Of a stretch of DNA of 64,000 nucleotides, positions 1 through 64,000 are shown in pieces. The first letter of the stretch is position 1; each line of letters opens with the position of its first letter. The notes beneath the pieces were generated by a model. The model saw nothing but the letters and a program-made list of their open reading frames with translations, had not been told where the DNA came from and made no database searches. The stretch is from Takakia lepidozioides (Eukaryota; Plantae; Bryophyta). The stretch covers positions 40,424,001 through 40,488,000 of the forward strand of contig CM060733.1 in the NCBI GenBank assembly GCA_030704615.1. Reading direction: 5' to 3'. Made by a program: the position numbers and the translations under genes.

Positions 1-700
1 TTTCTCAACAGAGTTGACATTGTTGGAATGGCGGATGGCTCGAGAGGTGGTATATGTCTTGGAACCATTTCTTTCTTTTTTGGATCGCGCAAAGCTCACA
101 ATATGCTCGTGTTTATGCTTGACCCACGTTACAAGGGGTTGTCATTGGTATCACAATATGTGGGCAAAGAGCGTGCTTTGCATATTGTGTCCCAATATGA
201 TAGCATGGTGTTAGAGCCTCTTTTGGTAAAGTGTTTCAAGGTCTTACATCAGGATACTCCGGCCCAATCACAGCCCACTTCCACAATGGACGAGATGTCC
301 TTATTTGGTGTGCATGACCACAATGAAGACATGACATTGACAGTAGTGAGAGAACAACTATCACATTTCAGAAGGACGAAGATAATTGAGGGTGAGTGCG
401 TGGCTCCTTTGAAATGGTGGAAAGAACACGAGTCTCTCTTTCCTTATGTGGGATTTTTGGCACGGCTAATCTTGGGCATAGTTGGATCTCAGATTGAAGC
501 TGAGAGGGTTTTTAGTATTGCAGGTGTCATAACAAGCTTGAGACGGTGAAAACCTTGATATGCTTGTGAGTGTAGTCAAGAATTGGCCAAATAATGCTAG
601 AGTTGGTTGCTTTAGTACTTCCATGAAAGAGTTTTTGGATAAGGAAGAAGTCATCTTAGATGAACTGAAAAAATGCAGATGGATCTGTATGTATTTGTAA
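1..700 (+). pseudogene. hAT transposase C-terminal fragment (dimerisation domain), degenerate
   Basis: ORF 28..549 has LDPRYK and the hATC signature PLKWWKEHESLFPYVGFLARLILGIVGSQIEAERVFS. It continues out of frame as ENLDMLVSVVKNWP. Confidence 0.85.
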
Positions 701-1108
701 GCCTAAACGTTCTGATGTGAGGTTCTCTGGTTTTATGACAAGAACAAAACAATTGTGAGCAGGAAGTGAAGGGCCATCTCCTATTGGAATTCCTCAATCA
801 GCATAGCTGGGCCTGGATCAAACATCGATGGACTAGGCCTTTCGTCTTCACTAGGTGTTGCTGCTAAAAAAATTACCGATTGTGAGAGGGTCCCTAATCA
901 AATGATGCTTCCATGTACAGATGAAGCAGAGGAATATAACATACTATCGCACTTTGCACCTAACTTCCCAGCAAAGTGGTGTAGCATCAACCTCGGTCTG
1001 AGAGAGAAAGCCACAGTTCTATAGATTAGCGTGATTAATTTTAAAGTCGCACTCTTAGGGTTTAATTCTCCAAAAAAACCCACCGATATATACTTTCATC
1101 TGCCCCTG

Positions 1109-1111
<3 letters not shown>

Positions 1112-1167
<56 letters not shown>
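1112..1167. repeat. (CT)n microsatellite
   Basis: Pure CT run seen directly. Confidence 0.97.
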
Positions 1168-1170
<3 letters not shown>

Positions 1171-2731
1171 CCGTACATACAAACAACCATGTCAACGTCG
1201 GAAATAGCCGACACAATAGACACTGTAACGGACCAACAAATCCAGGAAATAACCCACCAAGAAATGACAAACGTGATATACGACAGTTTCACGTCCAATG
1301 ACCATCATGCCCTAAAGGTGGGGAACACATGGAAGCGCCTGCCCTATAGTACAAACTTCCACAGCCCCTTGTGGAACGTCCCTTCGGACCGTGAAGAAAT
1401 AGCAATCTTCGTAGGTATTGCAAAATACCCATACCTTGGCAAAACCGGGAATTACAGATTCGTGACTTTCGCCGAAGAACTAAAGACGCAAAATTCACAA
1501 TATTGATAGAAGACAGCCATTTCTTGTTCGACTACACAAATACAATACAGAATGATTCGATAATTGAAGGATGAGAGGCGAGGACATGACGTGGATGGAT
1601 GGAAACAACATGAGCTTCACGAAAAAGCTCCTAAAAACTAACGCAAACAACTCTGGCTCGACGTCCGGTAACAACAAACGTCAAAAAACAAACAACGACG
1701 AGATGCACAATACAATAGAAATGCAGCATCCAACATGTAGGATCTCCCTCTGAGATGAGGTTTACTATTTCATGATCAAAAACCATGAGCCATGAGCCAT
1801 GAGCCGCATGAGTGGTGAGCCGCAGTCTAAGACACGCGGTTTCCATGAGCGGACTCTTCCAAATTTGGAAATGCGGCAGATTAAAAAAGTATAAAAATAA
1901 TAGTTTTTTATTCGACCTTGCCATTTTTGGAAGTTCCAGATCCTGTAATGCGGCGAAGATATGTCGTCAGTAACAATTCCGCTCATGGTTTTTAGATCCG
2001 CTCATGGAAATGAGTGACCGTGCAACGAGAAATCCAGTATACCACAGCAAAAGGACGTCACATACTGGCCTGTATAGAGTATTCCACGGTTTTACATGCC
2101 TTAACTTTGGAATGAAGCTGACCCTTCTGCCGCGATTGAAAATGGCCAAAAAATGGATGGAGAATCCGTACGTTCAGGGGATCTCGTTGCAGTCAAGTGT
2201 AACATCTGATATTGGATGAATTTCCGTCACAAGAAACACGGGCTTTCATTCCAACTAAAAGGGGTTAAACTATTGGCCAAAGCATGAGAGGAGACAGAGT
2301 CGAATGACGACAACTGGAGCAAAAGCATAGCTCGGTAGAGCTTAAATTAGACACATCTAAACGTTCCATGTAAGGGCCACCATATTTTATAAGGACCATC
2401 CTCCTTCTCCTCTTCAAAAAGTCTATATTTTGTCCCAATGCATGCTCACAACGGATAATAAAAAAATACTAATTTATCATAGTCCAAATCTACTTGTTGT
2501 ACCAAGACGACCCATGGAAAACCCCTCCAACCCCCCCCCTCCCCACCAATCAAAACTGCGTGACCGACATTTTGGCAGGCTGCATGATCCGTACTCTCTC
2601 TCATGATCCTCGAGTATGGCCCGTCCATGCGGACGTCCTTCTCAGAAGTCGTCGCTAGTAGTACTAAGCAACGCGAAGCCCTAGTGAGATTTTCTTTGTC
2701 GAATTTTGGTTTCTCTATCTTATTTTGAGAA

Positions 2732-2800
2732 GGTAGCCCAGTGGTTGGGTGTTTGTGCCTTGCATATGCATAACCTAGGTGATCCTGGGTTCAATTCTTC
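2732..2800 (+). mobile_element. tRNA-derived SINE-like head (Pol III A/B boxes)
   Basis: TAGCCCAGTGG (2734-2744, A-box-like) and GGTTCAATTC (2788-2797, B-box-like) at tRNA-like spacing. No convincing cloverleaf or tail identified. Confidence 0.4.
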
Positions 2801-2959
2801 AACGTGTTCCTTCAGACCGTCCATTGGGCCCTCGATGGCCTGTGTGTTGAGCAGTAGGCTCTGTAAATTCACTGGGACGTTAAAGAAACTTTATCTTATT
2901 TATCTAGTTCAATCACTTGCTTGTGATCAGAACCTAGATGTGGTAGCCCACCTTGTTTA

Positions 2960-3860
2960 TTAAACCGTTAATGCTTGCCATTTTTTCCAAAATTCCCACC
3001 TCGTTTTTGTCCTTGATCTCTTCGGAGATTTATCCATATCTGCCATCAAAACATGGTTATCGAGGATTTTCAAACGGTCAGCCATTCTATATGCATCGCC
3101 AAGACTTGTTGGTTCTTGATTTTCTACTTCTCTTTTGAAGTAGGATATACCATAATCTCGTATAGATCGAATTTGTAGACATGATACTTTACCATTGTTC
3201 TCTGATTTTTTAAGCTTCATTCAACGGCGTAATTTCAGCCAAAACCGTTGCTCGGAATGTCTCCCAAGTTGCAATCCACTCATTAGGATGCTTCTTCCAA
3301 TGCATGGTTTTGTCGAGGTTTTGTCGAGGTTTTGTCTAGCCACCAAGCTGCTGCAAAACCTTTGAAAAAGATTGACCCAAAATGGATCATCTCTTCTTCT
3401 GAGGTGCTTTCTTTGCAAGTGCATATTGTTCGACTGAAAATATTAGCTAAAGCTCTGTTGTTTTAACATCTCTTCTTCTGAAGAATTTAGAAGAGGGATG
3501 GGGCTTGAATACAATTTTTGTATTTCGTTCATTGTCGTTAAACAAATGGATTGTTCTTCATAGTTACCTTAGCTAATGCTTGTAACTCTCGTATTTGGTC
3601 TTTTAAATCCTCCATCTCCGTTTGCATGGCTTTAAACTCACTACGGCCTAAATGTCTTTAGACTTATAAAAAATTATTTTTCTTCTCCTAAGTTCGTAGT
3701 ATTAGATGACTCCCCTTTTGAGCATTCTAGAACTTCTTTTGATTCTTGATGAGAAGAACGACACTGAGCCCTTGCTTCAGCCTCAGCTACTCTTAGTTGA
3801 ACCAATTCTTCAAAAGTATATGATCGCTTTTGATCACTACTTTTCCATGGCATCATAATG
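2960..3860 (-). mobile_element. degenerate Ty3/Gypsy-like gag relic
   Basis: Broken minus-strand frames give TWETFRATVLAE and REVENQEPTSLGDAYRMADR, typical of the retrotransposon Gag capsid. Many stops and frameshifts; no pol seen. Confidence 0.5.
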
Positions 3861-5539
3861 AGACTACTATCATTTAATCTTCATAACCTAGTTGCTATCT
3901 CACACTACCCTTTGGTCAACTCTTAAGTTGCTACTGACAGAATGCTACTTTTAGCTTCAGGCCTTATGATCTTATTTCACTCTAATAGCAACTGCAATGA
4001 ACATACTCATACTATTCCACTAATCCTATAGACTCTGCTTTCAGGTATTGAATACCTTTACTTAAAAGAAGTTACATAAGTTGTTATGCCTGTCTATGTA
4101 TTTACTTTATCTGTCTCTTACTTGATACTCTCTAGTCTAGAGCTCATCTTCTAGATCCATTGTATCTCTTTGGCTCTTTCTCTTCTTACTGCATATAGCT
4201 CTCGCTTTCGACCTCGGTGTCTCCTCATGGCCAACGAGATCTCTTGAGTCTTTTCCACTTCCATTCACATCTGAACCCAACAATCCCACCCCTTATTAAA
4301 GATATTTACCATCATGTACTGCTTTTATATATCTAATAAGAGGAATGAACACATTCATTCTCGTGACACATAGCTATAATATATGTTGTTGAATCCTTTT
4401 CCTTACCACTGTGGGCAAGATTAGAATCTTTTAGCATTGATGTATGAAAGCAAAAAAAGTCTAATGGATATAGAGGTCGGTTGTCTGTTGAAAATTATGG
4501 TTATTTTCAGAAAAATAAGATATCATAATCCACAATTCTTGAATCATGCATTTACATGAGCATATCACTTTGATGGCACATAGAAGCAAACACGCCAAAT
4601 TTATTTCCATTTCTTGAGATATGAAAACGTATGACTCTAGTAGGGTAGTTCATTGGTGTAACTAACTGTGACTCTTCAAATCTCAATTTTTTTCTATCAC
4701 AATGTCCAAACCAGTGTTGGGCGGTTCTTGCCTTTGTGAAGGAACCTTCGGTTCTGGTTCCACAAATTTTTGAAGAGACGGTTCCGGATCCGGATCCGGT
4801 TATTTTTTATTAAGGCGGTTCCGGTCCGGTTCAGGTTCTGACTTTTTAACATGGGGGCGGTTCCGGTTACCGGTTAGTTGCTGGAAAAAAAACACCGGTT
4901 CCAGTTAGGTTCCGGTTCTTTTAAAAATATATTAAATTCTTTTAATTTTTTTATTCTTCTGGAAAATTAGATGAACTGATCTGATTGGTCATACTGAATA
5001 TTCAGAATTTTCAACTAAAACCAGGGAATTTATTAGTAAAACAGAAGTAAATAAACTTATATGTTTTTTGTGATTGTCTTTTATGGTATATATAACAAGT
5101 TAAATACGCATGGTCTCCATTAAAAACGGAAAACCAGAGATTTTATAAGTTTTCGTATGGTGTAGCAAAGAACAACTAAAACAAACTAACTACATAAGGA
5201 TCTTAATTCAAAATACAAAACAAATTAAACATGTGTAATTCTATGGTTACCTTTTATGGTGCAGCAAAAGCACAACTAAAAAAAACTACATATATTTGTG
5301 TTTTTTGGATGATGCTTTGTCGATATAGCATACAACAAACTAAGTACACGGGATGTCACTGAAATTTTCAATAAAAATGACAAATAAACAAACTCCAATC
5401 AAAGGAGTATAGTGTAATATGTTGAACAATAATTTGTCTCTAAGACAAATCATTCTACCTCAAAGAGGTTTGCCTCTGCAATCAAGTCCTCATTCCTCAA
5501 AGACTGGCACAAACATCAGAATACACATGAGGTTCAGGC

Positions 5540-6880
5540 ATCACCCATTCATAATCTCCAAAGCCTTCCTGCCACACCCAGTACATAAACAGAGTACACA
5601 TAAGTTCTTTGCTTTGCATCCTCAATGCACCCACATTGGGCATACATGTCCACCAGGGCAAAGTTCAGAATGACATATGGTACAATTCCAGCTTTGACAA
5701 TGTCACCATAGACCTCTTTTGACCTTTTCCAGGGCTGCCAAGCTTGCACAAGCATTGCAATCACACAAAAACATGATGTGGTTGGGCTTCACCCCTTCCC
5801 CCATAATTTGATCATAGGTCTCCAAATCCACCATCCCACGTCCCTGCTGTGCATACCCTGCAATGCTTGTGAGTATGCACTTGCTTTCCAGCTTCCAGAC
5901 CTTTCTTGGCGTGAATCCACATCAGAGTTTGTTGGCACTAGGAAAGGGTTGAGACTGAGCTGCTCAACTTCTCCCTGGTCTTACTGGGTTTACATAGTGT
6001 GCCAAGCACAACATTGGTGCCAAAGCCTCCATCCAGTGCCCCTGCTGTGTATACCCTGCAAGCATCGAGTTCCACGACACCACATCTCGTTCAGCCATAC
6101 TGTTCCCTTCATGACATTTTGTTTGATCAAGCCCTCTGCCTCATCCAGTTGCCCTACACCACCACGGGGATCCACCATGCAGCCAAAATGATCCACTATA
6201 GGAGTGAGGCCATAATCTCAACTCACGGAATCAAAATAGTGACAGCCTTCATCCACCAGGCCCACATGGCTACATGCAGGGAGAAGGGATATGAAAGTGA
6301 TACCATCCGGCTTCAAGCCTTCCTGTTGCATTTTGTGTGAATAATTGTAGGGCCTCCCTACCACATTTCATACTGAGCATACCCTCCAATCATCACACCC
6401 CATGAGACAACATTTTAATCAGCCATATTGTTGAACACTTTGCACGCATCCTTCATACTCCCGCATTTGGAATACATATCCGCAAGGGCAGTCTCCAGAA
6501 TGATATCTGGTGTAATTCCAACTTTTATCATGCAGAACACTAGATCTCTTTCCCCTTTTCGAGGGCTCCTATGCTTGCAAACCCATTGAGAACACCAATG
6601 ATGGTGACCTTGTTGGGCATCACTCCCTCCCATTGCATCTGTACATTTCAAAAGCTTCCCTAACACCCCCACGTTGAACATATCCTATGATCATCGCATT
6701 CCAAGAGAGACCACATCTCGTTTAACCCTTCTGCCAAATACTGATAAGGCATCCTTCATACTCCCACATTTGGCATACATGTCAACTAGAGTCTCCAGAA
6801 TGATATCTGGGGCAATCCCAGCTTGGGTGATGTCAGCATGGACCTCTTTGCCCTTTTCCAGGGCTACTTGGCTGGTTTGA
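5540..6880 (-). pseudogene. PLS-class pentatricopeptide-repeat gene fragments inside the hAT
   Basis: Motifs LETALADMYSKCGSMKDACKVFNNM, PDGITFISLLPACSHVGLVDEG, HFGCMVD..GQLDEAEGLI and ALVDMYAQCGCIEDA; fragmented by frameshifts. Confidence 0.88.
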
Positions 6881-6901
6881 ACTTCGGTCTTACCACAAGA
6901 C

Positions 6902-9900
6902 CACTACAGGAAAAGGGGGGACCTTTGCGACGCCCGAGCCACGCCGCAGCGTTGGGAAAACGCCATTTTTGGGCAGGGGCAGGCGCAGAATTTGCGACGT
7001 CCGGCTGTCTCCCGGCAGTCGCATGGGCGTCGCCAAAATGACGTCGCAAAAATGCGACGTATGGGGGTCGCGAGCCCCCGCCCCAAATCCCGCGACTACT
7101 GGACGTCGCTTTTCAGGCCGTCCGCGCCGATGGCAGGGGCCTCCGTCGAGCGACGTCTCGCCGTCGCGGCCCTCAAGCCGACGGCGTTGGTGGGGGCGCC
7201 GGCGCGGCGTCGCATCCCTTTTTTTTTTCTAACCTGCCTGGGAGTCCTATCATAAAACCCAAAAACACGTGGCGTAAGCCGGGTGGTACGCCAAGCAACT
7301 ATTGGGCGTGGCAAAAAAAACAGCAGGAGCAGGAGTCGGGCTCTGCCACGCCCGGGCATGGGTTTTGGCGACGCTCTGGCGTCGTCTTTTTTTATATTTA
7401 ATCCAAAAGAAAAAAGACGTGGCGCAGGCAGGGTGGCAGGCTACGCGACGCCAGGGCGTCGCGGCTTGCGACCCTCGGACCAAAAAACACGTCGCAGGGG
7501 GTGTCGGGGGTTGCCGCCCGCAAATGGGATTGGCGACGCCCGACCGTCGCGGCGTGCGACCCCCACCCAAAAAACACGTCGCCATTGGCGACGTCCTGCA
7601 ATCGCGAGGCAGCCTGGTGGGGGGGGGGGGGGGGGGGGGGGGGGGTTGATTTTGGGGGTGAATTGGGGGTGGTTTTTTGTTTTTTGCCAGGTTTTGTTTT
7701 TGGGGATGGGAGACCTTACAGTTCTATTTATTTGATTTAGCAGGTACACAATTGAGCAAACATAAATCGAGGGTGAGGACAGTGCGACACATGAATAAGA
7801 TGGAAGATGGAAAGATGGAAATATATTTACAGGAAATGAGCTGAAAAGCTCACAAGGGTTCAGTAGGCTGACCCTGGGACCTACATGGACTAGGACTAGT
7901 CATCCTCATCCTCATCCTCAGTGGAGGACTCAGAGCTATCCGATGAGCCTGATGACTCCGCGCCCTTTGCCAGAGCACCTAAATGAGGCGGCGTTCCCCT
8001 AAGTCCCACAGAGCTCTCAACCAATCCCTGGCCATGACCCCCGACCTCATCCATACTAGTGCCCTGTAGTGCACTCATCCCCTCCGTGTTGGCTATGTTC
8101 TTCATGAGGGATTGCCAACCATGCTCATTGGCGTAGTTGTACTCTACCGGAGATGGCTTCCTCTCAAACGCACGTTGCTACACATGCCACAAATTAAAGT
8201 CAGTTCTTCGCGATGATGGAGCCAGAAAGAAATAACAAATCCATAAGGAAGTACGACTTACAAATCGCAAGATAAAACCCTTGGATCCACCGGTGCCCCA
8301 CTTGTGTGTGGATTCGTGCTTGTCAAGACGGACTGTTGTTGCTTCACGTGCCCGTCAAATTTGGCCTTGTTTGCGGCATCAGTCTCTCCCGCAATGAGTG
8401 CATCCCACAATATCTATCCCCCCCCCCCCTCCCCAATAATTAGTGAATTACACACATACGTTGCATCGAATCTACCTCATTAATGCACATGCGACAAATG
8501 GAAGGTGACATGATTCAGGATTTGCCAACCTGTGTAATTCCATAAGGTAGTTTGGGTATGGCCCCCTTTTCCATTGCCCTCCGAATGATCTGTCTGGCTC
8601 GGTACCTCTTGTCCTTCAAGTTTCGCCCCACCATCTCCATCACCCTTGTGTCACTCCAATTGCCCGGAAACCGGCGGTCTAACTCACGGGCATACGCCCG
8701 CTTCGCGCCAAAGTGCTGATCAACCCACTCGATGTGCAAAGGGAACCACCTCATGCGAGTTCGAAGGCTGGCTTCTTCAAAGCCTCCCAGAACGCACCGC
8801 AGGGGTCACCATGGCGATTCACCTCCACTGGTGGCACCACGATCTTTGCCAACTCCACGTCATGTATCGCCAAGGGCATGTTATTTTTCCCACCCTCTCC
8901 CTTCTTTGTAGCCTCCTTTCCCTGCTCCTTTGTTACCCCACTGCCCTCCCCCGTATGCACACTCACCCCTTCCTCTCCATGTGACTTCTTCTTCTTCTTC
9001 TTCTTTTCTTTCCCCTTCTCCACGACCATCTCCTTCCCCTACCCCGCTACTTTCTCTCTCTCATTCTCCCTCTCCCTTCTCTCTCTCTCCTCGGCAGCCC
9101 CTTCATTGATGGTAAAAGGGATCTCGGGAGATCGAGGCCTCTTCTTCTTACCTTTGGTGTTCGGGTCCTTCATGAACACCACGTGCTCTCCCTCATTGGC
9201 AACCCCACCCGACTGCATCAATGAGGCCAACCATGTTGCTGCCTCCTGAAGACAAATAACCCCTCCAAATTCAAAAAAAGAAACAAACAACAAAGAAAAT
9301 CATGCATGCAAATGAAAGGATAAATCATGGAACAAGGTGCGACAGTTGTACCTTTGCAAGCTTGTCCGACTTGCCCCCGGTGTCACCCGATGTGGCACGA
9401 GTCCCCGTTGCCAGATGTGCCCGCTCTATCCCCTCCCGGGGCGCCACTGGAAGTAGATTCCAGATGTGGAGCATAGCCTACGGCGGCGCCCCGTAGTCCA
9501 GGCCCTTCTTTGCTGACCGCTCAGGCTCAGGGGGCGTTGATCGGCTAGGCTACTCCGAACCGGCCCATACCTCCCCCCCCCCCCCAAATGTGTATCAGGG
9601 TAGAAGCCCTCACCCGGCTTGACTTCTTCGAGGCGCTTCGCTATCTTGGCCACTTCATTGGCCCTCCTCGTCTCCTCCTCCCTCATCGACAACAATGGGC
9701 TGGCAATGGAGGCTTTCAAAGGCCCTTGAACCTGACGTTGGGCCTTGGCAAGTGCAGCCTTTGAAGGGGTCGCTATGGGGGTGACATCCAAAAGTTGACC
9801 ATACCGGGCCCCCGAATGGATGATGTGCTTGCCAAGGTACATTTCACCCGCCTTGGTGGCCGGGGGTGTGCTCAACTGAGCATCCGGCTCAACAACAACC

Positions 9901-10330
9901 TCCTGAATAGGAGAGCTGGCTGAGCCGGCCCCTGGCGCATCCAAGATGTGGACAAGAGGGGGGGTACTGGCCTCGGGGGGCAGACGAGCCCTCCGGTTGC
10001 GGCTGTCGACGGGGCTGGTTAACCGTGAGATGCCCTGGCGCGTCATACGTGCCGGCAGAGCAAACGGATTGTCCGCCCCTTTCTTTGGGGCAGGGGACTT
10101 CTTCTGTTTCCCCATAAGCTGGCACATGTCATGCAAACCCACCAGTTGGCCTCATTAGGAAACAACCTCTACATTCCAGATCAAAAACAAAAAAAACCAA
10201 GCATGTCGGGGGCTGAGAGCAGCAAGTGCTCAGGGTCTCGAGAGGGGGCAACAAAGAGAAAAGAAAAAGGTGGGGGGGGGGGGGGTGGGGGGGAAAGTTA
10301 CTGAGCACCACCAACAGCTGCTGAGCACTA
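6902..10330 (-). mobile_element. truncated CACTA (En/Spm) element: one terminus plus TnpA-like gene remnants
   Basis: CACTACAGGAAAA at 6902 is followed by about 700 bp of GCGACG/CGTCGC subterminal repeats. Minus-strand exon-like ORFs at 7896-10142 include a TnpA-like segment (ELDRRFPGNWSD..VGRNLKDKRYRAR). No matching TAGTG end found; the right boundary is approximate. Confidence 0.7.
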
Positions 10331-10387
10331 CGGGCTCAGTCACTTCCCCCCCCCCTCCCCCCATTTTTTTTTTTTTTTGTTTCCTGA

Positions 10388-10423
<36 letters not shown>

Positions 10424-10491
10424 TTTTTTTTGCTGCTCACAAAAAATAAACAAACCACAAGGGAGAGAGGGTGCAGAAAAAGTAAAAAAGA

Positions 10492-11209
10492 TTGTACTCA
10501 TAAGACGTTGTTTGTCGTAGCCTTGTGGCCATTGACCCCGCGCCCAGTTTGAGCGGAAACAAAAGGGACAGAACCTGCCTCTGTCAGGGGCTGAAGTTGG
10601 TAGTAAGACTTACCTTCATATATAGAATTAATCTGGTTTTCCAGATATCCTCTAGAAATCCCTTCACACAAGCATCAAACTGCTGCGTGTGATTTGCCCA
10701 AATATAACTAGGCCTCAGGAGGGCCTGGGCTTTTGGCTCAGCCTTGAGACTTTCAAAGTTGGTAAACAGAGGTACAAACACAATTCCCTTGATAGATTTG
10801 AAGAGAGTGTCTCTTTGGTGAGAGAACCCCGGACAATGTATCAGAAAATAAGTACTGTCTTCAGATTGCCCACACAACGGGCAATTGCACTCTCCCTTTC
10901 CTCTCTGCTTCTGTTTGCTGTTCAAAGGTAGGCTTCCCGCCCTGAGTTTAAATTTCAGTCTAGTGCCGAGAGTGGGTAGACCCTTGAGGTCATCCAAGAT
11001 GTCCTCCCCCATGTCACTGACTGGAAACAAGTTCAGGGAAGTTTTTTGCCTAACTTCATTTTCATCAAACAATCTCATGGCAACAGACATGGCTTTGGAC
11101 ACTACAGCCTCTAAGTCAGATTTATCAACCCATATTGCAGATCCGTACTCCAAGGCAGGTCTAATAATGCGACAAAGCATGGTTTTCTTAACCTCGGAGT
11201 TGACCCCTC
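10492..11209 (-). mobile_element. 5'-truncated RTE-X-like LINE 3' fragment
   Basis: Near-identical to the 54119-55710 copies and encodes CPLCGQSEDS.YFLIHC. 20-bp TSD with 1 mismatch TGCAGAAAAAGT(A/T)AAAAAGA (10472-10491, 11210-11229). Confidence 0.88.
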
Positions 11210-12699
11210 TGCAGAAAAAGTTAAAAAGAGAGAGGGAGAGGGAAGATACTATGTCTTGTCGGGACATGGACAAGACCAAACAAGGTCTTTGTCAAATTAA
11301 CGACAAATCAGCCTCATAACAAGGCATTATCAATCATCCTTCATTCAAAAACCAGTCTTAAAAAGACATACATCTGATTTCAAAGTAAATGAAATGAATG
11401 GGTGGGGGGGTGGGATTACATAAAGAAACCCCCCTATATAAATCAGCTTTATATTCAGCAAAACAGGGACCCAAACAAGTGTTACATGTTTGGGTATGTT
11501 TTATATGGAATATTTACAACTGTGCATAGCAAGAATAAGTGTTCAGCTTGCCAAAATTGCCACCCTTGATTACATTGAAAGCTTGGAAAAGAAGTTCCAA
11601 CTTTGTTTTGTTTAACACCTTCACCATATCAGAGCTGCAGACATTTTCTAAGCAAATTACACACTAGGGTATAACCAGATACCTTGTTTTTTGTCCCATG
11701 ACCTGGTTTAGGTCTGGGGCTAGTGTATAAATGCATTAACAAGGTGTTGAATAGCAAGCAACTATTCAGATTGCTACAATTACCACCAATGTCTACATTG
11801 CACCCTGGAAAAAGAATTCCAACACAAACACCATATCAAAACTGCAGATATTTTTCTAATCAGTTTACCATCATAGAGTAGTATCACAGGGTCTGAATTG
11901 TTCATTCCAACAGGCTAGTAAGCTGCCATGGCATATTTATCCTAAGGCAACATGAACACAGGGCCTGAATCAACTTCTTAACAGCCATCAAGTGCTTACC
12001 ACCATGGACATTGTCCATTAAAAAAGCCAAGCATCCAGGGGCTTGTAACCAAAGACATTATCTGGTCAAAGAAGAGCCACCCTATAATTTTGCCTGGCAC
12101 CAAATGTCCTAAAACAGCCTACTCGTAACAGAATGGCGGGGCCCTCCTGCTCACACTCCCTCCCTTTGTGTCCACCACCTGCCACAGCAGCAGAAGAGAG
12201 ATCAGCCCCCTCTTGTGCGATAAACTGAGAAGAAAAGAAACAAACAACACATTAAATCAATCAACCTAAGAGGGAAAGAGAATGGAGATGGAGATGAAAT
12301 GAGAGCGAGAGAGAAATCAAACAAATAAAGTAGGAGATGGAGACACGGAACACGAACCTTACCTGGACTGGAGTAGCGAGCAAGATGTATGCGAGAGAGA
12401 GCGAGCTGGATGAGTTGTAGAGACACTTAGGGCTACAGCCCACGGATGGAACCGGAACCGGAGCCGCTTTAGAGTCCCCAAACCCCGGTTCCCACACATG
12501 TGCTGGAACCGCCGGTTCCGGTTCCCACACAATCCCCAATTTCCGGTTCCGGTTCCGGTTCTGCACAGGCGGGTCCGGTTCCGGTCCGGTTCCACATAAC
12601 CGGAACCGGCAATTACCCGAGGCCTAGGCGGGTAACCGCCCAACACTGGTCCAAACCCCTACATTATATATAACCGCCCTTTAAACAAAGATGCCTTAC

Positions 12700-14130
12700 C
12701 CAGATCCTTCAATATGCCCAAAATGTCATACCAGCCCAACAATGGTAGAAACCTAAAGAATTTTCGGCAGCTCACCTACTCACCACCTTTCATTCCTTCA
12801 TTCCTGCCTTATATATCTGGGCGATGTCCAAGCATGACCTTGATATGCATGACCCATCTACTTAGAACAAGACCCACTTACGCTAGGTTCTTTCTTCTTC
12901 AACAAGGTGAACATGCACTTCACAAGTAATGCCCACATCTGTGATACCTGTGAAATTCCAACTAGTGAAGTTGCAAGATTAAAACTTGGACGGGTGTTGA
13001 GTGTACTCTATCATCGTCCATCTACTGTTTGTCCTCATCTCGCATAAGCCCCATGTGAACTTCTGTCTTCCTCAATAACATTCCATATTATCGTTGTTGA
13101 ATCTTGACCATTTGGATCGATGGGTCAAGCATATATCAAACAGATTTGGGCAAATGCCCTCGGGTATAACATGGAAGATCTTTTGGTTGATCATGCAGAA
13201 ACAACTTCAGGAGAGTTGGGAGTCTTGCAGGGGTATAGGCAAAACAAACTCATATTCAAAAGATAGTAGTCCTTTCCAAATAAAACTGAGCACTACCAGT
13301 CCCAACCAAAACGTGGCAGATTACAGCTAATTTTGGAGGACACTGCAATACTGAGCCTGCCGTTTTGCCACATCCATCCACGTCGTTTGGTCGAAAGATC
13401 AATTCCGGAAACCTATTAGAACCAAGTAGAAGATTTAGTATAACGAGGAAGAATAAATCCCAAGAAGGGAAGAGGAGGAAGAAATCCCAAGAGTCGAGGC
13501 AGAATATCAACCTGATTGGACATATCACGTAGATCAGGAAAAACTTAAGGCGCATGTATAGGTTCTCTGGTATGTTGTGATCACAACGCAAAGAGCCAAT
13601 CAGCACTGTAGCTCGTATCAGGCACAAAACCCTAGAGCACGCAACCTCCACAATATACAATTAAATGCAAACTCCCTCCTAAGTACCTCGACATGTATGC
13701 CACAGGTGACTTCAGAGAAACAGGAAACATGCTAAAAGAAAACCAAGTGCAGATGGGCCAAATACTTATGGATGCAACAATCTTGCACAATGGAGGCGCT
13801 GCATTATATCACTCAGGAAATTCTAATGCTTATCCTTAGAAAAGACACAAGAATCAGCCGGCAAGTATGGGAGTTGACGTGCTGTACCACCAGTCAGAAG
13901 GTGAAGATCTCAAGCTCCGATGGCAGAGGGAAATCAACACAAAAAACAGTGCCAGGACAAATCAAGCTTGCAGCTATCCAACCCTCAAAGTAGGAACCAC
14001 AAGCTGAAGCAATAATGAACCTCCTAGGACCCCAAGTTGTAAACATGGTGAAATCCCAGCAACCAAATAACTTCTGTGCTCTTATACCCCAAATGCAAAA
14101 GCCCTAATTAACCACAGCTGACAAGCAACA
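12700..14130 (+). mobile_element. highly degenerate non-LTR retroelement relic, possibly with RNase H
   Basis: A/C-rich coding-like strand with RNase H-like remnants in order (YATGDFR, GGAALY, QVWEL, MVKSQ, NHTADK) across broken frames. Confidence 0.3.
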
Positions 14131-14811
14131 TTAAAGATGAAAAAACAACAACAGGGATGAAATAGATGGGAGAAGATGATACCTGACTGCAGCTGAGCCT
14201 AAGGCTGAGCAGTACAAAACCAACAAATCCAACATGTGGTTGTTAGAGAAGCACATACAGATCCGGATCATAGCTTGAAAAAAAGTTGGAAATTTTCTGG
14301 AGCTAGTTATTGATTTCATATCAGATTTACTTGCTTGTATCTATGATTAGAGTGTTGTAGTCAAGAAAAAATGTGGCGGAGTGTATAAATGTGAACTTAT
14401 CGGGATCCAACAATACATTTATGATAGATACTGAGAAAAAGAAAATTCGACAGCAGACCTTAGATTATCATAAACATGCATAAGGGGACCAAAAGAGAAA
14501 AGGAATGTTGAACATTGAATATTTGAATTCGGAGTTTTACTACCATGTTGGCGCAGTGCAGGGCTGGAATCAATGCATACGGTCCGAAGGAGACTGTACT
14601 TAGAAAAGCCTACAGAAAAAACAATAGCAGCTGGTCCTTTGCAAGGCAAGATTAGAGCATTGGGTAGACACCAGGTTACCCATTTTGTTTACAGTGTACG
14701 TTGACATATATCGGAAAAGACACCACGATCCTGTTCAATCGGAGAATCAACAGGAAGAGAAATATAATGAGATGGGAAGATGGGCTTCAAAGATGGATAC
14801 CATGACTGACC

Positions 14812-15235
14812 TTATGCTCCCGAAAATTCGTTCTCGCTAGCAGGAGGTGCTCCTAGGATTACATCTTCCGGAGAAAGTCTTCCTCGTTCCAGAGATCTTG
14901 CCGGATCAGTTGCTCTTCCTTCTTCTGAAGGATCTCTTTCTCGTCCCGAAGGTCCTGTCTGTCGAATCGCTCTTCCTTCCAAGTGTCTTTCTCTCTTCGG
15001 GATCTTTGTCGTTGCAGACTCGCTCGTCTGCAACTCGCTCGTCCTTCCGATTCTCTTGCTCTCTTCACTATCGGAAGTTTTTTCCATCTCTCGGATCTCC
15101 GCTTTCACGCTTCTGATCTCCTCTTTCACTTTCCTGTACTCCTCTAGCACTCTTATGCGCTCAGCGACTAATGCTTCAAGACTATCTTTCGCATCTCTAA
15201 TTTCACGGTCCACAGCCTCCATATCAGTGTTCATC
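14812..15235 (-). pseudogene. coiled-coil E/K/R-rich ORF, frameshifted, function unknown
   Basis: MNTDMEAVDREIRDAK... continues in another frame as LRDEKEILQKKEEQLIR. Heptad-like composition. Confidence 0.4.
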
Positions 15236-17849
15236 TTAGAGCACAGAATCCAAAAGAACTGAGGAGTCAACCTTAAGATTAAGAAGAAGAGTCTCACGAC
15301 AATCACAGCTGCACACAAGTTAATGCAGGTTCGTGAACAAGAGCATATATAGATGAATCCATCTAGATGAAATCTTTGAGTGCAAGCACAGAATGCTTAT
15401 TGCATTGATGCACTGTACTCAATGTGTAAGCTGAGTTCATCGCTACACTCCATCGATATTATTGATCTGGTGCGTATATGTACCAGCCTACGGCCAGGGT
15501 CCCTCTCAGAATTAATGTGCAGTGCTCAAGTTGGCTTGCTCTGGACAAGGGTCACAACCCGCAGTAGGAAACGTGGTCCTCGTGCCTCTTTAGCGAAAGG
15601 TTCCCAGTAAGTTGAAATTATTTGTGTGGTAAATGTGTGTATAGATCTGGATACATGTGTTGGTCTATTTGAACTATAGCTGTACTTCATGTTCGTGTGC
15701 TAGCTCTTAAGAACTATACATCTAGATATTGTATTCTGCTGCTGTGGAATTTAAGGTTGGGTGCAGAATGCCAACCTCCACCCGGCTGAGGACCTGTTTC
15801 AGAAGAATAGGCTCGACGTTGTGATCATGCCGGTTAATTTCCTTGTCGGACCTGAAGTAGAAAGTCTCTCAAACGAGCAGGCTTCATCTCAGACAGGGAT
15901 CAGGATTAAAGAGCTAGATTATATGGAGTGAATTTTTCTGTATGTGGTTACTTGATTAGATGATCTTGCTGCCCGAGAAAAGGATATCAATCAGATAAAA
16001 TATTGGACAACCGCTTGAGCAGAGATTCTTTCGTGACCAAGTAACCCATCAGCTTTGAGTAATTCGGGAGTATGACCAAAAAGAAGATGTCCTTCCGTAT
16101 GTAAAGATGGTCATGTCAGCTACCAGTGTGATCAAGTCGCAGCAAGATGTATAAGTTTTGCAAAGAGTGTTAAAGGAGTGTTGAAGGAAAAACTCCTGGA
16201 CCGCAGAGCTCTGACTTGCGTACAGTCCCTTGACAGCTTTGTGAGGTCAATTAGCATATAATGTGGCTGATTCTACATACTAGTCCAGCCACATCCCAAT
16301 CTAGCATGTAGACCTTGTGGGGGTTGCACAACTTGAAGCTGGTGAAGTATGAAAGTACTTAACATGATGCTGAGATCACCTAACTTCTAGGAGAGGAATT
16401 ATTTAGAGCCTGCTCAGGGAGCTTCCTGAACATGGACTAGCTGGTAAGGAAGCGTATCTTCAGTATTAAACTACTTCTAAATTCTACACCTAGTTTACGA
16501 TTCTCGAGTCAAATGCACATTATATGTTAAACCCATGATGCTCGATCTGCGTTATCAATCCTACAAGTTGTGCCCCCATGAGGAATATTGCAAACTACTG
16601 TGGGCATGGAAAGTGTTGATCAAACTTAGTTCCCATAGTACTCCAGCCATCGATATATAGACTTAATTTATTCATCAAGTGTTGTTGCTCGCAGCTTCTG
16701 AATGTGCTCCCAGTACTTAGTCTTTAGAAGATCTTTAATAAAAGAATGGATTTAGACTTATTACAATAATGGTGATGAGCAAAGAGTAATCATGATTAAC
16801 TAGCAGTTGACGACTATCAGTGATCGACACTACAGGTGAGTTACCAAATTAGCGTTGTTAGCACGTCATCCATGAGAGGACCGAGAGGCTTCTCTAGATC
16901 TAGGTGCGGATCCACAGACTTAGTCTCGTGGATTTGGGGCCTCCAGGCTCTTCCCTCCGCATTAATCTCGTCTCTCCCTAATTTGAGGGACAAGTGTCTG
17001 CCGCCACTTGAGGGATGTATCTAGGTTATATTAGTGGGCCATAGACTTATAATTTTGGACTGTCGTCCGATTGATTCCGTGGTCTAAGGGGATTCTGGAT
17101 ACCAAATAAGCATTGTTCCTGCATACATCTGCATGGACGGATATTGGAGGCTACGGTTGTGACCAGGCCACCGACCTTCTGACCGCCAGCGAGATGAGAT
17201 TAGACTAACAATAAATATGTATGTACATATTTTAGATTATATTCATGAGCTTAGTTGTCTGTGTAGCTCAATCGTGGTGTGAGCTTCCTGGCTCGAGCCT
17301 GGAATGGTAAATTAAATGGGTTCATGCAATAGTAGACAATATTGTGCACTATTTGCAGCACGAGCTGCACTGTAAGTCTACGTTGTGCAGCTTTTCATAT
17401 ATGTCGGTTCAAAGTAGGCTAGTCAACTCCGCACCCATGGCTACTTCTTATACCCTACATGTCTCGTAAGCTCAAACGAGCAATTTTTAGACTTTCCATC
17501 CAGTGTGCTTCCAGGGTGTATGATCCTTATCTGTGCTGGAACCCACGACCCTCTGACCTGGGATCTTCAGAATTTTTATTCCCAGTTCAGAGAATTAGTA
17601 CTGGTACAAATCTGTCCCCATCCATAGTTAACCTGAGTGCTGTGGAGATAAAGGGAAAATTTAAATGAAAACGCGAGATTGAATGATGCTAGAGTGGACA
17701 AATTGTCCTAAATGATAATTAATGGACTCCCCAATTTGAATTAGGAGGTACTCTTCTGTACACTGATCACTCCTAATCTCATTAAGGACTTTGTAAGTAC
17801 ATATATCACATGGTAATCATCTACTCCTGCAGGGATAGCCTGCTTGCTC

Positions 17850-18310
17850 AAGTGTGAGCGCCTTAGGAACAGGCAACATTAACTCCTGCGTTCGCTGCAA
17901 GAGAGTCGAAAATATATTGTGGATGGCTTCATGCAGGATGGCGTGAGTGGCCAGTGGCGCCGATATCATGCATAACATCTGCGAGCTTTCAATGGTTAAC
18001 CCGAGTTAGTTCCAAGGACATTTGCTAAATTGCTATCAGTCCTCAAGATCCTGCCACAAAAGAGTAGCTAGTGCTTGTGTAATTTCTTTCAACACTAAGT
18101 TACAAATGATTTTGTTACCTACATTATTGCTTACTGCACAGTGAGTGACCACAACGATCAGAAATTTTAATGACCAGGTTTGAAGGGCGGGCCCAATACC
18201 TCGACATTTCATGTTGCAGGGCACTGTTGACAAGTGCCCAAGTTATTTCAAGGGAAAATAGCGCCTTATCAAAGGGCCGGAAGGGTGTCAATTGATGGTG
18301 ATGGCTTACA
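17850..18310 (-). pseudogene. SAMHD1/VENOSA4-like HD-domain pseudogene fragment
   Basis: In order on the minus strand: IDT, IFP, RCGHSL followed by a gtaag donor, then KLADVMHDIG-HWPL(S)H after small indels. This resembles RFEHSLG...LHDIGHGPFSH. Confidence 0.45.
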
Positions 18311-21188
18311 GTAGCAATGCAATCAAATGATCTGGACTGCAATGAGTATCGTATGCAGATAAAAGCTCATGGCTATTGTGAACCAAAATGAACTGGTTGG
18401 ATTGACGTCCTGCACGAAGTCTACGTATTGTAGCAAGTTGTAGCTGGTAGGTACTGCATGATATGTTGTATAACATATTTGATGCTTTAAGAATGTTTAA
18501 GCTGCTTCTGCAGAAGTACTCAAGTATATCTATGTACACTTACAATGTAAACTCTTCGAAAGACTAGAGGTTCGGCTGTCTAAGTGGTTGTACCGCCAAC
18601 CAGGCGAGCAACCAGGAAAAATCCAAAACACCTTACCGCCCCTTGGAAGAGCTTCATCTTGTGTAGCTACACGAAAAACTCCACCGAACCTTGCAGTACT
18701 AGTGCCAACTTGAGTGACGCAATCGAGAGATTCAATGTCTGCTCTAGCAGAGCAAAACCGATCAATCGATGGTAGTGCTTGAAGGAGGCTTGAAGGTCAA
18801 TAACAGAAATGGTCGGTTCCTGCAAGACTCGAGGATGTTATCACTGAAAATCTCGATAAACTCCATGGATCCATATCGGGTCGGTATCATGACCAGGTTC
18901 AGTGAGTCCCCATAAAAAGAGCCTTGACGCGTGTGAGTGGATCCGATCATCTACAAATCTGGCCAGCGTTGCAACTTGCTCTTGCAGAGCGACGACGTCT
19001 TCGTCGACCCCAGCGTCCAGTCTGGTCTTGGTCCAGCCCTGACTACAGTGAAGTGAGACTGAAATTGTACAGATGCCAGGCATCCTGCAAGACCTGCTTC
19101 GCTTTTGCTTTTCAGCATCCTGGAAGCACCAGTTGTCCACATGTTCTAGGCACTAGGAGTCTTCTCATCGCCTCTGTGCAGCACGCCAACTTGCACCGTG
19201 AAGCTTCCTGGTTTTACCACGGGTTATCAATCCATGGTTGTAGACACAACCCCCTACAACCCCCAAAATCCCAACGGGCGTGGTGCTTTGAGACTGGGAC
19301 AATTTTGTGGTTGACAATCCCAAATTTACACAGTTTTGCCGCCTGACCTCTCCCGCCTTCGACAGTAAATAGGGCGACGCTGGACAACATTCAAAGGGGC
19401 GCTCCTTCAAGGGCTGTATGACATCCAACCATCCCATCTCCACATGTTCCGCATGTTTTCAATAACCGATTAACATGACATCAACACATGGAGAGCTCGT
19501 TAAATCGTGCAAAATACATCAATGACATTTTCAACGCTGTTTGCACCATTAAGCACTTGGAAGGTGGATTGCCTTTCCCTCTCTTCCCCTACCGCAGAGC
19601 TTGTCACGGTCAAAGAGAGAGTTTAGGGCAGGCGCCTGCAAACACAAAGTTTAGGAGGTAGCCAGGTGCAGCTGAATTCATATTTTTAAATCTAATCTTG
19701 ACATGCATATAATGTACTCATATGACATACAAATATTTAGTACATATGGGATACTGTAATACGTTAATAAGTGAATCTTACCCACAATTCCGTTGAACTT
19801 TCATACATTTTGCAGTTCAATTGAACTTTGTAAAGTTATAACTTGAGTTTAAAGGTCTTTTTGGTAATTGAATTGCGAGCTGATCAAGGGATCTGCAAAG
19901 TGCAAATGGCAATTCGATTGGATTTTACATTTTTGGTATGTGACGCAAAAGTTACGACGGTGCGTCCGACTAGTCCGACCCAGGGCGTTAAGGGTTAAGT
20001 GCATAGGATACCTGCCAGCGAGTGTGGAAGACGGAGTACACGTATACAATGTCACAATGTCTCGAGATCAGCCTGCGAGAGGTGATGTTAGGAAGGACTA
20101 TATAAGGACCAGGTGTGCATACGTTCCACAGTTGTCTTGAAAGCTACGTAAGTGGCTTTTACAGAGTACGTACGTACCGGGTGTTAACTCTTCGAGCGAA
20201 AAATTTCAAATGTCACGTGCTCGTACATGAAATTATGCAACTTGGCCTGCAATTCGAATGAGCACAGTTTGCTTTTGTACGATGACGTGATGTAGAATTA
20301 TGATCTGGAATTTAATGTGATTCAATTAGTAATAATTTCAGACGTGGATTGAGATTTGAGATATGTTTGAAGACTTCGGACCTGGAGTAGAGACTCATGC
20401 GGCTGTGCAAAATAGGCTGTAAATCCATTGCTTGGTTTATTAACTCAGCCCCTGGCAATTCCATCAAATGTTGTGAATAATTTGAACTAGGCTCCCTCAT
20501 TTCTCGTAGACACATGGGGATTCCTGATGTATAGCACTGGTCGACAGGTAGAATTTGATCCCCAGCATCTACCTAGCTAATTGCAATAGGCTTTAGCTAG
20601 ACTCAGGACCTGGGTATATGTACAGGCAGAGCTAGGATTATAATACTCATTAGAACTTTTCGGTTAGATCTATCTACATTGATTAGATTTTGTGTACACC
20701 ACCATCATCACGTTTAAGAAGTTTTCCATTGAAACTGCAATTTTGATATTATACAGGATCTAGTGCTCAAGAATTTATAGTACTGCTTCTGGTTCCAGCT
20801 AGATTCTCACTAGCTAGATATATACTGGTGCACCTGTACTCAATAGTGGATTGAGAGTGGATTCACCTTTACTAGACTTCATCCAGCTTTACGAGCCCTC
20901 TCCGTCTCTCTGACTGAAGCGGATTTTGCAAGCCCCCCTCTCTCTAGTCGTTTATTTTATCGATCCCATCGGCCACTATAAACAGCTTTATCGAACAGTA
21001 CTGTCGTGAACGATTTTCTGGAATTCTGTGAAGCGTCCCATTGAACTGATCCGGGTCTGGCAACCAAAGATGTTCGACTGGACCTGTAGATCACCATGTT
21101 ATAAGAACTGAATGATCCAGACAATTTGGCCCAAGTTGGAAGGCGGTACGCACTAGCACCCTTAATTTGAGCCATTCTGGCTAAGTTC

Positions 21189-21600
21189 TGTTGAAAAACT
21201 CAAAGCACACAATACTATCTAGAACAACAATTCAAAGATTCAGGCAATCAAAACACACGATGGTATCAGAGCACTTTACACTACTGCAATTCCACCATAA
21301 GGCATCAACATACAAAGAAGTTTTCAGCAAATCAAAGACTCTCTCTAGTAAGCCTAAATACTATTCATAGTAACGATTGCTCGGCGCCGGCGGGAGTCTA
21401 GTAATTCAAAATAATGCTGTCACTATCCATCCGTAAATAGTACACAGTAGCAACACCTTGGCCAACTGCATGTCTCCGTTAAATCCTAGTGTAACCTAAC
21501 TGGCCTCTGACTTAGATATTCCGTCATGGAATAAATCAGTGTAACTCGTAACTCTTGATGTAACATGGTCACACTGCGATTTCAACCAGAAAAAACAACA
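21189..21600 (-). repeat. Copia-1 3' LTR
   Basis: Direct repeat of 26091-26510 with about 7 substitutions and one 8-bp indel by eye. Confidence 0.96.
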
Positions 21601-21702
21601 CTCCCACTCACTGGTTATTCCATGGCAAAAAAAAAATTCCTACGTAAACAAAATGAATAGCCAATGTGTGCACAAAAAAAAAAAAAAAAAAAAAACTCAC
21701 AC

Positions 21703-24700
21703 TCAGATTGGTTGCACTATCAGTCCAAGCATGCTACGGAATCGATTAAACTTGTCAGCGGTAAGAGGCTTCGTTAAGATATTTGCGATCTGTGCATTCG
21801 TATTCATATACGTCATCTGGATTGCACCCTGTGCCTGAAAATCTCGCAGCATATGATATTGCACATCAATGTGCTTTGTTCTTCGATGAAACTCCGGATT
21901 CAAGACCAATTGGATTGCACTTTGATTGTCTGAATATAAGGGAGTAGGGTCTTTCTGTGTGTGCCCAAGATCAGGCGGCAACCTTCGTAACCAGATTGTC
22001 TCCTTCGCAGTTAAACAGGCTGCTATGTACTCTGACTCTGTCGTGCAACCTGCTGTGTACATTTGTTTTCTGCTCACCCACGTAACAGCTGCTTGATTGA
22101 GTAATGTGACACTCCCACTTCTAGATCGTCGATCGTCCAAGTCCCCTGCATAGTCAGCATCAGCAAAAGCCGTAAGAGTGTTTGAATTCTTGCAACGTGA
22201 GTAGCACAGACAATAGTCTGTTGTCCCCCTGAGATATTTGAATATCCTCTTTACAGCTGTGCAATGAATTCGTTTGGGATTCTGTGAATACTTGGCCACA
22301 GTGCTGTCAGCCGCATATGCAATGTCTGGCCGTGTGCCAATCATGGCGAACATCAAGCTCCCAACTGCCTGTTGGTAAGGAAATTCATGTTCCTCTTCTT
22401 CATCTTCACCTCTTGGTAAATGCAACTGCACATTGGGATCTGCAGGTGTACTCACTGTATGTGCATCCCCAAATCCAAATTTCTGGATTATGAACATCAC
22501 GTATCGGTGTTGGTCTATGGTGATCGATCGCAATCCCCTGTTTCTTTCAATGTGAAGGCCAACATAGCATTCGGCGCTTCCAGCTTTAACTTCAAATTCC
22601 TTGTTAAGAAAACTAATCATACTATCCAGTATTTCTTTGCTCTCCGAGCAACCTAGCCCGTCATCCACAAAAATGGTGGTGAATAACTTTGGCGCTGAGT
22701 TGCGAAAATACACACAAGGGTCTGTTGCGCTGGGTTGTAGGTCATATTTGACCAGAAAATCATTGAACCTCGTGTTCCATGCCCTCAATGCTTGACGAAG
22801 TCCATATAAACTTTTTAATAGTCTACAGACTATCTTTTCTTCTCCTGGCTTCACATAGCCTCTAGGCTGATCCATATATATCTCCTCCTGTAACTCTCCA
22901 TGCAGGAAAGCGGTTTTTATATCGAACTGAATCATTTCCAGATCCTCAGCGGCAGCCACTGCTAATAGGGTTATGATTGAATCGAATTTCGTAACGGGGG
23001 CAAAAGTTTCTTGAAAATCAATTCCATACTCCTGCGAGTATCATTTTGCAACCAACCGGGCTTTATACCTCTCAATACTCCCATCTGCTCGAGGCTTTAC
23101 CTTGTATACCCATTTGCACTTCACTGTGTGTCTTCCCTTTGGCAGATCAACAAGCATCCACGTTTCATTTTTGTGTAACGAGTCAATTTCTTCCTTCATT
23201 GCTAGCTCTCACTTAGCTCGATTAGGAGACATCATCGCCTCCTCATACCGTTTTGGCTCCTCTAGTAATGGTATGTATTCAGTTATTCCAGCAAACGTAG
23301 GGTAATTACTCTCCCACTCGCCGAATTGCCTGTGGTGGTCGTCGAGATCGACATACTTCTGTTCCCTGACTTTGCAAGCTTGGTGCAACCCGCTCAGGCC
23401 CTGTGTTTGCTGCATGAATTTCGCCTTCATCCATGGCAATAGGTAGATCCACTACTAGCTGAAGCTCAGGATGCTCATTATGCTGGTCAATCGTATTCCC
23501 CTCAGAATTTTGTACTTCTGGAGCCATTTTGTCTCCCACTCCCTCAAGTACCATAGTGCATGTGTTAGGTCTGCTCATCATTTCTTCGATGGGTGAAGAA
23601 TTACGGTTACCCTTCTCATCTACTAACACATCACGGCTGATGACTATGTGCTGCTTCTCAATATCCCATAGCCGATACGCCTTAGATTCCACACTGTAAC
23701 CAAGAAATATGCACTTTTTGCTCTTGGCATCCAATTTTTTTCTCAGCTCTTTGGGTACATGTGAATATGCCATGCTACCAAACACTCGTAGATGGTTGAT
23801 GTCAGGTTTCTTCCCATTCCAGGCCTCCAAAGGTGTTTTCCCATTCAACACCCTGGTTCCCGTTCGATTTAGGGTGTATGCAGCTGTAGTGGCAGCTTCT
23901 GCCCAGAAATTAGGACTGAGACCTTTTGCTTGCAGCATACATCTAACTCTTTCAACCAGAGTCCTATTGTCCCTTTCGATGACACCATTTTGCTCTGGGG
24001 AATATGGCGCTAAAAGTTCCTGCCGAATTCCATTTCTCTCAAGGAAAGTCTTAAATTTTGCGCTCAAGAATTCTCCTCCTCTGTCGCTTCTAAGCTTTCT
24101 CACTGTATGTCCTGTCTCTATCACCGATTCCACACACAGCTGCTTGAAGAACTTGAGAACTTCTCCTTTTGTTTTCATGCAATACAAGATCTTATAGCTG
24201 CTATGATCATCTTTAAACATGACAAAATGTTTGGAACCTCCATGCGAGTCTACATTCATTGTACACACATCAGCATGGTAGAACTCTCCAGGAGTCTGAA
24301 CCCTCTCACGTTCTTCATTTACTGGAAACGCAACTCTGTGATTCTTGCCCATGGCACAACCTTCACAGAACTCCAGATCTGCATTAGGGTTCAGTATTTT
24401 CATACCATCGACGATCTGTGTTTTCTCCATTTGTTTAATCATGTCGACACTGATGTGTCCAAGTTGATCATGCCACCTTTGAAGACTTGCTCCCCCAATT
24501 GTCACCGCCACATTTGCTTGAATATTATCCGTCGACAATACCATGTTTGCTTGCAGAGATTCTCCCGTAATCACTTTGATTTGCAGTTTCCAAAGGTTTC
24601 CCTCTCTCATTCCAGTCATCATAAGAGGTCCCCTTCCCTGATTTGCATACAGCTTACAAGTACGCTTATCATAGATGACGATGTAATCTCTGTCTACAGC

Positions 24701-25954
24701 CTTCGCTACTGAGAACAGATTCTTTCTGAGGTTAGGTACAAACAACACGTTGTGTATTGTTCCCTTTCTCCACTCACTTCCTGCTAGGGTTAGGATATCT
24801 ATATCCCCTATTCCACTTGCCCATACTGCAACATCAGTGGCAACTTGCACTCCCCAACGATGAGATTCAATCTTCTTAAGATTTTTGAACCATTGCATCT
24901 TGTTGGTCATGTGCTCAGATACAGCATTGTCCGAGTACCAGGATATATCGTCTTCATCGCCAACTTTCTCTCCAATTGACGTGCTGTTGTACACTGCTGC
25001 ATTAGCATTGCTAATATGTACAATCTTTACCAGATCATTGACAATGTTCTGATCAGTGTTTCTTCCTTGTGTCACTGAGCCATCATCGACACGCTCTCTT
25101 TCTTCATGATGAAATGCAGTGGCAGCATAGGCATCGCTCATCTTAATGGATTCCACCATGTTAGCAGCGATACTCTTCGTACATTCTCGCTCCCAGTGCC
25201 CAACTTCACCGCAGGTATTGCACCTCGTTTTCTTTTTCAACTCCGCTATTCTTTCAGCTCTCTCCTTCTTCTGCTCCTTTGTCAGAAAACTTCCACCGCT
25301 TGTGGATGAGTTATGTCTTCCTTTGACATGCTTTGTGAAGAAAGCTTTATCCATAACATCCTCCGTGTTTCCTCGCGCTTTTCTCAATGCTTCTTTCTTG
25401 AGTAACCTAGATTGCAAGTTGTTCAACGTCCTCTCGGCAGCGGGTACACTATCCCATGCATCTAAGATGTTCTCATAGCTTGGAGATAAAGTGCACACTA
25501 TCTTTGCCATGATAGCTGATTCAGTCATCTTCTCACCAAGATCACTCAACTATTTTGCCATCAGTTCTATCTTGCTGATATAACTGGAGATGCTCTCATT
25601 TTCTTCCATCTTGAGATGATACATCTTGCTTTGTAAGACATGAATGTTCTCGGTAGCATTTTGCTCATGAACTGCCACTAGTTTCGCCCACATCTCTACT
25701 GAGTTTGTGCAGTTTACCAACTGTTGCAAGTGATTCTTATCTACTCCTTGAGTAATATGCATGCAGACATTGCTGTCCCTATCATCTCATTCATCTTTAT
25801 CCGAGGCCACTGCTCTCAAATCCTTCCCACTGACAAGAGACCATAGCTTCTTGGCTCTTAGGATAATCATCATTTGAAACTTCCATAGAGAAAAATTCTC
25901 TCCTGAAAATCTCTCTATCTGCATCACATCTTTCGATGTGGTAACTGAACTCAT
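21703..25954 (-). pseudogene. Copia-1 gag-pol polyprotein (interrupted)
   Basis: CNTCGEVGHWEREC, WYSDNAVSEHM, LRSDRGGEF..PEQNG, FDIKTAFLHG, FVDD, DADYAGD, TKHID. Confidence 0.93.
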
Positions 25955-26090
25955 CTTTGCTGCTATTTCCTAGATCTCTCTGCTAGTTCTAGTTTCATTC
26001 GTGAACAAGATCAAGAAAGAACTCTCAGAAATAAAATTGTTCACGAAAGCACTCTCTGATTGAGCTTCAAACGTTTGTGGGCCCATAACC

Positions 26091-26510
26091 TATTGAAAAA
26101 CTCAAAGCATACAATACTATCTAGAACAACAATTCAAAGATTCAGGCAATCAAAACACACGATGGTATCAAAGCACTTTACACTACTGCAATTCCACCAT
26201 AAGGCATCAACATACAAAGAAGTTTTCAGCAAATCAAAGACTCTCGATAGTAAGCCTAAATACTATTCGTAGTAACGATTGCTCGGCGCTGGCGGGAGTC
26301 TAGTAATTCAAAATAATGCTGTCACTATCCATCCGTAAATAGTACACAGTAGCAACACCTTGGCCAACTGCATGTCTCCGTTAAATCCTAGTGTAACCTA
26401 ACTGGCCTCTGACTTAGATATTCCGTCATGGAATAAATCAGTGTAACTCGTAACTCTTGATGACTTGCAGTAACATGGTCACACTGCGATTTCAACCAGA
26501 AAAAACAACA
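26091..26510 (-). repeat. Copia-1 5' LTR
   Basis: Adjacent to the PBS and flanked by the TSD. Confidence 0.96.
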
Positions 26511-27635
26511 AGTTCTATCGATCTATTAACGCTACCTGTAGTTATACCGAACCGCTCTGCCTACAATATGATGCAGTACTGAACTTGGAGTTTTGTTTGA
26601 GTACTTTTTGATCGAGATTCTATGTGTACACAACAGAATACATCAGGTTTGGGGATAATGGACTACTCTTGAGTCGAGATGCAACCCACAAAATCAAACG
26701 TTGCTATATCTATCTGTTTTCTTTTTGTAAGAAGGCCTGCTCAGGGCATCAACAATTGGTTGGCTAAAGTCTCCTCTCAGTAAACTCTCCTTTTCAACTT
26801 CATCTGGTGAAACCAAAGAACGTTCAACGATTTGATGACCAAACTGTAGAGCATAAGATAGAGGATTTTGATAATGAGGACAGGTGCTTACAAGAGAATC
26901 TCGCGTCATCGAACCAAGTTCCATTTTGTGGAGGAATGTCCCCGTCAAGCTCGGGAACGGATCCTTATAATGGCCAGAACGACAGACCGAAAAGAAAAAG
27001 GATAAGGGCCCATGTAAGAACGGTGATGAAGCGCAGAGTCAATTACGGATGACACATATTGCTATGGAGCGGAATAAAAGAAAACAGATGAACGAGCGTC
27101 TGTGTGCCCTTCGAGTACTTATGCCTGGCTCTTACGTCCAGAAAGCTAACCTTCTGGACAGGAGGATGTAAATATGTTGAATCCCTGAACTATAAGTCTT
27201 CGTAGTGATTGATGATGGTAACTATGGATTTGATCAGGCATGTACACAGATCATCTCTGAACTTCCTGTGAGGCCATGCTAGCTGATCTAACTTAATCTT
27301 GAAAGATGTAATGCACCTTTCCGTGCAGGTCCAAATCTGGCAACCTCAGCTGGAAGGCAGTAGATTCATAAGAATAGCTGAAACATGGATGATCTGCATG
27401 TCTAGACACATGGATTATATGTCGTTGAGTATTTGAAAAATATGTAATCTCCCGGGACTTGGGACTGGTCCTTAGTTGGGAGATTGTAATTCTTTGAGAT
27501 AAACCGAACTTCAACAATGTGGACATCCTAGTAGAGCTCCAGATGTACAAACACCAGAGAAATTCATTGTTCACCAGGATGACGATACATGTGAATGGAG
27601 TGTGAATGTTCAATGTAATGTTTTCGTAATGTATT

Positions 27636-28013
27636 TATTGAAAATACTGATTTCACTGCTTGCTCATAGTTGTTTATAGAGTAGCCGGTAAGTTATGAAG
27701 AAGCTATCCAACACTAAGAAGTACGCTGCTTATCAATCTACAAGGCAATCCATGGAATCAATGATGCTCACGCATCTTTAAGCTTAACTACACCACGCTA
27801 TGAACATACATAAAAACTAACTGAGTATCTTCTGCCACCAAAAAAATAAGGTGCTACTAAGTGAGGGAGATCCAACTAGCTAGAGATTCAAAATGTGATT
27901 GACTGGCATCTGTGATTGTGACTGCTCGGTGGACTACCACCTATTTGCTGACTATGACTATTCGACCAGCATGGTCCAGATGTCAATGACGGACTGGATC
28001 TTCGATTTCAACA
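27636..28013 (-). repeat. Copia-2 3' LTR
   Basis: Reverse complement of 29505-29894; PPT at 28014-28021. Confidence 0.94.
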
Positions 28014-29504
28014 CTCCCACTCAGTCCGACATTGTATGCATGCTTCAAAGATCGCTTGCACAGAGATTGCTTGCTGGGGAATGCAACCCAAGCATGGAGC
28101 GAAAACGAAGGAACTTGTCTGGACCAAGAGCCTTATATCGGAAATCTGATCGTTCGTGTGAACATACTAAATGTCAATTTCTCCCTTCGCCTGGTTCTCG
28201 TGAATGACATGGTACTGAACGTCTATGTGCTTTGTTCGACGATGGTACTCTGGATTGTGAACCAGATGGAGTCCATGAGTCTCAGTAACCAAATAATCTC
28301 CCTCGTAGCCATGTGAGCCGCAACATACTCCGATTCAGTTGTCGATCCAGCAGTACACGCTTGTTTCCGACTGCTCCAAACAATTGCTCCTTGGTTCAAC
28401 ATAATGACACATCCGGATCTGGATTTTCTATCATCTATGTCACCAGCATAATCTGCGTCGCAAAATCCTGTGAGCAGATTTGTGTCTTGCTTCCCATTGT
28501 AGGTCAGAACAAAATGAGATGTTCCCTTCAAGTATTTCATGATCCGTTTCACAGCGTTGTAGTGCACAGGTCTGTGACTTGATGCTTATTTCGTCATTGT
28601 ACTCACTGCATATGAGATGTCAGGACGACTCCCGATGCTTGCAAACATCAAGCTTCCAACCATTTCCTGATATGGAAATTGGTAATCCATGATGTTTTCC
28701 TTGTCTTCTTTCTCTGAGTCACCCGAAGGAGAATAGAAACTCATTTGAGTATTAGGGTCGGCAGGAGTAGTCACTGCCATTGCATTTTTGAAACCATACT
28801 TCGTGATCATCTTCTCAATGTAGACTTTCTGATCGATTGTCCTGAGTTGCCGATCTCTTTTAATTCGCAAACCGACATAACAGTCTGCCTCTCCCACTTT
28901 GATTTCAAATTCCTTGCCCATGTATTCAAACATGTTGTCAAGCCTTGCTGACTCAACGCAACAGGCCAGTCCATCATCCACAAATAGAGATGTGATGATT
29001 TTGGGCTTCTCTTTACTGTAGTAAATGCAAGGATCTACCGCACTTGGTACCAAATTGTACCTAAGCAGAAAATTGTCAAACTTCGCATTCCAAACTCGTG
29101 AAGCCTGCTTCAGTCCATACAAACATTTTTTCAAACTGCATACCAGGTGCTCTGTGCCTGGTGCCATGAAGCCCGGCGGCTGGATCATGTAGATCTCTTC
29201 TTCGAGTTCTCCATAGAGAAACGCGGTTTTAATATCAAATTGCATGATATTCATATCCTCGGATGCTGCAATGGCAAGAATGGTGCGCATGGAGTCATGA
29301 ATACTTGACGACGGGAGAAAATGTTTCTGCATAGTCAATACCATACTGCTGTGAGAATCCCTTGGCAACTAATCGTGCCTTGTATCTCTCAGCTGTTCCA
29401 TCTGATTTTGTTTTTAGTTTGCCCATTTACATTGCACCGCTTTGCGATCACGAGGTTAATTATAGATGCCTGGTCTCCCTGTCCAATATCAGATGTCACA
29501 ATAC

Positions 29505-29894
29505 TGTTGAAATTGAAGATCCAGTCCGTCATTGACATCTGGACCGTGCTGGTCGAATAGTCATAGTCAACAAATAGGTGGCAGTCCACCGAGCAGTCAC
29601 AATCACACATGCCAGTCAATCACATTTTGAATCTCTAGCTAGTTGGATCTCCCGCACTTAGTAGCACCTGTATTTTTTTGGTGGCAGACGATACTCAGTT
29701 AGTTTTTATGTATGTTCATAGCGTGGTGTAGTTAAGCTTACAGATGCATGAGCATCATTGATTCCAAGGATTGCCTTGTAGATTGATAAGCCGCGTACTT
29801 CTTAGTGTTTCAAAATTGTTGGATAGCTTCTTCATAACTTACCGACTACTCTGTAAACAACTATGAACAAGCATTGAAATCAGTATTTTCAATA
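29505..29894 (+). repeat. Copia-2 5' LTR
   Basis: TGTTGAAA...TTCAATA followed immediately by the PBS. Confidence 0.94.
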
Positions 29895-32800
29895 GGTTAT
29901 GGGCCCACAATCGCTTAATGCTGTGTGAGAGGTTTTGTTTCTGTAGAAGTAAGGGTGATAGAAGAAATGGCGTTGGTGAAGACAGATTCTAAGAACGTGA
30001 CGAATATTGAGAAGTTCACGGGAGATAACTTCTAACTATGGAAGTTCCAGATGCAAGTGCTATTCCGAGCAAAGAAGCTTTTACGTGTTGTTGAGGGGAT
30101 AGAATTGAGAGAAGAAGCTTTGGATCAGGATGAGTGGGATGACAAGGATATTTGTGCTTCTTTGTACATCTGCAGGTCGGTAGACAATAAGCGTATGCAG
30201 CAACTCATTGCATGCAAGACATCAGCAGAGATGTGGAGTCGTCTCATCACCATTCATGAGCAGTGCGCAAGGGAAAATATCCATATGCTACAGCAGAAAT
30301 TTTTTGAATACAAGATGAGTGATGGTGATGATGTAGCTGAACACATTAGCACCATAGAGTCCATGGCTTGCCAGCTTAACGATCTTGGGGAGGCCACAAC
30401 AGATCGAGCAGTAATCACCAAGATTATTTGCAGTTTACCTCCTTCATACCGACACATGATCTCAGCGTGGGACAGTGTTCCAAAGGATGAGCAGACGATC
30501 AAGAAACTTACCGTAAGACTGCTAAAAGAAGAAACCCTGAACAAAGAACGAGGAGCATTTGATTAAGCCAGAGATAAGGCTTTTTTTGTTGGTCGGCCAG
30601 GTAATATGAACAGCAGTGGAAGCGGTGATGGTAAGCCAAGATTGACGTATGCTGAACGTCAGGAAAAGATAAGGAGAATCGAGGAATTGAAGAAACAAAC
30701 TCATTGTAATGGTTGCGGAAGAAGAGGACACTGGGAGTGCGAGTGTCCTGATAAGAAGGCAGCAGAGACGAGTCAAGCAAATCAAGTGGAGAGTATGTCT
30801 CCAGAGGTCAATATTAGCACTGCATACACTGTTCACGGGGCTCAATCTTCTAGAGTTACCATGGCTGAGAGTAACTGTTGGTATGCTGATGGCCGTGCAA
30901 GTGAGCACATGACCGATAAGAGAAAGTGGTTCAAGAATTTGGAACCAATAGCTAAGGGGAAGTGGCATGTCGTGGTCGCTAGCAATGATTCTGTGTGGGT
31001 TGAGGGAGTTGGGGATATCGAGATTATGAGTCTTGTTGGAGACAAGTGGGAGAGAGGAGTGATTACAAAGGCTTTGTATGTCCCTAAGTTGAAAAAGAAT
31101 CTATTCTCAATCGGACAGGCAGCAGACAAGGGAATTGTCACTGCCTATAACAAAGAGAGTTGCAAATTAATTTGCAATGAGGGACGAGGAAGAATTGTGA
31201 TGGTAGGTTTGCGTGAAGAGAAACTGTATAAGCTGCAGTTGAAGGTCATTATACCTAAGAGTATCGACAAGGGTTTGTTAAGTGGCAAAAATGAGAGCAT
31301 CGCTTTCTTGAGTGAGTCAAATCCTAGCAATCTGCATCTCTGGCATTGTCGTTTGGGATATCTAAATCATGCTATGATCAAGAAAATGGAGGCATCACAG
31401 AGTGTAGAATGTCTGAAGATAGGCAGTTTGAGTGAGGCATCAACCTTCTGTGAAGGATGTGCCTATGGCAAGAGCCATAGACAGAGCTTTCCTGTCAATG
31501 ATGAGAGAGTAAAAACTGAGAAAGTTGGAGATCTCTTACACACGGGTGTGTGTGGACCGATGAAAATAGACTCCATCGGAGCGTCAAGGTATTATGTAGT
31601 TTTCAAAGATGATTTCTCAGGGTACAGAATGGTATTCTGCATGAAGAAGAAGTTTGAAGTCATAGAGCACTTTCGTAAGGTCCTTAAGCAGACATAACAA
31701 GAAACAAAGAACAATGTCAAGATAGTTCGTAGTGACCGAGGGGGAGAGTTTATGAGTTCAGCTTTTAAAGAGCTTTGTGAGAAAGAGGGAATCCGCCATG
31801 AGCTGACAGCTCCTTATACACCAGAGCAGAACGGTGTTGCCGAGAGAGAAAATAGAACCATCATGGAGTCAACAAGGAGTATGTTGCATACAAGCAATAT
31901 TGGCCTAGAATTCTGGGTAGAGGCGGTACTAACGAGTGCTTACATCCTAAATAGAATAGGAACATGGTTACTGGATGGGAAGACACCAATCGAAGCATGG
32001 TCAGGAGCAAGACCATTTGTTGTTCATTTCAAGATTTTTGGATCAGATGCCTATTCTCACATTCCAAAGCAGATGAGATCCAAACTTGATCCAAAGTGCA
32101 AGAAATGTGCATTCATAGGATATTGCACCAAGAGCAAAGCATATCGGCTCTGGCACAATGACACTAAGAAGGTGATACTCAGTCGAGATGTTGTGTTTGA
32201 TGAGGGATCGTACACATCTACAACAGAGTCATTGTAAACTCAAAGTGGAGTCTCCATCATGGATCTGTATGATGATCTTGAGGACTCAGTGGAAGTACCT
32301 GAACCAGTGGGAGCAATGCAGGGAACAGTGGATGCAGTTGAGGCAACAGAAAGAATTGATGGGAGTTCAATGACGAAATAATGAGCAAGCGGTATATGAA
32401 CCAGTGGGAGTTCAGCTTGAAGTGGTCCTTGATGGATGTGTGGAGAAACCATATGGGCAAATGACACGATACGAAACTTGATCACGGCAAGCACCAACGA
32501 GGTATGGTGATTGGGCTTATTTTGCTGAGGTGCAGTCTTTTGCTGGAGTAGCGAGTTCATTGGAAGAGCCCCATGATTATTGGACTGCAATCAACTCAGA
32601 ACAGAGAGTCGAATGGCAACAAGCGATGGACGAGGAATTCAGCTCTCTCATTCAAAACGAGACATGGTTGCTTACAGGAGGGTGCCATAGAGTTTGTAAA
32701 GGAGCTAGAGCGGCTCTTGCAACGCGTGCAAGCACAAATTAAAGCGCAGGCGCTCATATAGAGAGCTCAACAATGTGAGTGGCCGTAGCCATTCTGAAGG

Positions 32801-35800
32801 TTCACTGCTATTGCAGCCATTTTTCTCATTCTACTTACTACATATGCCGCCAAGTACAGTAGTGGATCCTAAGTGTATCAATGAGAACTTATATTACGAA
32901 CCTGTCAGGGATGTCCTAGCAGAAGGAGAGCAGACGCCAAGTCTGAGGTGGCTGATGTGGAGGTCAAGGTGGTGGGTTCCGATGCTCTGGTGAAGATAAT
33001 GTCCCAACGGAGACCTAGGCAATTGCTGAAGACAATTATCGTGCTCGAGGGTCTGCATCTGACAATCTTACAACGGTCGAGCATACTGTGTTGCACTCTT
33101 TTAATGTTAGGGTAAGTTCCCCTTCATGTAGACACTTAGCAAAATTAATTGCTTATACAGTTGTGTTCAGGGCAATCTGAATTTGTGGATTGAGTTTCGT
33201 AAGTATCGGATTCAGTAGTAAACTTACAGTAAATGTCATTGGTTGTTCCATCGTCTCTGATAGTTTATCGGGCTAATGATCTGTTGTCCTCGCTTATTGT
33301 TGCATAAGCACAGATTGGGTCGGAGTGTAGATTGACAATGGAAGAAATTGCAGCTGTTGTGCATCAAACGTTAAATGTCATCCACTTCACACACTGCTGA
33401 GTTTAGGAGCTTCGCAATATGCACTAGTATTAAGCTGAACCAATCATTGTACAGACATGTATAGCCATTCACGACTGTACAACATCACACAACAGTGCTA
33501 TATTTCCTTGTAGCTTGAATTTCCCGGACCTTATTAGTGTCAATTACAAAGGGTGATCAAGGCTCAGCTTCAATCTCGGTGATCAGCGCTTGAGTTTATG
33601 AGAAGTCTCAGAGAAGTCAACCGATGGTGCTTCAGTTTCGGAGCTGCCACCGCTAGGGTAGTTGGGATGCAACTTGCATTAGTTATTAGTTTTACCTTAA
33701 CTTTCTCTCGTAGATAGGTGTGACTTCGAGAAGTGCTGTTGATATAGTTAATAGAGGAGCTGCCTCTCACGGAGGTCTCACATATATATATTGTGTGTCC
33801 ATCTGGTCAGAATTCAGGCTTAGTGTTCATCTCAGAGAGCATTCTCTAAGTCTCTTATGTCTGTCTCAAGCAGTGTCCTCATTTTGTTTACTGTCAGCTT
33901 TCTAATACACCCTCCTCAAGATGGAGGACATAGAAAACTCACAAGTTATGGCCCACGCTACCGGTATGTAGACAAGTTTGCAGGAAAGGACTTCATGCTT
34001 TGGAAGTTCAAGATTGAGACAATGCTAAAAGCAAGGAGCTGCGGGGTCTGATTGATGGGAATGAAGTCAAGCCCAGTAGAACGGATGTTGCCGCGCTTAC
34101 TACCTACACCAAGAAGGAGAGTAGAGCTCTTAATCTCATTGTGCAAAGTCTTTCTGATAGTCAGTTGCTCACTGTGAGGAGAGAGACCACCGCAAAGGAA
34201 ATTTGCCCCGGAGGCTCTTGAAAGAAGATATGTTGACAAAGGTTTGACCAACCGATTGTTTTTGACAAGGAAGTTCTTCGATCTCATCGATGAGTCCAAC
34301 TCACACCAGGGAATCACTTAAATAAGTTGGGAGCCATGGCTGATGAGTTGGATGCTATCGGAGCACCCATTCCAGTAGACGTAAAGGTCATTGTATAGAG
34401 AGAGAAGACTTTGGCCGAAGCCGGCGTAACTAAGAGCCACTTCGCCTTGCCTCTACTGCCCCCTTTCGGGGGTGGGCCCTATATATATATATAGAAAGAG
34501 GGGGGTGTCCTGTGGGACACCCGGTGACTTTTGAGAATAGAGGAGATAGTGGTACCCCTGGGTACTCATGGGTACCCTGAGAGACCTAGGGGACATTTGA
34601 GGTGCCGGATTCCAATTGGCGTTTGTTGGTAATAATAGTTGTGAGTGAACGGAGTGCCATGGGATGGATTTCTTTGAAGCATTTGTAGATGGGTAGGATG
34701 GGAATTTGGAAATTATCGTGGATATCATTAATAATGACGTTATGGATGCCCCTCGGGTACCAGCGGTAATGACGGTTAACAGGTCAATTTTCCAGCCACG
34801 CCTTCGGATTGCGAGGATGAGCGGGGCATATTTTTGACGTTTTTCTAAAATTGAGTCGTTTGGGTAGCGATCATGGCAAAATGTGAATTCAAAATGGATG
34901 ATGAGTTGTGGGGATGGTGAAGTGGGAGGTAAAGTGTTGATGGGTAGGCCATGTACTAGGAGCATGTCCGGGCAAAGCCTAGCTGGGCATGATGGTACAT
35001 ATGCATGGTAGCAGCCATGGTGGCACGGTGTGGTCGGGTGGCCAACCTTGGTAGGTGTCTGCGTGCATGAGCGAGAACCATCGAGTTTCAGCACGTTTTT
35101 TAAAAAGCTTATGGAGGTGCTAGACTGCATGGTTATGTCGCATGATATGTAGGCCATGTATGATCGGGTGTGTACATTAGCTGAGGAGATGTGGCCAAGT
35201 GTCGCAAGCTTGGTGGGTGGTTGAACATAGCGGGTAGCATGGGGATGGGAATAAGTGTGGCCAAAGTGTATTCGTTGGTGGCCCATGGCGTACCTGAATT
35301 TGAGCGTTTGTAGGATTTGTGCGTCAGTAGTAGCTTTGGCTGGCCAGAAGTGATTTGAGAGTTTATGGTGTAAAATATCAGATTGAGTCCATTTTTGGAT
35401 GTGTATTTTGGTATGGCTGATGGAGGCGGCAGCTTGTTTGTCTGCTTCTTTGGTCAGAGTGGTTAGAAGGTTGCGGACTGGCCTAGGTGCAGGGGGTCTG
35501 GGACTGGGGGTATGAACCAAAAGAGATGGGTGTGAACGATGTGGATCATAGGGTCGTTCGTTGGTACTACTAAGGGTTGGGAGGTGCCGAGTTGAGCGAG
35601 CTATAGGTCTGCTTCCTTATTTCCATGAATACCAGTGTGTAAGCAGACTTTGTGTAAATGGACTGGGTGGTTTATGGAGGTGGCTTTTTGAAACAATGGC
35701 GGCAATAAGGTTACGGTCGGGGTGATGGTGGTGGGAGACGTGGTTTCAGATAAGATATAGGGAGGTGAGGCTGTCAGTGAAGATATAGTATGGGGGGGGG

Positions 35801-37246
35801 GGGGGAGCATCAAGCAGGGAGAGAGCGTCGTGGATGGCCATAAGTTCTGCTCTTAGGATGGTGGCAGGGCCAGGGAGCCGGAGGGCAACACCCTGACCGT
35901 TGATGGCGACGTGGTAAATTTTGTATCATGCATTATGGTTGGTGAGAGATCCATCAGTGTAGTGTGAGTTTGCTGGGGGATACTTGAGGGTGGTGTTTTG
36001 TTGATATATTGAAGGAATGGGGGGAGGAGGTGATGTTGAGATTTCTTGGGGGGGACGCGGTTGCGCCATCACTACTACAGATTAACGTTTTTATGACTAT
36101 GGGTGATATAAACCTTGGTAATCATGACTATATATGTGACTACGAAGTGATGAAACCCATTGACCTGTAAGAGGGCATGTACAAGACACTTGCAAAGTTT
36201 CAAATCAATTTAAAATCATTTGGTAGGGGGACGATTGGTTCACCCTTTAAACCATTTTAGATTGATGTCATACTTCTCAAAGACGTGTAAGAGGGCATGT
36301 AGAAGACACTTGCAAAGTTTCGGAGCAATAAAATATCATTTCATCGGGGAAGTTTCCGTTCACCCTTTCATCCAATTTTGAATTGAACTGGATTTTTACT
36401 AAATATGATTTAGATGGCATAGGATTGTGGGGCGCAATGAGTGTGGGCGCAATGATTTATTTTTTGGCTTGATTTTGTTCTGTGAGTTGAACCCTCACAC
36501 CACCACATCCTTGCCAAAAAATGTACCAAAGAAAAATATTTGGAAAAAAAACGTTCATCCTTTGCTCTATGCTCACTATTGCAAAACTCTCTATGAAGAG
36601 TGCATGAAGTTGACGATAACTTCACCTTGGAGTGCAAATGAGGGAATAAAATATGTTTTGGATGCAGACGATGTCTGTTTATGCTGATATTTTGCATACA
36701 ACTCTTCATGTTGTTATCAAGCATATGGCTTCAGAATGGAATTAAAAACAATTCATGTGCAGGCGAAAGGTTGTTTCTCCTTATGAATTTGAATAACCGA
36801 TTCAAACAACTTTGGTCCATATGTGCTTAAGTACGTACAAATCACGTACACAAAGTTCCAACGAAGAAATAATCATTTCCCCCCCGAACGACTCGTTAAA
36901 CGTTTCAACCAAATTTCAATCATGAATTATTTAGTAGGGGAACTATTGGTTCACCCTTAGAACCATTTTAGATTGACCTCATACTTGTCCGGTAACTTAA
37001 AGAGGGCATGTACAACACACTCCCAAAGTTTCAAATCAATCTAAAATCATTTGGCAGGGAAACGATTGGTTCACCCATTGACCCGGTGTACACTGTCACT
37101 CTTCAAGATTCGTGAGTGTGGTGCTTGATTATCCCATATGATGGACCCAGGTGCCATGGCCAAGTAACAAACCATTAAAACATTATGGTACGAGACAAAC
37201 ACAATTGAAAACAACATTTATTCAAACATGATGTAGCGTCAGAGGT

Positions 37247-38983
37247 CTATAAGTTTCTATCCATCCTCCAGCAATTTTTGGGCTCAGGCCAATTGAATAG
37301 CCCCGTCATGGAACGCTTCATAACATTTTCTAGTTTGTACCGCAACTCTACTGTGTCTACACACAAGTTTTCCAAAGCGGAAGCAAAACAGGTTCCAGTA
37401 GACATATCGTTGAACAGGCTTGCATCGAACGTGTTACCCCCATTTATTGCTTGGGCTATCTTCCCAATTGCAAAGGTCTCTGATGACACGGTTAGAGGGG
37501 GCCTACGAGGTGTGCCATCTAACTGGTTGTTGGCTACATTATGAACAATTGCAATTTCAGGTGCAATCCACCATCTATGTGCGAGAGTCTTTATCATCTT
37601 GACTCTGCTCTCGAAAATGTACAACATGGTTTTTGGGTCATCCGTCGTGGAGGCCATCCCCCAATCGTATACCCCGATGTACACATCTTCAGACCCTTGT
37701 GGAAAATACAACAAGATGTTGTCGGGGGACATGTCGTTGTGCAAGAGGTGGTGATCATGGACGTTGAGCATGATGTGCAAAAGCGCCCATGTTAATTGGG
37801 TGCGATTCTGTCGGAATCGAACCAGTCGGTTGACCTCCTGCATTTCCTGCTCCGTCCCCCGTTGCTCTATTAACTCCCTGTTATCCCGATCATTCCCCCA
37901 TTTCCTGTCAATACTCAACCATGATCGTATGGTCCCCCCATTCCACCAATGTGTGTTACCTTCATTTCGACGTGGATGCAACGCAAAATACTTTATGATG
38001 CCGAAATGATGGAACTTTACAGCCAACGCCTCATTGTTATGTTGGACTTTGGCAAGCTCAGCATTTGTTTCCCTGGGCGTTTTCCCTGCTAGCTCCCAAG
38101 ATGGAGGAATGAATTGATCCCCAATAATTCTAACCCTCCGAATTGTACCATACCCTCCCTGATTGGGCGCGTCGAGTTGTTGTACCTGTGCGTTTGTGGA
38201 TATGTATATCACGTTCAATGCCGCATCCGCGGACGAGGACCCTGCCTTCCATGGGAGTGGTTTTGTACGTCATTTGGCGTGGGTCTTTGCCATGTCAGAC
38301 CACCAATCCACAAGCACAAACAACCCCTCCTCCGAAGTTGACATGCGACCTTCAGCTACAAGTGTTCTCGTAACAAACTTGTCCATGGTTTGCCTCAGAT
38401 TCCATGTGGCATCATGGGCCCAGTCCTCCATCCATTTCGTGAATTGGAACTTCGTCCTGTCCTCCTCCCATTCATCCCCGGCCAAAGCCTCCCTCATTCT
38501 CATCCCCATATTGTGCTGGAATCTAAGGAACCCCTCATTCCCATGTCGGACATACAAAAGATTCAAACGCATTATGTCATTGTCCTTCAAATAATCCAGC
38601 ACTACTTGCTTCACCACCTTCGCGGCCTCTGCGCTTGGATAGTTTTTTTTGTTGACTTGACTATCATGTTCATGTGCATGTTTATGCTTCCTACCTTTAT
38701 GCCCACTTCCCAAAGAACCCCCTAACATTGCGTTCGAAGCAACGTTTCCGGACATGATGAAAGTACTCTGCGGAATAGACGCGGCTTCGTAACGGAAAAC
38801 TAAACCCAGACTATTGATAACCTTATATACTAGCAGACCAATTTCCTCACCCTCTGCTGGTATAGTACCCAAAGCAAACTCTCCCACGGTCCCAGGAAAA
38901 AAAGGCAAAAACTCATCCCCCACACAAATCCATTTTCTCTCCCCCGCCACGCTCAGTCCTGGCCACCGAAGTTCAAACTCCAA
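37247..38983 (-). pseudogene. intronless divergent Ser/Thr protein kinase carried by the CACTA (about 578 codons, one internal stop)
   Basis: ORFs 38270..38983 and 37247..38218 are in one frame, separated by a single TGA. Motifs QGGYG, LAGK, NEA, LHNDMSPDNILL, DWG, IAPE, SETFAIG. TATATAA box about 65 bp upstream. Confidence 0.85.
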
Positions 38984-39119
38984 GAAGCCTCAGAACCGCA
39001 CTCACAGAGAGGGAAAAAAGTGGGTTGGGAATGAGGGGTAGGCCCTTATATACTGCTTGGAGAGGCCTGGCGTGCGACCGCCTCTGCTGCCCATTCACGC
39101 CTCGCCACGTGTTCAGGGA

Positions 39120-39545
39120 GCGGTCGCACCTAATAACAAAATAATAATAATCTGTGACCACCACCGGCTGGTGGTCGCACCCATTTAAAAAATAATTAAA
39201 AATATGCGACCATCCCCTGCTGGTAGTCGCACCTATTTAAAAAATAATTAAAAATGTGCGACCATCCCCTGCTGGTGGTCGCACCTATTTAAAAAAAATG
39301 GAAAAGTTGTGACCACCACATGCTAGTGGTCGCACCCAATTTAAAAAAAAGAAAAAAATGTGCGACCACCCTCTGCTTGTGGTCGCACCTATTAAAAAAA
39401 ATGAAAATGCTGCGACCACCACCTGCTGGTGGTCGCACCCATTTAAAAAATAAGAAAAAATGTGCGACCACCCCCTTCTGGTGGTCGCACCTATTTTTAA
39501 AAAAATAAAAATTTGTCCGACCAACCTTTGCTGACGGTCGCATGA
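39120..39545. repeat. tandem array of about 52-bp palindromic units (about 8 copies)
   Basis: Units of GCGACCACC-n-GGTGGTCGCACC separated by A-rich linkers. Confidence 0.9.
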
Positions 39546-40005
39546 TTGACAATATAAATCATAATATATGAATTTTACAGATAATTAAAGAAGTCCACGT
39601 AATGAGGCCACATCGGTTGCCACGTCGGTTCTTATAGTAAATAGTCAATAGTAAAGTAAAAAAATAAACATATTTATGTACAGTAACGTCGGTTTAGGAC
39701 ATGACGTGACGCACGTCTGTCGTTGACGTCGGACGTGACGCTGACGCGTCAACGCCACGTCACGTCCAAATTTGCAACTAGGAGCTAGAGAGGGGGTGGG
39801 GAGCAAGCCAACTGATGTTCCACTGGGATGGTCTTACAGGTCTCTCAACAATCTAACCACTCAATGGAGACAGCAGATGCGAGCAATTCAGAATGGTAGA
39901 AGGGGTGAAGATGCATAGGGCCAAGTTTATAGGATATTGCTATGCATGCCACCCCGTCTACAACTCTACAAAGGGGCAAAGAATTGACAGGATCAAAGCG
40001 TGAAT

Positions 40006-41851
40006 TGTGGTGCATGAACACATGGTAATCATGTGATTTCATGCCGGATAGTTTTTTCTTTACCACGTGTTTTTTGAAAGCTGATGCGTATCTGTGGGTA
40101 CTTTAAGGTTTCGCACAGTATCCAATAAAACTTTCAACTCAGCTTCAGTTAGAACATAAGGAGCAGGAGGCATGATTAACGTATCTGCCCTGTCTGGATG
40201 TCGATGCAACCACAATGATGGATGCAGCCCAAGTAATTGAAGATCAGGCCGAACCTTCAATGTATCTTTCTCCCCAAAAACAGTCTTAATGCTATTTTCT
40301 GCAAAGTTCTTCTCGCAATGCATAGCATCAAACGTATGTTGTATGAGGAGGCCCTCCCAGTAAGGCAAGGCATATAAGATTGATAATTGCTTCACTCCGT
40401 GAGATTTAGAAGGGTTTGATGGCGAAACTGGTTTCCCCCCTGCTGCTATCCATGCAATCAGGTCAATTGCACGTTTCTTTATTTGTGTTCCCGTCTGCGT
40501 TTGTGGAGCCACTCTATGCTCAACAACACCATTCAACAACCTTGATCTTGTATACGGATGGTTGTGGGCAAGAAATCTCCGATGGCCCAGGAACACAGTC
40601 TTCGAACATGCATGTAAATGCTGTGAATCCACCTCGGGTCCACAGGCTGGACAACCAGCATAACCTTAGGGTAACCTGACCCGCGAGCAAGCCATATGCA
40701 GGGTAATCATGGATTGACCATAGCAGCAATGCCCGTAGCAAGAATTGGCGTTGTTGGAGAGCTTGGGAAACATCATAAGCTATGATGCCTCTCCACAATT
40801 CTTGTAGCTCCTCTACTAGGGGCATCAAATACACATCAATGTTCGCAGATGTAACAGACTCCTTTCCAGGAATAAGGAGTGCTATCATGACGAAAAACTA
40901 TTTTGTCATCAACCATGGAGGCAAATTATAGTTGACCAACAGGATGGGCCATGTGCTCCAACTCGTGGATTGAGCACTGTATGGATTTACTCCATCTAAG
41001 GCTAATCCAAATCGTACATTTCGTGGTTCTGAAGCAAAATCCGCAAATGTGGAGTCAACGTGGGCCCAGGCTTTGCTATCAGCTGGATGTCGAACCAATC
41101 CATCCTGACTCTTATGTCTGAAGTGCCATGTCATAAGGTGCGCGATTGATTTGCATCGATACATGCGTTTCAACCTTGGGATGACAAGGAAATGTCGTAG
41201 TATTTTTCTGGGTACAGTCCCACGACCAGGAATGTAACGCGACGTCTTGCACTCCGGGCAAAAATCTGTTTTTTCATTCTCCCCACGGAAGAGTACACAG
41301 CCTTTCTCGCAGGCATGGATCTAGGTGTACTACAATCCCATCTTCGCAATCATAGTTCTAGCTTCATAATTAGTTTTCGGCAGAGAATTTTGTTTCGGCA
41401 AAAAACTGTTGCGCAACAATCCAAGAAGCTCATCCACAAAGCCATTGGGACACTTGTGGGTGGTGCACAAGTTAAACAAGTGCAAAGTAGCTTCAAATCG
41501 GCTGATCGAGCTCCCTTCGTAGAGTTTACACTGAGATTGTTGAAATAGCGTATCGTAGTTGGGGTCAACTCCGTGACTCAGGTTTGGGCCATTCTCTGCA
41601 TTCTCTGCATTGTCCATGGATCTTTCCTCGTTGGGGCTGTCTTCAGCCCGAGTTCCACCATTAATCGGATCCTCCCTGTTTGCATCCGCAAACTCAAAAG
41701 CTTCCTGCAATGCTCGTTGAATTTCTGCCTCCACACCACCTTCATGATCCGTATTGTTCTCCCTTTGATTAGGCACCTGCCCAAACTCAGCCCGATCCTC
41801 ATCGTCATCAGAATCAGTATGTCCCTGCATCCCGTGTTTCCCACGGTTCAT
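40006..41851 (-). pseudogene. CACTA TnpD (Transposase_21/tnp2) catalytic transposase fragment
   Basis: RHPADSKAW, RNVRFGLALDGVNP, DVYLMPLVEEL, HDYPAYG, DAMHCEKN, GMKSHDYH; frameshifted and truncated. Confidence 0.93.
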
Positions 41852-41896
41852 TCACAGTATATGTAGATTATGACATGTGGACAAATGTAGTCCAAG

Positions 41897-44800
41897 GTTG
41901 TCATTGCTCCTCTCACTGAGTACGAGAAGCTACGTGAGGCTAACATTGCCATCGTGAAGGATGCCACGACGCAGTTGAAGCAGGACTTCGAAAGGTAAGG
42001 ATCGAACAGTTCAGTGACCCAATCCTTTGACAATGCATGCATGGCTAACAGTGTGATCTCTTTCCATTTGCACGGTAGATGAGGTGTGATCGAGAGGCAG
42101 CGTTGTTGGTGTGAATGTAGAAAAGGCTTGAAAAGTGCAAGTTGAGTGTAGTTTAGGGTATAGGAGTGCATTCATAGCAGTAGGCGGGAGTGAACCGCAT
42201 TTGACGGGCAGCCATTGGGACAGCGGTAAGGCACTTCATCGTTTTCTAGCTCCTTTATAAACATTAGGGTATGAGCTGCATTTGTCTTGTGTTAGTCGTT
42301 TAAGAGGGGAGATAGTCAAGTAACCTGTGGGCCGCAATGGAAGTATTTTTGCAGGATTATGGGTGTGAAACCACGTCGGAAGGCACGGTCTCGTGGAGCT
42401 CCTATCAAAGGTCCGGCAAGACGAAGTGCCCGACTCGTCACCATGACTCGTACAACTGCCAGCCCAAAGTAATTTTTGACATAGACGACGACGATCCTTA
42501 TCTCTCACCACAAAAGGTCGTAGTACAGGAAGGGACTGGGGATTCAGCCGACTCCATGTCGGAGGACGCAGATGCAGGCACAGTGGCGCACGTAGGGAAA
42601 AAACGTGGTGCAGGCACACCGTCTCCATCTGTGAGTGCATTTTATGGGCATATTTGTAGTCTCTCACCACTTATTCCGAAGGTGAGCACAACCTCATGAG
42701 TGGTGAATAGTATCATGCGGACTTCATTAGGGGCCATGATCCGGGGAGGGATTGTCTAAATACTTGGCAGATTTAATTGCGTGTCAATATTCTTCTTCTT
42801 TCTGTTCTGTCTCTTCCGTGCTTTGTAGGTTTGTCCCTCTTTTGCATGTTTGGTTTCGAATGGGGTGTGCTGTCATAAGCACATTCTCTGTCTAGATTCA
42901 GCTTGTGCATTTAAGTCTGTCCATTTTCTGAGTGGAGGAGTTGCACCATTGCCCATGTGCATGTGGCCCCCATATATTTCCATAGCACTATTTACAACTT
43001 TGTAAGCAGTAGGTCTTGTATGTTGAGCACATTCCATCTTTTCCCATAACTTTTAGGTATGCCCCTCCCTACTGCATGTTTGGTATGGATTTCAGGCAAA
43101 ACCCATACATAAAAGGGGTCGGAAAAGTCTTGGGCGCACATCATTGAAGCCAATCCAATTTGGCCGATTTTCTAGCCAAGATCTGTCCGATTTTTGGGTA
43201 TTAATCAGACCTGTACAAATCATGCGTACTGTTTATACTTTATGACACCTTTATGTCATGATATGGTGTGGTCCTTGTAGTTGGATTTACTTGGCATTGT
43301 GTTTCATGTATGGAAACCCAGGGCAAGCAAAACAGAAGCAGAAAAATGCCACAGGAGTCGGCCCTCAGTCCCCCCAGGTTTTCCATACTTAGCCACCAGT
43401 ACCAGGCTCTCAATATCGCTCCATGCCTAAGTACCCGGCTCCCAACCAGCATCCACCCACTGGCAATGTGGAGGGTCAGTACGCAACGGCCCCCCAACAC
43501 AATTATGCAGCTAGCCATTATGGCCCTTATGCTCCTCCTCCATATCGCCCACCTCCTCCTCCTTATGGAGGTGGCAGGCCACCTAAATATCCTCCGCCGT
43601 ATGCAGAGGTCCCATATGACCACTATGGATCCTCGAGTGGTTCCCAACCACCATGGCCACCGATGGGTAGCTGGCCGAATCAACCCTTCAACGTTCCCGC
43701 ACAGGTGCCAGCGGTTCAACCTGCAGGGGATGTGGTTCAATCAAAGGCTGACAGAACCAATGCCTTGAGACGAGCAAATTATGTTGTGAAGGCCGCGGCA
43801 TACAAAGTGAAGGAAGAAAGAGAGGTAGAAGGTCTTCCTGCAACTGTAGTTGTTGTGAACAAGGCAGGAAAACCAGTTGGTCAAACGAGGAATGTTTGGC
43901 ATGCGGCCCTCAAAGGTCACGTTCATCGTATCTGTGATCCTTCTATAGCCATCAACTATCAGCCTGATGAGATCATTGAAGAGCTCAAAGAAATCCTGGC
44001 CAAGCTATTTGAATATGTCACACGTGGCTTGGATGATATTGCGTTGCAAAATACAATAGGAACAATTATGAAGTCCCGACGACATGACTTGCACAAGGAA
44101 TGGCAGAAAGGTGGGGGGGAACCCATGGACGTGTCTGATGAGCATTGGAAGAGCCTCACCTCCTACTGGAGTACCGAACAGCACTCCAAAGTGCAGACCC
44201 ACTTGAAGACAGCAAATGCCTGCATTCAAAATCACACCAAAACGGGCCAGGGAGGGAAGGACAGCATGGAGGCACGCTTAGTAAGAACCCTCATGAGCTT
44301 TCTCATTGTACTCCTCTCAATTTCTATGAATGCCAGTCTTTAAAGAGAAACCGGGTGCCCCCCTACGTTGGCTGACATACAAGAATACTTTGTCTCAAGG
44401 ATATCAGCTGGGAGCGATAGGCGGGTAAGTGAGACTCAACAACCATGTGCTCTCAATACATGTGTGCCCTGTGTATTATAGCACGTCTGGTTGCTCAAGT
44501 TCTCAGTGAACGATCTAAGTGTTGAAAGAATGTACTCATAAGAGTGCCAGTGTGTTGATTGACAAAACTGAGTTTGGTACCTCTAACCACTTCCTGGTTT
44601 GGACTGAGATCTGTTGGGTTTGGGTTTGTTGATTTTCACTATAAGCCAACATTGTATCCCTAGGACGGCCCTGTCTGGCCAGGTCTAAGTCCATCAAGAG
44701 GTTTAGTAGAGGGTTAAACACATTTTACTTCAAAAGTTGCTGGGTGTGATCATTGTATCCCTAGGACTGCATGTGTGGTAGAAGGACCTGTGCCTGAATT

Positions 44801-47166
44801 TACTGCTTTGCTAGAACAAAAGTGGGACTAGTATTTTTGTACAGGTGAACATGTTGTAGTCATGGTTGCCAGCGTATGATGAATATGTGTCTGGTTGGTG
44901 TGATCATCCAATATGGATTGATAGATAAGGTGCTTGATGTTGTGCTCAAATATTGGTAGGTGAAAAAAAACTTGCTGGAACATGTTGTCTTATGCATTTT
45001 GGTCTATATGGCAGGAAGCGAGTGTAGCGTATTCTGCCATAGTCGGAAAGGTGGATGCAATGGAAAAACAAGTCGAGCCTCAAGGGTCTGATATGCTAGA
45101 GATGAAATCATGGATGTAGAACATGATGCACTCTCAAAAGGCAATGATGCTCAAATTGGGGGTTAATGTCCCCCTGGCAAGTCCAGTGATAGCTGGCATG
45201 AATGGTTCTGGTGTCACTGTATCAAAAAGATTGGCGGAGCGTTTTGAGACCGTAACTGGCGATCAATCTCAACTCTCCCCTAACCCTATCACCGATGATG
45301 GTTTGCATTTGTCCAAGCAGTTCGCCATAGGGAAGGCAGGCACTGAGACAACAATTTCAAGTCAGCCTGCCTCTGGTACAAAGGAAGCTACTGATCATGA
45401 TGCCCGTGATATGTCTGAGAAGCTTGGTACACCGGATTCAGGTATGCATGATTCCTTGGGGAATTCAGATGGGGAGGATGGGATAGATGCTACGAAATTT
45501 CAATTGGTTGTGCATCCCACTGGGGCTGATATGTTGAAGCTAGATGAGCGTTTACAGTCTCCCCCACCTCGCAAGCACGTGCTAGTTTTGGATGTGAATG
45601 GATTGTTGTGTGAATCCATTCATGTTGCTAGTGGTCCAACAATTGGTCCCAAAGGATTTGTGGGGAGGTTGTGTGGGATGAATGGAAGCTTGAAACTTCA
45701 TTCCGATGGTGGACTTTATTTTCAAAGGGCACACTAATCTTATTTTCTAGTGGGATGCCCTTTACTGTGAAGAGCTTAGTGACCCATTGGCTAAGGGGGC
45801 TGATGCAAAGCCCATATATTTGAAGAACCTATCAAGAATGTGGGCAGAGTGGCCAGAATGGGGTCCTGAAGACACTCTTCTTGTTGATGACACACCAAGA
45901 AAGGCATCAAACAATCCTCCATTTAGTGGGATATATCCGGAGCCATGGAAAATGCGATCATCAGGGCCAAAAGATGGCTATCTACTCGATGTGTTGTGGC
46001 CGTTCTTGGAGAGGGCAAGCAAGACTCCTAGTATTCCACAGTTTCTGAAGTCTGAGCCTCTCTTTGGACAATAGCCCTACAATTCTGCTCAGTGTAATCG
46101 TCAGAAAGTACAACAATGTAATGTAAGTCTGGTCCACATTTGGAATTCTTGGGTTGCTTGTGAATTGTATGAGCAGTGGGTTTCTCTTTAGTGAGCTATG
46201 TAACTAGTGTATTTCAGGTTGTAATGCCACTGAAGAAATTGTAATGGTTTGTGATATAGGGACCTATGATGAAGCGGCTCCATGTTGTCAACAAGTCAGC
46301 AGAGGAGCTGGAAAGTAGCCCTCTAAAGCAGTTCTCGCAGCCGCCTAAAAGTCAGCTTGGTGTAAGTCCATGACCTTGTACTCATCACCCCCACACTACA
46401 TTCATTGGATATCTTTTCCAATTTTTGTTTATCTGGCCACTGGAGTGTAGACTACCGTCCTTCACGTTTGTTGTATCATTGTGGTCATAGACTCCGCATC
46501 CACTGGGAGACCATTGTGAGGGATGTACTTCAGTTTATTGCCAAGGGTAGGTACAGAAAGTACTCATAAGACCTTGTGTTTTGGCATAGCCTTTTGGGTA
46601 GGTAGGTAGAGAGAACGAAATTGAAATGTGTGTGTGTGTATGTATGTTGTTTGCTGCAACTTGTTGGCTGTAGACCTTCCTGCCTACCCTTCCTCCCTCC
46701 CCTCCCTCCATCCATCCATCCCTATTAGTAGTTGCAGCCCCCCTCCCGGTACTTAAGTACTATAATGCTTGGACCTCCGTAGTCTAGCGTGCATGGTATT
46801 TTCACTCATTGTTTTTGCTGGTGGGTGCTGGGATGACAGTTTAAGGTGGGAGACCAAGTTCGGCTCCTTAACATGATGTCCAAACGGACAAAAGTTGGAT
46901 CAGGGATTATATGTTCTCTACAAGGTTGCAAGGTAAGTGAGGGCTACCCTGATGTGCCAGGTGAGTATGCGGCTATATACATCAAAGAGGCATACATCAC
47001 TAACGCTCCTTTACCATATCTCAACGAAGTTAAGAAACATATTTTGTTGGGGGATGTGGTAGGAAGCACCACACTTTGGAGTTTGAAGCTACTAAGACAT
47101 GAGGCTTTATTGACAAACAAAACAGTAGAACTTCCTAAATCCCTTACTTCTAGCAGTATCTGTTGA
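41897..47166 (+). pseudogene. spliced TnpA-like gene (Pro-rich, Ptta/Transposase_24-like) linked to an FCP1/NIF HAD-like domain
   Basis: YEKLREANI exon; 43423..44280 with KSRRHDLHKEW..VSDEHWKSLTSYW..HTKTGQGG then gtaag. An exon from 45015 leads in frame to KHVLVLDVNGLL and then YLKNLSRMW..DTLLVDDTPRK..NPPF. Terminal exon 46846..47166. Confidence 0.72.
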
Positions 47167-50100
47167 ATCTAGTTTTTTCCAGGAAGTGCTTAGCGACATT
47201 GTGCTTGAAGAATGAAGCATATTTTGTGAATTTATATACAAAGACTGGTTTGAACACCACATGAATGTGTGTGCTGTGATTGTGATGTTGCTGTTTCTAT
47301 GGATGGCATGTTTGATTGTAGTTGTCTTTCAGACTGTATGATATTGGTGCTTCTGTCAGTCTATGCAGCAGGGTTGGTGGTAGAATCTTTCTTTGTCACA
47401 CTTTGCAACTGCCAGCAGGTTGGGGGTCCACTCTTTGGTCATTGGAAGATTAATGCGGGCTCTCCTTCCCTACAGAGGCAGTGTGTCTTGATATAGAGGG
47501 CCAATTGCTTTGCCAATTGCTGTGCTTATGAGAGCTCCACATGGTTTGTTTAAATTTCATATTAATTTACTTTAATTTACTATTTAAAATAGTCATTTGA
47601 AATTGAATAATATATAACAAATTCTAAAATCTACATGACCTATACGTGTCATTCACACATACTCCAACAAGACCACGTGACATCTGTAGTGTTGTAGTAA
47701 TATAGTCACACCCATAGTAATGTAGTCATACATGTATTCATGAAATGTGCCACATGTTATCCTCAGCGATGTATTGAGTAGTTATGTAGTCATCAGTGTA
47801 GTCACACAATGTAGTCATGTAGTCATAAAGTTACGCCTACATCACTATATTCCATCTCACGATTTGGACACGTGTCATAGCAGAAGGATTACGTGTGTCA
47901 CGCAGACAACTATCCATGTAGGCGGACTTCTGTAGTAATGTAGTTATCATGTTAGTCATGACATGTAGTCGTGTAGTCTATTGTACCATATGGAGATGAA
48001 TACACATGTCAAATCCCAAGGATCCCACGTGTCACACACAAGCCTCTCCATGTAGGCGCAATGTTGTAGTGATGTAGTCATAACTTACAGTCGTGTAGTT
48101 ATTTCTGTTATGACTACATCACCAAACCCCGCATCACTATCCCATGCCACGTCCTCAGTGACGACCATGACTTCGCACTTATCACTCCGTAGTCATGGTA
48201 GAACTGACTTCGTGTTTGTCACTGTAGAGTGAGGTAGTCATAAAAGCACTTATCACTGCAAATGCAGTGATATCCATAGTCATAAAAACGTTAATCTGTA
48301 CTAGTGCATTCTCCAGACTTTGTTTGTTTTAATCCGGAAGGGTGGGATGGTTGCGTGGATGTGGGGGGGTGTGTCTGGGTAGTGGATGGTGGCCTTCATT
48401 TTATGAGTTATGGTTAACAGCTGCTCGAGCTGGTGTAGAAAGGGTGGCGGTATGTCTATATGTAGGGGGCGTTGGACGTGTAGGATCAAGGTTAGGGTCG
48501 GTTCTTTCCGTTTAAGGTACTTGGGAAGAGGGGGGGTATTAGCATATTTGAGTTGATTTGGATCAATTGTGGCTAGTAGTTTGACCCCTATCGAGAGGCG
48601 TAGGAGGGGATGGAGGCTATTGGGTGTGTTTTGCTATGTGACGATAAGGATTGTGGAGGTGGAGGGGGAAGAGTGAGCTGCAAAACGTGCCAGTGGAGAG
48701 CTTCGTGAGTAAGTGGGCTAGAGGGGGGGTAGGCAAAGCCCCTGCATTCCCAGATGTGTTGGGTAGCACTACTCGTGGCTCCAAAAATACAGTCTCTATG
48801 ATGTGGACTGGAGAATGTGTGCATGTCCATAGGACATGTCAGCGGACTGGAATAACGAGTGAGTGAGCTGAAAAATGTTGATAAGTAAGGAAATTATATC
48901 CTATGGTATTGTGTGATGTGTGCATGTTGTTTCAAGTCTGGCAATGGATCGTGGTTTCTTGGGTGGGGTGTCCTTGAGGTATAGGTCAACAAGCCAATAT
49001 ATTTCGGTAGCAAAGTCTTGTTTCGGGGGTTATAGAGAGTGTAAGTGTGTGTTTGTAGTAGAGTACTTTTCCCATAACCATGCAAGTCGGTTGTTGGGGA
49101 TGATTCCCATGTAGCGGCCATGTGAAGACGGGGGCCCATGTGAATAAGTGGTTGATTATGCTTGAGGTCATGGTACTGTTAATGAGCTTACCAGAGAGCT
49201 ACGAGTTTTTTGTCACATCTTTGGAATCTCTAGAGTCTTTTGATCCTCAGAAACTCACTTAGGATGTTGTGGCTACTAGGTTGTTGAATGAAGAACTCAT
49301 GAGAAACGAGAAGAGTGGATCTTTTGAGTCTAAGTCGAGCAAATCAGTATTGCTTGCCCCGAAGAACATGATGGATTACAGAAAAGGCAGAGACAAGAGC
49401 AATGATATTTGCAATTATTGCAATGAGCTGGTTGGCCACTGGGCGAGAGAGTGTAAGAAGAGAAAACTCGACTGGAACAAAAAGAAGAGTGAACAGGGAA
49501 ATAGTGCTGAAACTAGTGGTGAGGCTTTTGTGTCAGATTTATCTATCTTCTCTTACTCAGACGTGTGGTACATAGACTCGGGGGCATCCACCCATTTGTC
49601 TCATCGGAGATATTGGTTCATTGAGTATGAGAGTACTATCCCACCTATCAAGATATATATCGGGGATAATTCTACTCAAGAAGCCACGAGGAAAGGAAAA
49701 ATTTCCATGACATCGATGTCGGTGGGAAGTAACACCATTGAGGCTGTACTAACCAATGTCTTACATGTCCCCGGGATAGCCAAGAACCTCTTATCTGTGA
49801 CGAAAGCAACCTCACAGGGTTATATGTTCGAGTTTGGAGAGAATAGATGTCTCATACAAAATAATAAGAAAGCGGTGGTTGGACATGGTGTCCGTGATAA
49901 GTGCCTTTACAAGTTGTTGTATACTAGCACCAAATTAGCTGTGGTGGAGAGTGTTCATTTTCCTAATGTTGGAGGACCAGACAACATCAACTTGTGGCAT
50001 CAATGGCTAGGTCACTTGAATGGAGAGAGTGTAAAGCTTGAGATAACCTTGTGTAGGGTCTTTCCATATCCACAAAGTTGAGTTTACATTCTGTGAGAGT

Positions 50101-52334
50101 TGTGTACAAGGGAAGCATTATAGGGAACCATTTCCAAAGGAAGGAGGTATTCGGACGACGGAGCTTCTTGGACCAGTTTGTAATGGCATATGGGGACCAG
50201 CAAAAGTGACTTCTTTGTTGGAGCAAGATACTTCGTGTCATTCACAGACCATTTCTCCTGAAAATCATTTTGTTATTTTTTGAAAAGCAAAGCCGAATGT
50301 TTTTCAAAATTTGAGCAATTCAAAGTTTTTGCGGAAAATCAAAATGGGAAGGAGATGAAGAAAATTCATGTCGAAAGAATTCAATCGTTCTTGAAACTTC
50401 ATGGAATCCAGCAACAGACGTCTACACCGTACAGCCCCCAGCAAAATGGAGTCGCTGAGCGCTTAAATCGGAATAAAGTGGAATCTGCCCGTTGTATGCT
50501 TTTCCAACAGTCGTCAAAATATTAGGCGGAGGCTATTAGCACAGCTGCATATCTCAAAGCACGAAGTCCCCACAAATCTGTTGAAGGGAAGATGCCTGAG
50601 GAGGTATGTAATAGGAGAAAACCAACAGTAAAGCATTTGAGGTTTTTGGTTGTGAGGCTTATGTTCACAAGCCTGATCAATTGAGGACCAAACTTGAGCC
50701 TAAGAGTACAAAATGTATTAAATTTGTGGGATATAGTTTGGATTCAAAACCTTACAGGTTAATCAATAAAGCTACATGGACGTTGATCATCAGCCGTGAT
50801 GTGGTGTTCAATGAAGAAACCAACATTAGCTCAAATGACAATTTTTCGGGTAGAGAGGATGAAAGTCAAGTGGAATCTAAGTCGAAGGGAAAAGAGATTG
50901 TTGAATTTGATGACAGATCAAACGACGGGGGAGCCATCACCACAAACCCCGTTGAGAGATGAATCATCACCTCCTCGACTTGTTGTTGATTTGCAGATTC
51001 CTCCACCAACTAGAGAGGAATCTGCAGAGACATCCAAAGATATCTCCCCGTAAGTCTACCCAAGTAAAGGGAGCACCGTCAAAACTTGTTGACATTGCTT
51101 GTGTCGCAACAGGAGAAGAGCCGCTGACTTTGAGAGAAGCCCTTCAAAGGAAAGATGCCAAAGAGTGGAAGCATGCAGCTGAATACAATTCTCTTATGCA
51201 AAATGGCACGTGGCTTTTACATAGCTTCCAAAAGGCAAAAAGGCCATAGACAATAAATGGGTCTTCAAAATTAAGCGGAAATCAAACGGCGAAGTGGATA
51301 GGTATAAGGCAAGGCTCGTGACTACGGGTTTCCTTCAAACACGGGGTGACATAACTCAAATTCAATGGAAGAATGCCTGTGAATTTTTGACACTCCTCAT
51401 TATGACAAGACCAACCAAAATTCGCATCATTGTTCTACCATGTGAAGCATGTTGGGGGCTGGAAAGCTCAAAGTATACTGACCCATTTGCCTAACCAGTA
51501 AGCAAATGGCTGAAGTCAATAATTTTCAATGTAACTTAAGAACAGCTGGACGCTTTACACCAAGACTACTTTCACCGAGTGCCTCATAGGAGCGGCCCAA
51601 ATGATTTTGACTGCGGTTTTCATGGCCTGCTTGCGAGAAAAGGTAAGTGAGTGATTGAGTGACCGATTCAGACATTGTTCTCAAAAGCGTCACAAAGAAT
51701 TGCGACGTGTTTTTGTTCGACAGGGCCCAATCTACAGGTGGCGATTGCGTTATGTTGTGGGGCGTTCGGATTCGTTGACGGCTCGTTTGCTGGACACGTC
51801 TTGAATTTCACTGTTCGGAGCTCGGGGAGAGAATCTAAGAGAGAAACGGGACGTACTCAGCCCGGGGCATCTGCAGCTGGACACCGACCAACGATTCTAT
51901 GTATATTCTCTGGGGAAGGTGAGATCCTCGAGCTGCAGAATTCCAGGGTTTTTAGATTACCTTGGTAGTAAGGGTAGATCCAGCGAGCATAACGCTCACA
52001 CGTAATTGCTGCCAGCTGGTTTACGTTGTTGGTCGGTCCTAGGTAGTTGCCACACTCGTTAAGCTATGCCTTGGTGATTGGCCTGTGTTGATAATCAAAG
52101 AGCTCGGAGTGCTCTGAGGACAGTATTTCCGTCTCAGTATGTGCGCTTGGCCTGCAAGTCTCTTGGGTTGCACTTCCTTTCTTTCATCTCTCTCTCTCAG
52201 GCTCACACTGGGAGTGATTTGTCTGTTAATCCCACATTCTTGCGGCCCATTTGAATAACTAGGAATTCTCGTCCTCCTTCAGTACAAAGGCTCCATCTTC
52301 TTACACTGTCTGTCGGTTTTGACACATTCCGACA

Positions 52335-55300
52335 ATGCAGTGGATCAAGAAGCACGTTGGTCATGGGGAGGATACGGGGAAGCAGGAGCAGGCTCCTTTC
52401 ATCATTGGGTCCGACAAATGGATGGGCAGCACCGCGCAGCAGAACCAAAATCAAAGCCCAGGGTCGTCCGGTCCCCCTCAAGAAACTTCAGAATTAAGCC
52501 CATCGTCACCGCCAGAAAGCGGAAACTCTCCAGTAACTGGGTCACAGTCTGTGGGCGATGCAGGGACAAATACAGAGAACCCGGAAGTCACACAATACAC
52601 CCCAGAAAGCGGCTCAAAAAACACTGCCACCAACCGGCCGTCGAATTACCCCGAAATTTACCAAGGAGGTGCAGCAGAGGTGAATAATGATCAAGCTGTG
52701 GGTTCCACAACGGATGCTCTGAAAGAGCTGTCGGTTGATAGAGAGAAAGAAGGGGGAAAGGGCGAAGTGGAATCATCTGCAGAAGTTTTGGTGAAGATTG
52801 GGGGCGCAATTGTCCACTTGATTGATGAACAGGAGAGCCCTCACTTGGTTACTGGAGATTTTTCAGTCATCCGAATCAATCAGCAGGGAAATGGGATCGT
52901 TGTGTTCATCCATGTTGGAGACAGCCTTAGTTGGCCAGTGATGAAAGATTCGCCTACTGTGAAGCTTGATCCAACCCACTATTTTTTCACCCTTCCTGTG
53001 CCTCCTGCAGTGGATGAAGTAGAGATTGACGGCAATGGCGGTTCTGGAAAGGTATGTTCTACAGTTTTTTGCTGTTGTTTCTTTGGGTCATGTGTCTGAA
53101 CCCAGTTGAATTTACCTACTGTGAGGTAGGAACCTGTACCGTTATGATTTTGTTGACGAGCCCCTGCTCGGTTTGGATGAAGCACAAGTGAGGCCGAATG
53201 CCTCTTCAAGAGGGAAGAACGATTGTTGATTTATGACGTCCACAGGACTCCTGAAGTGGAGAAGAGTTCTACTCATGAAAATTGCGGGCACCCAACACTA
53301 AAGGAATGTGAGAAGACTACAATCGACACAATCATATGAGGAAAAGGGGGAGGACTGAAGGAGAGAACTTGGGGGTGACTAACATTTTGGAAGGTAGTTG
53401 GATTTTCTAAATGTTAAATGTGAGTTTGTGTGTGTGAAATACTGCTGTCATGTCAAGACAGGATATAACTGATTTATCCAAAATCATTCCAGAATATCTC
53501 TCTTTTATTTTTGGCTTACCTTTATTCAAGGGGGGGGAAGTAGAGACTACGTCCCTTCTAGTTCCCACAACCAGAGAAGTTAACACCACCTTGTTAGTCC
53601 AGCACTAGAAAAACAAGACTACCGTGCATCAGACACTACCCAAACCAAAGCCAAAGCTGCCAAACACGGGTTTCAGAGCTATGATAGAACTATACGAAGC
53701 AACCGAACCTCATATACAAGGTTGGGAGAAGAAAGTCATTAGCACTCCTAGCTATCAAGGCAAAGGTGAAGCCTCACCTGCTCCCATCCTATCCAGAGCC
53801 ACAAACAATAGTTGGTGAGAAATAGCAGGCTTCGTCAGCCTCACTTAGTTGTTATCCATGTACACCAAGAAAGATAGGACAAAGGAGCAATGTCTAAATG
53901 TCCGATGAACGGTAAAAACATGAAGACAGACAAGTGGATACAGGCAAAACTATATTTCAGAGATAGAGAAGGTACTCTTAAGATGTTTGCAGTAGCCTTG
54001 TGCCCGCCCAGTTTGGAACAAGAGGCAACATGCACTACCTTTGCGAGAGGCTCACTCCAGCGTGGGACTTGACTTGATATAAGCAATTAGTTTAGGGTTT
54101 AAGGTTAGGGGGGAGAGATTGTACTCATAAGACGTTGTTTGCCGTAGCCTTGTGGCCATTGACCCCGCGCCCAGTTTGAGCGGGAACAAAAGGGACAGAA
54201 CCTACCTCTGTCAGGGGCTGACGTTGGTAGTAAGACTTACCTCCATATAAAGAATTAATCCGGGTTTTCCAGATATCCTCTAGAAAACCCTTCACACAAG
54301 CATCAATCTGCTGTGTGTGATTTGCCCAAAAACTAGGCCTCAGGAGGGCCTGGGCTTTTGGCTCAGCCTCGAGACTTTCAAAGTTGGTAAACAGGGGTAC
54401 AGGCACAATTCCCTTAATAGATTTGAAGAGAGCGTCTCTTTGGTGAGAGAACCGCGGACAGTGTATCAGAAAATGAATACTGTCTTCAGATTGCCCACAC
54501 AACGGGCAATTGCACTCTCCCTTTCCTCTCTGCTTCTGTTTGCTGTTCAAAGGTAGGCTTCCTGCCCTGAGTTTAAATTTCAGTCTAGTGCCGAGAGTGG
54601 GTAGACCCTTGAGGTCATCCAAGATGTCCTCCCCCATGTCACAGACTGGAAACAAGTTCAGGGAAGTTTTCTGCCTAACTTCATTGTTAGGGGGGAGAGA
54701 GACAGAGAGAGAGAATGTACTCATCAGACGTTGTTTGCCGTAGCCTTGTGGCCATTGACCCCGCGCCCAGTTTGAGCGGAACACAAAGGGACAGAACCTA
54801 CCTCTGTCAGGGGCTGACGTCGGTAGTAAGACTTACCTTGGTGTAAAACATTGATCCGGGTTTTCCAGATATCCTCTAGAAAACCCTTCACACAAGCATC
54901 AATCTGCTGTGTGTGGTTTGCCCAATAACTAGGCCCCTGATTTTTGCTCAGCCTCGAGACTTTCAAAGTTGGTAAACAGAGGTACAGCCACAATTCCCTT
55001 GATAGATTTGAGGAGAGCGTCTCTCTGGTGAGAGAACCCCGGACAGTGAATCAGGAAATTAATATTGTCTTCGGGTTGCCCACACAACGGGCTTCTGTTT
55101 GCTGTTCAAAGGTAGGCTTCCTGCCCTGAGTTTAAATGTCAGTCTAGTGCCAAGAGTGGGTAGACCCTTGAGGTCATCCATGATGTCCTTCCCCATGTCA
55201 CAGACTGGAAACAAGTTCAGGGAGGTTTTCTGCCTAACTTCATTTTCATCAGACAATTTCCTGGCAACATGGCTTTAGACACTACAGCCTCTAAGTCAGA

Positions 55301-58300
55301 TTTATCCAGCAGGTTCAAGACTTGCAGGTCCAGATTCAGATCCTTGAGAATCTCTTCTACTCTCTTCTGCCAGGATTTAGCCTGTTTGACAGGATGGTCC
55401 TGTTTCCAAGATATGGAGTCGATTAACTTAGGATATCTGGTGTTGGACAAGTGTTGCAGCTGACCCCACCATCTGACCTTGAATTCATCTCATCCTTACA
55501 TTTAAGGAAGGGATGCCAAACTCACCCCGAATAGCCACATTGGCTGTTTTGGAGCATGCTGACATGCACTCCTTAAGTACCACCACTTGAATGGATTCTA
55601 GAGACTTAGCCTGGTTGGAGTTATCAACCCATATTGCAGATGCGAACTCCAAGGCAGGTCTAATAACGCGACAAAGCATGGTTTTCTTGACCTCAGAGTT
55701 GATCCCTCTGCAGTGGAAAAATTTAGTGAGACCCAGCTTTTCGCCCTTGCCCGGATATGTGCATTCCAGTTACAGTTGGAGGAAAACTCAACGCCCAGGT
55801 ATGTGTAGGAAGGGAGGACCGGAAATCTTGGCTACCCCACTGCCACTTGAGATCACTTCCTCCCTCTCCTCTGTCGTTGATTGCCACCAGTGCACATCTA
55901 CTGACGTTAGCCTCTAGCCCCCAAAGGTCAAAGTATCTGTTCACGCAATCAATCAACTCCTGGAGGTTGGAAGGAGTCTCCCCTATGCCTGCGAAGTCAT
56001 CCGCAAATGGAAGGGCTGGTATGGTGGCATCACCCACCTTAACCCAAATCCCTCACTTCGAGGAGTTGATTGATGAAAACATTGAAGAGGGGGAGAGGGT
56101 ACATCCTTGAGCTACACCTTGGTCTATGTCAAAGAAGTTAGACTTCTGTCCATTAACAGTGACACAACTTTTGGTGTGAGCATACAAGTTATGGAGAACT
56201 CTCCACATCTTTCCCTTGATCCCACAAGACCAGAGGCGGAGCCATAGACCATCTCTCCACACTGTGTCATAAGCCTTTTTGACATCCAAGAAAAAAACCT
56301 AAGTGGGTTTCCCTTCTTTTTTCCTTCCCTGGATAATCTGGCTTAGAGTGAAGATATGATCCACACAGCCCCTGTTTCGCCGAAAGCCAGCTTGGCTTTC
56401 GTGGAAACAACCTCTAGATTCCAGATCAACCTCGAGACAAGTACTTATAACTCTGCAAAATATCTTGCCAACAGCAGTGAGGAGCGCGATGCCACGATAG
56501 TTCCCCGTTTTTTCTCTGTCACCCTTCTTGTATAGATTGACAATGACCCCCTGTCGCCAGCAAAAGGGGATCATTTCTGTCTTCCAGATAATCTTAAAGA
56601 GGAGAACTAGGGCCTCTATCATGGGATCGCCACCGTGCTTGATAAGCTTGTTTACAATGCCATCAGGTCCACCAGCTTTATATCCGTTTAAATGCTCAAT
56701 TGCTTCCACAATCTCAGAAGAACTAATGGGAGCGTTGTAAGACTTTGGAATATATTCCAGGTCATCAGGGCTGTTTTGAATCATGGGAACAGTTTTTCCA
56801 ACCGTGTCGTTCCATTCTTCAGAGGACCCCTCACTGTTAGACCTAGAAGTTCTGCCAAGGATACTGTAGTTCTTTGTTGGTTTTCAAATTGCAGCACTCT
56901 TTATAGAGGACACGTCTCTCAGCTATCTTGAGTTTAATCTCATTGGTCCACCAATCAACAGCTCTACCACAGACAATTAGTTTCCTCCCAATGATCTTGT
57001 CAGCCACAGAGGAGACGAAACTCTCCCAAGAATCCACTGCTCTTTCAACTTCATTTCTTGCATTGTCAGAGCGAGACTGAAGGTCTTGGAGCGAGTGGAC
57101 AAAGTGAGGGAGGGCCTGGACATACTCAGCCTTGACCTCTTCATTATGGAATTTTTCTATGCGCCACTTCCGAATTGAATGATTCACAGATCTCTGGGTG
57201 TTGGGAAAACACCTTTTGATCTCAGTCATGGTCAGAGGTACCAATATCAGTTCTGTCGATCAACACACTGGCACACTGGGGAAACAAATTTTTGTCCATT
57301 ATGATATAATCCACAATGGAATGTTCCCCAGTTTGGGCTTTCTCACGAGTCCACTGAGAGAGAGAGAGAGAGAGAAGTATTTTCAGGTCCACAGGTATGA
57401 GACCGAAAGAAAGCTCCAGATTTTCAATCCAAAGTAAGACTTCGAATGACACAACAAATTTCATAGTTAGCCTTGCCGCAAGAACGCGGGGTATATGTCC
57501 TGGTGCTTGTGCCAGGTTGACAAACCGTAGGTTATCCCGATCAATATATATATTACATCCAAGAGAGAACTATATTATCCCGTCATGAGTGATGAAGGCC
57601 TGTATGAGTGGATTGTGGAAGAAAAATTTCAACTTCAATTATGCAGGTTTCAGGTCTCTGCATCGAAGTGTTATTATGTGCTAAACCCGCTGTGTTGCCC
57701 CTTCAAAGAAATCAGTTAGTCATTCTTATGGTTGTTACTCTTTTACAGTTCTTTCAATGACAAAGGAGCAGTGGACTCTTTGTACTTTCTTTGACTGGGA
57801 GTTAAACCATGTTTTCATTCAATGGTTGGTTTGAAATGTTTGTAGACGAAGGACAGTCACAGTCCAGAGGAAATCGAAACACTGAACTATGGAGTTACAT
57901 TTCCAGTGTCTGGGCAGGAGAAGGCTCTGGCAGAGCTTGATAAAATACTGGAACAGTATTCTTTCTTTTCTTCCCCTTCTCTTGTTCATGGAGACAAAAA
58001 CAGAGATGAGCTGGTAAAACGGGCACAGGAAGCAGGAGAGAAAGCGGGGGTGGAAGCCGAGTCTCCTTACATTGTACCTAAAGATCAGAAAGTACCTAGT
58101 GCTATTGAAGGTCCACATGATGATTTTGGTGGAATGGTTTTGCCTCCAGAAATGGTCTCCAGTGATGGAAAGAAGGTACGACGGACATAGACTAGTCTCA
58201 AAAGTTGATGAACGTTATTCTGCCTAAATAGACAGGTAGTTATTGTTTTTCTTTGCTGTCTGGTGAGGAACAAAGTACCTTTAGGGCATATTCATTGCTA

Positions 58301-60854
58301 GTGTTCAACCCTCCTGGAGCTGGCCGAGGGAGATCTTATTGGTTTGAAGCTGGTATAGACTCCATACTAACAAAGCACGATATTGACTCCAGAATTGCCA
58401 CTGTGCCTATGGATGCGCCACATGTCACTATACTTAGTGGTCATGCATGGAAGACACGCAGGGAGGGAGGGACACACTGTTCAAGGATTTTTCTGCATCT
58501 TGCTGAGTAGCTCATTTTCCTTTCCATGCACCTCCCTCATAACTCTGGAACCAACACATTAAGGGGGGGCATCTTTTAAACATCTTTTAACTATGTATAA
58601 ACATTGTTAAAATCACGTTGCTGATGCATTGCAGTTCTGGTCATTTTTCAGATCACAGAGCAAAACCAATCCAATTTTTGGACTACAATGGCTCCCAATG
58701 TTGATGACTATGGGACTAGTACAGCAAGGGGAATTGCAACAGGGTCAGGGCATATAATAAAGGGTATTTTCTGGGTGAGAGATTCAACAGTGGCCCAGCT
58801 GGAAAGTGGTTCTATTTACATGAAGAGTAAAATAAAGCCGAAGGACAAACCCAGTCAAATCAGCCCTCGGACTCTTCGTAACTTGCACCGGTAAGCCGGT
58901 CTCCCTCTATCTCTCTCATTTTGTTCTCATGAGTTATACTATGTCCTACACGGCCTTTGGTGGGGAAAAATATATCTCCTATCTCCTTTACATCTCTTTC
59001 TCTCTTATGAGCTTTCCGCAGTCGTTATAAAGTACCATTTCATTTCATTTCTCTCATAAAAGGACAGGGGGAAGACCCCAGATCAAAGTTCAGTAGCAAA
59101 TTCTTCACAAAACGCCTCAGCGTAGAAAGCATAGGGAGCCACACAAGCTTGCCTAAGGCCCCAAAACAGAAGTCCTCAGTAAACAAGAAGCCAAAGAAGC
59201 TTCCATAACTAAAACTGAAGACAAACAAAGCTATATCCATCTGTGTTGCATTTTGTAGGATCCCCTTATTATATTACTGATTATGGCCACTACTTGGGCT
59301 ATGCTGATACTTCATGTGGTTTGGTGTGAAAGTCCAGGGTGAGGAAGATGTCGAGGGCAACAGACCATGTGGCTAAAAGTGTGCTGACTGGTGTAGTGCT
59401 GACCACGGGCTTTTTCATGGGTTCTGTTATATCTTCAAAAGCCGGCAAAAAGTTCTTCAAGCTGTTACCTGGAGAGGTGGCACTTGTTTCACTTGACGCC
59501 TTTGGTAAGTGGAGAACCTCTTTAGTGTGGTGATCACTCTCTGTTTCTTGCTAGCCTTCACCCTGGTGATTCATATTTAACGGTGTCTTGAACATAGTGT
59601 CTTCCACCAGTACCAGATTCCAACCATGGCCAAGGGGTAGAAATTTGTGGATTTTTTCACTGTGGCTTAGAAGGTAGATTATAAAACCTTGACACATTGG
59701 GGCCTGACAATCTCACCCGTTGATTGCATGAACACTGGATTGGAGGTGTATCTATGAACCCAAAGCCTACTGGTCAAGGCTCCGTAAAGGCAAAAGTGCG
59801 CACCATTTGAATTTGCTTTCGACTTTTGGCTGAGTAAGTGTGGTTGCTTGCAGGGATGCTGTTCGATGCAGTGGAGAAGGCAACAACAGATGTGCTGGAG
59901 TCCACTTCCTTTATGACCCAAAATATTGTCGCTCACAGGTTTGATTCCCCATCCCTGTCTTGGTCCCTATCTCTCCTTGTCACATGGGCCCTCTGGCCTC
60001 TCTTGGATGTAATTTCTTTCCTCCTTTCTTTCTTCCTTGTACCCCGCCCAATCCCCTTCTATTTCTTGAACTTCGTAACTACCCAGAGTAACCGTAGCCA
60101 CATTTCAGATCTTTTCAACCCAGAAAGCTAAAACAGCAGTGTTACAATTGACTGCATGATTTCTAATTTCTGGCCATGAGCATGCATTTAGATAATAATT
60201 CACATCCTCTGTCAGGAGCTGATGAAGTCAGGGGACTCCTGGGTGCTTGTCACTGATGCATGACTAGCTTGTGTGGCCTGATACCCCACTGATGTCAAGA
60301 GTTCCGCACTGTTTTGTTTGGTGACCTTTGCAATGGAAGTCTGGATTCTCCCCCACAGTTATGTATGTGTATACGTACATATAATACATGGTCACCTTTT
60401 GTGACTAGCTAGGTCAATCTCAGACATGCACACTGGATCTATCAAGTACAGAGCACTAAGGCATTTTTCATGCTGAGATTATCTCCTGAAGAGGGAAAGA
60501 AGTGTGCGGGGGGTGGGGGGGGAAGGGGCTCAGATTGCAAGTCTAATGCCCCAAATCTAGGCCATGTGTTTGGGGATTGTGTTCCCCTTTCTGGTTTTTT
60601 CAGGAACCGTCCACGTATGTTATGCAAGCTTCTCATTTTGAGACAATGCATTGACTTCATGCAGATATGGAGAATCGGCTGGCCAGGTGACAGAAGAAAC
60701 TATTGCAACCGCTGGGCACTTGGTTTCTACAGTATGGACTGTCGCCAAATTGCGGAAAGCCCTCATGCCAGAAGACGGCGTCACAAAACTGACCAAAACT
60801 GGTATGGTGAAAGCTGCAGCAAAATCAGTTTTCACTGGAGGGAAGAGCAAGTAA
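52335..60854 (+). CDS. ERD7: ERD7-like senescence/spartin-associated protein; exons 52335-53051, 57846-58175, 58652-58890, 59338-59504, 59854-59938, 60665-60854 (575 aa)
   Basis: EVLVKIGGAIVHLIDEQES, LNYGVTF, FWTTMAPNVDDY, IATGSGHIIKGI, KKFFKLLPGEVALVSLDAF, HRYGESAG. All introns are GT-AG and the phases join into one open frame of 1728 nt. Confidence 0.92.
53972..54060 (-). mobile_element. old diverged 3' end of the same RTE-X-like LINE family
   Basis: GTACTCTTAAGATGTTTGCAGTAGCCTTGTGCCCGCCCAGTTTG resembles the family 3' terminus. Confidence 0.55.
54119..54685 (-). mobile_element. short 5'-truncated RTE-X-like LINE
   Basis: Perfect 15-bp TSD GTTAGGGGGGAGAGA (54104-54118, 54686-54700). Confidence 0.9.
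54716..57355 (-). mobile_element. RTE-X-like LINE (EN end, RT, C-terminal region), 5'-truncated, in intron 1
   Basis: VDYI..SDH (APE end), KAGGPDGI, NYRGIALL, QAGFRR, DVKKAYDTV, GVAQGCTLSP, FADD. Bounded by (GA)n tracts on both sides. Confidence 0.9.
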
Positions 60855-62727
60855 TATCACACAGAGTGGCTTGGATGTAAATGGGACACAACATGCACAA
60901 TATTGGTGGGTTCCACCCTATTAGGGGTATTCATGATATATGGGTTGGCAGTGACATCGTGCTGCAACACATGATGGTAATTATGGCAGCTGCTTATCAT
61001 ACATTGTGTAAGTGGAGATTTACTGCCAGTCAAACTTGTTTGCAATTGGTAAGAAGAGTGTACCTACACTACCAGAGAGTCCTACCAGAGTGTCCTGAGA
61101 GTCGAGCTCTTTTGTACAGAGTTTTTCTCTCCTTTTACAGAGATGTATTGATAGGCCAAAAATAAGATCGGTATCCCCAAATCCACGGATTTCCAATGAC
61201 ATCAAGATAGAATTAAGTGTGGTTGTATCACTCAAAAAGAGGGAAATGAAATGAAATGGTACTTTATAACGTCCGCAGAAAGAAAGAGAGAAACTGTATA
61301 ATGCTTTCAGGAGGCTGAAAGAGCTTATGGGACAAGAGGAAGCAGGGTTCAAGGAAGTGGGGCCCTCAACAGGCAGCCCAAAAACAAGCCATTCTCTAAG
61401 GTCCAGAACCTCATATTATATGCAGCCAAGCATTTTTAGTTCTCACAATGAAGCACTTCAGTGAGGGAAAGCAAAGATACAGATAGGTGTGGAGCAGAGA
61501 TAACAGAAAATTGTGCAAAATTAAAATCGAGATAGCAAGAGCTGTTTGTACTTTTCTTGGTTTGTAGCAGTGCCAGCTGCCTTGGCAGGATGATGGTCTG
61601 TCGATCCGATTTCTTTCCATATGTGTGGTGTCATACTTGAATTGGAACATACTTGTGAAACTTACATTGGCGCGTTGAAGTCTGGTGCTTGTGTGGGAAG
61701 CTGGTTTTATGTCACGTGAAGAGGGGGTCAGAGATCAACTGCAACTCCTTCTGGGATCCTCAATACATGTAACCTCTGTCCAACCCCAACTCACAATGGT
61801 GTCAAGTTTCAACCTTACGTCTAGCCTTTTGTTGTTGAACACATGCTACCTCAACACAGCAAAGAGACATAACAGTTCTATCAGAGTTGCTGCGTATATT
61901 TTGCTAGACTCTGAGTTGCATGTCTTGGCTTCGTTTGTGGACTCTAGCGCAGAGACTTTGCATCGCGTTGAAGAGAATGGACAATATCCGGTCAACCGTA
62001 CTACTATTGGGCTGAAAACATGTCAATGCTGTATGTTGTGCTGAGTCATGCCAATTAGGAAGTATTCCATGCACCCTCCCCTCGTACCCTCCTCCTAGCG
62101 TGCAACGCGTCCCTCTCAGGCCAGTGCGCGCTCCTTTTCTCATTGTTTCAGCGTAGGCGGCCTCGCTGGAAGCATGCTTTCGTGTCTCAGCTATTATTAC
62201 TGCATGGCTCGTTTTAATATCTGCATGTGTTAGCGCAGGCTTTCTCGTCTCCCTCCCTTCTCCCCTTGTCGGCGCTTTACTCCTGAGCTGCAGTCCCGCC
62301 CTCGCTTCTGCGCCCTCTCTCCAGCTCTTCGTGCGCGCTGATTCGCTTTCCCAGCCTGCGCTGCGCTCTGTCGGTTCTTCATCGTCGATTATCCCTGCCT
62401 GCGGCTTCCTGCTTTATATGGAGTTTATTTGATGCTAGGCTGTCAGCTGCAGTCGGCAAGGTAGTCAGTTGCAATTATTTGGATTCCTAGTGTGGCGGCT
62501 CTCCCTCCCGCCTGGCTCCTATCTCCTGGTGTGCGCCACGCAGTCTCCTGCATTGCGCCCCCAGCATTTACTTGTTCCCCGCCCGCTGCCCATTCCTGGC
62601 CTTCTTCCTCTGATCAGTTCACTCACTCCTTCTTAACGTGATCTCCCCGCCTTCGCTTGGCTCCTTCTCTTTGCTGTGCGCGTGCTCTTGCAATCTTGTA
62701 TTGCATCTCTTCTTCTCTCTGCCGATC

Positions 62728-63185
62728 ATGACCTCTAGGGGTGCCCCCTCCCGCAAGAAGAGATCGAGATCCGGAGTCAGCTCAAGAGGTAGGGGTAGTT
62801 GGGTGACCCGCACCACCGCTCCCTCATTTTAGGCAAGGGCCCAGACGCAGCTGGTCCATCTCAGGGGATGGATTTGATCCCCTGGGCTGAGTCAGTGGCC
62901 CCTATCTCTGATTCTCAGGAAATCATTCCGCTGGACTTAGAATGCCTGAGAGCTCACTCAGCTAAAATGCAGCAGCATGGCATTCTTGTGCACTTTCCAG
63001 AGAGACCGAAAGACAGATTGGGCGAGGAAATGGATTATAGAGCACTTGGGGGCAGAAGGCGGTCTCACGCACCATTTCTGCCACTCCATGGGCAGGGGCT
63101 TTTATCCAGTGAAGTTCGGTTCAAAGGAGGATGCAGAGAGGGCCCTGGCTTTCAACACCAGCAAGTCGCGCTTCAAGGTACACAT
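62728..63185 (+). mobile_element. L1-like LINE 5' part: ORF1 N-terminus (DUF4283-like), preceded by a pyrimidine-rich leader
   Basis: HGILVHF..WARKWI..SMGRGFYPVKFGSKEDAERAL; frameshifted and cut by the Copia-4 LTR. Confidence 0.65.
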
Positions 63186-64000
63186 TGTAGAAATAACAAA
63201 CCACCTGATCTGTAACTATAAAGTCAGGGTTATCTGTAACACACAAATAGAACTAGAGTCAGCAAGATTTGCTGTAAAGTAGTTAGTCATCAATGAAAGA
63301 GACAACTGGGTAGATAGAAATTAAGCTGATAGAGTTATTAGCACACGGATGCTATAAACATAGGTAGGTGAGGTAACCAGTATAAGAGGTAACCAGTGTA
63401 ACCAGTATATGTCTCAGATCACCGTTCTTGTGGAGATCTATTATAGTAAAGCTTGAGCTTTATGTTGCTGAGTTTTTCTAACATGGTATTAGAGCCAGCC
63501 ATTTGATCCTTAGCTTACAGATAGATACAAGAGTCTACGGTCATGACTTCAGAGATTTCAGTGGAAGAGCGTGGTGTTCAGGAGTCAGAGGTGACTAGTC
63601 CTGCAAGGAGAACGACGCTCAAAGCACTCGAAATTCCACACTCGTCGAGAATGACAGGAGGTAGTGAGGGAGCTATCTTTGAAGTCAACAAGCTGGCGGG
63701 AATAGCCAATTATCAGACTTGGAGGTTCAGGTTGAGGGTAGTAGTGTATCTGACTACCTAAGAAATGTGCAGGATCTGCACCAGCAGTTGCTAGCGATGG
63801 GAGATGTCATACCAAATGAAGATATCGTCATGGCAATACTCAATGCTCTACCTAAGAGCTATGAGTCATTCATACAAAGCATCTCCAGCAGGGACGAATT
63901 TCCTACACTTGATCAGTTCTATCACGAAGAAACTAGGAGGGAGATGAAGGGAACCAAGAAGGTTGAGGAGGAGGCCTTGATCATGAAGTTTAAGAAGCTA
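63186..64000 (+). mobile_element. Ty1/Copia 5' end (Copia-4): LTR, PBS and gag
   Basis: LTR TGTAGAAA...TTTCTAACA (63186-63483); PBS TGGTATTAGAGCC (63484-63496, near-canonical tRNA-iMet 3' end); gag KLAGIANYQTWRFRL and AILNALPKSYESFIQSI. Confidence 0.85.

Follow-up and report, generated by a model that had tools for sequence, protein, structure and literature searches.

Genes of the SMF/FAMA type are the master switch for making stomata, and it has long been debated whether stomata were lost in the early moss lineages or were never present there. The Takakiales are astomatous (PMC7270291), and a review cites the Takakia genome paper as an instance of an astomatous bryophyte that has lost stomata-related genes (PMC11363000). 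In Riccia and Ricciocarpos, the orthologues of MpSETA are missing or are 'evolving into pseudogenes', and the structure that the gene builds has been lost as well (PMC11923412). Gene absence alone gives no date for such a loss. A relic in which all domains and introns of the master regulator can still be made out, on the other hand, proves that the gene was once present in the lineage and permits a rough dating of when it stopped mattering; the second Takakia species offers a comparison. No mention of an SMF pseudogene in Takakia was found in the literature searched, which did not extend to the Takakia genome paper itself.

The locus described here lies in a 64,000 nucleotide stretch of the Takakia lepidozioides genome (assembly GCA_030704615.1, contig CM060733.1, positions 40,424,001 to 40,488,000), referred to below as the window, and all coordinates are those of the window. 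With a probability of about 0.92, we read this locus as a once-functional SMF/FAMA-type gene of subfamily Ia, located on the plus strand, that became an unprocessed pseudogene of at least four exons, with introns apparently of the usual family kind, through stepwise decay (Table 1).

All of the conserved subfamily Ia bHLH blocks were found in family order at 26894-33400 on the plus strand. They run from the pre-bHLH RPKRKR motif through the first half of the bHLH, GDQASII, GAIEFVKELE and the ACT-like 'SMF' domain to a C-terminal exon with its stop codon, which is also their order on full-length FAMA-type proteins of ferns and lycophytes. The pieces of the relic were searched and scored separately, and the family was assigned from the ranking of the matches. 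For the bHLH piece (27013-27144), a search of 1.84 billion proteins gave a top match with an E value of 1.4e-12, and the Ia hallmark or a one-residue variant of it was present in each of the 150 best matches (150/150), the names among which were FAMA, SPEECHLESS, FAMA1, FAMAL1 and bHLH57-like. A word-index protein search with the bHLH piece gave no candidate with three words in common, the conserved words of the relic being broken. The Ia-type basic region and helix 1 (SQRMTHIAVERNRRKQMNEHL...LMPxSYVQ[RK]) are present in the relic, the core having four replacements and one extra codon, and the loop and helix 2 motif GDQASI[IV]GGAI[ED][FY]V[KR]ELE is matched with a single G to E change, its halves being parted by an inversion. 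The ACT-like domain (32936-33111) was matched by PF22754 with an E value of 8.7e-4, which falls below Pfam's cut-off because the domain is broken; in blastp, FAMA-type proteins of ferns and lycophytes matched the same piece with an E value of 6e-17 and 68% identity. The C-terminal piece scored 58-64 bits on FAMA/SMF-type proteins versus about 36-48 on bHLH57-like and short Ia proteins. Pfam, the protein searches and direct reading agree with the original prediction that the hallmark Ia parts (bHLH, GDQASII and SMF domain) are present, and support the assignment of the relic as a dead bHLH gene of subfamily Ia (SMF/FAMA-type).

Table 1. Features of the gene relic and of the two Copia elements, in coordinates of the window.
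Feature	Position	Strand	Evidence or remarks
Copia 1	21189..26510	-	LTRs 21189-21600 and 26091-26510; gag, protease, integrase and RT domains
Exon A, upstream part, pre-bHLH region (...GGMSPSSSG...RPKRKRIRA)	26894..27010	+	tblastn: Selaginella FAMA1/SPCH-named protein, moss SMF-type protein
Frameshift, net +2	27011..27012	+	RPKRKRIRA and CKNGDE not in the same frame, with two bases between them
Exon A, bHLH basic region, helix 1 and loop (44 residues)	27013..27144	+	Pfam HLH, E 1.4e-7
Intron 1, 5' part	27145..27635	+	Donor GC (27145-46) for GT; target site GTATT (27631-35) at end
Copia 2, 3' half	27636..29457	-	3' LTR 27636-28013, then RNase H and remainder of RT to inversion breakpoint; RVT_2
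Inverted gene piece (intron 1 tail and GDQASII)	29458..29504	-	
Exon B start, GDQASII, first seven codons	29458..29478	-	
Intron 1 tail	29479-29504	-	AG acceptor and second copy of target duplication; within inverted piece 29458..29504
Copia 2, 5' half, inverted relative to other half	29505..32677	+	5' LTR 29505-29894
Exon B remainder, (E)GAIEFVKELERLLQRVQAQIKAQ...	32678..32774	+	EGAIEFVKELE from 32678; putative GTGAGT donor at 32775
Putative intron 2	32775..32908	+	Natural-looking cag acceptor at 32906-08
Exon C, ACT-like/SMF domain (AKSEVADVEVKVVGSDALVKIMSQRRPRQLLKTIIVLEGLHLTIL / NLTTVEHTVLHSFNVR)	32909..33111	+	PF22754, blastp, tblastn in two frames
Intron 3 (GTAAGT...CAG), 202 bases, phase 0	33112..33313	+	
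Exon D, IGSECRLTMEEIAAVVHQTLNVIHFTHC and TGA stop	33314..33400 (coding 33314-33397, TGA 33398-33400)	+	tblastn/blastp to Ia C-termini

As to the FAMA-like intron positions that had been claimed, that of intron 1 (YVQ[RK]|GDQ) is universal in the family, the positions of introns 2 and 3 agree with the exon borders expected from the exon-skipped isoforms P0015 and P0059, and intron 3 is absent from the intact moss locus L003. At the position of the altered intron 1 donor, about 90 genomic read-through matches carry GTx. The putative intron 2, its position being implied by the exon-skipped isoform P0015, has an acceptor that leaves exons B and C one base out of frame. The possibility that reading through intron 3 gives a second copy of the C-terminus was rejected, exon D matching far better and the intron ends being canonical and in phase.

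Direct reading and two-frame tblastn placed the predicted frameshifts at 27011-12 and at about 33064-70, the latter being a deletion of about four codons that splits the ACT-like domain. The bHLH contains an extra codon, TTA, at 27043-45, the changes at invariant sites of this piece include ERNRR to ERNKR, and the remainder of exon B contains an in-frame TAG at 32759-61. Among 64 near-invariant columns, 12 were changed in the relic versus 0-3 in 31 working proteins. The frameshifts, the stop, the donor change and the inversion leave the relic unable to give a bHLH protein, and with no open frame for one that could pair with a IIIb bHLH (SCRM/ICE1). Nothing from exons B-D was found in two runs guessed to be RNA, a blank that is no evidence of silence because SMF genes act in sporophytes.

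The furthest-upstream homology to Ia proteins detected by tblastn begins at about 26894, which is 384 bases beyond Copia 1, and this element sits upstream of the recognisable gene relic. Searches for the N-terminal region, consisting of tblastn with proteins of ferns and lycophytes and nine of moss type, together with six-frame motif scans, found no homology upstream of 26894, around Copia 1 or anywhere in the window. The earlier proposal that this upstream Copia (21189-26510) lies in the N-terminal exon is thus unsupported, there being no N-terminal homology flanking the element. The N-terminal coding region may have been lost, or may never have been present in the relic copy.

Both elements resemble Ty1/Copia retrotransposons in their paired LTRs, 5-base target duplication, primer-binding region and gag-PR-INT-RT-RH order. 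Copia 1 is flanked by the target duplication AGTTC (21184-21188 and 26511-26515), and the closest proteins to its gag-integrase portion, from Riccia sorocarpa and metagenomes, share 38-40% identity. Exact look-ups of ten window ORFs and of the Copia 1 ORF gave no match in protein collections, which lack the host genome. The LTR divergence (K2P) was 0.041 for Copia 2 and 0.017 for Copia 1, making the latter the putative youngest insertion. Copia 2 differs from an ordinary Ty1/Copia element in that an inversion parts it in two and has its second breakpoint in a host exon, the 5' half of the element holding the primer-binding region, gag, protease, integrase and the RT start (...NETWLLT).

This inversion is clean, comprises 3,220 bases (29458-32677) and cuts exon 2 between GDQASII and GAIEFV. 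In other copies of the Copia 2 family, the sequence at 32677 is joined directly to that at 29456 on the opposite strand. One single-copy contig extends over 32589-33450, crossing the right Copia/exon junction with zero differences, and this junction is present in contigs assembled independently from two runs; the DNA runs are from the same sample as the assembly, and hence are not independent of the individual. The left junction (29457/29458) is flanked by repeats 47 bases apart, and no bridging single-copy contig was found for it among those listed. The original prediction of a Copia in intron 1 and of an inversion cutting exon 2 is borne out, the former by the LTR pair and the GTATT duplication, and the latter by the split halves, the target duplication and the right-junction contig. 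The abundance of repeats in the region and the unbridged left junction would be expected if the inversion were an assembly artefact or if the fragments were gene pieces captured by a transposon, but we regard either as very improbable, given that the two halves of the gene and those of the Copia complement each other exactly, base for base, with no loss, that GTATT flanks the outer ends of Copia 2 only once the inversion is undone, and that the right junction recurs in the contigs of both runs. Capture is also at odds with three introns at what appear to be family positions, with a colinearity that begins in the pre-bHLH region and extends as far as the stop, and with a relic that is not enclosed by the ends of one element. 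The locus also offers a clean natural case of an inversion between a retrotransposon and a host exon, each of which took one of the two breaks.

From these features we infer an order of events in which selective constraint would have been lost first, allowing point lesions to pile up, namely the +2 frameshift, the GT to GC donor change, the TAG, the deletion in the ACT-like domain and the replacements of invariant residues. The N-terminal coding region would have been lost at an undated point, or have been absent from the copy from the outset. Copia 2 would then have entered intron 1 in antisense orientation, duplicating GTATT, after which breaks in its RT region and in exon 2 (GDQASII/GAIEFV) would have been rejoined without loss of bases, inverting the intervening segment, and the younger Copia 1 would have landed upstream last. 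Residue decay corresponds to about 0.085 neutral changes per site since the release of constraint, on a rough clock of 11-12 changes to which lineage-specific functional change could contribute, giving a ratio of 0.085 : 0.020 : 0.009 for release of constraint, Copia 2 and Copia 1. The comparison of LTR divergence with pseudogene decay, by which it had been proposed to date the locus, suggests that the release from constraint lies about four times further back than the insertion of the intronic Copia. It also suggests that this loss is young relative to the age of the lineage.

The original interpretation was conditional, the relic being a molecular fossil of stomatal loss if no other copy exists and a decayed paralogue otherwise. 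We lean slightly towards the former, in which the relic is the last Ia bHLH of an astomatous moss, and so a fossil of the lost stomatal programme or of the last SMF function. This accords with the lack of stomata in the Takakiales (PMC7270291) and with the review's citation of the Takakia genome paper for the loss of stomata-related genes (PMC11363000). Exons C and D matched only one DNA contig of the sample at 80% likeness, the locus itself, and there is therefore no close paralogue, although an old paralogue below 80% DNA identity would escape this contig search. The relic also has features in common with moss SMF-type proteins (K at YVQK, 'GDE' and 'ALR'), but these residues occur outside mosses as well. 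The moss-type matches P0009, P0041 and P0003 have their source in metagenome assemblies or in a run unrelated to the sample, and do not bear on the Takakia genome. An ERD7-like neighbour gene was looked for and not located.

That the relic is instead a decayed paralogue or partial duplicate, made redundant by an intact SMF-type gene elsewhere, now or when the copy arose, is possible but in our judgement somewhat improbable. On this account the copy may even have been dead on arrival, never having had N-terminal exon sequence or a promoter, which would fit the absence of N-terminal homology throughout the window; yet the Ia N-terminus is poorly conserved and the surroundings are rich in transposons, such that deletion or decay explains the absence equally well. 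Two SMF-type proteins are kept in Physcomitrium, and the relic is too well preserved for an ancient loss, both of which favour redundancy, whereas the single contig at 80% or above and the published statements of stomatal gene loss in Takakia speak against it. The relic is probably the remnant of the Takakia stomatal master regulator.

If the relic is the sole Ia bHLH of Takakia, its good preservation would imply long purifying selection and a recent release. We would entertain only tentatively, as a rather unlikely proposition, that selection was maintained through most of the about 390-465 million years ascribed to the lineage and released in the last few percent, with either a late loss of stomata or a second SMF job as the consequence. 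Were this true, stomata would have been lost much later in Takakia than its 'primitively stomata-free' placement suggests, or a non-stomatal second job of SMF would have been given up there recently.

Compared with Physcomitrium patens SMF1/SMF2 and the vascular FAMA/SPCH/MUTE, the relic is alike in its bHLH sequence, in the GDQASI-GGAIEFV loop and helix 2, in the C-terminal ACT-like SMF domain, in the YVQ[RK]|GDQ intron and in the pre-bHLH KRKR. It is unlike them in being closed by frameshifts, a stop, a broken donor and the inversion in exon 2, and in missing the N-terminal region, and it is unlike the intact moss locus L003 in having an intron before the last exon. MpSETA of Marchantia provides a further likeness, as the Ia bHLH of a bryophyte that has no stomata. 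The Ricciocarpos copy is described as highly divergent, yet its protein sequence is still given (PMC11923412), whereas the Takakia relic has explicit structural lesions; Takakia keeps an elongating seta, and a role in the seta would therefore not explain the loss. In seagrasses, and in Takakia as cited, the regulators of the lost trait vanish from astomatous genomes (PMC11363000; PMC13695793). The available parts of these reports describe gene absence, whereas at the present locus a datable relic persists together with the mode of its destruction.

All conserved blocks of a subfamily Ia bHLH gene were present in the relic (26894-33400, plus strand) in the order seen in full-length proteins, and the bHLH, GDQASII motif and SMF domain of the original prediction proved colinear with such proteins. 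These blocks are distributed over exons A (pre-bHLH and first bHLH half), B (exon 2; GDQASII and GAIEFV), C (ACT-like) and D (last).

Features of the relic gene and of transposon sequences in the window
Feature	Position	Strand	Remarks
hAT dimerisation domain	28-549		
Copia 1	21189-26510	minus	LTRs 412-420 bases; target duplication AGTTC
Pre-bHLH stretch GGMSPSSSG...RPKRKRIRA	26930-27010	+	similarity already from 26894, but weaker
Basic region, helix 1 and loop	27013-27144	+	44 residues
Copia 2 LTR pair	27636-28013 and 29505-29894		inverted repeat, 378-390 bases
Copia 2 3' half	29457 down to 27636	minus	RT remainder, RNase H, 3' LTR
GDQASII	29458-29478	minus	
Copia 2 5' half	to 32677	+	5' LTR, primer-binding region, gag, protease, integrase, RT start
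Exon B remainder	from 32678	+	EGAIEFVKELERLLQRVQAQIKAQ
ACT-like "SMF" domain	32936-33070 and 33064-33111	+	two frames
Intron 3	33112-33313	+	GTAAGT...CAG, canonical, phase 0; precedes last exon
Last exon	33314-33400	+	IGSECRLTMEEIAAVVHQTLNVIHFTHC, with TGA
Copia-type gag	33857-34218	+	…FAGKDFMLWKFKIETMLKA…; ~450 bases past relic's stop codon
tnp2 (CACTA-type) transposase fragment	40060-40632		
Further Copia pieces	49269-50081		

The pieces of the relic were searched separately. The first bHLH piece matched the Pfam HLH family (E 1.4e-7), whilst the ACT-like piece matched PF22754 with an E of 8.7e-4, under the Pfam cut-off because a single frame holds only part of that domain. Searches of 1.84 billion protein clusters, with one representative per cluster, retrieved 614 proteins at E <=0.001 with the 66-residue bHLH piece (top match: E 1.4e-12, 69% identity). 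The Ia hallmark QRxTHIAVERNRR was found in 143 of the best 150 of these matches, and a one-residue variant in six of the other seven. Named matches among those listed included Raphanus FAMA, Selaginella FAMA1/"SPEECHLESS" and FAMAL1, a Nymphaea bHLH57-like protein, and proteins of Physcomitrium, Diphasiastrum and Psilotum. The C-terminal piece scored highest on FAMA/SMF-type proteins (58-64 bits), followed by bHLH57-like proteins (~47-48) and short Ia proteins (36-44). Match ranking and motifs place the relic in subfamily Ia; its moss SMF-type residues (K of YVQK, "GDE" and "ALR") are also found outside mosses.

Apparently intact moss-type SMF genes were observed in two metagenome assemblies, L001 (ENA ERZ24794420) and L003 (ENA ERZ25073694, a 481-kb contig), and these environmental assemblies thus contain plant chromosomes, probably of moss. 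Both loci share the position of intron 1, directly after YVQK, which for this one intron agrees with the predicted family position. Among the best 150 of the 614 matches, the YVQ[RK] site was followed by GD (spliced) in 49 and by V (GT-donor read-through) in ~90. The exon-skipped isoform P0015 resumes just ahead of ADIEV, the expected end of intron 2, and the last part of P0059, an exon-skipped angiosperm isoform, begins where intron 3 of the relic ends. L003 does not have intron 3, which may be an old intron retained in the Takakia lineage and lost in other mosses. A processed (retrocopied) origin was ruled out, since the introns are still present.

The gene is dead through several separate lesions. 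Frameshifts, as predicted, were located at 27011-12 (net +2, between RPKRKRIRA and CKNGDE) and at 33064-70, where ~4 codons (HTNI in relatives) are absent and the frame is altered. The donor of intron 1 is GC (27145-46), and splicing from the following GT instead would disrupt the frame; exon B carries an in-frame TAG (32759-61), and exons B and C would lie one base out of frame if intron 2 were spliced at the sites that look natural. Near-invariant columns, defined as those at least 95% invariant among 31 full-length relatives (64 alignment columns), were altered at 12 positions in the relic vs 0-3 in any of the relatives. Mosses ordinarily carry one of the 12, the R to K of YVQK; among the remaining changes are GG to EG and, within the basic region that contacts DNA, ERNRR to ERNKR. 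No N-terminal coding region was recognisable anywhere within the 64-kb window, nor was the motif SPCSVISGFTK, which moss proteins carry ~85 residues ahead of KRKR.

The Copia element (Copia 2) inside intron 1 and the inversion cutting exon 2, both anticipated, were substantiated by a target duplication and an exact rejoining. GTATT (27631-35) and its complement (29500-04) flank the outer LTR ends, and a proper 5-base target duplication is restored only when 29458-32677 is flipped. The same flip joins ...ATA ATT to GAG GGT GCC (GDQASII-EGAIEFV) and reunites the RT halves in frame, with 0 bases gained or lost. These restorations indicate that insertion came first and inversion afterwards: Copia 2 would have inserted antisense into intron 1, and later breaks in its RT and in exon 2 would have been rejoined in inverted order. 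The inverted repeat is therefore the LTR pair of Copia 2 and does not belong to the intron itself. By contig depth, the Copia 2 family is present at ~7-15 times single-copy depth. The LTR-end/primer-binding regions of the upstream Copia 1 and of Copia 2 (26054-26099 vs 29886-29931) are 83% alike, hence the two represent related families. Copia 1 encodes a gag-protease-integrase ORF of 747 residues (23306-25549, minus strand), for which no relative above 40% identity was found among 5.8 billion proteins, a collection without this plant's genome; the best relatives (38-40%) were metagenome proteins and Riccia sorocarpa, a low identity expected of an isolated lineage missing from databases.

The two LTRs of Copia 2 differ by a K2P divergence of 0.041 and those of Copia 1 by 0.017, or 0.020 and 0.009 per lineage. 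Neutral changes since loss of constraint were estimated at ~0.085 per site (rough range 0.04-0.15), from 11 non-moss-typical changes in 63 near-invariant codons with ~2.25 non-synonymous sites per codon. Set against LTR divergence, a check proposed with the original prediction, decay thus appears older than both Copia insertions, with constraint lost, by rough estimate, ~4 times (2-7 times) earlier than the arrival of Copia 2. The proposed order would be loss of constraint, Copia 2, inversion and, last, Copia 1. At rates between 1e-9 and 1e-8 changes per site and year, constraint was released, to an order of magnitude, ~8-85 million years ago, assuming neutral decay rather than lineage-specific adaptation.

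An assembly artefact or transposon capture appears very improbable. For comparison with 28020-33450, an independent set of contigs was assembled from the organism's public runs, which may stem from the assembly's own sample and hence are no test of other individuals. A single-copy contig, with a depth of 37 in one run and 58 in another, spans 32589-33450 with zero differences, and the Copia/exon B junction is therefore real. Multi-copy contigs, at depths of 255 and 461, connect 32677 to 29456 on opposite strands, which is the uninverted state in other Copia 2 family copies; no contig among those listed bridges the left inversion junction, where 47 unique bases lie between repeats.

We favour the reading that the relic is a fossil, the only Ia gene copy of the genome, with a probability of about 0.55. 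No second contig at 80% likeness was found on exons C and D among the sample's contigs, hence the sample holds no close paralogue. That the relic is instead a redundant or partial duplicate is possible but somewhat doubtful: the missing N-terminus would suit a copy dead on arrival, yet deletion in a transposon-dense stretch accounts for it equally well. Two presumed RNA runs showed nothing over exons B to D, which carries little weight for a gene whose action is expected in sporophytes. Ten window ORFs were absent from a 15-billion protein collection, and a word search with the bHLH piece, whose conserved words are broken, gave no candidate; this plant's genome is not represented in the protein collections.

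The window consists mostly of transposons, and the gag sequence beyond the stop codon makes the 3' flank of the relic likewise transposon sequence. An ERD7-like neighbour, named in the original prediction, was not found among the window ORFs inspected by Pfam scan or by visual reading. Positions 6000-10000 have 53-54% G+C vs ~44% elsewhere, and their ORFs of 137-238 residues had no Pfam match.

Enough of the relic survives to prove the former presence of the gene and to display how its destruction went; the loss of constraint can also be dated, and is recent by comparison with the age of the lineage. The Takakiales are without stomata, yet have an elongating seta (PMC7270291), and the Takakia genome paper is cited in a review for stomata-related gene loss in an astomatous bryophyte (PMC11363000). 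Stomatal gene families have also been lost in seagrasses (PMC13695793). Riccia is without SETA, and the SETA of Ricciocarpos is highly divergent, "evolving into pseudogenes" (PMC11923412); there, loss or decay of the Ia bHLH is documented alongside loss of the structure that it built, and the relic is a further case of this kind of event.
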